Below, in pieces: positions 1-57,702 of a stretch of DNA of 57,702 nt. This DNA is from Acidimicrobiia bacterium. GTDB taxonomy: Bacteria > Actinomycetota > Acidimicrobiia > Acidimicrobiales > JANYDT01. A program made the translations under genes and the position numbers. The DNA is taken from contig JANOHI010000022.1 in the NCBI GenBank assembly GCA_031406385.1, positions 1 to 57,702 on the forward strand, in the 5' to 3' direction. The notes under the pieces were generated by a model. The model saw nothing but the letters and a program-made list of their open reading frames with translations. It searched no databases and was not told the origin of the DNA. Numbering within the stretch: the stretch's first letter is position 1; each line of letters starts with the position of its first letter.

Positions 1-157
1 CGAACCGGCCGTCGCTCAGGAACCCCGGGCGATGCTCTCCAAGCCAGGCCCAGAGAAACAGGCCGGTGCAAGCGATCAGGACAAGTGCGGTGTGGTGTGG
101 GTCGATCTGACCGTCGTAGGGCCACGCGTAGGGGTTAGCAGTGATCGGGGGATGCAT
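1..157 (-). CDS. partial CDS (5' end only, runs off the window edge); possibly a cysteine-hydrolase/isochorismatase-like protein
   Basis: Not in the ORF track because it is truncated. Hand translation from the ATG at 157-155 gives MHPPITANPYAWPYDGQIDPHHTALVLIACTG..., with no stop down to position 1. It lies on the same strand, 84 nt downstream of the BMP lipoprotein gene. The PYxWPYDG...TALVxI opening recalls isochorismatase-family hydrolases, but the residues that follow lack the usual DMQxDF motif, so the family call is weak. Confidence 0.3.
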   Translation of the reverse strand, partial: MHPPITANPYAWPYDGQIDPHHTALVLIACTGLFLWAWLGEHRPGFLSDGRF

Positions 158-240
158 GGGTCCTCGTTGCGTTGGCGAGAAAAGCGGTTGGGTCCGCAGG
201 GGCGAAGCCCAACCGCTTTCCAGAGTTTGCCGGAGAAGTG

Positions 241-1500
241 TCAGCCCTTCGGGATGTCGCCGACGACGCCCTTCACGAAGACCGTGTTCTTCGATTCAAC
301 CGTTGCGTAGTCGGGGACGCCGGCCGGGAACATCTCCGACCCGTCCTGGGCGAGAACTGGGCCAGTGAACGGTGAACCGTCGGCGCCCGAGATCTTCGTC
401 TTTGCCTCGTCGATGAGCGCCTTCGTGGCGTCGTCGACCATCGAGCCGAACTTCGACTGGACGAAGGGGTTGCCACCATCCTTGAAGCCGACCCGGTAGT
501 TGGCGTTGTACTTCGACCCGGTGAACTTGCCGTCGAGTGAGGTCTGCACGATGTCGCTGTAGAGGTCACCCCAGCTCCACTCGGAACCGGTGACCCAACC
601 CTTCGCGGCGAGCGTCGAGGCGTCGGCGTGGTAGCCCACGACCATCTTTCCGGCTTCTTCCGCGGCCTTGGTGATCGTGGCCGTGCAGTCCTGATGCTGG
701 GTGATCACGTCGACATCCTGGGCGAAGAGGCTCTTGGCCGCTTCGGCCTGCTTGGCCGGATCGCACCAGTTCGAGGTGTTGACCACGAGCGTCTCGACCT
801 TCGGATTGACGGAAAGCGCGCCGAGTTGAAAGGCGTTGATGTTGGCGATCGTCTGGGGGATCGGGAAGGCGTAGACGTAGCCGAGTTTGTCGGTCTTCGT
901 CGCCTTGCCGGCGGCGATACCGGCGAGGTACACCGGCTCGTACACGGTGCCGAAGTAGGTGCCGCTGTTGGCCGGCACGGCATCATTGATGAAGTTGCCC
1001 TGCTGGATCACGACGACGTCGGGGTGAGCAGCAGCGACCTTGAGGGCGGGGTCGAGGTGGCCGTACGACGTCGCAAAGATGATCTTGGCTCCGTCGGAGA
1101 TCATCTTCTCCATCACGCGGGTGGCGTTGTCGTCCTCCGGAACGTTCTCGGCGGTGAGCACTTCGAGGTCGGGGAACTTGGCGGCGACGGCCTGGCTGCC
1201 CTCGTAGGCGGCCTGGTTGTAGCCGTAGTCGTCCTTCGGTCCGACGAAGATGAACCCGACCTTCTTCGATCCGGCACCCGGACCGGTGCCGGTCGCCGCA
1301 GCAGCGGCTTCGGTCTCGGCGGCAACCGCTTCGGTCTCGGCCGCAACGGCCTCGGTCTCCGCCACGGGAGCTTCGGTTTCCGCGACAGCCGCTTCGGTCT
1401 CCACGGGCGCGGCGGTCGTGTCGGCGGAGTCGGAACTACAGCCGACGGCGAAGAGGGACAGGCTCGCCACGATGGCGGGCAACAACAAACGAGATCGCAC
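241..1500 (-). CDS. BMP-family (PnrA/Med-like) ABC transporter substrate-binding lipoprotein
   Basis: Lipoprotein signal with lipobox (LSLFAVGCSS), followed by an Ala/Glu/Thr-rich linker. The body (GFIFVGPKDDYGYNQAAYEG...IIFATSYGH...) is typical of basic-membrane-protein-type nucleoside/sugar binding proteins. It sits in an operon with matching permeases and an ATPase. Confidence 0.9.
   Translation of the reverse strand: MRSRLLLPAIVASLSLFAVGCSSDSADTTAAPVETEAAVAETEAPVAETEAVAAETEAVAAETEAAAAATGTGPGAGSKKVGFIFVGPKDDYGYNQAAYEGSQAVAAKFPDLEVLTAENVPEDDNATRVMEKMISDGAKIIFATSYGHLDPALKVAAAHPDVVVIQQGNFINDAVPANSGTYFGTVYEPVYLAGIAAGKATKTDKLGYVYAFPIPQTIANINAFQLGALSVNPKVETLVVNTSNWCDPAKQAEAAKSLFAQDVDVITQHQDCTATITKAAEEAGKMVVGYHADASTLAAKGWVTGSEWSWGDLYSDIVQTSLDGKFTGSKYNANYRVGFKDGGNPFVQSKFGSMVDDATKALIDEAKTKISGADGSPFTGPVLAQDGSEMFPAGVPDYATVESKNTVFVKGVVGDIPKG
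1307..1411 (-). repeat. five tandem 21-bp in-frame repeats encoding the ETEAxxA heptad linker of the lipoprotein
   Basis: The units gcttcggtctcggcggcaacc / gcttcggtctcggccgcaacg / gcctcggtctccgccacggga / gcttcggtttccgcgacagcc / gcttcggtctccacgggcgcg lie back to back. The protein reads VETEAAVAETEAPVAETEAVAAETEAVAAETEAAAA. Confidence 0.9.
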
Positions 1501-1549
1501 AGGATCCTCCAGGGGTGGTTGGTGTGGTTGATGAATCGGGAAACGTGCG

Positions 1550-2467
1550 TCAGCCCGAGGGTGATGCTTGGAAGACCTTGGAAAGGCCTTCCGGGAGATC
1601 GGCGTTGCGACGCCGTCCGAGGACGATCAGCACGATCAACGTGGTCAGGTACGGAACGGCATCGAGTGCGAACTGATTGATGCCGTAGCCCCGGGCTTGC
1701 AACGCCGGGGACAACGCGAGGGCGGCGCCGAACAGGTAGGCGCCTCCGGCGACTTTGAACGGCTGTCGAGCGGCGAACATCACGACCGCGACGGCGACGA
1801 AACCGCGGCCCTGGGCCATGTTCTCGAACCATGCCTTCGTGTATGCAGTCGAGAGGTGCACACCGCCGATCCCGGCGAGCATGCCGCCGGCGACCACCGC
1901 GGCGTACTGCACGGGAAGCACGCGTCGGCCATTGGCTAGGAGCACTTCGGTCCGCTCACCGGAAGCCCGCAGGATGACACCCCAGCGGCTTCGGCTGATG
2001 AACCACCACAACGCCGGCACCATGACATACGAGAGATACACGAGTGGGTCCTGCCGGAACAGGATCTCGCCGACCACAGGGATGCTGCCCACCACCGGGA
2101 TCTCGACAGCCCGGAACGTCGGGGCGAGGGCTTGGACGTACGAAACCCCGAACAGTGATGTGAGGCCAAGGCCGAGGAACAAGATGACGAGACCGGTGGC
2201 CAGCTGGTTGCCCCCACGGTGCAACACGATGAACGCATGGACGAGGGCGAGAAGACCACCGGCAAAGGCTCCTGCGAGAACGCCGAGCCACGGATGGCCG
2301 GTCTCCGCAGCAATGGCGTAGCCCGCTAACGCTCCGGCAAGAATCGAACCTTCGGTTCCGAGGTTCACCACGCCGGCCCGCTCGGAGACGGATTCGCCCA
2401 GCGCCGCGTAGAGAATGGAGGTGCCGCCGCGCACGCCGCCGGTGAGCACTTCGACGAACATGCTCAT
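1550..2467 (-). CDS. ABC transporter permease (BMP/simple-sugar type, BPD_transp_2-like)
   Basis: A 305-aa, highly hydrophobic multi-pass protein. Its start overlaps the upstream permease stop by 4 nt (2464-2467). Confidence 0.88.
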   Translation of the reverse strand: MSMFVEVLTGGVRGGTSILYAALGESVSERAGVVNLGTEGSILAGALAGYAIAAETGHPWLGVLAGAFAGGLLALVHAFIVLHRGGNQLATGLVILFLGLGLTSLFGVSYVQALAPTFRAVEIPVVGSIPVVGEILFRQDPLVYLSYVMVPALWWFISRSRWGVILRASGERTEVLLANGRRVLPVQYAAVVAGGMLAGIGGVHLSTAYTKAWFENMAQGRGFVAVAVVMFAARQPFKVAGGAYLFGAALALSPALQARGYGINQFALDAVPYLTTLIVLIVLGRRRNADLPEGLSKVFQASPSG

Positions 2468-3543
2468 GATTTCGCCTCCCGTTTCGAAAAGCCGAAGACC
2501 CCGAGCAGGACCAACGCCATCAGTACGTTCACGCTTGCCGCCGGGAGTTTCGAATCGAGTTGCAAGCTGTCACCGCTGATGGCGATGCTCGAGAGCAACA
2601 CGCATGCGAGCATCACCCCGATGGGTCGGTGACGGGCCAGCCACGAGGCAAGGAAGGCCACGTAGCCGTAGCCGAACAGGAACCCGGAGCGAAGTTTGAA
2701 CTCGGCTCCGGCGAGCTGCGTGAATCCACCGAGGCCGGCGAGTGCGCCACCGGTGAGCATCGAACTGATGATCAGCGCACGCACGTTCAGTCCGGCACGT
2801 CGCGCCGCCTCGGTGTTGCCGCCGACGACACGAAGTCGGAAACCCCACGAGGTGCCGCGGAATACGGCGTAGACAACGAACGTCGCGACCACCGCGATGA
2901 GCAGGCCAAGGTGCACGCGTGTGTTGCCCCACAGCGGCAGTTGTTCACCGGGGCTGACGGCGCGGGTGGCGGGCTGTCCCGAGCCCTTTCGATCTTTCCA
3001 GCGGTCGTAGATGAGGAAGAACATCACGTCGATGGCGATGTAGTTGAGGAGCAGGGTCGTGACGGACTCGGCGATCCCGACGGTGATCCGCAGGACAGCG
3101 GCGAGCGCTGCCCACAGCCCACCGGCGATCGCTGCGGCGAGGCCCATCAGGATCAGAGCGATCGGTCCGGACACCCTGCCGTCGGCGGCGAGCGAGACGC
3201 CCATCGCCGCGACCCCGCCGATGATCAACTGCCCTTCGCCGCCCACGTTGATCAGTCCAGCTCGGGCGGGGATGGCCACCGCCAGCGAGGCGAGAATGAG
3301 CGGCGTCGCTCGCACCAGGATGCCGGCGATCTGCGACGAATCACCGAACGTCGAGGTGACCATATCCTTGTAGGCGGTGACGGGGTTCACGCCTTTGATG
3401 ACCATGAGGACCGCGAACAGAGCGAGCGCGGCCGCCAAGGCGACGAGCAGCCGTCCGACGCCGCGAGCGGCCGCCAATCGCTGGGCAAGCGTGGCTCTGG
3501 CTGCGGATCCGGTCGGATCGGCGATCGGAGCGGTCGCGCTCAT
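2464..3543 (-). CDS. ABC transporter permease (BMP/simple-sugar type)
   Basis: A 359-aa multi-pass membrane protein. Its start overlaps the ATPase gene stop by 4 nt (3540-3543). Confidence 0.88.
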
Positions 3544-5117
3544 GCGCCGACTCCCACGCGCTCGGGTTCGTCCATCGGGGCCGTTGTGCCGTCGCCGCCG
3601 AGCATGAGGCTGCCGACCTCGTAGCGATCCGAGTCGGCAGGGCGGACGATTCCCGTTACCTCGCCGGCGTGCAGCACGACGATCCGGTCGGAGAGTTCGA
3701 ACAACTCGTCGAGGTCTTCGGAGATGAGGAGCACCCCGCAGCCGGCGGCTCGTCGTTCGAGCAGGATCTCCTGGGTTCGGCGAGTCGTGGCGATGTCGAG
3801 CCCACGGCTCGGATACGCGGCAACGATCAACGACGCGGTCTCCTTGCTCAGCGCGCGTACGAGCATCACACGTTGGATATTTCCTCCCGAGAGCGATTGG
3901 AGACGACGGTGGCCTGCGGCGGCGCGCAGTCCTGTCGTCTCGTTGCCGGCGGCGAACCTGGCTGCGACCTTGGGCCAGTTGAGCCCCAACCCGCGGCGCA
4001 CGCCCCGGAGGTCGTCGAGTGCGGCGTGCTCGTTCACGGTGAGCCCGGGGACCACGGCGTCGGTGATCGGATCCTCGGGCACGCCGATGCCGCCGGCGTG
4101 CAATACCTCGGCCGGGCTGAGCTTCGTGAGTTGCGAACCTCCGATGGAGATGGTTCCCGACGTCGGCGGTCGAAGACCGAGTGCCACCTCGTAGAGCGGA
4201 AGCTGACCGTTCCCGGCAACTCCGGCGATGCCGACAAGCTCACCCGGGGCAACGTCGAAACTGACATCGTCGAGCAACACGCCACGACGGTGATCGCGAA
4301 TCGACACCGAACGGAGCGAAAGTGCCGGCGGTCGGTTTATCGAAACGGGGGATCGTTCCGACTGCAGCGGCATTACGGCGCGTCCGACCATCGCCTCGAT
4401 GAGCTCGGAGTCGGAAAGCGTCGATGGCTCGACCGAATCCAGTATCTGCTTGCCTCCTCGGAGAACAGTCACTCGATCGGAGATCGAGCGTGATTCGGCG
4501 AGCTTGTGGGTGATCACCACGACGGACAGACCCTGCGCACGCAACGACCGCAGCCCTTCGAAGAGCCGGTCGACTTCCTGCGGCGCAAGGACACTGGTCG
4601 GCTCATCGAGGATGACCAACCGTGCCCCGGTCAGGAGGACCTTCAAGATCTCGACTCGCTGGCGCTCGCCGATCGACAGGTCACGAACGATCGCGTTGGG
4701 GTGAACGGCGAGTCCGAAGCGTTCACCGGCGTCGGCGATCTTCGATGACAGCGCTCGACGGTTCAGGCGGATCCCCTTCAGCGGCAGGGCCAGCGAAATG
4801 TTCTCCGTGACCGAAAGGGCAGGGACGAGGCGCAGGTCCTGGAATACCATGCCGATGCCGTTGCTTCTCGCCACGAGCGGGCTGGTTACCTCGACCGAGG
4901 AGCCGTCGACATGAATCGTTCCGCTGTCGGCGGGGTAGAGGCCGTAGATGACCTTCATCAGCGTCGACTTGCCGGCCCCGTTCTCTCCCAGCACGGCGTG
5001 CACCTCGCCGTGCTGCACTGTGAGGTCCACGTTGTCGTTGGCCACGATCTCGCCGAATCGCTTGACGATCCCCTTGGCGCGAAGCAGGGGAGCCGTCGAT
5101 CTATTGGGAGCGTTCAT
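3540..5117 (-). CDS. ABC transporter ATP-binding protein with duplicated nucleotide-binding domains
   Basis: Walker A is GENGAGKST, the first signature is [13 protein letters not shown], Walker B is LVILDEPT, and the second signature is [13 protein letters not shown]. The 525-aa size fits fused-NBD sugar/nucleoside importers. The start overlaps the GntR gene stop by 4 nt. Confidence 0.92.
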
Positions 5118-5815
5118 CGACGGATCCCTCGGGCCATGCGGGCGAGTGCCTGGCCCGACCGTTCCTCGACCACGGCGAGCGACACGGCAAGGTGGGCGGT
5201 GAACGCGCTCTCGGCGTTGAGGACGTCCCCAGCGAGGACGAGTTCGGCGATGGCGAGGTGTTCGCTGATCGTTGCGTCGATGCGCTCGGGGATCAGGAAG
5301 TCGTGCATCCGGACGATGCGGATCCGTTCGTTCACCTGGCGCAGGAGGTCGGTGGCCGCCCGATTCCCCGACGCGCTCATCAACGTCACGTGGAAGGACT
5401 CGTCGATAAGAACGAAGTCCGGGTCGGCCGGTGGCAGTTCGCCGTCGCGCATGGCCCGCCAGCGATCTCGCAATGGCTCGATGATCGCCGGGTCGTGTCG
5501 CGTCCCGAGCCGAGCCGGGCGTTGGAGTGCCTGCAGCTCGAGCCCGGAGCGGATCTCGTAGAGCTCGCGCATCACGGTCGTGTCCGGCACGCTCGGCTGG
5601 AAGCCACCCTCGGGGTGCGGCTCGATCAAGGATTCGGCGGCGAGGCGCTGAATCGCCTCTCTGACGGGGGTCCGCGAAAGCCCGAGAGTGGCGGCGAGGC
5701 GGGTTTCGCTCAGGCGGACGTTGAGCGGGAAGTCTCCGCGTAGCAGCTGGGCCTTGAGCTGGAGGTACGCGTCGGCACCACGTCGGACCGGTGCCGTATC
5801 CAGGGCGGTATACAC
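5114..5815 (-). CDS. GntR-family (FadR/FCD-type) transcriptional regulator
   Basis: The winged HTH reads [30 protein letters not shown], followed by a helical C-terminal FCD-like domain. The ORF track extends to 5971. I place the start at the in-frame GTG at 5815-5813 (V53 of the track protein) because the upstream 52 codons look non-protein-like. The start remains uncertain. Confidence 0.75.
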
Positions 5816-6062
5816 GCCTGGAACCGTAGGGACCTGGGGTTTCCCGGCAATACCGTCGATATGAACACTGCGTTTCCAGCCCGTTCGGCAGCGAGCGGCG
5901 GGGCTCGTTCGCTCGCGAAGTTCGGGGTTTGCGTTGCTCTCAGAGGTTCCATGCCGCTGGCGCAGCACCACGACGTGATGAGAATGGCCGGACGCGTCTC
6001 GCGTTTCCCCTGGTCAGCGCGTGGCGCCGTTCTATTCTCCTTACAGCAACTCAAGCCCCGAA

Positions 6063-7775
6063 CTACGACAGGTCGTGAGCTTCGAAGACGGGTGTGGGGC
6101 GGGCCATGCCCTTCAACTCGACTTCTCCGATGCGGTCGGCCCGCAAGGCGTCCCCGAGCATGGCGACGACGCGATCGGACACCAGGATCTGCCCGCCCCT
6201 GGCCTCGCCGCACAGGCGCGCCGCGAGATTCACCACGCTGCCGATGGCGGTGTATTCAAAGCGGCCTTCGAACCCGATCTGTCCGCAGGTGGCGTACCCC
6301 GCGGCCACACCGACTCCGAGGGTGAGGTCGTGGCCGCGCGTCTTCCATCGCTCCGACAGCCGACCCACCCGTTCACGCATGCCGATGGCCAACGTGATGG
6401 CACGGCGCGCCGGGTCGTCGCATGGAATCGGGTCGTTGAAGAACACCATCATGCCATCGCCGGTGAACTGGCTCAGGGTGCCGCCCTGCTCGAAGATAAG
6501 TGGACCTACGGCATCGTGCATCTCGCGCAACACCTCCATCACGTCCTCCGGCTCTGAGCGTTCGGCGAAGGACGTGAAGCCACGGAGGTCGCAGAACAAC
6601 GCGGTGATGTCGCGACGATGGCTCTTGAGCAGATCCACTCCGCCTGCCGCGATCACCTCCATCAGTTGCGGGGGGACGAAGCGCTGCATGAGGTTGAGTT
6701 GTTCGACCTTGCGCACCTGGTCGGCGACGCGCGCTTCCAGCTGTTGATTCCATGTGTGGAGTTCGGCGGCCTGCGCCTCGACCTGTGCGAGGAGTGCCTG
6801 TTCGCCGTCGCGCAGTCGCTTTTTCTCCACGCACGCACCGACGCGAGCCTTGAGGAGCACCGGGTCAAACGGCTTGGGAAGGTAGTCCTCGGCCCCGGCC
6901 TCGATACACCGCACGATGCTCGCCATGTCGTCGAGGGCCGAGATCATGATGACGGGGATGTGGCGGATCGCCGGGTCGTTGCGGTGCCGTTCGAGCACGG
7001 CGAACCCGTCCATGCGGGGCATCATCACGTCGAGCAGCACGAGATCGATCCCGGAGTCGGGCTCGGCGAGACGTTCGAGGGCTTCGATGCCGTCGCGGGC
7101 CTCGATGACGCCGTAGCCGAGCCGCTGCAGCCGTCGGCCCAGGACGTCTCGGTTCGCCTCGTCGTCGTCGACCACCAGGACCATCTCCAGCCGACCGGCC
7201 GCGGCCTCGGGTGTGCTTCCGGTGTCGCGGCTGACGAGAAGAGGGCCGCTGGTGAGCCGGGTGGCCAGCTCGCCGAGACGCGCTGTGGCCGAGGCGAGGC
7301 GTTCGAGGTCGGCGACGGGCAGGGCCCCGGGCTCGGCGAGAAGCGCCTTGGTCATGGTCGTCAGCTCATCGACCCTGTTCGTAAGCGTGCTTATGGCCTC
7401 AGTGGCCGCGGTGCCGACCGACTCGCCGTCCTCGGCGATGAGGCCGGGCACGAGTTCCAGCACGAGCCGCGCGGTGGCCCGGACGGCGTCGAGCTGTTGT
7501 GTCGTTGCGGCCGTGATGCCGTCTTCTTCGAGGAGGAGCTCGGAATAGCCGATCAGGTGGTTGACGGGCGTTCGCAGCTCGTGGCGCAGTTCCCGGATCT
7601 CGTCCGGAGTCATGGTTTGGTGGGTGGCGTCGTGAGGGGTCCGGCGGTGCTGGAGCAGCGAAGCGGAGGCGCATCGCGCCGTAGTGGCGAAGTCATGGTT
7701 TGGTGGGTTGTTCGGTGAGCGCGCTGGTGTCGCGAGCGCTGGCGCCGGGTTCATCTGCGGTGTCACGCCGAGCAC
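6063..7775 (-). CDS. H-box (HisKA-like, no ATPase domain) + receiver + coiled coil + class III adenylate/guanylate cyclase
   Basis: N-terminal H-box: RHELRTPVNHLIGYSELLLEE (His codon 7581-7583) followed by about 110 helical residues with no HATPase_c. Receiver: MVLVVDDDEANR...LVLLDVMMPRMDG...DYLPKPF. Cyclase: FCDLRGFTSF...FTGDGMMVFFNDP...VVNLAARL. An alternative start is the ATG at 7613 (MTPDEIREL). Confidence 0.85.
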   Translation of the reverse strand: MLGVTPQMNPAPALATPARSPNNPPNHDFATTARCASASLLQHRRTPHDATHQTMTPDEIRELRHELRTPVNHLIGYSELLLEEDGITAATTQQLDAVRATARLVLELVPGLIAEDGESVGTAATEAISTLTNRVDELTTMTKALLAEPGALPVADLERLASATARLGELATRLTSGPLLVSRDTGSTPEAAAGRLEMVLVVDDDEANRDVLGRRLQRLGYGVIEARDGIEALERLAEPDSGIDLVLLDVMMPRMDGFAVLERHRNDPAIRHIPVIMISALDDMASIVRCIEAGAEDYLPKPFDPVLLKARVGACVEKKRLRDGEQALLAQVEAQAAELHTWNQQLEARVADQVRKVEQLNLMQRFVPPQLMEVIAAGGVDLLKSHRRDITALFCDLRGFTSFAERSEPEDVMEVLREMHDAVGPLIFEQGGTLSQFTGDGMMVFFNDPIPCDDPARRAITLAIGMRERVGRLSERWKTRGHDLTLGVGVAAGYATCGQIGFEGRFEYTAIGSVVNLAARLCGEARGGQILVSDRVVAMLGDALRADRIGEVELKGMARPTPVFEAHDLS

Positions 7776-7781
7776 TCGACC

Positions 7782-8162
7782 TCATGGCGCGACCGGCTCG
7801 GTGACTCCGAGTGCAGCCATCTTCGCCAGTAGTCGGGGGAGGTCGACCGGCTTGGTGTCGTAGTCGTCGCAGCCCGCCTCCATCGCCTTCTCCCGATCGC
7901 CGGGCATGGAATGAGCCGTGAGGGCGATGACCGGGATGGCCTCGGTGGAGGCGTCGGCCCGAACCGCCCGGGTGGCCTCCCAGCCGTTCATGATCGGCAG
8001 GCTCATGTCCATCAGGATGAGGTCGGGACGCTCCGTCTTCGACATGGCCACGCCCTCGGCTCCGTCGACGGCCATCACCACCGTGAACCCGCGCCGCTCC
8101 AGCCGCCGCGACAGCATGTCGCGGTTCATCTCGTTGTCCTCGACGATCAAGATCTTCGGCAT
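7782..8162 (-). CDS. single-domain response regulator (CheY-like receiver)
   Basis: Receiver motifs: MPKILIVEDNEMNRDML...LILMDMSLPIMNG...ALTAH...DYDTKP. I use the ATG at 8162 rather than the track start at 8180. The stop lies 6 nt upstream of the cyclase ORF start. Confidence 0.85.
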   Translation of the reverse strand: MPKILIVEDNEMNRDMLSRRLERRGFTVVMAVDGAEGVAMSKTERPDLILMDMSLPIMNGWEATRAVRADASTEAIPVIALTAHSMPGDREKAMEAGCDDYDTKPVDLPRLLAKMAALGVTEPVAP

Positions 8163-8197
8163 CGCCCTTGAGTAAACCACCTCCCGGGTCGGGGTTT

Positions 8198-8240
8198 GGA
8201 AGATTCGTGGCGCTGGGCGCTACAAATCCTCCGAACCCTC
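8198..8240. repeat. left copy of a 43-nt direct repeat bracketing the DUF559-like gene of module 1
   Basis: ggaagattcgtggcgctgggcgctacaaatcctccgaaccctc matches 9226-9268 at 34/43 positions without gaps (hand count). The stop codon (cta on the plus strand) sits at the same offset in both copies. Confidence 0.75.
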
Positions 8241-9173
8241 AGCCAAGAGACGCCGCAGTGCGACGACCGTGCGGCGGAACGAGGCTCGATTCACCAGATC
8301 CCGGTCGGTCGCTTCGACGACTCGCCAGCGATGTGCAACGAGCAGGCGCCGCCGCTCGGCGTCGCGCTCCTGCGTGCGGCGGGACCCGTGGGTGAAGAAG
8401 GGGCTGACCTCAAGCGCCAACCGATCGTCATCCCAGGCAAAGTCAACCTCGACCACCTTCCCGCCACCGACCGGCACCCTGTAGTTGCGTTTCCACCCGC
8501 CCAGCCCGGCATCGTCGAGCCATCGACCGACGGTCTGCTCCTTGCCGCTTCGGTGGCCGATGCCAGTCGATCGGGCGTCGAGCAACCCGACGAGAAGCCG
8601 TCGGTTTCGAATCGACGATGGCGCTACGGATTCCAGCGCGGAACGAAGGGTCTCGACGCTGACCAGGCGATGGGCGAGGCAGTGGTCAAGGCACCGCTCG
8701 ACGACGGCCGCGTCGACGAACCGAGGGAGCAGGAGCAGCGTCGAGGCGGGCGTGGCCACATGGGTCGTCATCCATGACTGCCGCTGTGTTGAGCTCTGAC
8801 GTATGGTGGCGATCCCACGCAAGGTCACCCTCTGGTCGGTCGGAATGCTCAGCAGCTTCGGTGCGTCGGGATGCAGGAATCGCTGAGGTAGGGGCATCTG
8901 GTGGACGACGGCGGCGGAGACTCCGGCGATCGTCGAGCCAGGCACCGCAAGAGATGCTGCGAGGATGCCTTGCCTCGCACTCGGTGGCACGGCGGCGAGG
9001 CGCATCACGCCCGTATGGACGGGGACGAGCAGTCCGGCCTGTTGACGGCGGGAAAGCGCCGACCTGTCGATTCCGCGCTGCAACGCCTGGTCGACGGAGA
9101 TCAGACCCAGCTGGCGACGAGCAACGCGGTGCAGCAACTCGTCGATCTCGAAGGTGGAGTGAGCGCCTCGCAT
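8220..9173 (-). CDS. AbiEi-like winged-helix N-terminal domain + DUF559/Vsr-like C-terminal domain protein
   Basis: The N-terminus (LGLISVDQALQRGIDRSALSRRQQAGLLVPVHTGV) resembles AbiEi_4-type wHTH domains. The C-terminus (VVEVDFAWDDDRLALEVSPFFTHGSRRTQERDAERRRLLVAHRWRVVEAT) resembles DUF559/very-short-patch-repair-endonuclease-like folds. It is a paralog of 21611..22555. Confidence 0.7.
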   Translation of the reverse strand: MRGAHSTFEIDELLHRVARRQLGLISVDQALQRGIDRSALSRRQQAGLLVPVHTGVMRLAAVPPSARQGILAASLAVPGSTIAGVSAAVVHQMPLPQRFLHPDAPKLLSIPTDQRVTLRGIATIRQSSTQRQSWMTTHVATPASTLLLLPRFVDAAVVERCLDHCLAHRLVSVETLRSALESVAPSSIRNRRLLVGLLDARSTGIGHRSGKEQTVGRWLDDAGLGGWKRNYRVPVGGGKVVEVDFAWDDDRLALEVSPFFTHGSRRTQERDAERRRLLVAHRWRVVEATDRDLVNRASFRRTVVALRRLLAEGSEDL

Positions 9174-9225
9174 GGCCGCCCACTCTTGCGGCAGCGGTGT
9201 GACACTTCCGGCAGGCCGAGGATTC

Positions 9226-9247
9226 GGAAGTTTCGTAGCTCCCAGCG

Positions 9248-9268
<21 letters not shown>
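9226..9268. repeat. right copy of the 43-nt direct repeat (covers the last codons and stop of kinase 1)
   Basis: The sequence is ggaagtttcgtagctcccagcgctacaaatgttccaaaccctc (see 8198..8240). Kinase 1 ends ...EGLEHL* and the DUF559-like protein ends ...EGSEDL*. Confidence 0.75.
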
Positions 9269-15850
<6,582 letters not shown>

Positions 15851-15904
15851 TCGGGTCCTTCGTGGGTCCGAACTTCCGGTGGGGACCTTTGTCCACCAAC
15901 TTGC

Positions 15905-15951
15905 GTTCAGCAAACCACGCCCCGACCCACAACACTGTGATCCGGATCACA
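15905..15951 (-). promoter_or_regulatory. candidate CRP/GlxR-dependent promoter of kinase 1: perfect TGTGATCCGGATCACA palindrome + 16 nt + CGTGGTTTGCTGAAC (extended -10-like TGgTTTGCT)
   Basis: The palindrome spans 15936-15951 (TGTGA-N6-TCACA, perfect). The 15-mer at 15905-15919 is identical to the one at 30070-30084. If TTTGCT (15914-15909) is the -10 hexamer, the palindrome centre falls at about -41.5. Confidence 0.55.
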
Positions 15952-16040
15952 CAGCGGCCAGAACGTGGGGGCGGGTGCCGTTCGGCCGCCGTGTGAGTGA
16001 TGGCATCACCTCGGCCAAGCCCACCGTCGAATAGCCCTTT

Positions 16041-17345
16041 TCAGTCGAGCGACGAGCCATGCCCGGACCCAGCGAGCGTCGCCACGGGGACGACGTCGAT
16101 CTGGTCGCTGAGCGCATATCCGCGTGCTCCTGGGTAGTAGACGGTGAGCCGGTCGAGCTTGAGGTCCGTGAGAGCGGCTCGCATCGACGGCGTGATTCGC
16201 GGAGCGTCGGTCCGCTTCACCTCGATACCGATGCGCTGGTCGCCTCGAACGAGCAGGAGGTCGAGCTCGGCGCCGTTGCTCGTTCGCCAGAAGTATGGCG
16301 TCATCAACGGGTCATGACGTCGAATGCATTCTTCGATGACCGCGCCCTCCCACGTTGCACCCGATCGTGGGTGCCGCAGCAACGCCACGCGGTCGTCGAT
16401 GCCGAGGAGTGAGTGAGCGACACCCGAATCTCGGAAGTACACCTTCGGCGAGCGGACTTGGCGCTTGTCGAGATTCTCGTGCCATGGACGGAGGACTCGG
16501 GTCAGCATCGCATCGGACAGAACATCTATGTACTTACGGACTGTTGTTTCCGCAATGCCGAGGGCACGAGCCGGCTCGGCACTGTTCCAGAGTTGCCCGT
16601 GCGCGTGAGCAACAAGCGCGAGAAAGCGCTCGATCGTCGCCGCCGGAAGACCCAATCCGAAATCCGGGAGGTCTCGTGAGGAGAGTGTCCGGATGTAGTT
16701 GGTACGCCAGCGCACCGACGAGAGCTCATCGTCGGCCAGGTACGCCCGGGGAAATCCGCCCCGGAGCCACAACTCGTCGAAGTGATCAGCTCCGACATCG
16801 GCAAGAGAGAAGCCTCCGAGTTCGATCACCTCGAGTCGACCGGCGAGAGATTCCGACGCCTGGCGAAGCGCGGCCGGTGACGCGCTTCCGAGGACCAGGA
16901 ATCGTGCCGGACTGCCGGTTCGGTCAGCGAGCACTCGCAACACTGGGAACAGGTCCGGCCGTCGTTGTATCTCGTCGATGACGATGGTTCCTCGGAGGTT
17001 TTCGAGCGCCAGCATCGGCTCATCGAGACGGGCCAGGTCACGCGGGTCTTCGAGGTCGAAGTATGACTCGCCGCCCGCCGGTACGACGTTGCGGGAGAGG
17101 GTCGTTTTGCCGGTCTGACGAGCGCCGACGAGAAGGACGACGGGACTCCGAGCGAGCGCCGCGCCCAGCATGGCTTGGGCATCATTCCGAGGAATCACCC
17201 GGGTGAGTGTACCATGCAATACAGCGTCCAGCGCGGGGAATTGATTGGTGTAGAGGTGACGGGGGAAGACCCGTACCGCGACTGCTGGCACAAGCTCGCA
17301 GCGCGAACCCATTGGGCGGAGGCTGGTCTGTGCGACGTGCGTCAC
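16041..17345 (-). CDS. AAA+ ATPase of the AAA_14/DUF4143 type
   Basis: Walker A is LLVGARQTGKTTL and Walker B-like is TIVIDEIQR. The C-terminal part has the DUF4143-like pattern (YFRDSGVAHSLLG...GATWEGAVIEE). The true start is probably downstream of the track start. Confidence 0.75.
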   Translation of the reverse strand: MTHVAQTSLRPMGSRCELVPAVAVRVFPRHLYTNQFPALDAVLHGTLTRVIPRNDAQAMLGAALARSPVVLLVGARQTGKTTLSRNVVPAGGESYFDLEDPRDLARLDEPMLALENLRGTIVIDEIQRRPDLFPVLRVLADRTGSPARFLVLGSASPAALRQASESLAGRLEVIELGGFSLADVGADHFDELWLRGGFPRAYLADDELSSVRWRTNYIRTLSSRDLPDFGLGLPAATIERFLALVAHAHGQLWNSAEPARALGIAETTVRKYIDVLSDAMLTRVLRPWHENLDKRQVRSPKVYFRDSGVAHSLLGIDDRVALLRHPRSGATWEGAVIEECIRRHDPLMTPYFWRTSNGAELDLLLVRGDQRIGIEVKRTDAPRITPSMRAALTDLKLDRLTVYYPGARGYALSDQIDVVPVATLAGSGHGSSLD

Positions 17346-17403
17346 AACCTCCTACGATGCGTGCCGCTTCGCAACGAGCGGGGCCGAGACCACTGGAGCA
17401 TCC

Positions 17404-18504
17404 ATGTCGTCACCCGCCGCCGTCCCGCTCCCAGCCCGGATGGGCGACGTCACCCCGGCCTGGCTCACCTCGGCCCTCCAAGCGGCCGGGCACGACGTGG
17501 AGGTCGCCTCGGTCGACGCCACGCCGCTCGGCGTCGGCATCGGGATGATGTCGGGGTTGCAGAGCCTCGTCGTCACCTACGCACGCGGCACCGGCCCGGA
17601 ACGCCTTGTGCTCAAGATGCCGGCCGAGAACGACGTGAATCGCGCCGTCGCCGACCTTTACCACCTCTATGCCCGCGAGACCCTCTTCTACCGCGACGTT
17701 GCCCCGAAGAGCTCGGCCTACACCCCGACCGTCTACCGTGCCGATCTCGAGGGCGACAACTTCGTCCTTGTCATGGAACACCTCACCGATTACACGCTCG
17801 GGGATCAGGTGAAGGGATGCACACTGGAGGAGACGCAGGGCGGGGTCGCCTGGCTCGCCCGTCATCATGCGTCGCTGTGGGGTCAGACCGACGATCCGAT
17901 GTTCGCCTTCCTCCCGATGGTGTCGCCGTCGTACAGCTCCGAAGGGCTGGCGCAGGGATGTGCGTTCGGTTGGGATCCGATGACCGAGCTCTTCAGCGAT
18001 GTCGTGCCTCCGCGGATCGCCGCGCTGAAGGACAGGTACCTTGCTGCGTTGCCGAAGCTGTTCGACTGGATGGCCACGCCTCCGCTCACCGTCGTGCACG
18101 GCGACTTCCGCATGGACAACCTCTTCTTCGGATCGCTGCCCGGCCAGGAGCCGCTGATCGCCGTCGACTGGCAGGGCAGCCTTCGAGGACGCGCATCGCA
18201 GGACATCGCCTACTTCTTCAGTGGCAGCCTCCCCGTCGAGATTCGTCGCGAACATGAACGCGCGCTTATCAATCAGTGGCACGCCGGTCTCGTCGCCGGC
18301 GGCGTCACGGGCTTCAGTGCCGACGAGGCGTGGGAGGACTACCGCAAGGCCGTGCTCTACGTCTGGATCATGGCGGTCGTGATCGCGGGGACGCTTGATC
18401 CGACCAACGAGCGCGGTCGCCAGTGGATCTCCGTCATGCTTGAACGCTCGATCGCCGCCATCGACGACCTCGACCTTGTGTCGCTGATGGACGAGATGGC
18501 CTGA
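17404..18504 (+). CDS. phosphotransferase-family protein (APH/ecdysteroid-kinase-like fold)
   Basis: The catalytic-loop motif VVHGDFRMDNLFF and the downstream IAVDWQG are typical of the aminoglycoside/choline-kinase-like superfamily. The antisense 387-aa ORF has no motifs. Confidence 0.8.
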   Translation: MSSPAAVPLPARMGDVTPAWLTSALQAAGHDVEVASVDATPLGVGIGMMSGLQSLVVTYARGTGPERLVLKMPAENDVNRAVADLYHLYARETLFYRDVAPKSSAYTPTVYRADLEGDNFVLVMEHLTDYTLGDQVKGCTLEETQGGVAWLARHHASLWGQTDDPMFAFLPMVSPSYSSEGLAQGCAFGWDPMTELFSDVVPPRIAALKDRYLAALPKLFDWMATPPLTVVHGDFRMDNLFFGSLPGQEPLIAVDWQGSLRGRASQDIAYFFSGSLPVEIRREHERALINQWHAGLVAGGVTGFSADEAWEDYRKAVLYVWIMAVVIAGTLDPTNERGRQWISVMLERSIAAIDDLDLVSLMDEMA

Positions 18505-18508
18505 GCCG

Positions 18509-19294
18509 ATGGGAATGTTCGATGGCCGCGTCGCCCTTGTCACCGGTGGCGGACGGGGGATAGGCCGCGGCATCTCGCTGCTTCTCGCCCGGGAGGGTGC
18601 CGTCGTCGCGGTGAATTACGCGAAGGACGCATCTGCGGCCGACGAAACCGTCGCCGCAATTCGCGCGGCCGGAGGTGAGGCCAAGGCGTATGCCGCCGAC
18701 GTCGCCGACCCCGACGCCGACGCGGCGATGGTCGACGCCGTGACGGCTGACTGCGGCCCGCTCGACCTGCTCGTGAACAACGCTGGCGTCGCGTCCCGGG
18801 GCCGTTCGGTCGCCGATACCGCGGCGGACGAGGCCGAGCGGTTGCTCCGTATCCATGCCATCGGCCCGCACCACCTGTGCCGGGTCGCACTGCCGGCGAT
18901 GCGCGAGCGGGCGGCGGAGCGTGGCCGCGCCGACATCGTCTTCATCTCCAGTGCAGCCACCGACAGCTATGCAGCGAACGGTGCTCCGTACAGCATGGGC
19001 AAGGCGGCGATGGAGGCGTTGGCGTTCACCCTGGCGAAGGAAGAGGTCGGAAACAAGATCCACGTGAACGTCGTCGCCCCGGGTCTCGTGGTGAGCGACA
19101 TGGGTCGCCGCCTCGCCAAAGCGGCGACCGGCGTGACCGACATCCACGAGCTCGATGCCCGGTTCCCGTTCGGTCGGGTGTGCGAGCCCGAAGATGTCGC
19201 CCGAGTCGTCGGGTTCGTCTGCTCCGACGCCTCGGGCTACGTGACCGGTGAGCGCATTCGCGTCCACGGTGGTGGGCAGATGCTGCGGTCCTAA
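18509..19294 (+). CDS. SDR-family oxidoreductase (FabG-like)
   Basis: Motifs: VTGGGRGIGRGI (TGxxxGxG), NNAG, and YSMGKAA (YxxxK). Confidence 0.9.
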   Translation: MGMFDGRVALVTGGGRGIGRGISLLLAREGAVVAVNYAKDASAADETVAAIRAAGGEAKAYAADVADPDADAAMVDAVTADCGPLDLLVNNAGVASRGRSVADTAADEAERLLRIHAIGPHHLCRVALPAMRERAAERGRADIVFISSAATDSYAANGAPYSMGKAAMEALAFTLAKEEVGNKIHVNVVAPGLVVSDMGRRLAKAATGVTDIHELDARFPFGRVCEPEDVARVVGFVCSDASGYVTGERIRVHGGGQMLRS

Positions 19295-19333
19295 GGGTCC
19301 ACGCGGCATTTTCGGTCGAAGTTCGCAGGATTT

Positions 19334-19350
19334 GTTGCTTCCGCAGCAAC
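19334..19350. terminator. hairpin between convergent genes (GTTGCT-tccgc-AGCAAC)
   Basis: A 6-bp stem with a 5-nt loop lies in the 87-nt gap between the SDR gene (+) and cyclase 2 (-). There is no U-tract, so it is only a weak terminator candidate. Confidence 0.3.
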
Positions 19351-19381
19351 GCAGACCCCGAACTCCGGAGTCGAGCACGAC

Positions 19382-20488
19382 TCAGTCGAGGAGGCGGACG
19401 ATCTCCAGGATCGGCACCGGGCGGGTGAGGCCCTTGAAGTCGGTGTCGCCGAGTGAGCGGGCCTCGACCCGGTCTTCCACTGCAGCGTGCACGCGGTTCG
19501 TCACCAGGATCTGCCCGCCGGGGGCGATGCCGCACACCCGGGCGGCGAGATTTACCACGGTGCCGATCGCGGTGTATTCGGTGCGGCCCTCGAACCCGAT
19601 CTCGCCGCACGTCGCAAAGCCCAGCGCGATGCCGATACCGAGGGTGAGCTCGTGTCCCCGACGCCGCCATGCCGTGGACAGCTCGGCGGTGCGCTCGCGC
19701 ATGTCGATGGCGAGCTGGACGGCGTTCCACGACGGATCGTCGAGCTTGACCGGGTCGTTGAAGAACACCAGCATGCCGTCGCCGGTGAACTGGGCGATGG
19801 TGCCGTCATAGTCGAAGATCATCGGGCCGACGGCTTCGTGGAACTCGCGCAGCACGGCCATGACCTCTTCGGGTTCGGCCGTCTCTGAGAACGATGTGAA
19901 GCCGCGCAGGTCGCAGAACAGCACGGTGATCTCGCGTCGATGGCTGGCCAGGATCGACTCGCCGCCGCTGGCGATCGCCTCGGCCAACTGGGGGCTGACG
20001 AAGCGACGCAGCATGGTGAGCCGTTCCACCTCGCGGACCTTCTCGTCGACCCGCTCCGCCAGGTGCTCGTTGAGGTCGCGCAGCTCGTCGGTCATCCGCT
20101 TCTTCTCGACGCAGGCACCGATGCGGGCATGGAGCAGCACAGGATCGAAGGGCTTCGGTAGATAGTCCTCGGCGCCGAGCTTGATGCAGGCGATGATCGA
20201 CGCCATCTCCTCCACCCCGGAGATCACGATGAACGGGATCGCCTTCAGGCGCTCGTTGCCGTGACGGTGCTCGAGGAACGCGTAGCCGTCCATGACCGGC
20301 ATCTCGATGTCGGTGAGCACGACGTCGATGCGGTCGCCTTCGGCTTCGAGCACGGCCAGGCCCTCGTGGGCGTTGCCGGCCTCGAGCACCGCGTAGCCGG
20401 CGTTTCCGAGCGACATCGAGAGCATCGTCCGGTTCAACGGGTCGTCATCGACGACCAACACGGTCGCAGTGGGGGCGGGTTCCGTCAT
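19382..20488 (-). CDS. receiver + coiled coil + class III adenylate/guanylate cyclase (paralog of 6063..7775, lacking the H-box domain)
   Basis: Receiver: TVLVVDDDPLNRTML...VVLTDIEMPVMDG...DYLPKPF. Cyclase: FCDLRGFTSF...FTGDGMLVFFNDP...VVNLAARV. I use the ATG at 20488 (MTEPAPT...); the track start is 20530. Confidence 0.88.
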   Translation of the reverse strand: MTEPAPTATVLVVDDDPLNRTMLSMSLGNAGYAVLEAGNAHEGLAVLEAEGDRIDVVLTDIEMPVMDGYAFLEHRHGNERLKAIPFIVISGVEEMASIIACIKLGAEDYLPKPFDPVLLHARIGACVEKKRMTDELRDLNEHLAERVDEKVREVERLTMLRRFVSPQLAEAIASGGESILASHRREITVLFCDLRGFTSFSETAEPEEVMAVLREFHEAVGPMIFDYDGTIAQFTGDGMLVFFNDPVKLDDPSWNAVQLAIDMRERTAELSTAWRRRGHELTLGIGIALGFATCGEIGFEGRTEYTAIGTVVNLAARVCGIAPGGQILVTNRVHAAVEDRVEARSLGDTDFKGLTRPVPILEIVRLLD

Positions 20489-20572
20489 GGCATGAGTCTC
20501 GCGTGCCGTTCGTGCAGGGAGCGACCCCATGGGAGCGGATGTTGCGACCCCGATGGGGGCGGAGGTTGTTCA

Positions 20573-20597
20573 CCTGGTCGCCCCCGGAGCGACCAGG
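20573..20597. repeat. degenerate third copy of the GTCGCCCCC...GGCGAC hairpin box, 3' of the SDR gene
   Basis: cctggtcgc-ccccgga-gcgaccagg forms a 9-bp stem. The flanks (cacc..., ...gacaccaagcatccgg) are alignable with the box at 21551-21600. Confidence 0.5.
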
Positions 20598-20617
20598 ACA
20601 CCAAGCATCCGGTGTGG

Positions 20618-21487
20618 CTAGCGGAGCTTGCGACCCTTCTTCTCCAACATGCGGTCGTTCACGTCCACCAGTTTCTCGCGCAGGCCGTCGGGCAGCTTGG
20701 TGATGATGCCGACGACCTTGGCGTCGGGCCCGACCAGGTAGCGAGCCTTGGGACGGGACGAGGTGAGCGCGTGCTCCACCGCCTTGGCGACGCGGTCCGC
20801 GTCGACGCCCTTTGTCTTTCCGTGCTCGACGAATGCCCGCTGGCCATCCAGGATGAAGCCGTAGCGATCGCGGAGTCGGCCGGTGAGCCGAGCCTCGCTG
20901 CTGGCCAGGGAATCCTCCCCCTTTTCCCAGATCGCCGTCTTGATCTCGCCCGGTTCGACCACCGACGAACGCATCTTGGTGTTCCGTGACAGTTCGCCAC
21001 GCAGTGCCCAGTTGAACGCCGAGACGGCATGTTTGCTCGCGGCGTACGGTCCGAGGCCCGCTGCAGCGATACGGCCGGCGATCGATCCTATGTGTACGAA
21101 CCTTCCGTCGGCCTTGTCGACAAGTGGCATGGCCTCGCGGGTGAGGGTGACGAGACTGAAGAAGTTCACGTCCATCTGCCAGCGCCACTCCTCATCGGTG
21201 AGTACTTCAGTCGGCCCGCCGACTGCGATGCCGGCGTTGTTCACGAGCCCGTTGAGCGAGCCGACCTCGGTGCCGATCTGGGTGAGAACCCGATCGACGT
21301 GCTCTCGAATGGTGACGTCGAGAATGACCGGTGTGATGTCGCCGGTGGTGGCGGCCACGAGTCGCGCGCCGTCGTCGTCTTTGCGGACACCGGCGTAGAC
21401 CTTCCACCCGTCCTTCGCGAGCCTGGCGACGCACGCGGCCCCGATCCCGGTCGAGGTGCCAGTGATGAGGACGGTCCGTGCGGGCAT
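20618..21487 (-). CDS. SDR-family oxidoreductase
   Basis: Motifs: LITGTSTGIGAA, NNAG, YAASKHA. I use the ATG at 21487, which is preceded by AAGGAG (rc of ggctccttga at 21491-21500). The track start is 21541. Confidence 0.88.
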   Translation of the reverse strand: MPARTVLITGTSTGIGAACVARLAKDGWKVYAGVRKDDDGARLVAATTGDITPVILDVTIREHVDRVLTQIGTEVGSLNGLVNNAGIAVGGPTEVLTDEEWRWQMDVNFFSLVTLTREAMPLVDKADGRFVHIGSIAGRIAAAGLGPYAASKHAVSAFNWALRGELSRNTKMRSSVVEPGEIKTAIWEKGEDSLASSEARLTGRLRDRYGFILDGQRAFVEHGKTKGVDADRVAKAVEHALTSSRPKARYLVGPDAKVVGIITKLPDGLREKLVDVNDRMLEKKGRKLR

Positions 21488-21550
21488 AGCGGCTCCTTGA
21501 TGGGCGGCGTTTTCGGTGGTGAGGCTAGTGAACGGGGACACGACGCCGAG

Positions 21551-21590
21551 ATTGGTACCTGAGTCGCCCCCAGGGCGACTCAGTGCACAA
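21551..21590. repeat. 40-nt hairpin box, copy 3' of the DUF559-like gene of module 2
   Basis: attggtacctgagtcgcccccagggcgactcagtgcacaa matches 22653-22692 at 36/40 positions. The stem is ctgagtcgccc/gggcgactcag (11 bp) with loop cca. Confidence 0.8.
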
Positions 21591-21610
21591 TCATCCCGGG
21601 TTTGGTGCGC

Positions 21611-22555
21611 TCAGGTGAGGCCCGTGGCTCGGAGGGTGGCGACGATCCGGGCAAAGGCCCGTTCGTTCGCGAGGTCGGCATCTACCGCTTCGACGACGCG
21701 CCAAGTGGCCACGGCTAGGAGCCGTCGACGCTCTGCATCACGGTCTTGGGTGACCCGAGAGCCGTGGGTGAAGAACGGGCTCACCTCCAGGGCGACACGG
21801 TCGTTCGGCCAGCCGAAGTCGACCTCCACCTCGACGACCTGACCGGAGCTATCGATCCGCACGGAGTAGTTGCGGGTCCACCCCGTGAGGCCGGCCCGGT
21901 TCAGCCAGCGCCCGACCATTTGCTCCTTGCCGCTTCGGTGCCCGATGCCGTTGGTGCGATCGGCGAGAAGATCGAGCAGCAGCTGCCGTCGAAACACGGC
22001 GTGCGGCGCCGTGGCGTCGAGCATCGCCCGAAGGTTGGCGACCGATGTGAGGCGGTGGGCCAGGCAATGGTCGAGGCATCGCTCGACGGTGCCTGCGTCG
22101 ACGAAGCGGGGGAGCAGGAGGACTGCGGCCGCCGGCGTCGCCAGCCTGGTCGTCATCCACCTCTTGCTGGGCGGGATGATCCGTTGGCGGACGACGGTGA
22201 TCCCGGGCACGCGGACGGCCCGCCCGCTGGCCACACTCAAGACCGCCTCGTCGTGAATGACTCGGGCGGGCACGGGCATCTGGTGGACGATTGCCGCCGA
22301 GGTCGCTGCGATGACCGAACCCGGCACGGCAAGTGCGGCGCCAAGGACACGTTGTTGGGGTGTGGTGGCGAACGGCGCGAGCTTCATGACGTTGGGGTAG
22401 AGCGGCACGAGCGCTCCGGAGTCACGACGCCCGGCCAGGGCGTGCTTGTCGATGCCGCAACGAGTCGCTTGCGCGACGGTGACCAGGCCGAGTTGGTTCG
22501 ACGCGATCGCCCGGATGCGCGCGTCGAGATCGAAGGTGGATTGGAGCCGCGCCAC
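21611..22555 (-). CDS. AbiEi-like wHTH + DUF559/Vsr-like protein (paralog of 8220..9173)
   Basis: Near-identical blocks with the module 1 protein: LLLPRFVDA..VERCLDHCLAHRL, GIGHRSGKEQ.VGRWL and ALEVSPFFTHGSR.TQ.RDAERRRLL. I use the GTG at 22555 (VARLQSTFDLD..., matching MRGAHSTFEIDE... of the paralog). The track extension to 22690 runs through the hairpin box. Confidence 0.7.
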   Translation of the reverse strand: MARLQSTFDLDARIRAIASNQLGLVTVAQATRCGIDKHALAGRRDSGALVPLYPNVMKLAPFATTPQQRVLGAALAVPGSVIAATSAAIVHQMPVPARVIHDEAVLSVASGRAVRVPGITVVRQRIIPPSKRWMTTRLATPAAAVLLLPRFVDAGTVERCLDHCLAHRLTSVANLRAMLDATAPHAVFRRQLLLDLLADRTNGIGHRSGKEQMVGRWLNRAGLTGWTRNYSVRIDSSGQVVEVEVDFGWPNDRVALEVSPFFTHGSRVTQDRDAERRRLLAVATWRVVEAVDADLANERAFARIVATLRATGLT

Positions 22556-22652
22556 GGTGAACCTCCGAGAGGGTTTCGGCGTATGCAGACCCGGGAAAGG
22601 GAACGGAGAGAGTGGCCGGGCGGGTGTGACGGTTCGCCGGGGCGGGCGCGTG

Positions 22653-22692
22653 ATTGGTATCTCAGTCGCCCCCGGGGCGACTGAGTGCACAA
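22653..22692. repeat. 40-nt hairpin box, copy 3' of kinase 2
   Basis: The sequence is attggtatctcagtcgcccccggggcgactgagtgcacaa. The stem is ctcagtcgcccc/ggggcgactgag. Relative to the 21551 copy, the stem position g:c is swapped to c:g (a compensatory change). Confidence 0.8.
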
Positions 22693-22700
22693 CCTCCGGC

Positions 22701-30041
<7,341 letters not shown>

Positions 30042-30069
30042 GCGACTCCTCGTGGCTGGGTTCCGTGCT

Positions 30070-30116
30070 GTTCAGCAAACCACGAGTCGGCGGCGGCCAC
30101 CGTGATCAGGATCACA
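30070..30116 (-). promoter_or_regulatory. candidate CRP/GlxR-dependent promoter of kinase 2: TGTGATCCTGATCACG + 16 nt + CGTGGTTTGCTGAAC
   Basis: The palindrome spans 30101-30116 (15/16 match to TGTGA-N6-TCACA on the coding strand). The identical 15-mer lies at 30070-30084. Spacing is the same as upstream of kinase 1. Confidence 0.55.
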
Positions 30117-30142
30117 CAAGCCCGCACCAACTTCTTCGTGAT

Positions 30143-30182
30143 CCTCAGCGTGCATCTCGTTGCTCACTGAGCAACGAGGCGC
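30143..30182. promoter_or_regulatory. 40-nt conserved palindromic element, copy A (CTCGTTGC-N7-GCAACGAG core)
   Basis: cctcagcgtgcatctcgttgctcactgagcaacgaggcgc matches 33696-33735 at 36/40 positions (hand count). It lies about 27 nt upstream of the CRP-like site of kinase 2, in the kinase transcription direction. Confidence 0.5.
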
Positions 30183-30315
30183 ACACGGAGCGACCAGACG
30201 CATTCACCCGACGAACAAGGAGCGCCCAGGGAGGGACTGTCGCTGCAAGGACTGACCGGGTATGCGCGATTGGGCGCGACTTGAAGTCGACACGCTGTGG
30301 GAACGACGGTTCGCT

Positions 30316-30729
30316 TTACGGCAACGAGCCGCGGGGCGCAATCCACTCGGTGGGCTGGCCGGTGCACGACGCAATACGGTCGTAGTCCTCGTCGTAGTGC
30401 AGCACCGTGAGTCCGCCGGCCTCGGCGGCTGCGGCGATCAGCAGATCGGCGATGGTCACGCTTCGATGGTGAAGACCTCCGACCAGAGACAACGCTCGCT
30501 GAACCACGCGAGCCCGTGCGAAGGTCGAGGTCATCTCAACGCGACGAAGGCCCTCGAGGTTGCGCTCCGTCCGCGCGTAGTCCTTTGCGCTACGAGCGCT
30601 GTAGAGCACCTCCAGGGCGACCTGATCGCAGATCCACACCTTGTCGGCGAGGAGCAGCGTCTGCCAGCGGGCCGCGACGTTGGGGTCAGCCACACGATGC
30701 CAGGCACTGGTATCGACCAGGTACGTCAT
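30316..30729 (-). CDS. vapC: type II toxin VapC (PIN-domain ribonuclease)
   Basis: MTYLVDTSAWHRV carries the first PIN Asp. ...EVLYSA..., ...TIADLLIAAAAEAGGLTVLHYDEDYDRI carry the later acidic residues. The 137-aa protein lies 7 nt downstream of a small antitoxin gene. Confidence 0.85.
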   Translation of the reverse strand: MTYLVDTSAWHRVADPNVAARWQTLLLADKVWICDQVALEVLYSARSAKDYARTERNLEGLRRVEMTSTFARARVVQRALSLVGGLHHRSVTIADLLIAAAAEAGGLTVLHYDEDYDRIASCTGQPTEWIAPRGSLP

Positions 30730-30736
30730 CGCCCGG

Positions 30737-30952
30737 TCACGACGGCTTTGGGCGTGATTCGGCCAGATTCAGCGGCCCGAGATCGAGGCCGTCGGCGGCG
30801 AGCAGCTGTTGGAGCAGCGCCTCACGCCGAGCGGCGCGCACCACTTGCTCGAACGCTGCGTCGATCGTGTCGCGGATCCCGGTCGTCCCGAGTATGCCTC
30901 GCACCTCAGCTAGTCGTTCCTGATCGAGCTCGACTGTTGTGCGTTGCACCAT
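30737..30952 (-). CDS. vapB: type II antitoxin VapB (DUF2191-like)
   Basis: MVQRTTVELDQERLAEVRGILGTTGIRDTIDAAFEQVV... is a typical small VapB partner. I use the ATG at 30952; the track start is 30988. Confidence 0.75.
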   Translation of the reverse strand: MVQRTTVELDQERLAEVRGILGTTGIRDTIDAAFEQVVRAARREALLQQLLAADGLDLGPLNLAESRPKPS

Positions 30953-31072
30953 GCAGATAGTATGTACCACGGAGGGTTCACTGTCCATAGAACGCTCGGG
31001 TGGGTCGGAAGTCAGATCAGCGGAGACATCAGCCGTGCTGACGATTCGGCCTCGTCGGCCAACGCCGAAGCG

Positions 31073-31531
31073 TCACGGGACAAACTTGACGTTGACCCTC
31101 TCCACCCGACAGGCGGCGACAAGGAGCGGGGACTCCGCTCGTTCGGAGACCACGAGGGTCGCCCTGGTGACGACCGCGGTCGCCAGAGCTTCGAGGGCGA
31201 GGTAGTTCACTCGGTGCGTTTGTACGAGGCCGGCCATCGTCCAGGCCAACTCTCGGCCGGACAGGATCTGGATCTCCGCAGGTAGGTCGAGAAGTCTACG
31301 TACGATCCGGGTTTGCAGGTCTGGCGGGAGGGAGGCGATCGGCCCGCTCAACGCGCCGAGCCGATCGCTACGAACGGCCTGCGCCAGACGGTAGAGCCAG
31401 GTGCCTGTGGTGACGACGGAACGATCTCGAAGTTGCGTTCGGAGGGGTCGCGACACGTCGTCGAGAAGGACGGCCCGCAGGCAACGATCGTCGATCACGA
31501 CCGCCCGATCGGTGCCGATTGGAGCCGGCAT
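31073..31531 (-). CDS. putative PIN-like toxin (divergent; acidic residues partly Glu)
   Basis: This 152-aa protein starts at ATG 31531 (MPAPIGTDRAVVIDDRCL...). It has the PIN-like layout of an N-terminal Asp and a C-terminal LALEALATAVVTRATLVVSE. It sits 16 nt downstream of an AbrB-type antitoxin gene. The family call rests on context and weak motif resemblance only. Confidence 0.45.
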   Translation of the reverse strand: MPAPIGTDRAVVIDDRCLRAVLLDDVSRPLRTQLRDRSVVTTGTWLYRLAQAVRSDRLGALSGPIASLPPDLQTRIVRRLLDLPAEIQILSGRELAWTMAGLVQTHRVNYLALEALATAVVTRATLVVSERAESPLLVAACRVERVNVKFVP

Positions 31532-31547
31532 GTTGTGTGAACGAGTC

Positions 31548-31796
31548 CTACTCGTCACGCAATTCGGCGTCGTCGATCGTGCGCACAAAGTCGTCGTATC
31601 GATCGCCGGTCAGCGCCGCGGCCAACGAACGCTTCGCTGACCGTGCGCCACCCGGCAGGATCACCACGGCGTCGCCAAGGTCGAAGACCTCGACGTCGCC
31701 CCCGTCGACGATGCCCCAGCGATGACGGGCCGATGCGGGAAACGAAAGTTGACCACGACTCGAAACTCGATACGCCTTCTCTTGTACGTTTGTCAT
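31548..31796 (-). CDS. AbrB/MazE/SpoVT-family antitoxin
   Basis: MTNVQEKAYRVSSRGQLSFPASARHRWGIVDGGDVEVFDLGDAVVILP is a SpoVT-AbrB swapped-hairpin motif. Only the last 82 codons of the 311-aa track ORF look real; the rest overlaps the GGT gene antisense. Confidence 0.7.
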   Translation of the reverse strand: MTNVQEKAYRVSSRGQLSFPASARHRWGIVDGGDVEVFDLGDAVVILPGGARSAKRSLAAALTGDRYDDFVRTIDDAELRDE

Positions 31797-31880
31797 GTTA
31801 CAAGGGTATGTCTCTGTTTCCAACGTAGTCAAACATGAACCGCGCCGACCCAACTGGGAGAGCAGGGCAGAATCGGCGGC

Positions 31881-33491
31881 GTGGAGTTCGATCTGCTGGC
31901 ATCGCCCTATCCGCTGAGTCGAAGCTCGCTTCTCGGTCGACGAGGCGCGGTGGCCACCTCGCAGCCGCTTGCCGCCCAAGCTGGACTGCAGGTCCTCCAG
32001 GCCGGTGGGAATGCCATCGACGCAGCCATCACCACGGCTATCGCGCTCACCGTTGTCGAACCGACCTCGAACGGCATCGGGAGCGATGCCTTTGCGCTGG
32101 TGTGGGCCGACGGAACACTGCACGGTCTCAACGCGTCGGGTCGCGCTCCGGCGACGGCGACGATTCCGGCGTTCGCCGCCCGCGGTCACGCCACCGTGCC
32201 CCAACTCGGCTGGGCGCCGGTGACGGTGCCGGGCGCCGTGTCGGCGTGGGTGGCGTTGCACGAACGCTTCGGTCGGCTCCCGTTCGCAGCATTGTTCGAG
32301 CCGGCGATTGCCTTGGCCGAGGACGGGTTCCCGGTGAGCCCCGTCGTTGCTCGATACTGGGGCTTCGCGAAGCGCGACTATCGCAAACGGGCGCTCGGGC
32401 CAGAGTTCGACGGCTGGTTCACCACGTTCGCACCCGGTGACCGAACCCCGGCGGCGGGAGAGTTCGTGACCCTCCCGGATCACGCCACGTCACTTCGATC
32501 GATAGCGGCGTCCACGGGACGGTCGTTCTACGAAGGTGAACTCGCAGAGCGAATCGATACGTTCTCACGCGCCACCGACGGCTTTCTCCGAGCGGAGGAC
32601 CTCGTCGCCCATCGTCCGCAGTGGGTCGAGCCGATCGGGACCGGTTACCGAGGCTGCGACGTGTGGGAGATCCCGCCCAACGGCCACGGCATCAGTGCCC
32701 TAAGCGCGCTGAACATCATCGAAGGGTTCGAGTTCACTCCCGACTCGTTCGATGATCCGTACACATGGCATCTCCAGATCGAGGCGATGAAGCTTGCCTT
32801 CGCCGACGCCGCGGCCTACGTGGCAGACCCTGACGCGGTCGACGTGCCAATCGCCGGAATGATCGACAAGGCGTACGCCGCCAAACGTCGTCTTCTCATC
32901 ACCGACGAGGCGTCGACGCCTGGCCCGGGCGACCCTGCACGGGGCGGAACGGTGTACCTCTGCGCGGCCGACGGTGACGGCAACATGGTCAGCTTCATCC
33001 AGAGCAACTACCAAGGATTCGGCTCGGCAATCGTCGTTCCCGGCACCGGCATTGCCCTACAGAATCGGGGAGCGAACTTCTCCCTCGATCCGTCGCACCC
33101 GAATGCGCTTGCCCCCGGGAAGCGTCCGTATCACACGATCATTCCGGGTTTTTTGACCCGCCACGGCGAGCCCATCGGTCCGTTCGGGGTGATGGGCGGG
33201 ATGATGCAGCCGCAGGGTCACCTGCAGGTGGTGATGCGTACCGTCGACCAACACTTGCATCCGCAAGCGACCCTCGACGCCCCGAGGTGGCGATGGGAGC
33301 AGGGTCGCACGGTGTGGCTAGAGCATCGGACGCCCCCGGCCATCGTTGACGACCTGCGGGCGCGTGGTCACGACGTGAAGATCGTGACCGAACCTTCGGC
33401 GTTCGGCCGTGGCCAGATCATCTGGCGCCATGGCGGAGCACTGCTGGCCGGGTCCGAATCACGCGCCGACGGCCAAGCCCTCGTCTGGTGA
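31881..33491 (+). CDS. gamma-glutamyltransferase-family protein
   Basis: The 536-aa protein has the N-terminal GGNAIDAAITTAIALTVVEPTSNGIGSD, the autoprocessing region GGTVYLCAADGDGNMVSFIQSNY, and GVMGGMMQPQGH. Confidence 0.9.
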   Translation: MEFDLLASPYPLSRSSLLGRRGAVATSQPLAAQAGLQVLQAGGNAIDAAITTAIALTVVEPTSNGIGSDAFALVWADGTLHGLNASGRAPATATIPAFAARGHATVPQLGWAPVTVPGAVSAWVALHERFGRLPFAALFEPAIALAEDGFPVSPVVARYWGFAKRDYRKRALGPEFDGWFTTFAPGDRTPAAGEFVTLPDHATSLRSIAASTGRSFYEGELAERIDTFSRATDGFLRAEDLVAHRPQWVEPIGTGYRGCDVWEIPPNGHGISALSALNIIEGFEFTPDSFDDPYTWHLQIEAMKLAFADAAAYVADPDAVDVPIAGMIDKAYAAKRRLLITDEASTPGPGDPARGGTVYLCAADGDGNMVSFIQSNYQGFGSAIVVPGTGIALQNRGANFSLDPSHPNALAPGKRPYHTIIPGFLTRHGEPIGPFGVMGGMMQPQGHLQVVMRTVDQHLHPQATLDAPRWRWEQGRTVWLEHRTPPAIVDDLRARGHDVKIVTEPSAFGRGQIIWRHGGALLAGSESRADGQALVW

Positions 33492-33695
33492 CCCCTTGGC
33501 GACCCGGATCTCGCAACGACCTGATGACGACCGTTGTCGTCGACGACCACCTGCTCCGAGATATTGACTGGCGCGCGGCCGGCGGATCTCGGGGGAATCG
33601 CGACCACTCTGGCGACAACCGGACTCTGGTTGTTTCGACTCTCCGGTTCGTGGGCAGCACCGAAGCGACGTGAAATCTGATTCTGACTTCTCGTG

Positions 33696-33735
33696 CCTCA
33701 GGGTGCATCTCGTTGCGCAGGGAGCAACGAGGCGC
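33696..33735. promoter_or_regulatory. 40-nt conserved palindromic element, copy B (CTCGTTGC-N7-GCAACGAG core)
   Basis: cctcagggtgcatctcgttgcgcagggagcaacgaggcgc lies about 105 nt upstream of the acyl-CoA synthetase start. It is embedded in a possible three-stem fold spanning 33701-33780. Confidence 0.5.
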
Positions 33736-33839
33736 TCGGGAGCCTGGGTGGACGAGCGCTTCGTCTCGGCTGATGCGCCCTTGTAGGGTGACCGGCAAGT
33801 GCACGCGTCCGTCGTCGTTCGCCCTGAGGAGGAACCGCT

Positions 33840-35462
33840 GTGACCACCGGATTGAGCGAGAGTTGGGCCACGTTGTGGGAGGCGCTTGCCGATCAACAGC
33901 CTGACCACACGGCCGTGGTGGTGGGGCAGCGGGCAGTGTCGTGGCGTGAGCTTGACGACTCCGGCGCTCGGCTCGCCGGTTACTTCGCGGCGAACGGCGT
34001 CGGTCACAACACCAAGGTGGCGCAGCTTCTCTACAACTGCCCCGAATACCTCATCACCGTGTACGCCGCTTTCAAGCAGCGCGCCACACCGGTGAACGTG
34101 AACTACCGGTACCTCGCCGACGAAATCGTCTACGTGCTCGACAACGCCGACGCCGAGGTGCTCGTCTTCCACGGTGCGATGGCCGACCGCGTCGCTGCGG
34201 CCCGGGCACGTCTGCCGAAACTGAGATTGCTGCTCCAGGTCGATGACGGTGCGCCACTCCTCGAAGGCGCCACCTTCTTCCACGACGTGCTCGCCCAGTT
34301 CGAACCGGCGCCGAGGATCGAGCGCAGTGGCGAGGACGTCCTCTTCCTCTACACCGGTGGCACGACCGGGATGCCCAAGGCCGTGATGTGGCGCCACGTC
34401 GATCTGTGGGGAGCACTCGCATCGACGGGCTACCTCGCGGCCGGGCTGGAGCTGCCGACCACGCCGCAACAGGTCGGCGAAACGGCGGCGATGCTGCAGG
34501 CCGCGGGACGCAGCCCGGTGAACCTGTGCGCCCCGCCCCTCATGCACGGAACCGCGCTCTTCCTGGCGATCGGTGCGTTCGTGATGGGCGGCAGCGTCGT
34601 ACTGCTCGGCAACCGCGGTTTCGATGCGAACGAGTTGCTGGGACTTATCGAGCAGCGCGGCGTCACCCAGCTCTCCATCGTCGGCGACGCCTTCGCCCGA
34701 CCGATCGTCGCCGCGCTCGACGCCGGGAGCTATGACCTCTCTTCACTCCAGCGCATCGTCTCGACCGGGGCGACGCTCAGCTCGGAACTCAAGGTCGGCA
34801 TCCAGCGGGCTGCGCCGAACGCGCTCATCATGGACATGATCGGCGCCAGCGAAGGCGGACCGTTCGCGCTCTGCATCACGCCGCCCGGAACGAAACCGGC
34901 CGAGACCGCAGTCTTCACCGCGCCGCCGAACGCCGTCACCCTGGATGATGACGGTCATGTGATCGCGCGGGGGAGTGGCAAGCCGGGCATGCTCGCCGTG
35001 AGTGGACCGATGCCGGTTGGTTACTACAAGGATGAAGCCAAGTCCGCAGCGACATTCCGGTTTGTCGACGGTGTGCGTTACACCGTTCCCGGGGATTTCG
35101 CCATCATCGACGAAGACGGCACCGTGCACCTGCTCGGCCGTGGTTCGGTGTGCATCAACACCGGCGGCGAGAAGGTCTATCCCGAAGAGGTTGAGGTCGC
35201 GGCGCGCAGCCATCCCGGCGTGCTCGACGCCAACGCCATCGGTCTTCCCGACGAACGCTTCGGCGAGATCGTCGTGTTGGTGGCGTCACGGACACCGGGT
35301 TCGACGGTGGCCGACGACGAGCTCATCGCCCACATCCGCACCCAGATCGCGCCGTACAAGGCACCGAAGCGGAACGTGGGGTTCGACGCTGTGAATCGCA
35401 GCCCTAGCGGGAAGACCGACTACCGCTGGGCGAAGCAAGCCGGCTCGGCAGCGGCGCGGTAG
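33840..35462 (+). CDS. AMP-dependent acyl-CoA synthetase/ligase
   Basis: The AMP-binding motif is LYTGGTTGMPKAV and the C-terminal motifs are GDFAIIDEDG and GGEKVYPEEVE. It has a GTG start preceded by GAGGAGG. Confidence 0.9.
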   Translation: MTTGLSESWATLWEALADQQPDHTAVVVGQRAVSWRELDDSGARLAGYFAANGVGHNTKVAQLLYNCPEYLITVYAAFKQRATPVNVNYRYLADEIVYVLDNADAEVLVFHGAMADRVAAARARLPKLRLLLQVDDGAPLLEGATFFHDVLAQFEPAPRIERSGEDVLFLYTGGTTGMPKAVMWRHVDLWGALASTGYLAAGLELPTTPQQVGETAAMLQAAGRSPVNLCAPPLMHGTALFLAIGAFVMGGSVVLLGNRGFDANELLGLIEQRGVTQLSIVGDAFARPIVAALDAGSYDLSSLQRIVSTGATLSSELKVGIQRAAPNALIMDMIGASEGGPFALCITPPGTKPAETAVFTAPPNAVTLDDDGHVIARGSGKPGMLAVSGPMPVGYYKDEAKSAATFRFVDGVRYTVPGDFAIIDEDGTVHLLGRGSVCINTGGEKVYPEEVEVAARSHPGVLDANAIGLPDERFGEIVVLVASRTPGSTVADDELIAHIRTQIAPYKAPKRNVGFDAVNRSPSGKTDYRWAKQAGSAAAR

Positions 35463-35684
35463 CCAGCTTGGCGGAGCCGCTTCGCCGCAGGGCCGCGCCG
35501 CCGCCCGACGTTCTCCACGCGCAGATCGCCCGTCTCGGCGCGCACGTCGGCCCTTTCCGGGCGATTTTGGCCTCACGAGGCCTGATCTGCGCGTGAAATC
35601 GGTCGATCTGCGCGTCCAGCGGTTGACGGGCCTGGCGCGTTCCGCAGGGGACGGCTGTCACAGGGGCTGTGTGACGATGGCGGG

Positions 35685-37067
35685 GTGGGAACGAACAGTC
35701 AGCAACGTCGAGACGCCAAGCGGCGAAAAGCACGCGCGCAGATGAAATCGAAGAGCCAGTCGAGCGATCGGATTGCATCGCCGCATCGGTCGGTCCATGA
35801 CGGTGGCGTTCCGACGGCGGAGCTCGTCGACCAACTCATCACGGCAGCGATCGGCGCATCGATGGCAGGAGACGATGCACTCCTCACCCGCTGGTGCGAC
35901 GCGCTCGAAGCTCTTGCGCTCACCCAGCCCGACGAAACGCTTGCCGTGCTGCGAGCTCGGCTCACGAGCGCCGTGTCGTCGATGTGGACGTTCGGCTGGC
36001 AGCCGCTCGACCTCGTGCACGTGCTTTTGCATCGAACGGCGGCGACGCATCGAAGCGTGCTGGTGGCCGCCATCGTTGCCGAGCATGCTGCGCTGGTCGC
36101 GGCGGGCCGTGGCGCCAACGTTGATCCCCGGTGGTCGGCGCAGCTCGACCGGATCAACGCAGTGTCCGAGCCGGAGAGCACGATGACCCGCCTCTTCGCA
36201 GCGACCGGAGCCGACGACCCTGCCAAGCTCACGGCCGAGGTCGGCTTCGTGGTCGATCTGCTTGCGTTGCTCGTCACCCTGCCGAGACTCGAGCGACTCA
36301 TGCCCCCACCGGGTGAGGCCCACGCAACGACGCCACGCGCGAACCCGAGGGCACCGTCGTCCCACCTCGACGCGAAGGTGCTTGCCCGCGTCCGCGCCCT
36401 GCTGGCAAAGGCCGAGTCGACCACGTTCGACGAAGAGGCCGACGCCCTCACCTCGAAGGCCCAGGAGCTCATGGCCCGCCACGCCATCGACCTCGCCATG
36501 CTCGACGCTTCAGCGCCGAACCACGGAGCGCCCGTGGCGCGGCGGATCCATCTCGACGATCCCTATGTCGACGCGAAGTCGACGCTCCTCTCCGTCGTGG
36601 CCACGGAGAACCGGTGTCGTTCGGTGTTCACCCCGGGCTTCGGGTTCTCCACGGTGTTCGGCTTCGACGCCGACATCGACATCGTCGAGCTGCTGTTCAC
36701 CTCGCTGCTCACCCAGGCCACCTCGTCGATGGTCGCAGCCGACAAACAGGTCGACCGCAACGGCAGGTCCCGCACCCGGTCGTTCCGCCAGTCGTTCCTC
36801 GTCGCGTTCGCGTATCGGATCGGTGAACGGCTCCGCGAGGCGAACGAAGCCGCGGCCAGCCAAGCCGCGGAGGATCTCGGCGACGCGTTCCTTCCGGTGC
36901 TCGCCACCCGGGCGGTGCAGGTCGAATCGCTCGCCACCGAGATCTTCCCGAAGACGCGGTCGAAACGCAGCGCCGTCTCCAACGCCGACGGCTGGCACGC
37001 CGGGCGCGTCGCCGCCGACAAGGCATCCATCCGCCCACCCGGCTCGCTTCCACGCTCTCGCGGATAG
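35685..37067 (+). CDS. DUF2786-domain protein
   Basis: The central block KVLARVRALLAKAESTTFDEEADALTSKAQELMARHAIDL matches the DUF2786 signature. Alternative-frame ORFs over this region are Arg/Pro/Ser-rich junk. Confidence 0.7.
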   Translation: MGTNSQQRRDAKRRKARAQMKSKSQSSDRIASPHRSVHDGGVPTAELVDQLITAAIGASMAGDDALLTRWCDALEALALTQPDETLAVLRARLTSAVSSMWTFGWQPLDLVHVLLHRTAATHRSVLVAAIVAEHAALVAAGRGANVDPRWSAQLDRINAVSEPESTMTRLFAATGADDPAKLTAEVGFVVDLLALLVTLPRLERLMPPPGEAHATTPRANPRAPSSHLDAKVLARVRALLAKAESTTFDEEADALTSKAQELMARHAIDLAMLDASAPNHGAPVARRIHLDDPYVDAKSTLLSVVATENRCRSVFTPGFGFSTVFGFDADIDIVELLFTSLLTQATSSMVAADKQVDRNGRSRTRSFRQSFLVAFAYRIGERLREANEAAASQAAEDLGDAFLPVLATRAVQVESLATEIFPKTRSKRSAVSNADGWHAGRVAADKASIRPPGSLPRSRG

Positions 37068-37328
37068 AGGGTGTTCTCCGTGGCGCCGGTCTGGCTCGGT
37101 GAGCGGCGGACCAGCTACCTCCTCACCTCCTCCCGCCAAGAGAGCGTGCTGGCCCGAACAGGGTGTCGGCATCCCGGACCCGCTAACTCGGCATCCCACA
37201 TACGTCGATTCCGCGTGGCAGGTTCGAGAAAACAGGGCGTGTGGGATGCCGCAGTGGGGGTGTGGGATTCCCGGCGCTGCCACGCAGCTCAAGCCGTCGC
37301 TCGACGCGCGCCGTGGTTGACTGCACCC

Positions 37329-38099
37329 ATGGAGCCAACTGCTGTCCCTCCCGTGTCGTCGCTGCTCGACCTGACCGGTCGGGTCGCGCTCGTGACGGGG
37401 GCGAGTGGGAACATCGGTGCCGGAATCGCTCGTCGACTCCACGAGGCCGGCGCCCTCGTGGCCCTGCATGCAGGTCGGAACCGGGCGTCAGCCGACTCGC
37501 TGGCCGCGGAACTGGCCGAACGGGTGACCGTCATTCAGGGGGACGTCGAGCGCGATGCCGATCGGCTCTGCGACGAGACGATCGCCGCATTGGGGCGGCT
37601 CGACATCGTGGTGAACAACGCCGGCATCCAACCCGTTGCGCCCTTCATGGATCTCACGGCGCACGATCGTTCCGAGATGCTCCGCATCAACGTCGGAGGC
37701 GTCATGGCGATGACCCACGGTGCGGCGGCGCGGATGCCCGACGGGGGCTGCGTCGTCAACATCGCCTCGATCGAGGGACTGCAGCCGGCGTTCATGCACA
37801 GCCATTACACGACGTCGAAGGCGGCGGTGCTCATGCACACCCGCGCCGCTGCGCTGGAGCTCGGCGCCCAGGGCATTCGAGTGAACGCCGTTGCCCCCGG
37901 GCTCATTCACGTGGACGGCATCGAGGACGGTTGGCCCGAAGGCGTTGCCCGCTGGCACGCGGCCGCACCCCTTCATCGTCTCGGGGAGCCGAGCGACATC
38001 GGCGACGCCGTGCTCTTCCTCGCGTCGCCCATGGCGCGGTGGATCACCGGCGCGACGTTGGTGGTCGACGGGGGAGTGCTCACCCACAACACTTGGTGA
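37329..38099 (+). CDS. SDR-family oxidoreductase
   Basis: Motifs: LVTGASGNIGAGI, NNAG, YTTSKAAV. I use the ATG at 37329 (MEPTAVPP...). The track start at 37071 adds 86 non-protein-like codons across a structured intergenic region. Confidence 0.88.
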   Translation: MEPTAVPPVSSLLDLTGRVALVTGASGNIGAGIARRLHEAGALVALHAGRNRASADSLAAELAERVTVIQGDVERDADRLCDETIAALGRLDIVVNNAGIQPVAPFMDLTAHDRSEMLRINVGGVMAMTHGAAARMPDGGCVVNIASIEGLQPAFMHSHYTTSKAAVLMHTRAAALELGAQGIRVNAVAPGLIHVDGIEDGWPEGVARWHAAAPLHRLGEPSDIGDAVLFLASPMARWITGATLVVDGGVLTHNTW

Positions 38100-38170
38100 C
38101 GCCCGCGCCATCCAGCGGCGGTGCTGCGCCTTTTCACTGCGCTCCGACTCTCGCAGCGGCGGGGGCGTGA

Positions 38171-38791
38171 TCAGCGGCGGGCGACGAGCATGACCGACTC
38201 TGCCGGGCCGCCCCGGCGGATCGGCTCCAACACGTCGAACACCATCGCAAAGCCGAGAGCCCGCAGCGCGTCCCGGAACGATGCAGCTAACGCCTCGGCG
38301 ATCACCCATGCCACGACGGCATGTTCGGCGAGCACCTCGACGATCCGCGGCACTGCGGTGGCGTCGACGTGACCACTTGTGAACGTGCCGGCGGAGATCG
38401 ACGCGGCGTAACGTTCAGCGCCGGCGTGATCGTCGACCGCAGCGAACGGCTTCGTCAGGTCGACCACACGTAGGGCACGGTACGACCCCCGTCGAGCCGC
38501 GACTTCGAGCATCTCGGGCGAGATGTCCCAGCCGTCGATGGTGGTGAACCCATGATCACGGAGACGAGCGGCCACTACCCCGGTGCCGGATCCGAGGTCG
38601 AGCACGGGTGCGTCGAGATCCGCGTGGTGTGAGGCGAGGAGGTCAGCAATACGCGATGAGCCGATGACACCGAGCGTGTCGAACACATCACGGTCGTAGC
38701 TCTCGGCCCAATCGCGGTAGAGAGCGACGGCGTCGTCGGCCGACCGCAACGAGCGAGCCCTGGCGACAAGGTCATCGGCGCGGTCAGTCAT
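38171..38791 (-). CDS. class I SAM-dependent methyltransferase
   Basis: Motif I is VLDLGSGTGVVAARL. I use the ATG at 38791 (MTDRADDL...); the track start is 39052. Confidence 0.8.
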   Translation of the reverse strand: MTDRADDLVARARSLRSADDAVALYRDWAESYDRDVFDTLGVIGSSRIADLLASHHADLDAPVLDLGSGTGVVAARLRDHGFTTIDGWDISPEMLEVAARRGSYRALRVVDLTKPFAAVDDHAGAERYAASISAGTFTSGHVDATAVPRIVEVLAEHAVVAWVIAEALAASFRDALRALGFAMVFDVLEPIRRGGPAESVMLVARR

Positions 38792-38902
38792 ACTCGTTCC
38801 GATTTTAACAACGGATGATGCCGGCCTGGCGTCGGTCCCGTGTTCGAATACGTGCTGAGCTGTCACTTGCCCGTCCCGTGACATCAACCGAGGGGTTGGA
38901 AC

Positions 38903-39220
38903 ATGTCTGCATACATCATCGCCGACGTCGAGGTTCATGACCCGGTGGCCTACGAGCCCTACCGGACGATGGCGGCCGCCGCGATAGCCGAACACGGCGG
39001 GCGTTACCTCGCCCGGGGCGGCGAGGTCGAAGTGCGCGAGGGAACCTGGCACCCGCGCCGGACCGTCATCCTGGAGTTCGAGGACTTCGAGAAAGCGAAG
39101 GCGTTCTACGAGTCCGACGACTACGCCCCTGCGCTCGCGCTCCGAAAGACCATCGCGACGACGAACCTGGTGATCGTCGACGGCTATACGCCGCCGAACG
39201 ATGCGGCGGTGACGTCATGA
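38903..39220 (+). CDS. DUF1330-domain protein
   Basis: The 105-aa protein MSAYIIADVEVHDPVAYEPYR...GGRYLARGG...ILEFEDFEKAKAFYESDDY is typical of DUF1330. Confidence 0.8.
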   Translation: MSAYIIADVEVHDPVAYEPYRTMAAAAIAEHGGRYLARGGEVEVREGTWHPRRTVILEFEDFEKAKAFYESDDYAPALALRKTIATTNLVIVDGYTPPNDAAVTS

Positions 39221-40143
39221 CCGTGAGGGTGAAGGACATCGCGTTCGTCCGGTTCCGCGCTCCCGACCTCGACGTGATGGAAGCGTTCCTCACGGAGTTC
39301 GGCATGCAGCGTTCGGGCCGCGACGACTCGACGCTGTATATGCGGGGGAGCAACGACGAAGGGTTCGTCCATGTGACCCATCTCGGTGACGAACCGGGCT
39401 TCATCGGCTTCGCATTCGAAGCGGCGAGCGAGGACGAGTTGTCCGAGTTGGCGACCCTGGACGGCTTCTCGCCCGTCGGTGATCTGGGCGGGCCGAGCGG
39501 CGGTCGCGTCGTTTGCACCACTGATCCCAACGGGTTCCAGGTCGAGGTCGTCGCCGAACGCGGGACGGTCGGTCGGCTCTCTCTTCCCAGCGCGTCGCCG
39601 CGTAACGACGCCACGGATCGAGTCCGGGTCGGTGCGCCGGTTCGGCTCCCATCCGGTCCGTCTCATGTGCAGCGGCTCGGGCACTGTGTGCTCGACGTGC
39701 TCGACTTCCGGGTCAGTGAGGCCTGGTACAAAGATCGCTTCGGGCTGGTGACCTCCGACGAGATCGCGCTCGACGAACGCACCGCGCTTGGCGCGTTCCT
39801 GCGGTGCGACCAGGGTGAGCGGCACGTGGACCATCACACGCTGTTCCTCGTCGGTATCGGTCGGGCACGGTTCAATCACGCGGCGTTCGAGGTTGCCGGT
39901 TTCGACGATCTGATGAGCGGCCACACCCACCTGAAGGCGAACGACCGCACGCCCCAGTGGGGAATCGGCCGTCACCTGCTCGGCAGTCAGATCTACGACT
40001 ACTGGCTCGACCCGCACGGCCACATGCTCGAACACTGGACCGACGGTGATCTGTTCAACAACGAAACCCCTCCGAACGTCGCCGGCCTCGGCGACCTACT
40101 CGCCTCGCAGTGGGGACCAACCCACGGCGGCCCTCCGGCCTGA
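39217..40143 (+). CDS. VOC-superfamily protein, extradiol ring-cleavage dioxygenase-like
   Basis: It has a two-module VOC layout. Candidate metal ligands are spaced as in type I extradiol dioxygenases: LGHCVL, HHTLF/NHAAFE and MLEHWTDGD. An ATGA overlap joins it to the DUF1330 gene. Confidence 0.72.
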   Translation: MTVRVKDIAFVRFRAPDLDVMEAFLTEFGMQRSGRDDSTLYMRGSNDEGFVHVTHLGDEPGFIGFAFEAASEDELSELATLDGFSPVGDLGGPSGGRVVCTTDPNGFQVEVVAERGTVGRLSLPSASPRNDATDRVRVGAPVRLPSGPSHVQRLGHCVLDVLDFRVSEAWYKDRFGLVTSDEIALDERTALGAFLRCDQGERHVDHHTLFLVGIGRARFNHAAFEVAGFDDLMSGHTHLKANDRTPQWGIGRHLLGSQIYDYWLDPHGHMLEHWTDGDLFNNETPPNVAGLGDLLASQWGPTHGGPPA

Positions 40144-40371
40144 CCAACACCAACGCCGCGTGACGTCGGCCACCGGGCGAATGCGGCTCAGCCCCAGGCG
40201 CCTGGCACCGGATGCGCGTTCCAGGTTTCCGTGATCTTGCCGTGTGCTCGGCCGAAGGATTCGCTCGTGCCACCTGTCCCCATGCGAAATCAGATCTCGC
40301 AGGGCTAACGGGGCGGCTCCCGTTGACCCGGTGATCTGCGAGGCTGGACGTTCTGGTGGCAAGGGTCCGGG

Positions 40372-42150
40372 GTGCGCATGAGTCAGACAATCAACGGTCG
40401 AAGCACAGGTCACGTCGAGCGACTGGTGCAGACACCGCCCGACGCGTCGCCGCCCGACACGCCGCTGCTCACCCGCATCCGGGAGTCCGTGATCGGGGAC
40501 GATCTGGTCATGGACGGTCCCTACGGTCCTCGCCGGATCACCTATGCGGACTACACCGCGTCGGGCCGGGCCCTTTCCTTCATCGAGGACTACATCCGAG
40601 AGGAAGTGCTGCCGCGCTACGCCAACACCCATACCGAGTCGTCGGGCACCGGTCTGCAGACGACCCGTCTCCGCGAGGACGCGCGCCGAATCATCCACGA
40701 TGCCGTCGGCGGTGATGACGAGGTGTGCGTGATCTTCGCCGGGTCGGGTGCGACCGGTGCGGTCGACCGGCTGATCGGGATCATGAACCTGCGGATCCCC
40801 GACGACCTCGACGACCGTTACCACCTTTCATCGCTGATCCCGAAGGATGAGCGACCGGTCGTCTTCGTCGGCCCGTTCGAGCATCACACCAACGAGCTGC
40901 CATGGCGGGAGTCGATCGCCGATGTCGTGGTCATCCCCGAAGATGCCGACGGACACATCGACCTCGAACGCCTCGAAGCCGAGCTTGTCGCCTACGCCGA
41001 CCGGCCGGTCAAGATCGGCTCGTTCTCGGCTGCCTCGAACGTCACCGGCATCATCTCCAACACCTGTGCGATCGCCGACCTGCTGCATCGCCACGGAGCG
41101 CTGTCGCTGTGGGACTTCGCCGCGGCCGCACCGTATGTGGACATAGAGATGTATCCGACGTGCGCAGCGCATCCGCTCGCCTACAAGGACGCAGTGTTCC
41201 TCAGCCCGCACAAGTTCGTCGGTGGGCCGGGCACTCCCGGCGTCCTCGTTGTTCGGCGTGAGCTGCTCCACAACCGCGTGCCCGACGTGGTCGGCGGAGG
41301 CACGGTGGCCTACGTGAACCCGCTGGAGCACCGCTACCTCGACGATCCCGTCCATCGCGAAGAGGGCGGCACGCCGGCCATCGTCGAATCGATCCGCGCC
41401 GGACTCGTGTTCCAGCTCAAGCAGTCGGTCGGTGTGCCCACCATCCGCGCCCACGAGGAGGCCTACTGGCAGCGGGCCGTGGCCGCCTGGAATGCCAACC
41501 CCGCGATGCAGGTGTTGGGCAACACCCACTCGGAACGGCTGTCGATCATTTCCTTCGTAGTGCGTCGGCCGGGTGGTCGCTACCTGCATCACAACTTCGT
41601 CGTAGCCCTGCTCAACGATCTCTTCGGCATCCAGTCTCGCGGCGGGTGTTCCTGCGCCGGTCCCTACGGCCATCGGCTGCTCGGCATCGACATCGAACGT
41701 TCGCACGAGTTCGAGAGTGAAATCACCCACGGTTGCGAAGGCATCAAGCCGGGATGGACGCGCGTCAGCTTCAACTACTTCATCTCCGAGACGGTCTTCT
41801 CCTATCTCGTCGATGCCGTGAATCTCATCGCCGAGCACGGATGGAAGCTGCTCCCGGAGTACCGGTTCGATCCGGCTTCGGGGTTGTGGCGTCACGAAAG
41901 CGGACTGGTCGAGCCTCCGCTTCGTCTCTCCGACCTCTCCTACGACCCGGGCACCGGCGAGATGCTCCGACCGGCCGTGGCCACTGTCCGCGCACCCGAG
42001 ACCGCACTCGCGGGATACCTCGACCAGGCCCGGGCGCGGTTCGCGGCGGCGCAGGAGTGGGCCGAGGTCCCGCTGGCCGAAGGGGTCCTGTCGAGCGCAT
42101 TCGAACACCTGCGCTGGTTCGAACTCCCGCTGGCGTCGCTGTCGTCATGA
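40372..42150 (+). CDS. aminotransferase class V-fold PLP-dependent enzyme (cysteine-desulfurase-like)
   Basis: Motifs: SFSAASNVTG and the PLP-lysine region FLSPHKFVGGPGTPGVLV. The 592-aa protein has a C-terminal extension. Confidence 0.82.
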   Translation: MRMSQTINGRSTGHVERLVQTPPDASPPDTPLLTRIRESVIGDDLVMDGPYGPRRITYADYTASGRALSFIEDYIREEVLPRYANTHTESSGTGLQTTRLREDARRIIHDAVGGDDEVCVIFAGSGATGAVDRLIGIMNLRIPDDLDDRYHLSSLIPKDERPVVFVGPFEHHTNELPWRESIADVVVIPEDADGHIDLERLEAELVAYADRPVKIGSFSAASNVTGIISNTCAIADLLHRHGALSLWDFAAAAPYVDIEMYPTCAAHPLAYKDAVFLSPHKFVGGPGTPGVLVVRRELLHNRVPDVVGGGTVAYVNPLEHRYLDDPVHREEGGTPAIVESIRAGLVFQLKQSVGVPTIRAHEEAYWQRAVAAWNANPAMQVLGNTHSERLSIISFVVRRPGGRYLHHNFVVALLNDLFGIQSRGGCSCAGPYGHRLLGIDIERSHEFESEITHGCEGIKPGWTRVSFNYFISETVFSYLVDAVNLIAEHGWKLLPEYRFDPASGLWRHESGLVEPPLRLSDLSYDPGTGEMLRPAVATVRAPETALAGYLDQARARFAAAQEWAEVPLAEGVLSSAFEHLRWFELPLASLSS

Positions 42151-42192
42151 GGTCGTGAGTCGTCAGGGCCCCCCGCGACGTAGCGTCTGCCG

Positions 42193-42549
42193 ATGGAATC
42201 GACACGCGTCGACAAGTGGCTGTGCGCCGTACGCATCTTCAAGACGCGCACGCTGGCCACCGACGCGTGTGAGGGTGGACATGTGACGGTGAACGACAGG
42301 GGAGCGAAGCCCTCCACACCGGTGAGGGTTGGCGACCGGGTCGTGGTCCGGATCGAACACGCCGATCGCATCCTGGAGGTGGTCCGCGTCATCGACAAGC
42401 GGGTCGGTGCATCCGTTGCTGCCGAATGCTTCATCGACCACTCGCCGGTCGTCGAGCGGGAGCCCTTCGTGCCGGTGTTCGTGCGCGACGCCGGTACCGG
42501 ACGCCCGACCAAGCGTGACCGCAGAGTCCTCGACCGGCTGCGCGAGTAG
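42193..42549 (+). CDS. S4-domain RNA-binding protein (Hsp15/HslR-like)
   Basis: MESTRVDKWLCAVRIFKTRTLATDACEGGHVTVN is a typical S4 motif; the protein is 118 aa. Confidence 0.8.
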   Translation: MESTRVDKWLCAVRIFKTRTLATDACEGGHVTVNDRGAKPSTPVRVGDRVVVRIEHADRILEVVRVIDKRVGASVAAECFIDHSPVVEREPFVPVFVRDAGTGRPTKRDRRVLDRLRE

Positions 42550-42562
42550 GCCGTATTCGTTC

Positions 42563-43699
42563 TCACACCAGCGAGCGGATGAGATCGCAGATCTCGAGGG
42601 TGGTGCCTTCACCGGGGTTCGGGTAGGCCATCTTGTTGATCGTCACGGCGACCCCGAGACCGAGTTCCGGATCGGCGAAACCGGTCGACCCGCCGGCGCC
42701 GGCGTGGCCGAAAGCGGTTCTGCGAGGCCCAATCGGGCCGTGCACGAGGTTGCCGTGGAGGTTGGGTCCGAGTCCGCCGAGCATGAAGCCGGTGGAGCGC
42801 CGGATCGATGGGCCGAGAACGCGATCAGGGGCGTCCGTCTGCATGGTCTGCATACGCACGATCTGCTCGGGCGAGACCAATGCCACGCCATTGATCGTTC
42901 CTCCATAGGCGAGCGCGCCGTACATGCGGGCGAGTGCTCGGGCCGAGAAGTGACCGTTCGCCCCGGGCATGCAGGCGGTGCGGAACTCGAGGTCGTTGAA
43001 GTGCTGCCACATCGCCTTCGGCATGGCCTCGAAGAAGGGGCTGTCCGCCGGAATCGGCAATCCCTCGCCTGCTCCCACGATGGCCAACGTGGCCACGCGG
43101 TTCAGCACACTCGGCTCATCGGGAATGCCGACGAAGAACTCGTCGGCCACTCCGAGCGGCTCGGCCACTTCGGTGCGGATCACCTCGGAGAAGTGGCGAC
43201 CGGTCGCGCCACGGACTATGCCGCCAACCAGCCAGCCGTAGGTCACCGCGTGGTACGCGTTCGTGGTGCCGGGCTCCCATGCGGGGGTGCCCGCGGCGAC
43301 CCATTCGAGCGCCGCGTCCCAATCGGTGAGGTGGTCCGGTCGGAAGTCGGTGGGCATGGCGTGCAGCCCGGCCTGATGGCTCATGGCCTGAGCAACCGTG
43401 ATCGCTCCTTTCCCGTTCCGGGCGAACTCCGGCCAGTACTCGGCGACGGGGGCGTCGTAATCGATGATCCCGCGGTCGGCGAGTTGATGGATGACCAGAG
43501 CCGACGGCCCCTTTGTCGTCGAGAAGCTCAGGAACAGCGAGTCGTGGGCGACAGGCCGATCATCATCCGGGCCCAGGGTTCCAGCCGCAACGTCGATGAT
43601 CGGTTCGCCGTTGAGGTAGGCGGCCACCTGCACACCGATCTGGCGCCCGGCATCGACCTGGGCATCGACAAGTTCCTGTACGGCACTGTTGCGATCCAT
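42563..43699 (-). CDS. serine hydrolase of the beta-lactamase/esterase (class C-like) family
   Basis: The SxxK motif reads FLSFSTTKG. The 378-aa size and overall pattern fit EstB/AmpC-like hydrolases. Confidence 0.85.
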   Translation of the reverse strand: MDRNSAVQELVDAQVDAGRQIGVQVAAYLNGEPIIDVAAGTLGPDDDRPVAHDSLFLSFSTTKGPSALVIHQLADRGIIDYDAPVAEYWPEFARNGKGAITVAQAMSHQAGLHAMPTDFRPDHLTDWDAALEWVAAGTPAWEPGTTNAYHAVTYGWLVGGIVRGATGRHFSEVIRTEVAEPLGVADEFFVGIPDEPSVLNRVATLAIVGAGEGLPIPADSPFFEAMPKAMWQHFNDLEFRTACMPGANGHFSARALARMYGALAYGGTINGVALVSPEQIVRMQTMQTDAPDRVLGPSIRRSTGFMLGGLGPNLHGNLVHGPIGPRRTAFGHAGAGGSTGFADPELGLGVAVTINKMAYPNPGEGTTLEICDLIRSLV

Positions 43700-43840
43700 A
43701 CGCCTGAGTCAATCAGCAGCCGACGCGGGAACGCCAGAGAGCTCTGCCTGGGGCTGACGTGCGTCCCCGACCCCAGTCCCGAAGGTCATCTTCCGGTCGG
43801 AGCGGCGGTCACATCGTGGGTTGTCGCCCACGTCCGATGA

Positions 43841-45502
43841 TCAGGGGCGCGCCAGGTAGGTGTTGCGGTCCGACGGAGTGCCTTCGCGTCCGCGGCGTCC
43901 ATCGGCCCGATCGGAGTTCAAGGCGATTTCGCGGTGCCATGCCGCCAGCGACCTCGCGTCGAGTATGTCCACCCGAGCTTCGACCGCGTCGTGATCGAGC
44001 ACCTCCGTATGCACGCCTATCGATCCGTCGTCGCCGGCGACGATCTCCACGGCGCGGATCTGGCAGGGCCAGTCGATGGTCGACGATGTGGTTATCTCCC
44101 ACAGCCCGGCCTCTCCGGTCACCGGGTTGGCGAGGGGACGGATGCGGTGCACATGGCGATGGCCGGCGAGCCAGGCCACGACGTTACCGTAGCCGAGGAG
44201 GACGGCCTCGAGGTCGGCGGCGAGCCGTCGATCGGTCGGGTCGGGGTTTTCGTAGGTGTTGTCGAGCGACACGCTGCCGTGGTGACTGGCCACGACGACA
44301 GGTCGATGCTGCGCTTCTCGGAGGCGATCGTCGAGCCATGCGAGCTGGGCCAGCCCGACGCTTCCCTGGTAGTGGCCGGTCGGGTGGTTCGTGTCGAGCA
44401 CGATGATCCGCACGTGCTCGGTGTCGTGGACGAAGTCGGTGCCGTCGTCCGCCCGCGTCAAACCCTGCGTGGCTCCACCAGTACCAAGTGCACGTATGAA
44501 TTCGGCGCTGGTCACGGCCCGTCGTGCGGGATCGGCGCGCACTTCGAACCGGGGCTGCCCACTGGAGAACGCCGTGGGGTCTTCGAGGTACGCAGCGAGC
44601 GGATCGACCGGATCGAACCCGGCAGGGCTGCCGAGCGCGCGCCACGCACCAACGGCGATGCGCTCGATTCCATGTGTGGTGAACACGGTGCCCTGTCGCA
44701 TCACGTCGTGATTCCCGAGCGCGGCCAACCAGGCCATCCCCACGCCGGGAGAAGAGATCGGTGCTGACGCGGCGTCGATCAGACCGTTCACCAGGGGGAA
44801 CCCGAACTCGGATCGGAACCGGTCGGGCATGCCGCCATCGGGCAGCCAGAACGGCCAGAGCCCGGACGATGTCCAGTGCACCGGATCGTTCGACCGCGCG
44901 TCTTGCGCCCACGACGAGAGCTGCGGTCCCTCGTAGGGAAGCGCGAACGAGCCGCCACCAGCAAGCGCGATGAACGCATCCAGCTCGTTGCGCTGCGCGT
45001 TGTCGGTGTTGTCGCCGGTGAAGATCACCGCCTCGGTGCCGTCGTCCGCTGAAGCGTTGATAGCCGCACAGAACGCCGCCGCTCCCCAGTTGGCGAGGAG
45101 GTCGTGGGGGCGCGCCATGTGAAGGAGCGGGTGCCATTTCTTCTCCGCGGCGCGCACCTCGACCCAGTCGGCGCGTGCCGGTGATCCGGTGTCCATGACG
45201 TGCGTGTCCGTCACGTGGAGCAGACGGAGCAGGACCCGACCGCGGCCACGTGTCAGCGCAGCCGGATCACCCCCGAGATCGGCACGGAGAGTCTCGGCTT
45301 CGCCCGGCGCGCTGACGATCGTCGAGTAGCCGCGCGCATCCGAAGGGACAAGTCGGCGTTCGGTCGTTCCGACAAGAGTCGTCATCTCCGTCACCGTAGC
45401 GGTGCCACCTGTGAACTGCCGGAGTGCCTTTGGCGAACGCCCGGCAAACGGCTCCGCGCTGTCGACGGCGGCATGCACGATCGGCGTCCTCGTCGCGAAC
45501 AC
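43841..45502 (-). CDS. metallophosphoesterase
   Basis: Motifs: LLHVTDTHV, FTGDNTDN, ALGNHD, LAGHRHVH. Confidence 0.75.
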   Translation of the reverse strand: MFATRTPIVHAAVDSAEPFAGRSPKALRQFTGGTATVTEMTTLVGTTERRLVPSDARGYSTIVSAPGEAETLRADLGGDPAALTRGRGRVLLRLLHVTDTHVMDTGSPARADWVEVRAAEKKWHPLLHMARPHDLLANWGAAAFCAAINASADDGTEAVIFTGDNTDNAQRNELDAFIALAGGGSFALPYEGPQLSSWAQDARSNDPVHWTSSGLWPFWLPDGGMPDRFRSEFGFPLVNGLIDAASAPISSPGVGMAWLAALGNHDVMRQGTVFTTHGIERIAVGAWRALGSPAGFDPVDPLAAYLEDPTAFSSGQPRFEVRADPARRAVTSAEFIRALGTGGATQGLTRADDGTDFVHDTEHVRIIVLDTNHPTGHYQGSVGLAQLAWLDDRLREAQHRPVVVASHHGSVSLDNTYENPDPTDRRLAADLEAVLLGYGNVVAWLAGHRHVHRIRPLANPVTGEAGLWEITTSSTIDWPCQIRAVEIVAGDDGSIGVHTEVLDHDAVEARVDILDARSLAAWHREIALNSDRADGRRGREGTPSDRNTYLARP

Positions 45503-45563
45503 GTTGACAGCAGGGAGAGGTCTTTGCCTGTCCCTTACCTGCGGGCCCTAGGTTGATGGGTGC

Positions 45564-48107
45564 TTGGTCGACGCGACGCACACCCTCCAACCCCAGCCCC
45601 CATCTTCCCCCCCGGACGAGTCGACCAGCGGATCTCTGACCGGTGGCCCGGCCGCGGCCGCGCCACGGCGGGCGCTGGTCGATCGGGTCGGTTGGCTGAT
45701 CGTCGGGCTCGGCATGGTCGTACTGTTCGCCAAGCTCGGCGGGATCTCCAGCGCCGGATACGGATGGCCCTCATGGAAGCCGTGGACGTGGCGCCCCGGT
45801 CCGCTCTTCCGCAACACTCTGACGACCGGCGGCGACATGGGGGCACACGTGTGGACCCCCGACTTCCTGCGCGCCCATGTGCTCTCGACGTTCAACGCGA
45901 CCGGCTGGTCGAAGGATTGGTTCGCCGGGTTCCCGGTGCTGCACTTCTACTTCCCGCTGCCGAGCTGGGTGATCGTGGCTCTGGGGGCGGTGATGGCGCC
46001 GAACGTCGCCTTCAAACTGGTGACCGTCTCGGGTCTTTTGACCCTGCCGCTCGCCGCGATGCTCCTCGCCCGCTCGGGCCACGTCGCGCGGCATTACCGG
46101 TACCTGTTTGCGATGGCCGCGATGGTCTTCGTTCTCGATCCGGGGTTTTCGATCCTCGGAGGAAACGCGTTGTCCACGTTGGCGGGCGAGTTCTCCTTCT
46201 CGATCAGCCTTTCGGCGTGCGTTGCGTATTTCGCGTTGTTGATCCGGGTGCTCCGCACCGGCCGAGGGCGTGTTTGGGCTGTGGCTGCACTGACCGTCAC
46301 GGGGCTCTCTCATCTACTCCCAACGTTGTTCGCCGGGCTGGGTACCGTCGTCATCGTAGGTGTGCATATGACAACGCGAGCGCCGTCGAGTATCCGTCGG
46401 CGACTGCTCGACACCGCATTGATCGGTGCGCTCGCAGCGATGCTGGCGGCATTCTGGGTGGTGCCCTTTGCCGCGCACCTTGCGTACACCAACGACATGG
46501 AGTGGGAAACGGCCACGGTGTATCTCGGTGCCCTGTTTCCCCCTGTAGCTGACATGCCGTTGACCGGAGCCGCCATTGCGGGCGCGGTCGTCCTGTGCGC
46601 CCTGTTCGGTGGACTCGTTCAGCTCGTTCGTTTCGCGTCGGCTCTTCGGGCTCATCGAGAACCGGACGCGGAGTCACGTCTCGCCACCTGCCTCGCACTG
46701 ATGGCGGTGGGCGCCGCTTTGGCGTTTCGCTTTCCGCCCTCGTTCCGCATCCTCAACGAGCGGGCGCTCCCGTTCTACTTCTTCTCTTGCTATTTGCTCG
46801 CAACCTTTGGGCTGACCACGATCGGCCGACTGATCATGCACGTTGCCCGGCGGATGCTGACACGGCGGAAGGCGAAGGGAGCTCTTGCGTGGCGGAACGC
46901 ACCGGTGGCCGGACTCGTGAGCGTTGCGGCCGTGTGCTGGTGGAGCGTCGGCGGTGTGATGGGCATCCTGCCGGGCTTTGTCCCTGTTCCATCGCTCGAC
47001 TCGAGTGGCCTCGGTGTGCAGCGTGCCGACGAGACCCTCGATCTCAATCCGATCGGCGACTGGGCGAAGGACAACTACGACGGTTACGAATCGACCTCCG
47101 AGTGGCCGGAACTACGCGCGCTGATCACCGTGATGCAAGACGTCGGAAGAGTTCACGGATGTGGTCGCGCGATGTGGGACTACGAGGACGAGTTCTCCCG
47201 CTACGGGACAGAGTTCGCCGCGGTGTTGCTCCCGATGTGGACGGACGGCTGCATCGGCTCGATGGAAGGGCTCTACCTCGAATCGTCGCCGAGTCTTCCG
47301 TATCTGCTGATCAACGCGTCGATGCTCTCCGCCCGTCCAGGTGATCCGCAAGGACGCCTGCCCTATCCGGGACTCAACGTTGCCGAGGGAGTCCGGCGAC
47401 TCCAGCAGTGGGGTGTGCGCTACTACCTGGTCTTCTCGCCGGCGGCCCAGCTGCAGGCGCGGACGAACCCTGATCTGACGCTGTTGGCAACGACGCCGTA
47501 TACGCGGGACTGCGAACCCGAGGAGGTGGCGGCGGCGTCCTGCCCCGCAACGTGGGAGGTCTACGAAGTAGCTGATTCGCCGCTCGTCGAGGGGCTGTCC
47601 ATGCAACCTGCCGTGCTGACCGGGATCCAGGGAACGCAGCGAGGCGGCTGGCTCGACGTTGCGATGGCCCAGTACATCGACCAGGCTCGCTATTCGGTGC
47701 CGCTTGCGGCAGACGGCCCAGCCGACTGGCAACGAGTCGAGGCCAAGGTCGATCGTCCGTTCGCGTCGAACTTCGGTGACGGCACGACGATCGAGCCGGC
47801 TGCAGCTCGTGCGCTTCCTACTGTCGCGGTGACTGCCGTTGTCGAGGGGAACGGCTCGCTGTCGTTCACGGTCGATCGTGTCGGCGTGCCGGTGGTTGTG
47901 AAGGAGTCGTACTTCCCGACATGGCGAGCCCGCGGCGCCGACGGGCCCTTCCGGCTCGCGCCGAACATGATGGTGGTCGTGCCACGGGAGCGCACGGTCA
48001 CCATGGGAGTAGAACGCGACGCCGCGGGCTTCGTCGGGCTGGGTCTGACCGGCGCCGGTGTGATCTGCCTCGGGGCGCTTGCCTTTCGCGTTCGCCGTCG
48101 GAATTGA
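45564..48107 (+). CDS. large polytopic membrane protein with an extracytoplasmic C-terminal domain (possible GT-C-type glycosyltransferase)
   Basis: The 847-aa protein has about 12 or more hydrophobic segments in the first 480 or so residues. It has a TTGGDMGAHVWTPDF motif after the first TM, a soluble C-terminal half, and a terminal TM. The family assignment is tentative. Confidence 0.55.
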   Translation: MVDATHTLQPQPPSSPPDESTSGSLTGGPAAAAPRRALVDRVGWLIVGLGMVVLFAKLGGISSAGYGWPSWKPWTWRPGPLFRNTLTTGGDMGAHVWTPDFLRAHVLSTFNATGWSKDWFAGFPVLHFYFPLPSWVIVALGAVMAPNVAFKLVTVSGLLTLPLAAMLLARSGHVARHYRYLFAMAAMVFVLDPGFSILGGNALSTLAGEFSFSISLSACVAYFALLIRVLRTGRGRVWAVAALTVTGLSHLLPTLFAGLGTVVIVGVHMTTRAPSSIRRRLLDTALIGALAAMLAAFWVVPFAAHLAYTNDMEWETATVYLGALFPPVADMPLTGAAIAGAVVLCALFGGLVQLVRFASALRAHREPDAESRLATCLALMAVGAALAFRFPPSFRILNERALPFYFFSCYLLATFGLTTIGRLIMHVARRMLTRRKAKGALAWRNAPVAGLVSVAAVCWWSVGGVMGILPGFVPVPSLDSSGLGVQRADETLDLNPIGDWAKDNYDGYESTSEWPELRALITVMQDVGRVHGCGRAMWDYEDEFSRYGTEFAAVLLPMWTDGCIGSMEGLYLESSPSLPYLLINASMLSARPGDPQGRLPYPGLNVAEGVRRLQQWGVRYYLVFSPAAQLQARTNPDLTLLATTPYTRDCEPEEVAAASCPATWEVYEVADSPLVEGLSMQPAVLTGIQGTQRGGWLDVAMAQYIDQARYSVPLAADGPADWQRVEAKVDRPFASNFGDGTTIEPAAARALPTVAVTAVVEGNGSLSFTVDRVGVPVVVKESYFPTWRARGADGPFRLAPNMMVVVPRERTVTMGVERDAAGFVGLGLTGAGVICLGALAFRVRRRN

Positions 48108-48196
48108 CCCACCTCGCCTTGAGCGGCTCGACTATCCGCGGCACGCGGGATCCCTTGCGTGGAACTCCTTTCTTGGCCACCAGAACGAAGGACATC

Positions 48197-49033
48197 ATGA
48201 GCACCCGCCGATCGCTGGAAACCGGAACGGACGACTTGTTGGGCTGGGTGGAAGACGGCGTCGCCGTGCTCAGCTTCAATCGTCCCGGCAGCCGCAACGC
48301 GCTTTCCAGCGCGATGTATGGCGGCTTCGCTGCGACGCTGCCGATCATCGCCGAAGATCCTGCGATCGGCTGTCTGGTCATCACCGGTGAGGGTGGCGCC
48401 TTCTGTGCCGGCGGTGACGTGAAGGGCTTCGCCGAAGGACATAAGGCGGAAGGGGGACCGCCAAGGCAGCCTTCGTCGGTGGCCATCGACAATCTCCGTC
48501 GACGGCAGGCCGAGGTATCCCTTGCCATCCACCGACTCCCGAAGATCACCGTGGCTGCGCTTCCCGGAGCCGCAGCGGGCGCAGGGCTCTCGATCGCCCT
48601 GGCATGTGACTTCCGAGTCGCCACAGCGAAGTCCATTCTGATCACCGCGTTCTCCAACATTGGGGCGTCGGGTGACTTCGGTGGCAGCTTCTTTCTCACC
48701 CAACTCGTGGGCCCGTCGAAGGCCAAGGAGCTCTACATCCTGAGCGAGCGCCTCACTGCGCACGAAGCGGCGGCCCTCGGCATCGTGAACCGAGTCTTCG
48801 AAGACGACACGTTCGGTGATGACTGGCGATCGTTCGCCTCCCGAATCGCATCAGGGCCGACGCTGGCTAACCGCGCGATCAAGGAGAACATCAACCGAGC
48901 CTTGGTCGCCGACCTCGCTACATGCCTCGACGCCGAAGCTGTCAACATGATCGCCACGATGTCGAGCGAGGACCATCGCTCCGCCGTGGCCGCGTTCGTC
49001 TCGAAGACGAAAGCGACGTTCGTCGGCCGCTAG
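48197..49033 (+). CDS. enoyl-CoA hydratase/isomerase (crotonase) family protein
   Basis: The oxyanion-hole region reads VITGEGGAFCAGGD, and GAAAGAGLSIALACD is also present. I use the ATG at 48197; the track start is 47921. Confidence 0.88.
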   Translation: MSTRRSLETGTDDLLGWVEDGVAVLSFNRPGSRNALSSAMYGGFAATLPIIAEDPAIGCLVITGEGGAFCAGGDVKGFAEGHKAEGGPPRQPSSVAIDNLRRRQAEVSLAIHRLPKITVAALPGAAAGAGLSIALACDFRVATAKSILITAFSNIGASGDFGGSFFLTQLVGPSKAKELYILSERLTAHEAAALGIVNRVFEDDTFGDDWRSFASRIASGPTLANRAIKENINRALVADLATCLDAEAVNMIATMSSEDHRSAVAAFVSKTKATFVGR

Positions 49034-49157
49034 CGATACCGGCTCGGCGACTCGTGGCTGTCCGTTGGCCGAGAGCGTTCAGTCGACCCTCGAGTTTTCA
49101 CAAGACCTAACCCGTACCTGGATCGCCCCGAACGCACGAATCCGTACCGTTTGTGTC

Positions 49158-49538
49158 ATGGAACGCAAAAGGGCTTGGATCACCGCCGGTGTCGTCGCCG
49201 TCACCTTCACCACCTCCGCTCTGGCGGTGATGGCCAACACCGGTCTTCTCGCAGTCTCACCGAGCGATCGCAACGTCGGTCAGTTGACACCGGCGGACAT
49301 CACGGTCGGTTCGGACCAGCCGTCGACCAGCACCACGGTCATTCCGGGAGTGACCATCCGCTACGAGGACGTGTACGTCACCCTGCCCCCCGTCGAGGCA
49401 ACAACGCAGCCTGTTGCGACAGCGGAGCCGGTGGCGGCGTCGGAGCCGTCACCGCCTGCCGCAGAACGCGGCACCACGCCGACGTACGTCGAACAAGAAC
49501 ATGAAGAATCCCACGAAGGAGAAGAAGACGATGACTGA
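49158..49538 (+). CDS. hypothetical single-pass membrane protein with an acidic C-terminal tail
   Basis: MERKRAWITAGVVAVTFTTSALAVMA provides the TM segment, and the protein ends ...EQEHEESHEGEEDDD. The stop overlaps the next gene's start (ATGACTGA). Confidence 0.45.
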   Translation: MERKRAWITAGVVAVTFTTSALAVMANTGLLAVSPSDRNVGQLTPADITVGSDQPSTSTTVIPGVTIRYEDVYVTLPPVEATTQPVATAEPVAASEPSPPAAERGTTPTYVEQEHEESHEGEEDDD

Positions 49539-49983
49539 ACGTGCCCCGAAACCATCGACGGACCGAAAGGGTCGGCGCCCGCACCCAGCCCGCAACGCAC
49601 GGCTGATCAGCGCCGGTGCGGCCGCGAGTCTGACGTTGGGAATGGTCGCCGCCCTCGCCATCAGCGATGCCTCCGCCGCATCGCGAGCCTCGGCGGCGAT
49701 GGCCGTGGAGCAGATCGTCAGTGACCCCGCTCCGGTGACCTCGTCCGTGACGCCCACGCCAGCCACGATCATGGTTATCCGGCGTATCCACTACCTGCCG
49801 GCGGCCTCCACCTTGGCTCCGGTCCCCCAGGCCGCCTCCGACGCCGTCGCGTTCTCGCCGCAGCCCGCCGTTCGCTCCGTAGCGCCGCGAGTGGCCACGC
49901 CGAAGGCTTCGACCGTGCGCCGAGCGGCTGTGAAGGTCAAGGCGCCGGCCCGAGTGGCGCGGCGCGCCACAAAGGCCAGCTGA
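49531..49983 (+). CDS. hypothetical single-pass membrane protein with basic N- and C-terminal tails
   Basis: MTERAPKPSTDRKGRRPHPARNARLISAGAAASLTLGMVAALAI provides the TM segment, and the protein ends ...KVKAPARVARRATKAS. The start is uncertain (an alternative ATG lies at 49501). Confidence 0.4.
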   Translation: MTERAPKPSTDRKGRRPHPARNARLISAGAAASLTLGMVAALAISDASAASRASAAMAVEQIVSDPAPVTSSVTPTPATIMVIRRIHYLPAASTLAPVPQAASDAVAFSPQPAVRSVAPRVATPKASTVRRAAVKVKAPARVARRATKAS

Positions 49984-50003
49984 CCGGACGAAAGGACAAT
50001 TCG

Positions 50004-50936
50004 ATGAACGACGTCCGCACCTTCACCGCCATGGGCACGACCGGGCACGTCGAGGTGTCCGGTCGTCATGCTCGTCGACTGGCCAAGAGCGCCGTCGCCA
50101 TGGTCGACGTCCTGGAGCAGCGCTGGTCGCGGTTTCTTCCTTCGAGTGACATCTCCCGCCTGAACGCGTCGGGGGGAACCCCGGTTTCGGTCGACCCGTC
50201 GACGATCGGGCTCCTCGAGCTTGCTGTGGCCGCGTGGCGGGGAACCGACGGAAGGTTCTCACCGTTCCTCCAGCGGGCGATGCAAGACGTCGGGTACCGG
50301 CGATCTCTCTCGAGCGGTCCCATTCTCACCCCGCCTGGGCGCCCGGTCCACCGGTCGTATGTGCCGCTCACGAACTCGCCGCTGCAGATCGACCGCCAGG
50401 CGGCAACCGTGACCCTCGACCCCGGCGCGGGTCTCGATCTCGGCGGCCTTGCAAAGGGTTTCTCCGCTGATCTGGTGCTGGCCGAACTGCTCGGCGGCGG
50501 AGCCCTGTCGGCACTGGTGGACATCGGAGGCGACATGGCCTTCGCCTCGGTCGATGGCGACGGCCGCGGGCCGGTGCCGTGGACCATCGCCGTGGACGAT
50601 CCCTTTGAACCCGGTGTTGCTATCGATCACCTGACGGCGCTCCGCGGAGGCGTGGCAACGTCGTCGACCCTCCGGCGGCGTTGGGTCTCGTCGGACGGCG
50701 AGAGCGTGCATCACCTGATTGATCCGACGACGGGCTGGTCGTGTGCGACCGACGTCGCCGCGGTCACGGTCCTCGCCGATTCGTGTGCGAACGCAGAGGT
50801 GCTCGCCAAGCAGTTCGTCCTTCTCGGGGCCGACGCTGCCGCGGCCGCCGCCGAACATGTGGGTGTGGATGCCCTCATCGTGGGGTATGGCGGTGCGGTG
50901 CGTCGAATCGGGCAGTGGGAACGCGTGAACTCATGA
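50004..50936 (+). CDS. apbE: FAD:protein FMN transferase (ApbE family)
   Basis: The pattern FTAMGTTGHVEV..., DLGGLAKGFSADL, HHLIDPTTG is typical of ApbE. Confidence 0.85.
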   Translation: MNDVRTFTAMGTTGHVEVSGRHARRLAKSAVAMVDVLEQRWSRFLPSSDISRLNASGGTPVSVDPSTIGLLELAVAAWRGTDGRFSPFLQRAMQDVGYRRSLSSGPILTPPGRPVHRSYVPLTNSPLQIDRQAATVTLDPGAGLDLGGLAKGFSADLVLAELLGGGALSALVDIGGDMAFASVDGDGRGPVPWTIAVDDPFEPGVAIDHLTALRGGVATSSTLRRRWVSSDGESVHHLIDPTTGWSCATDVAAVTVLADSCANAEVLAKQFVLLGADAAAAAAEHVGVDALIVGYGGAVRRIGQWERVNS

Positions 50937-51529
50937 ATACGCACTTCTGGTGGTACGTGGCCCGAGGTTCCGGGATCTCGTCCTGGTTGTTCGGTGCGAC
51001 GTCGGTCATGACGGGACTGCTCCTCTCTTCGAAGGCGACCCTCAAACCTCGGCCGAACTGGCAGCTCGACCTCCACCGCTACCAAGGGGCCGTATCCCTT
51101 TCGATGCTTGTGCTCCACATCTCGGCCCTCGTGGCCGACACCTACAGCCATTTCACCCTCTCGGGGATCTTCGTCCCGTTCGCATCGTCGTGGAAACCAC
51201 TTCCGGTCGCGTGGGGCATCGTCGCGATGTATCTCCTGATCACCGTCGAGGTGACCTCGCTTCTCCGCAAACGCCTGTCGGAGAAGGTCTGGCACACCAT
51301 CCACCTGAGCAGTCTCGTGGCCTACCTCCTTTCCACCGCCCACTTCTTCCAGGCGGGCACCGACCATCGACGCGCACCCGCACTTCTGGCGATCGTGGTG
51401 ATGACGGGTCTCAACATCGGGCTGCTGAGCTTTCGCATCATGGCTGACCCGCGCGCACGCCGAGCCGTTGGCCGGCCCGCACGAGTTGCCCTGGCCGACC
51501 CTCAGGCCTGCAACGATGTCGTGCCGTGA
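50933..51529 (+). CDS. ferric-reductase-like (MsrQ/YedZ-type) transmembrane protein
   Basis: MNTHFWWYVARGSGISSWLF... has about 6 TM helices. Spaced His residues (LHRYQG, LHISAL, HTIHLSS, TAHFF) are compatible with b-type haem ligation. An ATGA overlap joins it to apbE. Confidence 0.7.
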   Translation: MNTHFWWYVARGSGISSWLFGATSVMTGLLLSSKATLKPRPNWQLDLHRYQGAVSLSMLVLHISALVADTYSHFTLSGIFVPFASSWKPLPVAWGIVAMYLLITVEVTSLLRKRLSEKVWHTIHLSSLVAYLLSTAHFFQAGTDHRRAPALLAIVVMTGLNIGLLSFRIMADPRARRAVGRPARVALADPQACNDVVP

Positions 51530-52254
51530 GGGTTCTCCTGGTCGAAGACGACGACGGCATCGCCCTGCCGCTCGAGGCGGGCCTCGTCCACCACGGGTAC
51601 GAGGTCACGCGGGTGTCTCGCGGCGCCGATGTGCATGCCGCTCTGCCGGTTGACATCGTGCTGCTCGACCTGGGCCTGCCCGACATGGACGGTCTCGACG
51701 TATGCCGGTCGCTGCGTCAGGTCGACGAGAAGCTCCCGATCATCGTCATCTCGGCCCGGGGGTCGGAGATCGATCGGGTGGTCGGGCTGGAACTCGGGGC
51801 CGACGACTACCTGGCGAAGCCGTTCGGCATGCGTGAGCTCATCGCCCGGATCCGGGCGGTGATGCGCCGGGCGGAGCCAGCGTCGACGGCCCCGGTGGGC
51901 GCGGAGGGGGCCGATGCGGCCGACGGTGATTCGGGTGCGCACGACTCCCGGGTACGGGCAGTAGGTGCACTTACGATTGACCTTCGCACCCACCGCGTGA
52001 CGCTCGACAGTCACGAGCTTTCACTCACCACGAAGGAATTCGGCGTACTCGCGATGCTCAGCGCCGACCCGGGCGCCGTCGTCACCCGGTCCGATCTCAT
52101 CGAGCAGGTGTGGGACGAGCACTGGTACGGGCCGACCAAGACGCTCGACGTGCACGTGGCCCAACTGCGCAAGAAGCTCGGCAATCCGGCGTGGATCGAG
52201 AACGTCCGCTCCATCGGCTACCGGCTGGTCGATCCGGCCGGAACGTCCGTATGA
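51526..52254 (+). CDS. OmpR/PhoB-family response regulator
   Basis: Receiver: MRVLLVEDDD...LLDLGLPDMDG...DYLAKPF. Winged helix: LTTKEFGVLAML...RSIGYRL. The GTG start overlaps the upstream stop (GTGA). Confidence 0.9.
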   Translation: MRVLLVEDDDGIALPLEAGLVHHGYEVTRVSRGADVHAALPVDIVLLDLGLPDMDGLDVCRSLRQVDEKLPIIVISARGSEIDRVVGLELGADDYLAKPFGMRELIARIRAVMRRAEPASTAPVGAEGADAADGDSGAHDSRVRAVGALTIDLRTHRVTLDSHELSLTTKEFGVLAMLSADPGAVVTRSDLIEQVWDEHWYGPTKTLDVHVAQLRKKLGNPAWIENVRSIGYRLVDPAGTSV

Positions 52255-52273
52255 CACCACCGGGTCGCACCTC

Positions 52274-53677
52274 GTGATCCGACGGCTCCTGGCCAGTTCG
52301 CTGGTGCTGATCTCGTTCGTGCTCGTGGTGCTCGGCGTGCCGTTCTGGGGAACCATCATCGACTCCGAGCGTCAGGACCTCCGCACCGACCTCGAGCGCG
52401 ACGCCGTGGTGCTGGCCGGCCTGGTCGAGGATTCACTCTCCGAGTTGAATGACATCGGAGTCGCCCAGGTTCGGGCTGATGCGGCGAAGGTCGCCGAGCA
52501 GTACTCGCGTCGCACCGGAGCGCGCGTGGTCATCGTCGATGCCGACGGGCTCGCGCTCGCCGACAATGAAGATCTCAGCGAAAAGAAGCGGTCCTTCGCG
52601 ACCCGCCCCGAGATGGTTGCCGCGCTCGCCGGGAGAGTCGGAGTCGACCAGCGCCACTCCCAGACCCTCGGTCGGTCAGCGCTGTTCGTCGCGGTGCCGG
52701 TCTCGTCCGGTGGGACCATGCTGGGGGCCGTCCGGCTGAGCTTCACGACCGCTGAGCTCGACCGGCGGATCCGGTCGATTGCGTGGCGCTTGGTGCTCGT
52801 GGGCGCTTCCACCCTGGTTGCCGCGAGCGGCCTTGCGGTGATCATGGCCCGCTCGCTGCAGCGCCCCATCGTCGCCCTGCGGCAAACGGCGCAGGCGTTC
52901 GGACAGGGGAATCTGCGCACCCGCGCGCCCACGAAGTCAGGAGCTCCGGAGGTTCGGGCCCTGGGTATTGATTTCAACACGATGGCCGGGCGCATCGAAG
53001 AGTTGATCACCGCCCAGGACGCGTTCGTGGCCGATGCCAGCCATCAACTCCGCAGCCCGCTGACTGCGGCGCGGCTCCGAGTCGAAGCCCTTGCGTATGC
53101 GTCACCTGACCTCCTCGCCGAGGAGGTTGATTCGGCGGTCGACGAGCTGAGCCGGCTGAGTCGCATCATCGACGGTCTGCTCGAACTGGCGAAACCGGAC
53201 CGACCCGAGTCCGCGGCCGGCCTCGTCGATCTCCAGGTCACGATCGCTGATCGGGTCGACGCCTGGTCGGCGCTGGCCGACGAGCGGGAGATCAGCTTGG
53301 TCTCTGTGACGCACCAGCCACTGCTGGGAGAGGTGAAGGCAGATCGGCTGGCCCAGATCCTCGACAACCTCTTCGCCAACGCGGTCGACGCATCGCCCCC
53401 GGGCTCGTCGATTCGGGTGTCGACGAAGACGATCGACGGTGAGCACGCGATCTGCGTTGACGACGACGGGCGAGGCATGACCGACGACCAGCGTCAGCAT
53501 GCCTTCGATCGACTCTGGCGTGCCGACAGCCGGAGAACGGAGCTCTCGGGCAGCGGTCTCGGACTGCCCATCGCCCGCAAGCTGGCCCGGGCCGACCGTG
53601 GCGATCTCAGCGTGGCGGCGTCACCGAGTGGCGGGACAAGAGCGACCGTCACCTATCCCGCTCCGACGAGAGGATGA
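52274..53677 (+). CDS. sensor histidine kinase (TM-sensor-TM, HAMP, HisKA, HATPase_c)
   Basis: H-box: ADASHQLRSPLTAARL. N-box: LDNLFANAVDA. G-boxes: DDDGRGM / GSGLGLPIA. Confidence 0.88.
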   Translation: MIRRLLASSLVLISFVLVVLGVPFWGTIIDSERQDLRTDLERDAVVLAGLVEDSLSELNDIGVAQVRADAAKVAEQYSRRTGARVVIVDADGLALADNEDLSEKKRSFATRPEMVAALAGRVGVDQRHSQTLGRSALFVAVPVSSGGTMLGAVRLSFTTAELDRRIRSIAWRLVLVGASTLVAASGLAVIMARSLQRPIVALRQTAQAFGQGNLRTRAPTKSGAPEVRALGIDFNTMAGRIEELITAQDAFVADASHQLRSPLTAARLRVEALAYASPDLLAEEVDSAVDELSRLSRIIDGLLELAKPDRPESAAGLVDLQVTIADRVDAWSALADEREISLVSVTHQPLLGEVKADRLAQILDNLFANAVDASPPGSSIRVSTKTIDGEHAICVDDDGRGMTDDQRQHAFDRLWRADSRRTELSGSGLGLPIARKLARADRGDLSVAASPSGGTRATVTYPAPTRG

Positions 53678-56352
53678 ACGAGATGCCGGTGAACACCCCT
53701 TCCTTCGTCCCCGTGCCGAGCCCGGCCGCGAACGAAACCGAAGCCATCCTCCTCCAGGGGTTGTCGTCGACCGAGGCCGCTCGGCGCCTGGCTGCGGACG
53801 GCTACAACGAGCTGCCCGTGGCCATGAAGCGCAACCTGCTGCGTCAAGCCTGGGACGTCGTCCGCGAGCCGATGCTGTTGCTGCTTCTCGGAGCCGGCAC
53901 CGTGAACTTCCTGCTCGCCGAACCGCTCGACGGCATGATCCTGATGTCGTTCGTCGTCGTGGTCATCGGCATCTCGATCTATCAGGAGCACAAGACCGAG
54001 AACGCGCTCGCCGCGCTTCGCGATCTCTCGTCGCCGAGGGCCCTCGTCATCCGTGATGGTCGCCAGGAGCGCATCGCCGGACGGGACGTGGTTCGAGGTG
54101 ACCTCGTGCTGCTCTCCGAAGGCGACCGCGTGCCTGCCGACGCCGTGCTCATCGAAGGGGTCAACCTGTCGGTCGACGAATCTGCTTTGACCGGCGAGTC
54201 CGTGCCGGTGCGCAAGTCGTCCACCAAGTCCGCAGAATCGCCCGCACCGAATCCCGACGGAGACGGGCTCGGCGGGGGAGCGGCCATGGGACCGCCCGGG
54301 GGCGACGACACGCCATGGCTGTTCACCGGCACGCTGGTCGTCAAGGGCCGCGGGACGGTGCGCATTGCGGCGATCGGTGCCAACACCGAGCTCGGGGGGA
54401 TCGGCACGGCACTGCGCACGATCGAGCCTGAGCGCACGCGCCTGCAGAGCGAGATCGATCGGCTCGTCCGGGTGGTGGCGGTGATCGGACTCAGCGCTGC
54501 GGCCATCGTCGTCGTGGCCTACGGAGCGATGCGCGGTCGTTGGCTCGAAGGTCTGCTCGCCGGGATCGCCACCGCGATGGCAATGCTGCCCGAAGAGTTC
54601 CCGGTTGTCCTCACGGTGTTCATGGCGCTCGGCGCGTGGCGGATGTCGAAGCGCAATGTCCTCACCCGACGCGCGCCGGCCATCGAGACTCTGGGGTCGG
54701 CCACGGTGATCTGCGTCGACAAGACCGGCACGCTCACGATGAATTCCATGACGGTTCGAGAACTCATCGTCGACGACGCCTCGCACTCGCTCACCGACGA
54801 GGTGCTGCCCGAGGAGTTCCACACGCTGGCCGAGTTCGCCGTACTCGCGTCACCCGTCGATCCGTTCGACCCCATGGACAAGGCGTTCCGCGTCCTCGGC
54901 GATCGCTACCTGGCGGAGACCGAGCACCTGCATGCCGACTGGGTGCTCGTCCGCGAGTATGCGCTGTCCGAGTCTCTCCTCGCGCTCTCGCACGTGTGGC
55001 GCTCGCTTGACAGCAGTCGCTACGTGGTGGCGGCGAAGGGCGCCCCCGAAGCGATCGGCGACCTCTGCCACCTCGGACCGGAGGCGATGACGGCCCTCAC
55101 CGAAGCCGTTGAAGCCGCAACGGCCCACGGGCAGCGCGTCCTCGGAGTGGCGCGGGCCTACTTCGCCCAGTCCGAGAGCCTGCCGACCGAGCAGCACGAC
55201 TTCGACTTCGAGTTCCTCGGTCTCGCTGGTCTTTACGACCCCGTGCGGCCCGGGGTTGCCGACGCCGTCGCGGAGTGCGCCAGCGCTGGTGTCCGCACGG
55301 TCATGATCACCGGCGATTATCCCGGCACCGCGCTCGCGATCGCCCGCGAGATCGGCCTGGACCATGCCTCGGGCTGCATCACCGGGCCTGAGCTCGCCGT
55401 GATGTCGGACGACGAGTTGGCGCGTCGCGTTCGCACGGTCTGCGTTTTTGCCCGAATGGTGCCCGAACAGAAGCTCCAACTCATTCGCGCGCTGAAGACG
55501 AACGGCGAGATCGTTGGCATGACCGGCGATGGTGTGAACGACGCGCCGGCACTACGGGCGGCCGACATCGGCATGGCGATGGGCGCACGCGGGACCGACG
55601 TGGCGCGGGAGTCGGCCGCGCTCGTGATCACCGATGACGACTTCGCGTCGATCGTTGGTGGCATCCGTCAGGGACGCGGCATCTTCGACAACCTCCGCAA
55701 GGCCATGGCGTACATCATCGCCGTGCACGTGCCGATCGTCGGGATGTCGATCGTTCCGCTGTTCGTCCGCGATTGGCCCCTCGTGCTCCTCCCGGTCCAG
55801 ATCGCCTTCCTCGAACTGATCATCGATCCGGCGTGCTCGGTCGTCTTCGAGGCCGAGGAGATCGACACGAAGATCATGGAACGGCCACCTCGTCCGGCCG
55901 GGAACGCGATGTTCGACCGTCGGGTCCTGACCATCGCCGTCGTCCAGGGGTTGTCGGTGCTCGCGGCGGTGGTCGCGGTGTACCTGTGGAGCGTGCTCGG
56001 CGATCGACCCGACGATTCCGTCCGATCGATCACCTTCGCCACGCTTGTGCTTTCGAACCTCGGGCTCATTCTCGTGAACCGGTCATGGCGCCTTTCGATC
56101 TGGCGTACGTTCGTCGAGCGTCGCAATCCCACGCTGAAGTGGATCCTCGCCTCGGCACTCGTGCTTCTCACCCTCGTCCTTACCGTTCGGGGGCTTCGCA
56201 ACGCGTTCAGCCTCGGCTCGCTGTCCTTCGCCGATGCCTTGGTTTCGTTCGTGGCCAGCCTTGCCGGCGTCGCCTGGTTCGAGGTCTACAAGGTACTGAT
56301 GGCCCGCAGGGGACTAGGCCAGGGTCGGACCGGGGCTCGCAACAGCGAATGA
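53674..56352 (+). CDS. cation-transporting P-type ATPase (P2-type, Ca2+/cation-like)
   Basis: Motifs: TGESVPV, ICVDKTGTLT, MITGD, MTGDGVNDAPAL. The 892-aa protein has an ATGA overlap with the kinase gene. Confidence 0.92.
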   Translation: MNEMPVNTPSFVPVPSPAANETEAILLQGLSSTEAARRLAADGYNELPVAMKRNLLRQAWDVVREPMLLLLLGAGTVNFLLAEPLDGMILMSFVVVVIGISIYQEHKTENALAALRDLSSPRALVIRDGRQERIAGRDVVRGDLVLLSEGDRVPADAVLIEGVNLSVDESALTGESVPVRKSSTKSAESPAPNPDGDGLGGGAAMGPPGGDDTPWLFTGTLVVKGRGTVRIAAIGANTELGGIGTALRTIEPERTRLQSEIDRLVRVVAVIGLSAAAIVVVAYGAMRGRWLEGLLAGIATAMAMLPEEFPVVLTVFMALGAWRMSKRNVLTRRAPAIETLGSATVICVDKTGTLTMNSMTVRELIVDDASHSLTDEVLPEEFHTLAEFAVLASPVDPFDPMDKAFRVLGDRYLAETEHLHADWVLVREYALSESLLALSHVWRSLDSSRYVVAAKGAPEAIGDLCHLGPEAMTALTEAVEAATAHGQRVLGVARAYFAQSESLPTEQHDFDFEFLGLAGLYDPVRPGVADAVAECASAGVRTVMITGDYPGTALAIAREIGLDHASGCITGPELAVMSDDELARRVRTVCVFARMVPEQKLQLIRALKTNGEIVGMTGDGVNDAPALRAADIGMAMGARGTDVARESAALVITDDDFASIVGGIRQGRGIFDNLRKAMAYIIAVHVPIVGMSIVPLFVRDWPLVLLPVQIAFLELIIDPACSVVFEAEEIDTKIMERPPRPAGNAMFDRRVLTIAVVQGLSVLAAVVAVYLWSVLGDRPDDSVRSITFATLVLSNLGLILVNRSWRLSIWRTFVERRNPTLKWILASALVLLTLVLTVRGLRNAFSLGSLSFADALVSFVASLAGVAWFEVYKVLMARRGLGQGRTGARNSE

Positions 56353-57246
56353 CGGCCAGTTCGGGCTGTGCGAGACGGTCGCGTCGGCATCGACGAAGAG
56401 TCCTTCTCCGCCGAGCAGGGACAGCACTTGCCGCGTTGATCTGCGGTCGATCATTGCGACCTTGGTGAGCACCTCGGCCCACCAGGCCTGGCCGGCGATC
56501 ATCGTCGCGGCGATGAGTCCCGTACTGGGCTTCCCGGTCCGAGGGACGAGGAGATGGTGCCGCTCGGTCGTTCCCGTCCTCCATCGTCGGATGAGCCGAT
56601 TGCTCGTTGCCATTGCCTGATCCTGGAGCTCGACGACGCAGATGAGGTCATCGGAAAGAAACGGGTTGGCAACGCCGATGCGCCATCCGCCGGAGGGTGG
56701 GTCACCCATGCAGCGGAGATCCCCGCCCATGTTCACGCATGCGCCGCGTGCTCCCGAATCGATCAGCATCTCCGCGATCAGGTCGGCCGCAAGACCCTTG
56801 CCGTAGCCGCCCGGATCGATCCCAACTCCCATCGGGAGCCGCACCGACCTCGTTGCCTCGTCGAGCTCGATGCCGGCACAACCCGGAGCTTTCGTCGGTC
56901 GGCATTCAGGGATGATGGTGGGGAGGTCGGTGAAGGAGCGGTCGTATCCCGAAGCGACGACTGCGGCGAGGACGGTCGGATCGAAACGCCCACCGGTCAT
57001 CCGCTGGGCGGCAACGCCGTGCTCGATGAGCAGGTAGGTGTCCGCGCTCACCCGTCGCTCTTCTCCGCGTCCGGCACTGAGCAGACTGAGTTCGCTGTCA
57101 CCGCGAAATCGGCTCCAACGCGATTCCAGAGCCTCGGCTCGGTCGGGGGCCCGTTCGGCCAGTTCGGCTGCTCGGTCTCCGACAACCGTCACCTCGCAGT
57201 CCGATCCCATGGACCGGAACGCGAGGGACGACATCGTGGGAGTCAT
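56314..57246 (-). CDS. apbE: FAD:protein FMN transferase (ApbE family), second copy
   Basis: The pattern FRSMGSDCEVTV..., DPGGYGKGLAADL, HHLLVPRTG matches ApbE. I use the ATG at 57246; the track start is 57441. The 3' end overlaps the convergent ATPase gene by 39 nt. Confidence 0.8.
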   Translation of the reverse strand: MTPTMSSLAFRSMGSDCEVTVVGDRAAELAERAPDRAEALESRWSRFRGDSELSLLSAGRGEERRVSADTYLLIEHGVAAQRMTGGRFDPTVLAAVVASGYDRSFTDLPTIIPECRPTKAPGCAGIELDEATRSVRLPMGVGIDPGGYGKGLAADLIAEMLIDSGARGACVNMGGDLRCMGDPPSGGWRIGVANPFLSDDLICVVELQDQAMATSNRLIRRWRTGTTERHHLLVPRTGKPSTGLIAATMIAGQAWWAEVLTKVAMIDRRSTRQVLSLLGGEGLFVDADATVSHSPNWPSFAVASPGPTLA

Positions 57247-57701
57247 CAGCTGTAGGACGCCATAGCTCCTGCAGCGATGCCGCCGGGGTTCACCACGGCG
57301 CCGGCGAACACACTCTGCCCGACGGTGCCGATGATCTTGCTCCCACTCGACACCGTGATCACGCCGGAGGTCTTCGCCGGCAGTGTTCCGGTGCAGGTGT
57401 AGCTGATGGGGGAGGTCGGCACATGGGCATACGGAGAACACGACCAGGAGCCGGTTCCCGCCTTCGCCTCGAGGTAGTTCGGAAGGGCACCCGTTGACGA
57501 GAGGGTGATGATGACGCTTACGCTTGCTGATGTCGTGCCGTCATTCGTGACGGTCGTGTCGACCTGGATGGGTGCGCCGATCGTCGTCGCCAGGAACGCT
57601 TGCGATGCCCGAATCGTCGGTGCCGGCTTCGCCGTCGTCGTCGTGGTCGTTGGTGCTGCGGTCGTCGTCGCCGGCTTCGCCGTCGTGGTCGTCGGAGCCG
57701 G
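57246..57701 (-). CDS. partial CDS (3' end only): exported protein with a Thr/Pro-rich linker and a DUF11/CARDB-like Ig-fold domain
   Basis: Not in the ORF track (no start in the window). Hand translation gives PAPTTTTAKPATTTAAPTTTTTTAKPAPT...IQVDTTVTNDGTTSASVSVIITLS...WSCSP...YTCTGTLPAKTSGVITV...AGAMASYS*. The third codon positions are G/C-rich. The stop TGA (57248-57246) overlaps the apbE ATG by 1 nt. Confidence 0.5.
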   Translation of the reverse strand, partial: PAPTTTTAKPATTTAAPTTTTTTAKPAPTIRASQAFLATTIGAPIQVDTTVTNDGTTSASVSVIITLSSTGALPNYLEAKAGTGSWSCSPYAHVPTSPISYTCTGTLPAKTSGVITVSSGSKIIGTVGQSVFAGAVVNPGGIAAGAMASYS

Positions 57702-57702
57702 T

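Follow-up and report, generated by a model that had tools for sequence, protein, structure and literature searches.

How does a phosphoryl group travel from a giant sensor kinase to a receiver-cyclase when the kinase carries no HPt domain and the cyclase begins with an H-box that has no ATPase domain behind it? This question is raised by the window (the whole stretch of 57,702 nucleotides that was analysed), where such a module stands beside a second one of conventional HPt type. In multistep phosphorelays, the second histidine is thought to be provided either by an HPt domain or by a rare dimer of the Spo0B/ChpT type. The window probably encodes two alternative multistep phosphorelay cassettes, each leading from a giant multi-GAF kinase to one of two sister receiver-cyclases, with module 1 running through His11 in the N-terminal domain (N-domain) of cyclase 1. 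All the genes of both modules lie on the minus strand, and about 12 kb separate the module 1 cassette, with its putative tandem DHp domain, from the HPt cassette.

Gene organization of the two modules

Module 1 opens with kinase 1 (9248..15913, minus strand), in which 11 GAF domains are followed by HisKA and HATPase_c; the phospho-accepting histidine is His2000 (codon 9914-9916, minus strand). A preliminary description of this DNA had the kinase end after HATPase_c, and in fact the stop codon comes 8 residues past this domain, leaving neither receiver nor HPt. The same description had a stand-alone receiver follow the kinase. The receiver is present (7782..8162, minus strand), but between the two lies an AbiEi_4/REase-like (DUF559-like) ORF of 317 aa (8220..9173, minus strand) that had been omitted. 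A 58-nt direct repeat flanks this ORF (copies at 8192-8249 and 9220-9277, 76% identical), which is an insertion outside the relay. An NCBIfam search with its product returned zero matches. Among the relatives, the gap between kinase and receiver genes is empty in L009, L012, and L016, and is filled by a Uma2 gene in L010. The stand-alone receiver itself has 126 aa (Pfam Response_reg, 6.8e-27), with residue 52 as the acceptor aspartate (Asp58 in the 132-aa ORF). From its stop to the start of cyclase 1 there is a spacer of 168 nt (7614-7781, minus strand), in which a Shine-Dalgarno-like sequence was not found. A 28-codon uORF (7610..7696, minus strand) ends in a TGA that overlaps the cyclase 1 ATG (ATGA), and a 16-nt repeat, CCACCAAACCATGACT, is present at both ATGs. 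Scans for consensus promoters and terminators between 5900 and 9400 gave no matches.

Cyclase 1 consists of the N-domain (7209..7613), a receiver domain (6840..7181, with the acceptor Asp195 in the numbering of the 516-aa protein), and a signalling helix of 60 residues joined to a class III cyclase catalytic domain (6063..6839, the catalytic part at ~6105-6614 and the stop codon at 6063-6065), all on the minus strand. The orphan H-box reported ahead of the receiver was recovered by Pfam, which places HisKA at 60-109, REC at 199-312, and Guanylate_cyc at 388-557 of the long ORF. NCBIfam searches with cyclase 1, the stand-alone receiver, and cyclase 2 gave nothing beyond generic receiver matches. 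A true start downstream of the H-box, which would have removed it from the protein, is contradicted by more than 100 homologue clusters, which are 502-520 aa long and open with MTPEE..RELRHELRTP, so the start is set at ATG 7613.

Module 2 has the conventional arrangement. Kinase 2 (22701..30041) comprises 10 GAF domains, HisKA, HATPase_c, two receivers, and a C-terminal Hpt, the last three as already described. Its phospho-accepting histidine is His1808 (codon 24618-24620), and the fused domains are REC1 (23562-23903, Asp2094), REC2 (23160-23507, Asp2228), and Hpt (22713-22958, His2394, codon 22860-22862), all on the minus strand; the coordinates given earlier, including the histidine codons of both modules, proved exact. 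Elsewhere in the genome, which is 95% complete, there is one further Hpt match only, in a 567-aa frame on contig C121. Directly after kinase 2 comes a second AbiEi_4/REase-like ORF (21611..22690, minus strand), also an insertion; the two DUF559-like ORFs are paralogues, 56% identical, in equivalent positions after each kinase. An SDR gene (20618..21541, minus strand) is likewise inserted between kinase 2 and cyclase 2. A 44-nt hairpin box occurs after the SDR gene and also after kinase 2 and the module 2 DUF559-like gene; repeated boxes mark both the DUF559-like and the SDR genes as insertions. The SDR gene had been thought to occupy the slot of the stand-alone receiver. It is indeed there, but the slot is not: the genes of the kinase 2 and cyclase 2 types have a 4-nt overlap in the relatives L013-L015, module 2 relatives have no gene at this place, and the SDR found between the receiver and cyclase genes of L009 is just 34% identical, so this equivalence was rejected.

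Cyclase 2 (19382..20530, minus strand; likely start Met14 at 20491) is a REC-cyclase only and, as previously noted, is devoid of the H-box domain. Over the REC-cyclase part, the two cyclases are sister paralogues with 55% identity. They fall into sister clades (SH-aLRT 95), which implies that one output family accepts either cassette.

The N-terminal domain of cyclase 1

The N-domain appears, from its sequence, to be a kinase DHp hairpin that has lost its ATPase domain and been duplicated in tandem. Hairpin 1 (7440-7607, minus strand) bears the invariant His11 (codon 7581-7583), and hairpin 2 (7251-7412, minus strand) has lost the H-box. Across 95 sequences from many phyla, R10, H11, R14, T15, P16, N18, G22, and Y23 are invariant, and so is the stretch RHELRTPVNH in the N-domain homologues. 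The idea of a pseudogene remnant was ruled out by this invariance across phyla and by the domain being always in frame.

Several comparisons point to kinase DHp domains as the source. The N-domain matches Pfam HisKA (PF00512) with 28.6 bits, above the cut-off of 26.9, and its histidine begins a helical hairpin, as expected of a HisKA/DHp H-box. Its sequence matches in the PDB are kinase DHp domains, namely 7z8n (3e-11), DivL, RetS, and ShkA. Cyclase 1 gave no match to Pfam Hpt (PF01627), and alignment of the N-domain by hhalign with a profile built on the 35 HPt sequences of related loci had a probability of 0.6%. The domain is thus judged, at the sequence level, to be homologous to DHp and not to HPt. 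Our own HMMs were built iteratively from related loci, and the HisKA model probably took in some N-domain hairpins, so the hhalign score of the N-domain against HisKA is inflated. The Pfam and PDB matches back the DHp homology independently.

A cryptic ATPase domain, whose detection would have undermined the original reading, was sought in cyclase 1: no HATPase_c was found by Pfam at E<=0.1 or by our own HATPase HMM, and the AlphaFold model has four helices only (3-28, 35-58, 68-93, and 100-121) before a linker of 22 residues and the receiver. These helices are predicted to form a single-chain four-helix bundle (pLDDT 88.5, pTM 0.82, for a modelled monomer). Monomeric up-down four-helix bundles were the best Foldseek matches (TM 0.65-0.78); against the PDB none reached E<=0.001, and the matches were generic helical bundles such as copper storage proteins and 2rld. 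They support the predicted bundle fold and are uninformative on the function of the domain. The cyclase is an obligate dimer, and swapped or inter-chain N-domain bundles are possible.

The duplication can be traced in the alignment of the two halves, which hhalign relates with a probability of 98.5% (E 2.6e-15). Of the 43 aligned sequences, seven distant ones have a second LRTP H-box in hairpin 2. When the same comparison was restricted to the 36 sequences with a single H-box (the clade of the window's own protein), it was not significant (probability 3%, E 0.014); therefore, the case for duplication rests on the distant members that keep the second H-box. Within the window's clade, the histidine is kept in hairpin 1 only. 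A literature search for ATPase-less, tandem, or single-chain DHp domains, or for cyclases carrying one, found no description, and a duplicated DHp without ATPase in one chain is apparently undescribed.

Kinase lineages and the stand-alone receiver

The preliminary description held that both modules contain the same parts split differently among proteins. A full His-Asp-His-Asp set is indeed present in each; the parts themselves, however, differ, as the kinase cores belong to separate clades, the stand-alone receiver has a clade of its own, and the second histidine of module 1 lies on a DHp instead of an HPt domain. The kinases linked to HPt group together in a single clade (SH-aLRT 99). Kinase 1 and the N-domain have an H-box-helix signature in common, whereas kinase 2 and all the HPt-linked kinases (25 of them readable) have another. 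The signature of N-domain helix 1 recurs in the kinases found beside a stand-alone receiver in 26 of the 28 listed loci, the exceptions being L031 (IIGVTE) and L028. Hairpin 1 matches the DHp of kinase 1 across both helices (39 bits) and that of kinase 2 in helix 1 only (32 bits). Common descent, and not a common partner, could also account for the signature in kinase 1 and the N-domain. The two cassettes represent old and separate lineages and did not arise by fission or fusion of one set of parts.

The stand-alone receiver is proposed to be an intermediate receiver. Its best match is REC2 of kinase 2 (39% identity, 1e-22), compared with 31% identity to REC1, and on average it is 39% identical to the REC2 domains of HPt-type kinases, as against 24-36% for the other receiver groups. 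In an unrooted tree, the stand-alone receivers adjoin the REC2 group (split support 86). The stand-alone receiver is thus closest to receivers whose phosphate goes to a His-phosphotransfer domain, as expected of an intermediate receiver (Rec-inter). Every receiver group keeps the acidic pair, the Asp, the Thr/Ser, and the Lys. The stand-alone receivers constitute a clade with 71% identity across phyla. Their origin by fission from a kinase-2-type REC2 was rejected, given this separate clade and their coexistence with two-receiver kinases. After beta4 the protein has ALTAH, not a FATGUY-type motif (PMC9981736).

Gene context across related loci

Context was counted in 75 informative related loci, 30 with the N-domain and 45 without it. 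HPt occurs in 0/30 of the former and 32/45 of the latter, an exclusion with a Fisher p of ~5e-11 when phylogenetic relatedness is ignored. The N-domain takes the cassette position of HPt, between the kinase with its intermediate receiver and the receiver-cyclase; the earlier suggestion that an ATPase-less H-box domain stands where HPt stands is therefore borne out by their mutual exclusion across these loci. In 28 of 30 cases the gene immediately upstream of the N-domain gene encodes a stand-alone receiver, which is found in 10 of the 45 loci without N-domain. Fusions of the N-domain and its receiver to a TIR_2 or SpoIIE output occur as well, and these too follow a kinase and a stand-alone receiver.

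Six loci, the window included, have a kinase without any fused receiver, which leaves the stand-alone receiver as the sole possible intermediate aspartate there. On the other hand, 16 loci place the stand-alone receiver and the N-domain beside a kinase with two fused, apparently functional receivers, so that in these the stand-alone receiver need not be the intermediate.

Proposed phosphorelay and alternative explanations

The phospho-sites of each module are encoded together in a conserved neighbourhood: His2000, the receiver Asp, His11, and Asp195 in module 1; His1808, Asp2094 and Asp2228, His2394, and the receiver of cyclase 2 in module 2. The module 2 relay would start at His1808 of kinase 2, pass to a fused receiver, probably REC2 (Asp2228), and proceed through His2394 of the fused HPt to the cyclase 2 receiver. 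Module 1 would use His2000 of kinase 1, Asp52 of the stand-alone receiver, and His11 of the N-domain, from which the phosphoryl group would move to Asp195 of the cyclase 1 receiver, within the protein or within the dimer; Asp195 would then regulate class III cyclase activity by way of the 60-residue helix. The duplicated hairpin would allow one chain to build the four-helix bundle normally made by a kinase dimer, and the N-domain may in this way do the job of HPt without being homologous to it. This path, from kinase 1 to receiver to N-domain histidine to cyclase receiver, is well supported by inference. We infer the phosphorylation of His11 as well as the order and direction of transfer.

The strongest rival is a branched system, with direct phosphorylation of the cyclase 1 receiver by kinase 1. 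Here the stand-alone receiver would be a competing phosphate sink or a separate single-domain effector, and the N-domain would be a scaffold for dimerization or docking that keeps the cyclase close to the kinase or the receiver, its histidine not being obligatory. One argument for it comes from ~10 related loci, in cyanobacteria and others, whose clusters encode a kinase, a stand-alone receiver, and a REC-cyclase but lack a His domain, the kinases ending within 21 residues of REC2; hence the stand-alone receiver has a role independent of the N-domain, and direct transfer from kinase to cyclase is possible in this family. Moreover, the cyclase receivers, which are 36% identical to the stand-alone receiver, keep all their catalytic residues, and the surface common to the kinase 1 DHp and the N-domain means that the kinase could dock any receiver docked by the N-domain. 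A mere scaffold, however, would not need the invariance of His11 and the entire H-box, and it does not account for the mutual exclusion of N-domain and HPt at one cassette position; in addition, the helix and catalytic domain of a class III cyclase already mediate its dimerization. The branched arrangement is accordingly regarded as unlikely, if worth keeping in mind.

Quite unlikely, too, is a role of the N-domain as a dedicated phosphatase, or reverse-transfer drain, that resets the stand-alone or the cyclase receiver with no forward relay. Isolated HisKA DHp domains, for example that of EnvZ, keep phosphatase activity without their CA domain. The HisKA phosphatase motif H-E-x-x-T (Glu at +1 and Thr at +4 from the histidine) is invariant in the N-domain, and the stand-alone receiver is conserved even where the N-domain is missing. 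Yet HisKA phosphatase activity is not strictly dependent on the histidine, which in the N-domain never varies, the exclusion with HPt indicates a transfer role, and the six loci with a receiver-less kinase would then require direct transfer from kinase to cyclase. Finally, phosphorylation of the N-domain histidine in trans by the catalytic domain of kinase 1, with the stand-alone receiver downstream or acting as a sink, would fit the resemblance of hairpin 1 to the kinase 1 DHp across both helices, including the residues around the histidine, but is very improbable, as the predicted single-chain bundle leaves no hairpin free to heterodimerize with the kinase, the near-obligate stand-alone receiver (28/30) would go unexplained, and to our knowledge there is no precedent for a CA domain phosphorylating a foreign closed bundle.

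Comparison with known phosphotransfer systems

The relay proposed for module 1 resembles Spo0F-Spo0B-Spo0A of Bacillus and CckA-ChpT-CtrA/CpdR of Caulobacter in its His-Asp-His-Asp order, read here from sequence. As in those systems, the second histidine is on a kinase-derived hairpin of DHp type with no ATP-dependent autophosphorylation, and a single-domain or intermediate receiver is proposed to feed it. The preliminary description went further and assigned the HisKA-only domain to the Spo0B/ChpT type, an assignment that does not hold: Spo0B and ChpT are stand-alone homodimers with a degenerate CA-like alpha/beta domain, whereas the N-domain has no CA remnant, is duplicated within one chain, and is fused N-terminally to the terminal response regulator. 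A sequence search of the PDB (E<=1) matched it to ordinary kinases but to neither Spo0B nor ChpT.

HPt domains (PF01627), whether in hybrid or unorthodox kinases such as ArcB, BarA, and TorS or in free-standing proteins such as Ypd1 and LuxU, share with the N-domain the monomeric four-helix bundle, predicted in its case, with one exposed histidine, and the same, mutually exclusive cassette position. Unlike HPt, the N-domain has its histidine in a kinase H-box, H-E-L-R-T-P, in the first helix, and seems to have arisen by duplication of a DHp hairpin. Ordinary HisKA/DHp domains form their bundle as homodimers of two chains, whereas the model of the N-domain, computed for a monomer, has two hairpins in one chain. 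Another example of a cyclase linked to His-to-Asp transfer is CyaC of Spirulina/Anabaena, a cyanobacterial protein that joins receiver, His-kinase, and receiver domains to a class III adenylate cyclase. CyaC contains a complete kinase with its ATPase domain and autophosphorylates. Same-chain His-to-Asp transfer governs the cyclase there and is proposed for cyclase 1, which, in contrast, lacks an ATPase domain and must obtain its phosphate from another protein. In the alphaproteobacterial general stress response, the accounts of PhyT/PhyK and MrrA or SdrG describe a single-domain receiver that takes phosphate from sensor kinases and delivers it to a kinase-like protein, which acts as phosphotransferase towards the final response regulator (PMC5898713, PMC5964349). 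The phosphotransferases of that response are HWE/HisKA_2 kinase-like, retain a CA-type domain, and are separate proteins, unlike the N-domain.

The chances seem evenly divided on whether the tandem DHp represents a third, independently evolved class of His-phosphotransfer domain beside HPt and Spo0B/ChpT, that is, a pseudo-dimeric bundle in a single chain with one working histidine and a dedicated receiver, portable between outputs (class III cyclase, TIR, and SpoIIE). If so, phosphorelays would have a further, new kind of phosphotransfer domain, a widespread single chain of kinase origin that lacks an ATPase and takes the place of HPt; its route of origin would be loss of the CA domain plus hairpin duplication, and it may explain how many HPt-less hybrid kinases hand on their signal. 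Kinase 1, having no fused receivers, would then define a minimal path of kinase, stand-alone receiver, tandem DHp, and receiver-output, and the genome would carry a natural orthogonal pair of sister cyclases, each fed by its own cassette. The differing docking helices and the single possible route in the tandem-DHp cassette make pathway insulation, and the need for an intermediate receiver, directly testable. Proteins of this kind are currently annotated just as "response regulator" or "adenylate cyclase".

Gene Organization of the Two Modules

All relevant genes of both modules lie on the minus strand of the window. Module 1 begins with kinase 1 (15913 to 9248; 11 GAF domains, HisKA, and HATPase_c), which ends 8 residues past its ATPase domain, followed by a 317-aa AbiEi_4/REase-like (DUF559-like) ORF (9173 to 8220), the 126-aa stand-alone receiver (8162 to 7782), and finally cyclase 1, whose long ORF opens at GTG 7775 and whose true start is ATG 7613. 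Module 2 comprises kinase 2 (30041 to 22701; 10 GAF domains, HisKA, HATPase_c, two RECs, and Hpt), an AbiEi_4-like paralog 56% identical to the module 1 copy, an SDR gene and, last, cyclase 2, a REC-cyclase only. The coordinates of the preliminary description are exact, including those of both His codons; its list of module 1 genes had left out the 317-aa ORF. An AAA_14/DUF4143 ATPase gene (16041–17345, minus strand) is found between the modules, and the long ORFs at 17410–19378 on the same strand are apparently shadow frames of high-GC DNA without coding function.

The REC stop is separated from the cyclase 1 ATG by a 168-nt spacer (range 7610–7781, minus strand), in which no Shine-Dalgarno-like sequence was found ahead of cyclase 1. 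A 28-codon uORF runs through it from ATG 7696 to TGA 7612–7610, its stop overlapping the cyclase 1 start as ATGA, and both ATGs share the 16-nt string CCACCAAACCATGACT. In the related loci L010 and L012 the REC and cyclase genes overlap or are 5 nt apart. The metagenomic protein P0117 carries a stand-alone receiver nearly identical to that of the window in frame with an N-domain and then becomes degenerate; a frameshift or an assembly error at the REC-cyclase junction is its probable origin, and it confirms that the two genes are adjacent.

An ATPase-Less, Duplicated His Module in Cyclase 1

Cyclase 1 matches the Pfam families HisKA (28.6 bits), Response_reg, and Guanylate_cyc, and HATPase_c is not detected by Pfam even at E ≤ 0.1. 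In the AlphaFold models (full protein, pLDDT 89; N-domain alone, pLDDT 88.5 and pTM 0.82), the N-domain, that is, the H-box region upstream of the REC, forms four helices (3–28, 35–58, 68–93, and 100–121), followed by a 22-residue linker and the receiver, so that no cryptic ATPase is present, in agreement with the preliminary description. Nor does the protein begin only after the H-box: over 100 homolog clusters have a length of 502–520 aa and the N-terminus MTPEE.RELRHELRTPVNHLIGY, and 95 sequences show no variation at R10, H11, R14, T15, P16, N18, G22, and Y23.

By sequence, the N-domain is a kinase DHp (dimerisation/His hairpin). In a PDB profile search its first hairpin matched kinase DHps (7z8n, 3e-11; DivL, RetS, ShkA), and comparison with HPt by hhalign revealed no similarity (probability 0.6%). 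Distant family members have a second clear H-box, e.g., HELRTPVNQIIGYSELL, where the window protein has ISTLTNRVDELTTMTKAL, and profiles of the two halves match each other (probability 98.5%, E 2.6e-15), which marks the domain as an internal duplication; the same comparison within the window's own clade alone gives the identical register and is not significant. In Foldseek, the model matched four-helix bundles that are monomeric and of the up-down type (TM 0.65–0.78 over ~120 columns). The best reading is a single-chain, pseudo-dimeric DHp bundle, of which this clade has kept a His in the first hairpin alone. The likeness to Spo0B/ChpT put forward in the preliminary description is functional, namely a kinase-derived second His, although the module has no CA-like domain and a membership test did not place it with these proteins. 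With HPt it shares a (predicted) monomeric bundle and the cassette position, but not homology, and it was not assigned to that family either. Full-text searches of the literature found no description of an ATPase-less tandem DHp module. The proposed relay is of a known type, a multistep phosphorelay, and its His module would be of a new type.

Within the class, the N-domain is uncommon (2/151 genomes). Elsewhere, the N-domain and REC unit carries a TIR_2 or SpoIIE output or has no fused output. The TIR_2 fusion in L012 (10001–13171, ena ERZ25039539 contig_425) replaces the cyclase and still lies behind a stand-alone REC and a multi-GAF kinase. Its neighbors are a gene for a patatin-like phospholipase and another TIR_2 protein; the fusion may be a phosphorelay-controlled TIR effector.

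Two Cassettes and One Output Family

Gene contexts were compared across public assemblies and 80 genome loci, annotated with HMMs built for this analysis. A stand-alone receiver lies directly upstream in 28/30 loci with an N-domain vs. 10/45 receiver-cyclases without one, and an HPt in 0/30 vs. 32/45 (kinase-fused in 10, a separate gene in 22), with Fisher p values of ~5e-10 and ~5e-11, respectively, both of which ignore phylogeny. Therefore, the N-domain replaces HPt and is accompanied by a dedicated small receiver. This receiver was also considered as a split-off part and rejected as such, since in 16 of the 22 N-domain cassettes with a visible kinase the kinase already holds two fused receivers, ending ≤21 residues past the second; in those cassettes it is an extra receiver. 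With one exception, the stand-alone receivers cluster in a single clade (SH-aLRT 97) and share on average 71% identity across phyla.

The two modules had been described as one His-Asp-His-Asp set of parts cut differently. This does not hold, because the transmitter cores of the kinases divide into two distinct groups, with HPt-linked kinases forming one clade (SH-aLRT 99), the receiver is a family of its own, and the N-domain is not an HPt. Likewise, module 2 has no receiver slot for the SDR gene to occupy: in relatives, a 4-nt overlap joins the kinase-2-type gene to the cyclase-2-type gene. As regards their REC-cyclase parts, cyclases 1 and 2 fall into sister clades (SH-aLRT 95) that are surrounded by cyclases with an N-domain, and therefore one output family has switched between two cassettes. 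The DUF559-like genes and the SDR gene appear to be insertions. The AbiEi_4/REase-like ORF of module 1 is flanked by a 58-nt direct repeat (8192–8249 and 9220–9277; 76% identical), which takes in the 3′ end of kinase 1 and fits insertion of the ORF between the kinase 1 and receiver genes; in relatives this gap is empty or occupied by a Uma2 endonuclease gene. Three consecutive genes, kinase 2, DUF559-like, and SDR, are each followed by a GC-rich hairpin box of 44 nt (22649–22692, 21547–21590, and 20561–20604; relative to the middle copy, the other two show 89 and 61% identity), as if each inserted gene had brought or copied the same 3′ element. In L009, the stand-alone REC is separated from the N-domain cyclase by a GFA-family gene and an SDR gene (8683–9937); this SDR is only 34% identical to that of the window, so these operons have acquired SDR genes repeatedly.

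Proposed Relays

We consider it probable that two parallel relays operate, from kinase 1 to cyclase 1 and from kinase 2 to cyclase 2. In the first, His2000 of kinase 1 would phosphorylate Asp52 of the stand-alone receiver, which would pass the phosphoryl group to His11 and this to Asp195 of cyclase 1, activating the cyclase via a 60-residue helix; in the second, the path would lead from His1808 of kinase 2 through a fused receiver and HPt His2394 to cyclase 2. Kinase 1 belongs to a minority type without a fused receiver (6 loci), which leaves the stand-alone receiver as the sole Asp between the kinase and N-domain His residues, and in the genome, which is 95% complete, Hpt is matched only once more, within a 567-aa frame. 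The stand-alone receivers are most closely related to HPt-proximal REC2 domains from hybrid kinases of the HPt type (mean identity 39% vs. 24–36% for other REC groups), compatible with a role as intermediate receiver. In 26/28 loci with a stand-alone receiver (exceptions, L031 and L028) the kinase has one common helix signature, essentially that of N-domain helix 1 (LRHELRTPVNHLIGY.ELLLEE), vs. a different type in 25/25 readable HPt-linked kinases; hairpin 1 of the N-domain can be aligned with both helices of the kinase 1 DHp (39 bits) and with helix 1 alone of the kinase 2 DHp (32 bits). Such a common docking surface would be expected if kinase 1 and the N-domain bind one receiver; alternatively, the likeness comes from common descent.

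In about 10 loci, mainly from cyanobacteria (L044, L045, L048, L054, L056, L059, L080, and others), a hybrid kinase with two RECs and no HPt, a stand-alone receiver and a REC-cyclase occur without a His domain; therefore, the receiver has some role independent of the N-domain, for which the relay model offers no explanation, and direct kinase-to-cyclase transfer is possible. A branched system with the receiver as a sink seems unlikely to us for module 1, and slightly less credit is given to the N-domain acting as an ATPase-less phosphatase. Its trans-phosphorylation by the kinase 1 ATPase is highly improbable.

The closest relative of module 1 in the genome collection, L016 (CAVTJP010000005.1; 65% identity), has the same cassette with a receiver-less kinase. 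Its 2.66-Mb contig is labeled as a Gammaproteobacteria MAG and all other close relatives are Acidimicrobiia, which indicates either horizontal transfer or a mislabeled bin.

What the first reader, a model, noticed from the sequence alone, without database searches (positions are those of the whole stretch)
15905..15951. Perfect CRP/GlxR palindrome at class II distance upstream of kinase 1
TGTGATCCGGATCACA (15936-15951) is a perfect match to the TGTGA-N6-TCACA consensus used by E. coli CRP and the actinobacterial GlxR/Crp proteins.

Sixteen nt further on, in the gene direction, lies CGTGGTTTGCTGAAC. This contains a TGn-extended -10-like hexamer, TTTGCT (15914-15909). With that hexamer at -12 to -7, the palindrome centre falls at -41.5, the classic class II activation geometry.

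The operon it precedes ends in a nucleotide cyclase. A cNMP-CRP feedback loop on the kinase-cyclase operon is therefore plausible.

The geometry also argues that the TTG start at 15913 in the ORF track is wrong, because it lies inside the -10 box.
Basis: partly seen in the sequence, partly recalled or inferred. Interest (0 to 1): 0.75.

Follow-up and report, generated by a model that had tools for sequence, protein, structure and literature searches.

The report
CRP-type operator at twin kinase promoters
A perfect CRP-type palindrome sits at activator distance from an unusual promoter box in front of a giant sensor-kinase gene, and the same module recurs before a distant paralogue and in related uncultured Acidimicrobiia, so it is a real regulatory switch of a familiar kind whose binding protein is still unidentified.

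Summary
TGTGATCCGGATCACA (15936-15951) is the only perfect TGTGA-N6-TCACA in the window (0.03 expected).

New evidence makes it much stronger:
- A second giant multi-GAF kinase gene, K2 (22701-30041), is only 32% identical in protein to K1. It carries TGTGATCCTGATCACG, an unrelated 16-nt spacer, then the identical 15-mer CGTGGTTTGCTGAAC.
- The same module stands before the kinase start in six of seven loci from related Acidimicrobiia MAGs, always with the 16-nt spacing.
- More distant orthologues lack the module. They have a canonical TAnnnT -10 where this clade has TG-n-TTTGCT.

With TTTGCT as the -10, the palindrome centre falls at -41.5, with 22 bp between the site and the second -10 base. 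That is class II geometry. GTG 15850, not TTG 15913, is the K1 start.

Not shown:
- The binding protein. No Crp-family gene was found in the window. The one Crp/Fnr-like gene beside the promoter (locus L004) lacks the RE..R recognition helix, and its adjacency is not conserved.
- The TSS.
- Co-transcription with the cyclase, because repeat hairpins separate the genes.
- The cyclase product, because the specificity pair is a non-canonical Gln/Thr.

Verdict: a real conserved operator plus core promoter, most likely Crp-type class II. It is a new member of a known kind, of moderate interest.

The parts
15936..15951 (.). K1 operator: perfect palindrome TGTGATCCGGATCACA (TGTGATC-NN-GATCACA type), centre 15943.5
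   Evidence: Identical in K1 orthologue loci L001, L002 and L021.
15920..15935 (-). 16-nt spacer. Length is invariant and sequence is not conserved between paralogues or orthologues.
   Evidence: Alignments
15905..15919 (-). Box 2, CGTGGTTTGCTGAAC: inferred TG-extended -10 region (TGg 15917-15915, TTTGCT 15914-15909). The inferred TSS is about 15902.
   Evidence: Identical 15-mer before K2. Distant orthologues have TAnnnT at the equivalent place. The TSS is inferred, not mapped.
15856..15861 (-). Shine-Dalgarno GAAGGA of K1
   Evidence: five nt upstream of GTG 15850
9248..15850 (-). K1: 11 x GAF + HisKA + HATPase_c sensor kinase (2200 aa). The start is revised to GTG 15850.
   Evidence: Pfam. 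N-terminal alignment with K2.
8220..9173 (-). AbiEi_4-like wHTH protein with a DUF559-like C-terminal part, flanked by repeat hairpins
7782..8162 (-). Single-domain receiver protein (probable start ATG 8162)
6063..7775 (-). HisKA-like + REC + class III cyclase (CYC1), with specificity residues Gln/Thr
30101..30116 (-). K2 operator: TGTGATCCTGATCACG as read in the gene direction. One mismatch to the CRP core.
30070..30084 (-). K2 box 2, CGTGGTTTGCTGAAC (TTTGCT 30079-30074). The inferred TSS is about 30067, and the operator centre 30108.5 is at -41.5.
22701..30041 (-). K2: 10 x GAF + HisKA + HATPase_c + 2 REC + Hpt hybrid kinase (2446 aa)
21611..22606 (-). Second AbiEi_4-like gene (55% identical to 8220-9173). 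The ORF may start upstream, at 22690.
20618..21541 (-). Short-chain dehydrogenase of the K2 cluster. In related MAG locus L002 it has its own palindrome, TGTGATCACGATCACG, which is deleted in the window.
19382..20530 (-). REC + class III cyclase (CYC2), with specificity residues Gln/Thr

Best explanation
The palindrome is the operator of a dimeric helix-turn-helix regulator that reads TGTGA(TC) half-sites 6 bp apart, most likely a Crp/GlxR-family protein encoded elsewhere in the genome. It is centred at -41.5 of a promoter whose only recognisable core element is a TG-extended but non-canonical -10 (TGgTTTGCT, no A at -11, no -35). Bound there, the regulator would replace the missing -35 contact and recruit or isomerise RNA polymerase, which is class II activation. 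This would switch on the giant multi-GAF kinase gene K1 and, through an identical module, its paralogue K2.

Shown:
- the site and its rarity;
- its selective conservation with fixed spacing in paralogous and orthologous promoters;
- the revised start codon.

Inferred:
- the -10 and the TSS;
- activation rather than repression;
- the Crp-family identity of the binder;
- any cNMP feedback from the downstream REC-cyclases.
For: **Rarity.** It is the only perfect TGTGA-N6-TCACA in the window, against 0.03 expected. The extended motif at up to 1 mismatch occurs twice against 0.01 expected, and no further site appears even at 3 mismatches.

**Paralogue conservation.** K1 and K2 proteins are 32% identical. 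Their upstream regions align only at the palindrome (14 of 16) and the 15-mer (15 of 15), separated by an unalignable spacer of identical length.

**Orthologue conservation.** Six of seven related Acidimicrobiia loci carry TGTGATC-NN-GATCAC[A/G] + 16 nt + CGTGGTTTGCT before the kinase start. The central NN varies (CG, CT, TC, AC), as expected for positions Crp does not contact. Flanks upstream of the palindrome are unrelated.

**Geometry.** The centre is at -41.5 at both promoters, with 22 bp between the site and the second -10 position. The review calls this spacing exclusive to class II promoters (PMC10187061).

**The -10 assignment.** Distant orthologues without the module have a canonical TACAGT, TACGGT or TAGAGT -10 about 25 nt before the start codon, at the place occupied by TTTGCT here. 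The sigma-70 consensus scan found no promoter-like site in 5900-17500, which includes the K1 upstream region.

**Match to CRP.** The half-sites match the ideal E. coli CRP site TGTGATCTAGATCACA at 14 of 16 positions (own knowledge). The TGTGA-N6-TCACA motif is conserved across distant phyla, including Actinobacteria (PMC10187061).

**Context.** Both clusters contain REC-cyclases. A third palindrome precedes the SDR-cyclase unit in locus L002, with TTCACT at the same 22-bp spacing. Relatives do encode cNMP-binding Crp/Fnr-type proteins.

**Precedent.** The R. centenum gcyB-gcyC-cgrA cyclase operon carries a perfect CAP motif (PMC10187061).
Against: - No Crp-family gene was found among the window ORFs scanned with Pfam or by tblastn in the window and the loci held then (L001-L021). 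The rest of the genome could not be searched.
- The one Crp/Fnr-like gene next to such a promoter (L004 9016-9675) has EPQRFSS where CRP has SRETVGR, so none of R180, E181 and R185 is kept. Its homologues elsewhere are not next to GAF kinases or palindromes.
- TTTGCT lacks the A at -11 that sigma-70-type -10 elements almost always have (own knowledge). Box 2 is conserved over 11-15 nt, more than a -10 needs, so it may be something else or something more.
- A site covering -49 to -34 could equally repress.
- All known sites are almost identical to each other, and within about 100 kb of this lineage they occur only in this gene cluster. That pattern is more typical of a dedicated local regulator than of a global Crp regulon.
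- L020 keeps box 2 but has no palindrome at the expected place.
- The TSS is not mapped.
Confidence: 0.5

Rival explanations
1. The palindrome is the operator of a regulator outside the Crp family. Candidates are the AbiEi_4-like winged-helix protein encoded directly after each kinase (autoregulation), a Rex-type redox repressor, or an unknown dedicated regulator.
For: - An AbiEi_4-like gene follows the kinase in every motif-bearing cluster whose downstream part is held (window K1 and K2, L002/L007, L004). It is absent from motif-less clusters L014 and L011.
- The sites are nearly identical to one another and confined to this cluster, as expected for a dedicated regulator.
- Rex operators (TTGTGAA-N4-TTCACAA, own knowledge) formally fit TGTGA-N6-TCACA.
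Against: - The AbiEi-like proteins diverge fast: 55% identity between the window copies and 22% to the L004 copy. Yet the L004 palindrome is identical to those of L005 and L007. Operator and cognate regulator would be expected to co-vary.
- These genes are flanked by repeat hairpins, like insertions.
- Rex sites have A at position 6, T at position 11 and flanking T/A. All seven sites here have T6/A11 and G flanks.
- LacI-type operators need a central CG, but the centre varies here (CG, CT, TC, AC).
Confidence: 0.25
2. The site is a repressor operator, whatever the family. A dimer covering -49 to -34 blocks RNA polymerase at a promoter that is otherwise constitutively active from the TG-extended -10.
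For: - A site at this position overlaps the -35 region, and CRP-FNR proteins also act as repressors depending on position (PMC10187061).
- L020 keeps box 2 without a palindrome, which suggests the core promoter can stand alone.
- Extended -10 promoters do not need a -35 (own knowledge).
Against: - The exact, invariant 22-bp phasing to the -10 in all copies is needed for face-of-helix contacts by an activator, but not for simple occlusion.
- The -10 is very poor (no A at -11), whereas motif-less relatives have canonical -10 boxes.
Confidence: 0.15
3. The similarity is a non-functional relic of the gene duplication, a product of gene conversion, or an RNA-level element (hairpin or terminator of the upstream gene, or a 5' leader structure).
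For: - The palindrome could form a short hairpin.
- The upstream AAA_14/DUF4143 gene ends 90 nt before it.
Against: - The proteins are only 32% identical, and neutral DNA would be randomised at that distance.
- The spacer between the two conserved blocks has diverged, which argues against a conversion tract.
- There is no U-run and no terminator call there, and no Rfam match.
- The leader fold is not better than shuffles, z = -1.08.
- The half-sites are invariant, with no compensatory change.
Confidence: 0.05

Closest known systems
Class II CRP(CAP)-dependent promoters of E. coli (site centred at -41.5, for example galP1 or melAB; own knowledge; review PMC10187061)
   Same: - A 16-bp TGTGA-N6-TCACA site, even matching the inner TC/GA of the ideal site.
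- Centre at -41.5, with 22 bp to the second -10 base.
- No -35 element, and a TG-extended -10.
   Different: - The organism is an uncultured, high-GC Acidimicrobiia bacterium.
- The -10 hexamer is TTTGCT, without the A at -11.
- The activator, TSS and cNMP dependence are unknown.
Actinobacterial Crp/GlxR regulons (M. tuberculosis Rv3676, C. glutamicum GlxR)
   Same: - The same phylum.
- The same core motif.
- cAMP signalling with many class III cyclases.
   Different: - No orthologue was identified here.
- Known regulons have degenerate sites spread over many promoters. Here there are three near-identical sites confined to one signalling gene cluster.
Rhodospirillum centenum gcyB-gcyC-cgrA operon (cGMP-CRP feed-forward; PMC10187061)
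   Same: A perfect CAP-type palindrome in the promoter of an operon that encodes nucleotide cyclases, giving a cNMP-CRP loop on its own synthesis genes.
   Different: - There the Crp-family receptor is encoded in the same operon and was shown to bind cGMP.
- Here no receptor is encoded in the cluster, and the cyclases are REC-regulated with a Gln/Thr specificity pair.
Rex operator (TTGTGAA-N4-TTCACAA; own knowledge)
   Same: An overlapping core, TGTGA...TCACA, with the same overall length.
   Different: - The inner A/T and the outer T/A positions that characterise Rex boxes are not matched in any of the seven sites.
- There are no redox genes downstream.

Membership tests
Crp/CAP-family binding site | 16-bp inverted repeat matching TGTGA-N6-TCACA | tested here: met
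   The K1 site matches 10 of 10 core positions. K2 and the orthologue sites match 8-9 of 10.
Crp/CAP-family binding site | Half-sites conserved while the central, non-contacted bases vary among homologous sites | tested here: met
   TGTGATC and GATCAC are invariant apart from one T>C in L006. The central dinucleotide is CG, CT, TC or AC.
Crp/CAP-family binding site | A Crp-family protein (cNMP_binding + HTH_Crp) with an RE..R-type recognition helix encoded in the genome | not testable with these tools
   Only the 57.7-kb window is available. None was found among the ORFs scanned or by tblastn. The Crp/Fnr-like neighbour in relative L004 has EPQRFSS, not RE..R.
Crp/CAP-family binding site | cNMP-dependent binding of the protein to the site | not testable with these tools
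   Needs EMSA or ChIP.
Class II activator-dependent promoter | Site centred near -41.5 from the TSS (22 bp from site to second -10 base) | tested here: inconclusive
   The geometry is exact relative to the inferred -10 TTTGCT at both promoters and in all orthologues. The TSS is not mapped and the hexamer lacks the A at -11.
Class II activator-dependent promoter | Weak or absent -35, with the core promoter dependent on the activator | tested here: inconclusive
   There is no -35-like hexamer, and the consensus scan found no sigma-70-like promoter in 5900-17500, which includes the K1 upstream region. Motif-less relatives have canonical TAnnnT. Dependence itself is untested.
Rex operator | TTGTGAA-N4-TTCACAA, with A at position 6, T at position 11 and flanking T/A | tested here: not met
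   All sites have TGTGAT..ATCACA, preceded by G or C. The consensus is from own knowledge.
LacI/GalR-type operator | Palindrome with an invariant central CG | tested here: not met
   The centre is CG only at K1. It is CT, TC or AC elsewhere.
Intrinsic terminator or structured RNA leader | A stable G+C-rich hairpin with a U tract, or a fold better than chance, or an Rfam family match | tested here: not met
   No terminator call at the site, no Rfam match, fold z = -1.08.
AbiEi-type autoregulated operator | The operator co-occurs and co-varies with the cognate wHTH protein encoded in the same unit | tested here: inconclusive
   Co-occurrence is met. Co-variation is not: the proteins are 22-55% identical while the operators are near-identical.

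The most novel reading that the evidence does not exclude
Two paralogous phosphorelays, each a giant 10-11-GAF kinase feeding a REC-gated class III cyclase with an unusual Gln/Thr specificity pair, are wired into a positive feedback loop. The cyclase product, possibly not cAMP, activates a Crp-type receptor, which switches on both kinase promoters (and, in a sister genome, the SDR-cyclase unit) through a stringent TGTGATC-NN-GATCACA operator and a -10 that lacks the A at -11. That would be a bistable second-messenger switch in uncultured Acidimicrobiia.
Probability: 0.2. Interest if true: 0.6.

Novelty: new member of a known kind. Interest (0 to 1): 0.4.

Why it matters
Nothing is known experimentally about transcription control in these uncultured soil Acidimicrobiia. 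This module gives three things:
- A clean, comparatively validated operator plus core promoter that can be synthesised and tested.
- Evidence that the CRP-type site and class II spacing rule extend to this deep actinobacterial class.
- A concrete hypothesis linking a cNMP receptor to two very large multi-GAF phosphorelay-cyclase systems.

It also corrects the K1 start codon. It is not a new kind of mechanism.

Tried and rejected
**Searches that found nothing**
- Crp gene in the window and loci: Pfam on about 40 ORFs and tblastn with E. coli CRP and M. tuberculosis Crp (both sequences recalled from memory). Nothing in the window.
- Metagenome scan for GATCNNGATCAC-N17-19-GTGGTTTGCT: four hits, all chance matches in coding or unrelated DNA. 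No evidence for the module before other genes.
- Literature on Crp in Acidimicrobiia: nothing relevant.

**The Crp/Fnr-like gene in L004**
- It lies divergent from the kinase promoter, but its recognition helix is non-canonical.
- Its homologues (P0042, P0043) sit in unrelated contexts with no palindrome.
- I treat the adjacency as probably coincidental.

**Alternative readings rejected**
- AbiEi_4-like protein as the binder: weakened by its lack of co-variation with the operator.
- Alternative readings of box 2 (ECF -35 TGAAC with a downstream -10, SigF/SigB GTTT...GGGTA, GlnR box, sigma-70 -35 TTGCTG with a -10 17 nt downstream). No conserved partner element exists in the T-free K2 leaders (reading).
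- RNA element or terminator.
- Third CRP-like match, TGCGACGTGCGTCACA (17331-17346): it does not fit the extended motif, and 1.18 such matches are expected by chance.
- cNMP-binding GAF domains: there is no NKFDE motif in K1 or K2, so there is no support for direct cNMP sensing by the kinases.

Full report
**1.

- On the minus (gene) strand the region reads ...gccgcTGTGTGATCCGGATCACAgtgttgtgggtcggggCGTGGTTTGCTGAACgcaag....
- TGTGATCCGGATCACA (15936-15951) is a perfect 16-bp palindrome. It is the only exact TGTGA-N6-TCACA in the window: 0.03 expected from shuffles, and 3 of 100 shuffles had one.
- Looser matches are at background: 13 found versus 17 expected at up to 2 mismatches, and 3 versus 1.2 at up to 1 mismatch.
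- The 15-mer CGTGGTTTGCTGAAC is at 15905-15919, 16 nt downstream of the palindrome.
- With TTTGCT (15914-15909) taken as -12..-7, +1 is about 15902 and the palindrome centre (15943.5) is at -41.5.

**2. The gene and its start**

- The ORF 9248-15913 encodes a cytoplasmic sensor kinase with 11 GAF domains, HisKA and HATPase_c.
- The next in-frame start after TTG 15913 is GTG 15850. It is preceded by GAAGGA at 15861-15856.
- From GTG 15850 the protein begins MTSDN... and aligns from residue 1 with the paralogue K2 (MTAAD...), whose ORF cannot extend further upstream.
- The true start is therefore GTG 15850, and 15851-16040 is a 190-nt intergenic region. It rests on homology and the SD rather than on the promoter model alone.

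**3. Key new evidence: the same module before a distant paralogue**

- A second giant kinase, K2 (22701-30041, minus strand), has 10 GAF domains, HisKA, HATPase_c, two REC domains and an Hpt domain. It is only 32% identical to K1 overall.
- Its upstream region reads ...cttGTGTGATCCTGATCACGgtggccgccgccgactCGTGGTTTGCTGAACagcacgg....
- In an alignment of the two intergenic regions only two blocks match: the palindrome (14 of 16) and the 15-mer (15 of 15). They are separated by a 16-nt spacer of unrelated sequence but identical length.
- The extended motif TGTGATC-NN-GATCACA at up to 1 mismatch occurs twice against 0.01 expected. Relaxing to 3 mismatches adds nothing. The 15-mer occurs twice against 0.08 expected.
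- With proteins this diverged, neutral DNA would be randomised. A gene-conversion tract would include the spacer. The two blocks and their distance are therefore under selection.

**4. Orthologous loci**

- A scan of species-representative genomes with the K1/K2 N-terminal alignment returned seven loci, all from Acidimicrobiia MAGs.
- Six of them carry the module before the kinase start: TGTGATC-NN-GATCAC[A/G], exactly 16 variable nucleotides, then CGTGGTTTGCT(GAAC, or TAGC in L004). These are L001 and L002 (K1 orthologues), L005-L007 (K2-like), and L004 (an Acidimicrobiales MAG, 47% identity).
- A further short-read contig, L021, repeats the K1 version.
- The central dinucleotide varies (CG, CT, TC, AC). 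The half-sites are invariant apart from one T>C in L006. Everything upstream of the palindrome is unrelated between lineages.
- More distant orthologues (L003, L008, L009, L011-L014; N-termini M[AS]DD[IV]EAQL) lack both boxes. About 25 nt before their start codons they have a canonical actinobacterial -10: tcgtcTACAGT, TACTGT, TACGGT or TAGAGT.
- That comparison is the best available support for reading TGgTTTGCT as the -10 region of this clade.
- One K2-like short contig, L020, keeps TGGTTTGCTGAAC but has no palindrome at the expected distance. The contig starts right there.
- A metagenome scan for the composite pattern gave only four chance hits. I found no instance before an unrelated gene.

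**5. A third site in a sister genome**

- In L002, which is on the same contig as L007, a further palindrome TGTGATCACGATCACG lies about 80 nt before the ATG of the short-chain dehydrogenase that precedes the REC-cyclase of the K2 cluster.
- TTCACT follows it at the same 22-bp phasing.
- The window has a deletion of about 27 nt exactly there.
- The operator is therefore used modularly within this gene cluster.

**6. How it most likely works**

- The review PMC10187061 states three relevant points. CAP binds TGTGA-N6-TCACA through R180, E181 and R185 of the RETVGR helix. At class II promoters the dimer sits in the -35 region. A 22-bp spacing between the site and the second -10 position is exclusive to class II.
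- Here that spacing is exactly 22 bp (15935-15914), and it is the same at K2.
- No -35-like hexamer exists, and the consensus scan finds no sigma-70-type promoter in 5900-17500, which includes the K1 upstream region.
- The inner bases (TGTGATC...GATCACA) also match the ideal E. coli site TGTGATCTAGATCACA at 14 of 16 positions (own knowledge).
- I therefore favour a Crp-family dimer activating a weak TG-extended promoter from -41.5.
- This is inference. The TSS is unmapped, TTTGCT lacks the A at -11 (a real weakness), and box 2 is conserved over more positions than a -10 needs.

**7. The trans factor is not identified**

- No ORF scanned in the window has cNMP_binding or HTH_Crp domains, and tblastn with CRP and Rv3676 found nothing.
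- In L004 a 219-aa cNMP_binding + weak HTH_Crp_2 protein is encoded divergently, 177 nt from the palindrome.
  - Its phosphate-binding cassette (GEIAVIDGGVRSAT) is intact, and it matches Mtb Crp and GlxR structures over its full length at E of about 1e-9.
  - Its recognition helix reads EPQRFSS where CRP has SRETVGR.
  - Homologues in L022-L024 are neither next to GAF kinases nor near such palindromes.
  - The gene shows that relatives of this lineage encode cNMP-responsive Crp/Fnr proteins. It is probably not the cognate binder.
- The AbiEi_4-like winged-helix gene follows the kinase in every motif-bearing cluster seen, and is absent from motif-less ones.
  - It diverges to 22-55% identity while the operator stays almost identical.
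  - It is flanked by repeat hairpins, like an insertion.
  - It remains a weaker rival.
- Rex and LacI-type operators fail on defining positions.
- RNA-level explanations have no support.

**8. The 'kinase-cyclase operon' and the feedback idea**

- Cluster 1 is K1, then the AbiEi_4-like gene, then REC (7782-8162), then HisKA-like-REC-cyclase (6063-7775).
- Cluster 2 is K2, then the AbiEi_4-like gene, then SDR, then REC-cyclase (19382-20530). It is followed by convergent genes.
- The kinase to REC-cyclase pairing is conserved in relatives.
- Palindromic repeat elements sit between most genes, so co-transcription from the palindrome-bearing promoter to the cyclase is unproven.
- Both cyclases and their orthologues have Gln (GT[IL][AS]QFTGDG) at the position where CyaB has Lys and wild-type Cya2 has Glu. 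They have Thr at the second position. The product may be cAMP, but this is not assured.
- The GAF domains lack the NKFDE signature of cNMP-binding GAFs.
- A cNMP-Crp loop is thus plausible and has a precedent in the R. centenum gcyB-gcyC-cgrA operon. Here it rests only on gene neighbourhood.

**9. Verdict**

- This is a real, selectively conserved operator plus core-promoter module shared by two paralogous multi-GAF kinase genes in a clade of uncultured Acidimicrobiia.
- Its sequence and geometry are those of a class II Crp-dependent promoter.
- Confidence is about 0.5 for that mechanism and above 0.9 that it is a functional protein-binding regulatory module.
- The kind is known, so the novelty class is new member of a known kind. 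Interest is moderate, 0.4.

Noticed in passing
window 8177-8244 and 9214-9281; 20560-20607, about 21560-21600 and 22651-22698; 5916-5938 and 19345-19367; also L005-L007 just upstream of the palindrome: At least three families of 45-70-nt palindromic repeat elements (REP/MITE-like hairpins) sit between the genes of both clusters. Two copies flank the AbiEi_4-like gene at 8220-9173, and these two even supply the last codons and stop codons of K1 and of the AbiEi-like gene. They may be terminators, mRNA stabilisers or insertion scars.
   Followed up: partly
window 6063-7775 and 19382-20530; L002, L004, L011: The REC-cyclases and their orthologues have Gln at the Lys/Glu substrate-specifying position (GTIAQFTGDG or GTLSQFTGDG) and Thr at the second (R[TF]EYTAIG). 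This is a non-canonical pair, so the nucleotide made is uncertain.
   Followed up: partly
L002 5076-5091 (same site as L007 20107-20122); window about 21540-21560: A third operator copy, TGTGATCACGATCACG, lies before the SDR gene of the K2 cluster in a sister MAG, with TTCACT at the same 22-bp spacing. The window has a deletion of about 27 nt that removes it.
   Followed up: partly
L004 9016-9675 (minus strand) and 9676-9780; L024 7282-7357: A divergent cNMP-binding Crp/Fnr-like gene with a non-canonical recognition helix (EPQRFSS) lies next to the kinase promoter in L004. Its own upstream region is AT-rich, with repeated TTCACGA elements. TTCGTGAAAGA is conserved before the homologue in L024.
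   Followed up: partly
window 8171-8180 (minus strand): A box-2-like GTGGTTTACT (TGgTTTACT) lies 9 nt before the probable ATG (8162) of the single-domain REC gene. It could be a -10 for a near-leaderless REC-cyclase transcript, but there is no palindrome at -41.5 and 1.7 such matches are expected by chance.
   Followed up: no
window 15997-16009 (minus strand): A second palindrome, GTGATGCCATCAC (GTGAT-N3-ATCAC, one bp shorter than the operator core), lies about 60 bp upstream of the main site, at roughly -101. Its only available comparators are near-identical K1 loci, so conservation is uninformative.
   Followed up: no
window about 30157-30176 and about 30133-30145 (minus strand): A perfect inverted repeat, CGTTGCTCA-G-TGAGCAACG, and a lone GATCACG half-site lie between the PIN gene and the K2 operator.
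   Followed up: no
window 30316-30729 (minus strand); L011 and L014 (PIN genes called); probably L003 and L008 (similar C-terminal ends): A PIN-domain (VapC-like) toxin gene lies directly upstream of the multi-GAF kinase on the same strand, in both motif-bearing and motif-less lineages. This is conserved synteny of unknown meaning.
   Followed up: no
window 17331-17346: TGCGACGTGCGTCACA, one mismatch to the CRP core, overlaps the GTG start of the AAA_14/DUF4143 gene in the 58-nt divergent region towards the EcKL-kinase gene. It does not fit the extended motif and is probably chance.
   Followed up: partly
window 9248-15850 and 22701-30041: The kinases consist of 10-11 tandem GAF domains built from a repeating unit of about 530-1050 nt, with conserved linkers (FADQA.IAI.NA.LF..L). 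They have no transmembrane or other sensor domain and no NKFDE motif. In long-read MAG assemblies these genes are usually broken by frameshifts.
   Followed up: partly
window 16041-17345: The AAA_14/DUF4143 ATPase gene between the two clusters did not pass the GC3 > 0.78 filter that the neighbouring kinase and cyclase genes passed. It may be a recent insertion separating the K2 and K1 clusters.
   Followed up: no

Follow-up and report, generated by a model that had tools for sequence, protein, structure and literature searches.

A conserved CRP-type palindrome and 15-mer box upstream of two multi-GAF histidine kinase operons in an uncultured Acidimicrobiia lineage

The window analyzed here is a stretch of 57,702 nt from an uncultured Acidimicrobiia lineage. 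It carries, on its minus strand, two operons that are each led by the gene for a giant multi-GAF histidine kinase. Their genes, and one gene that lies beyond them, are as follows.

22701 to 30041, minus strand: kinase 2, a hybrid histidine kinase of 2446 aa with about 10 GAF domains, HisKA, HATPase_c, two REC domains and Hpt
21611 to 22690, minus strand: second gene of operon 2, encoding a protein with an AbiEi_4-like N-terminal winged helix (a weak match, below the Pfam cut-off)
20618 to 21541, minus strand: short-chain dehydrogenase gene of operon 2
19382 to 20530, minus strand: REC–class III nucleotide cyclase, the likely output of operon 2
9248 to 15850, minus strand: kinase 1, a histidine kinase of 2200 aa with about 11 GAF domains, HisKA and HATPase_c
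6063 to 9173, minus strand: remainder of operon 1, made up of the next three genes
8220 to 9173, minus strand: AbiEi_4-like protein
7782 to 8180, minus strand: stand-alone REC protein
6063 to 7775, minus strand: HisKA-like–REC–class III cyclase
5114 to 5971: GntR/FCD gene, after operon 1

The GTG start of kinase 1 at 15850 aligns with the start of kinase 2, and the N-termini of the two proteins are only 43% identical. Matches to AbiEi_4 are weak (E values of 1e-6 and 6e-5, one below the Pfam cut-off), and neither AbiEi_4-like protein had a match in NCBIfam. Both operons end in a REC–Guanylate_cyc gene, a feature that the first-pass annotation of this DNA had overlooked. By sequence, both cyclases have an intact catalytic set (D, D, N and R); the substrate-specifying residues, however, are Q and T in place of the canonical K/D or K/T, and the nucleotide product is therefore uncertain. 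Both operons lack a gene for a response regulator whose output domain binds DNA.

Immediately upstream of each kinase gene, the minus strand carries the same arrangement of two short boxes, here called kin1 and kin2 after the kinases that they precede.

30101 to 30116, minus strand: CRP-type inverted repeat of kin2, TGTGATCCTGATCACG, 16 bp, centered at 30108/30109
30085 to 30100, minus strand: spacer of kin2, GTGGCCGCCGCCGACT, 16 nt, fixed in length and constrained only at GTG, one G and one C
30070 to 30084, minus strand: 15-mer box of kin2, CGTGGTTTGCTGAAC, identical in kin1 and in the homologous loci L001–L004
30046 to 30051, minus strand: Shine-Dalgarno sequence GAGGAG, 4 nt before the kinase 2 GTG at 30041 and kept in orthologs
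15936 to 15951, minus strand: partner palindrome TGTGATCCGGATCACA upstream of kinase 1, a perfect 16-bp inverted repeat
15905 to 15919, minus strand: partner 15-mer CGTGGTTTGCTGAAC upstream of kinase 1

The reverse complement of 30070–30116 reads TGTGATCCTGATCACG + GTGGCCGCCGCCGACT + CGTGGTTTGCTGAAC, and that of 15905–15951 reads TGTGATCCGGATCACA + GTGTTGTGGGTCGGGG + CGTGGTTTGCTGAAC. These sequences bear out what the first-pass annotation had reported for the two sites, namely their coordinates, a spacing of 16 nt and a 15-mer identical in both. Its quotation of the second spacer was one base out of register, as the true spacer (30100–30085) is GTGGCCGCCGCCGACT, and the GAGGAG that it had placed 5 nt before the GTG is indeed present (30051–30046) but at a distance of 4 nt. 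The two copies lie 14 kb apart in one genome and in the same orientation.

We compared kin1 and kin2 with six homologous loci (L001–L004, L006 and L060) by phylogenetic footprinting. This set spans three gene lineages: kin1, kin2 with its orthologs, and L060, a third and more divergent homolog. Five orthologous loci, and L060 as well, preserve both boxes and the 16-nt gap between them. Across the palindrome-bearing promoters, the invariant columns read, in successive blocks, tg, TGTGATC...ATCAC., gtg......g.c.... and C.TG.TT.GCT...C. The gap is always 16 nt, with no indel among the 7–8 palindrome-bearing sequences, and the GTG that directly follows the palindrome is invariant in all of them. 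Elsewhere the copies have drifted apart: kin1 and kin2 match at 5/22 positions in the 22 nt upstream and at 4/21 in the 21 nt downstream, the coding DNA adjoining both modules is only 61% identical, and the leader that follows the 15-mer differs in length (28, 54 and 48 nt). The two spacers match at only 6/16 positions, although an earlier description of them as unrelated had overlooked their first three bases, the common and invariant GTG. Because the boxes and their 16-nt spacing were kept while the spacer, flanks, leader lengths and kinase N-termini diverged, the module is, on these comparative grounds, a selected cis-regulatory element and not a product of chance or gene conversion. The earlier proposal that boxes and spacing are functional and were retained after duplication is thus borne out by five orthologs and a third lineage in which spacer and flanks are scrambled. 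We read the 47-bp stretch as one small promoter-operator module under selection, common to two anciently duplicated operons.

The exact 15-mer occurs at two places only in the 57.7 kb, namely the kin1 and kin2 sites, and the 300-nt regions upstream of the two kinase genes have a longest common substring of 15 nt. Among 500 mononucleotide shuffles, a common substring of 14 nt was reached in two and one of 15 nt in none, a count that does not credit the second block at fixed spacing. A functionless origin, either as chance similarity or as a recent gene-conversion patch between paralogs, would be helped by the position of both copies in a single genome, 14 kb apart and in the same orientation. 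The shuffles (0/500 for the exact 15-nt match) speak against the former, whereas a conversion tract would have homogenized the spacer that has in fact diverged between the boxes; five further genomes and a third gene lineage retain the module, which counts against both and leaves such an origin with a negligible probability.

Both the palindrome and the 15-mer are absent from the more distant kinase homologs (L005, L054–L056, L058, L059 and L061–L064), and the module is therefore confined to a narrow clade. A metagenome-wide scan with the pattern GTGATCNNGATCAC-N16-18-CGTGGTT returned 46 matches, distributed evenly among the three spacer lengths (16, 15 and 15 matches); the full module was not among them, and only a partial, chance resemblance was seen, at L009. 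This locus was rejected as an instance of the module, as it lies on an unrelated contig between a SecA-like gene upstream and a small ORF downstream. Since the composite is absent at other gene types in the metagenome scan, no wider regulon is visible.

In the ideal E. coli CRP site, positions 6–7 and 11 read TC..A, and T6, C7 and A11 of the palindrome agree with this site and not with the Rex operator. Against the E. coli core TGTGA-N6-TCACA, kin1 matches at 10/10 positions and kin2 at 9/10; against the more degenerate CRP_Mt motif, (C/T)GT(G/C)(A/G)-N6-(T/C)(C/G)AC(G/A), which permits the terminal G, kin2 also matches at 10/10 (PMC5758884). A G at position 4 and a C at position 13 mark the CRP_Mt type as opposed to the Cmr type (PMC5758884), and both are invariant across all 7–8 palindrome-bearing sequences, as expected for a CRP_Mt-type site. 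In L001–L004, L006, L060 and the kin1 copy, the palindrome has the form TG(T/C)GATCnnnATCAC(G/A), with substitutions only at positions 8–10 and 16 and a single T-to-C change at position 3 in L003. Within the 57.7-kb window, CRP-like sites with at most one mismatch number three against 1.18 expected, and all three are non-coding. The earlier designation of the palindrome as CRP-type is upheld by the match to both motifs and by G4 and C13. We infer that it is a putative operator of a dimeric regulator of the CRP/FNR family (cAMP-receptor type), a reading for which the cyclase genes that end both operons supply a biological rationale. Every sizeable ORF of the window was scanned against Pfam, and no CRP-family gene emerged.

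It is considerably less probable that the palindrome serves a dimeric regulator that does not respond to cyclic nucleotides, be it Rex-type, GntR/FCD or AbiEi_4-like, such that the link to the cyclases would be a coincidence. Rex operators, TTGTGAA-N4-TTCACAA, also contain TGTGA/TCACA cores within a 16-bp span (PMC2883068). They overlap Gram-positive and actinobacterial promoters and mediate repression. In addition, an AbiEi_4-like HTH protein is encoded in both operons, a GntR/FCD gene follows operon 1, and the window is devoid of a crp gene. However, positions 6 and 11 are an invariant T and A here but A and T in Rex sites (PMC2883068), which places the palindrome outside the Rex pattern (A6, T11), and its targets are signaling genes rather than respiratory or fermentative ones. 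Of the two operons, only operon 1 has a GntR gene next to it, the AbiEi_4 assignment suffers from the weak matches described above, and the fit to the CRP motif is essentially perfect, discriminator positions included.

Two hexamers in the module are candidates for a -10 element, and the first of these lies within the 15-mer.

30074 to 30082, minus strand: TGgTTTGCT, a candidate extended -10-like element, spanning -15 to -7 if the palindrome is centered at -41.5
30099 to 30104, minus strand: CACGGT, a candidate -10 hexamer that overlaps the right arm of the palindrome and takes its GT from the invariant GTG

Relative to CGTGGTTTGCTGAAC, the 15-mer has two changes each in L006 and L053 and scores 10/15 in L060; L053, a homolog of 73% identity, keeps this box while its palindrome is missing. 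Changes fall at the would-be positions -17, -16, -13, -10 and -6 to -4, and never at the would-be TG (-15/-14), at -12, at -11 or at -9 to -7, which leaves C.TG.TT.GCT...C as the invariant pattern of the palindrome-bearing sequences. In -10 elements of the sigma-70 family, an A at -11 is almost invariable. The candidate hexamer TT(T/G)GCT has T at -7 and is preceded by TG at -15/-14, but its -11 position is an invariant T, and it thus deviates from a sigma-70-type -10 (A at -11, T at -7). A promoter scan found no sigma-70-type site, and no TANNNT occurs between the 15-mer and the start codon in kin1 or kin2. If TTTGCT (30079–30074, minus strand) is the -10, the palindrome 16-mer lies 22 bp from the second hexamer position, a distance that is a hallmark of class II promoters (PMC10187061); the palindrome would then be centered at -41.5, with the TSS predicted near 30067 in kin2 and 15902 in kin1. 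The first-pass annotation had also taken TTTGCT as the -10, with a 26-nt leader, and this assignment gains from the 22-bp geometry and the TG at -15/-14 but is weakened by the T at -11 and by the competing hexamer CAC(G/A)GT. On balance, we favor TTTGCT as the predicted -10 of a promoter that would undergo class II-type activation with positive feedback. The invariant GTG and the conserved G and C of the spacer are left unaccounted for by class II activation. Flanking conservation here is asymmetric, with YTG on the left and GTG on the right, unlike CRP_Mt sites, which are free in their flanks and show no flank preference (PMC5758884).

Several other identities were considered for the 15-mer, judged by hand on the aligned sequences against consensus motifs. 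A -35 element or an element of the SigF, SigH or SigE type was rejected because its partner is unconserved among kin1, kin2 and L060 or its core is lost in L060, and a sigma-54 -12 box, a GlnR or MtrA box and a second, weak CRP site were rejected on the same grounds. A leader RNA or translational element was likewise set aside: minimum-free-energy z-scores range from -1.3 to +1.1, so that the leaders fold no more stably than shuffled sequences, the folds differ between orthologs, the L006 substitutions are uncompensated, and Rfam gave 0 matches at gathering score over the whole window. Were the kinase 1 ORF to begin farther upstream, at a TTG within the 15-mer, the corresponding reading in kin2 would meet an in-frame TGA in the box, and therefore the box is not coding.

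The second hexamer raises the possibility, which we hold to be rather unlikely, that the same CRP-type operator acts with the opposite sign. The -10 would be CAC(G/A)GT (15939–15934 in kin1), which the bound regulator would occlude, and the operon would be repressed. Transcription would start near 30091 in kin2 and 15926 in kin1, with the palindrome centered at about -17, and the outcome would be negative feedback on cyclase synthesis, as exerted by cAMP-CRP at enterobacterial cyaA. This hexamer retains A at -11 and T at -7, its GT lies inside the invariant GTG, and an invariant G sits 8 nt downstream of the hexamer T. In L053, which lacks the palindrome, CAGTAT occupies the same offsets as CACGGT, which favors CAC(G/A)GT over TTTGCT. 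The palindrome-less distant homologs carry TAnnGT before their start codons (TACAGT, TAAGGT, TAGAGT, TAGGGT and TACGGT). This hexamer ends 9–31 nt ahead of the start codon in five loci, and at a distance of about 80 nt in L005. The sequence GATCTACGGTG(G/C)CGGC of L005 and L058 is one indel away from GATCACGGTGGCCGCC of kin2. CAC(G/A)GT appears to be derived from the TAC(G/A)GT of distant homologs, which would imply repression. Precedent exists in the repression of cyaA by CRP in E. coli, Yersinia and Proteus (PMC5544767), and CRP_Mt and GlxR are repressors too when bound near the TSS. Against this stands the 15-mer, which would occupy leader positions of about +8 to +22 and would have to play a separate role there, perhaps as a second operator or a 5'-UTR element; its extended -10-like pattern and the strict 16-nt spacing would go without explanation, and a leader element would have neither RNA structure nor covariation to point to. 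Moreover, the CAC of the hexamer already belongs to the half-site TCAC, and only the GT is independent evidence; the hexamer has no -35 and no properly placed TG; and the L053 sequence comes from the extreme end of a 1.1-kb contig.

A promoter reading that dispenses with the operator altogether has very little probability. In this case, ATCAC(A/G) would be the -35 and CGTG the -10 of an ECF41/SigJ-kind promoter with a 16-nt spacer, and the left arm of the palindrome would be incidental. The ECF41 signature is TGTCACA-n16(±1)-CGTC (PMC3426412), with which GATCAC(G/A)-n16-CGTG of the module shares TCAC, the 16-nt spacer and CGT. However, the left arm TGTGATC equals the right arm in invariance, so a dimeric regulator fits better than a one-arm -35. 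The would-be -10 is CATG in L060 and GCTG in L053, the TT.GCT...C portion of the 15-mer would be unexplained, and neither an ECF sigma gene nor an ECF41-linked target-gene type of PMC3426412 lies nearby. The module thus falls outside the ECF41 (SigJ-type) promoter definition.

Together, these observations lead us to propose, with a probability of roughly 0.45, that the module combines a CRP-type operator with a class II promoter in the 15-mer and places both operons under cyclic-nucleotide feedback. The core TGnTT(T/G)GCT would be a promoter-proximal box at the extended -10 position of a class II CRP-dependent promoter. Because a REC–cyclase ends both operons and no DNA-binding response regulator is encoded, cyclic-nucleotide feedback is the natural reading: the kinase would phosphorylate the REC–cyclase, whose cyclic nucleotide would act through the CRP-type regulator on both operon promoters. 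This scheme would join the observed sequence, conservation, fixed spacing and operon content to a binding protein, an effector, a TSS and a sign of regulation that we infer. When bound for activation, the regulator would also cover the older -10-like hexamer CAC(G/A)GT in the right arm.

The E. coli galP1 promoter is a class II CRP-dependent promoter with an extended -10, and the same CRP site in gal overlaps a second promoter. As at galP1, the palindrome would center 41.5 bp before the predicted start, with the 22-bp spacing, TG at -15/-14 and no recognizable -35, and as in gal, a second candidate promoter lies under the same site. Unlike class II promoters, TT(T/G)GCT has T for A at -11, and unlike a typical -10 footprint, conservation here spans 15 contiguous bp. 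By analogy with gal P1/P2, a single cyclic-nucleotide-receptor dimer might at once shut an ancestral sigma-A promoter at CAC(G/A)GT and open the downstream promoter. The box of the latter, with its T at -11, would then be recognized either by a holoenzyme of non-canonical type or by a partner protein at the fixed 16-nt spacing; we consider such a two-promoter switch improbable, although it would wire the 10–11-GAF kinase/REC–cyclase operons into a bistable second-messenger loop. The palindrome itself resembles the sites of CRP_Mt (Rv3676), GlxR and E. coli CRP in being a 16-bp TGTGA-N6-TCACA repeat with C/T at position 1 and G/A at position 16, and, like those of CRP_Mt and GlxR, it lies in non-coding DNA directly upstream of an operon; unlike those systems, the host is an uncultured member of the Acidimicrobiia. 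As at cyaA of E. coli, Yersinia and Proteus, a CRP-type site upstream of the gene for a ligand-making enzyme would create a feedback loop, putative here, whereas the present cyclases are of class III, are fused to receivers and end operons led by giant kinases.

The regulatory site is well supported and fairly ordinary in kind, a standard sort of bacterial cis-regulatory element that changes no general concept, and it is probably part of a feedback loop. No study of CRP in Acidimicrobiia came up in the literature searches, nor did anything relevant on circuits that join a multi-GAF kinase, a cyclase and CRP. If confirmed, the module would give this class, in which experimental genetics is almost absent, its first defined CRP-type regulatory target, and a feedback loop would connect cyclic-nucleotide signaling with two giant multi-GAF histidine kinases that are themselves very unusual. 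At 47 bp, sharply delimited by comparison and present in two copies in one genome, the module is therefore an easy object to test, and it would suit the study of how CRP-family proteins and actinobacterial RNA polymerase act together where a promoter has no canonical -10. The linkage of a GAF-containing kinase to a cyclase is also present at the distant homolog loci.

The two paralogous giant kinase genes, kinase 1 and kinase 2, are each preceded by a 16-bp CRP-type palindrome followed, after 16 nt, by a conserved 15-mer. Re-reading both regions confirmed the coordinates of this module, its 16-nt gap and the identity of the 15-mer in both copies, as reported by the first-pass annotation, which had however quoted the kinase 2 spacer one base out of register and placed GAGGAG 5 nt, rather than 4 nt, from the GTG. 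The sequence read-out is as follows:

30116-30101, minus strand: kinase 2 palindrome, TGTGATCCTGATCACG
30100-30085, minus strand: kinase 2 spacer, GTGGCCGCCGCCGACT
30084-30070, minus strand: kinase 2 15-mer, CGTGGTTTGCTGAAC
15951-15905, minus strand: kinase 1 module, TGTGATCCGGATCACA + GTGTTGTGGGTCGGGG + CGTGGTTTGCTGAAC
30051-30046, minus strand: GAGGAG before kinase 2, within the 28 bases separating the 15-mer from the start
30041, minus strand: GTG start of kinase 2, opening a 2446-aa ORF

The 57.7 kb holds no copies of the exact 15-mer beyond these two, and 15 nt is also the longest substring common to the two 300-nt upstream regions. In 500 shuffles the longest common substring was 14 nt in 2 and 15 nt in 0, a test that leaves out the other block common to both copies at the same distance, TGTGTGATCC...GATCAC.GTG. 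The window contains 3 CRP-like 16-mers with one mismatch or none, versus 1.18 expected; all 3 lie in non-coding DNA. Outside the boxes, the copies match at 5/22 positions upstream, 4/21 downstream and 6/16 in the spacers; the latter had been called unrelated, which fails for their first three bases (GTG in both). The DNA around the boxes gives no alignment; coding DNA is 61% identical over the first 600 nucleotides, and the proteins are 43% identical over the N-terminal 300 residues. The likelihood that the similarity arose by chance is practically nil. A gene-conversion patch was ruled out, since it would have homogenised the spacer, leaving selection on the two boxes as the only reasonable reading.

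We then compared upstream regions of kinase homologs found by homology searches in other genomes. All five kinase 2 ortholog loci (L001-L004, L006; N-terminal identity 67-94%) carry TG(T/C)GATCnnGATCACG, a 16-nt gap and CGTGGTT(T/G)GCT(G/A)AAC, the last located ~28 nt before the start codon, with spacer sequences that differ among orthologs. L060 (via P0006) represents a third gene lineage, which is more divergent, and has TGTGATCGCCATCACG + GTGAGGGCGGTCCTGA + CATGATTGGCTGGGC and a 48-nt leader. Across seven palindrome-bearing promoters (kinase 1, kinase 2, L001, L002, L004, L006 and L060), the invariant columns are tg/TGTGATC...ATCAC./gtg......g.c..../C.TG.TT.GCT...C; the inter-box gap is always 16 nt, and the leader after the 15-mer is 28, 54 or 48 nt. 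Locus L053 (73% identity) keeps GCTGGTTTGCTGAAC without the palindrome, on a 1.1-kb contig with just 75 nt of sequence before the start codon. Both boxes are absent from 10 further kinase-homolog loci of ~45-51% identity, and a metagenome scan with the composite pattern returned only chance-like matches, in similar numbers at each of the three spacings permitted. On this comparative evidence, the module is real, selected, older than the kinase duplication and limited to a single clade and a single gene family. The invariant boxes, fixed gap and diverged spacers thus bear out the proposal that these are functional elements retained after duplication.

The palindrome has the inner bases of the ideal E. 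coli CRP site, T6, C7 and A11, all invariant here. It fits both TGTGA-N6-TCACA and the CRP_Mt motif, (C/T)GT(G/C)(A/G)-N6-(T/C)(C/G)AC(G/A), and it has G4 and C13, the bases that separate CRP_Mt from Cmr sites (PMC5758884). These features support the original assignment to the CRP type. The last-base deviation noted for kinase 2 holds against TGTGA-N6-TCACA but not for an actinobacterial CRP, because the CRP_Mt motif permits a terminal G. Binding by a non-CRP dimeric regulator is quite unlikely; the TGTGA/TCACA cores also occur in Rex operators, but with A6/T11 beside them (PMC2883068), making Rex the worse fit. The right arm and first 15-mer bases also resemble the ECF41 promoter signature, TGTCACA-n16-CGTC (PMC3426412), yet an ECF-type promoter is highly improbable, as it leaves the equally conserved left arm without explanation and the signature is broken in L060 and L053.

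The G+C content is 66% across the window, which is most closely related to metagenome-assembled genomes labelled Acidimicrobiia. The two sites head paralogous minus-strand operons:

22701-30041, minus strand: kinase 2, hybrid histidine kinase, 2446 aa (~10 GAF, HisKA, HATPase_c, two receiver domains, Hpt)
21611-22690, minus strand: operon 2 AbiEi_4-like protein (N-terminal winged-helix region, weak match)
20618-21541, minus strand: operon 2 short-chain dehydrogenase gene
19382-20530, minus strand: operon 2 receiver–class III cyclase fusion
9248-15850, minus strand: kinase 1, 2200 aa (~11 GAF domains)
8220-9173, minus strand: operon 1 AbiEi_4-like protein (weak N-terminal winged-helix match)
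7782-8180, minus strand: operon 1 stand-alone receiver
6063-7775, minus strand: operon 1 HisKA-like–receiver–cyclase fusion
after operon 1: GntR/FCD gene

Response regulators with a DNA-binding output domain are absent from both operons. A two-component pathway with a cyclic nucleotide as its only output would need a cNMP-responsive transcription factor to reach DNA, and the presumed site of that factor would be the pathway's own promoters; the cyclase genes in both operons are thus the rationale for the CRP reading. No cNMP-binding transcription factor is encoded in the 57.7-kb window. Both cyclase domains retain the two metal-binding Asp and the transition-state Asn and Arg. Since their substrate-specifying positions are Gln (QFTGDG) and Thr (EYTAIG), versus the usual Lys/Asp or Lys/Thr, the predicted product may be either cAMP or cGMP. 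Linkage of multi-GAF kinase, receiver and cyclase recurs in distant loci (L054, L062, L063/L064). The AbiEi_4-like proteins (317-359 aa), whose sole recognisable feature is the weak winged-helix match, match no NCBIfam family, lack an AbiEii partner and are candidates for the system's DNA-binding component. The 10-11 tandem GAF domains of these 2200- and 2446-aa histidine kinases are visible in the DNA as ~530-nt units with 60-83% identity between units.

Our main reading, held tentatively at a probability of roughly 0.45, is that the CRP-type operator acts as a class II-like activator. A palindrome centred at -41.5 would place TTTGCT, the -10 box proposed by the first-pass annotation, at -12..-7 and TG at -15/-14, with starts at 30067 (kinase 2) and 15902 (kinase 1). 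The 16-mer lies 22 bp from the second position of TTTGCT, and class II CRP spacing to that -10 position is likewise 22 bp (PMC10187061). In L006, L053 and L060 the 15-mer changes at -17, -16, -13, -10 and -6..-4 and never at TG, -12, -11 or -9..-7, a substitution pattern that fits an extended -10 region; the strict inter-box spacing is consistent with protein–polymerase contact. The invariant T at -11 is a serious weak point, as sigma-70-family promoters almost always have A there. TANNNT is absent between 15-mer and start codon in both copies, and a consensus promoter scan found no promoter. The invariant GTG after the palindrome is explained by neither CRP binding nor this -10 assignment; CRP_Mt sites show no flank preference (PMC5758884).

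That GTG is accommodated if the same operator instead represses a promoter beneath it, a possible but somewhat unlikely reading. Here CAC(G/A)GT, formed by the right arm and the next two bases, would be the -10 hexamer, with A at -11, T at -7 and its GT within the invariant GTG; the expected starts, 30091 (kinase 2) and 15926 (kinase 1), fall on an invariant G. At these offsets L053 reads CAGTAT, and TAnnGT lies upstream of distant-homolog starts, with 9-31 nt between the hexamer and the start codon in five loci and ~80 nt in L005. Moreover, L005 (~2697-2716) and L058 (~3300-3320) have GATCTACGGTG(G/C)CGGC, one indel from kinase 2 GATCACGGTGGCCGCC, which together suggests that the palindrome arose on an ancestral -10 hexamer (TACGGT). 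cAMP-CRP represses enterobacterial cyaA (PMC5544767), as the regulator would these kinase–cyclase operons, and CRP_Mt represses from sites near the TSS (PMC4117774). However, repression leaves the 15-mer and fixed spacing without explanation, and an Rfam search of the window and leader folds gave no support for an RNA role of the 15-mer. In a combined candidate, one site would close the older promoter and open the downstream one, which is more complex but accounts for all invariant columns. The interest of the site lies in the implied circuit and the odd -10-like box rather than in the palindrome type, which is itself already known.

A third CRP-like palindrome, TGCGACGTGCGTCACA (17331-17346, plus strand, 1 mismatch), has a TACGAT hexamer 6 nt downstream. 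It sits in the intergenic region that separates an EcKL/APH-type kinase gene, whose ATG (17404) follows after ~58 nt, from a divergently oriented AAA_14/DUF4143 ATPase gene; in L055 and L056, EcKL/APH genes likewise adjoin homologs of the multi-GAF kinases. A VapC (PIN) toxin gene (30316-30988, minus strand) with a possible small VapB-like ORF directly precedes the kinase 2 promoter, and in L061 a PhdYeFM antitoxin and PIN pair precedes the kinase homolog. A 49-nt repeat (30134-30182 and 33687-33735, copies 84% identical) has a hairpin or palindrome core with 11-bp arms, CTCGTTGCTCA-G-TGAGCAACGAG. Its first copy, downstream of vapC, stops 18 nt short of the kinase 2 palindrome on the upstream side, and its second sits between the genes for a gamma-glutamyltranspeptidase and an AMP-binding enzyme. 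The repeat may serve as a terminator or operator, or may be a small repeat element. Elsewhere, an 847-aa ORF (45564-48107, plus strand) has coding-type codon bias and no Pfam match, and the gene for a Bmp/PnrA-like substrate-binding lipoprotein (241-1626, minus strand) contains a 21-nt tandem repeat of at least 4 copies (1278-1401), which probably encodes a repetitive linker.
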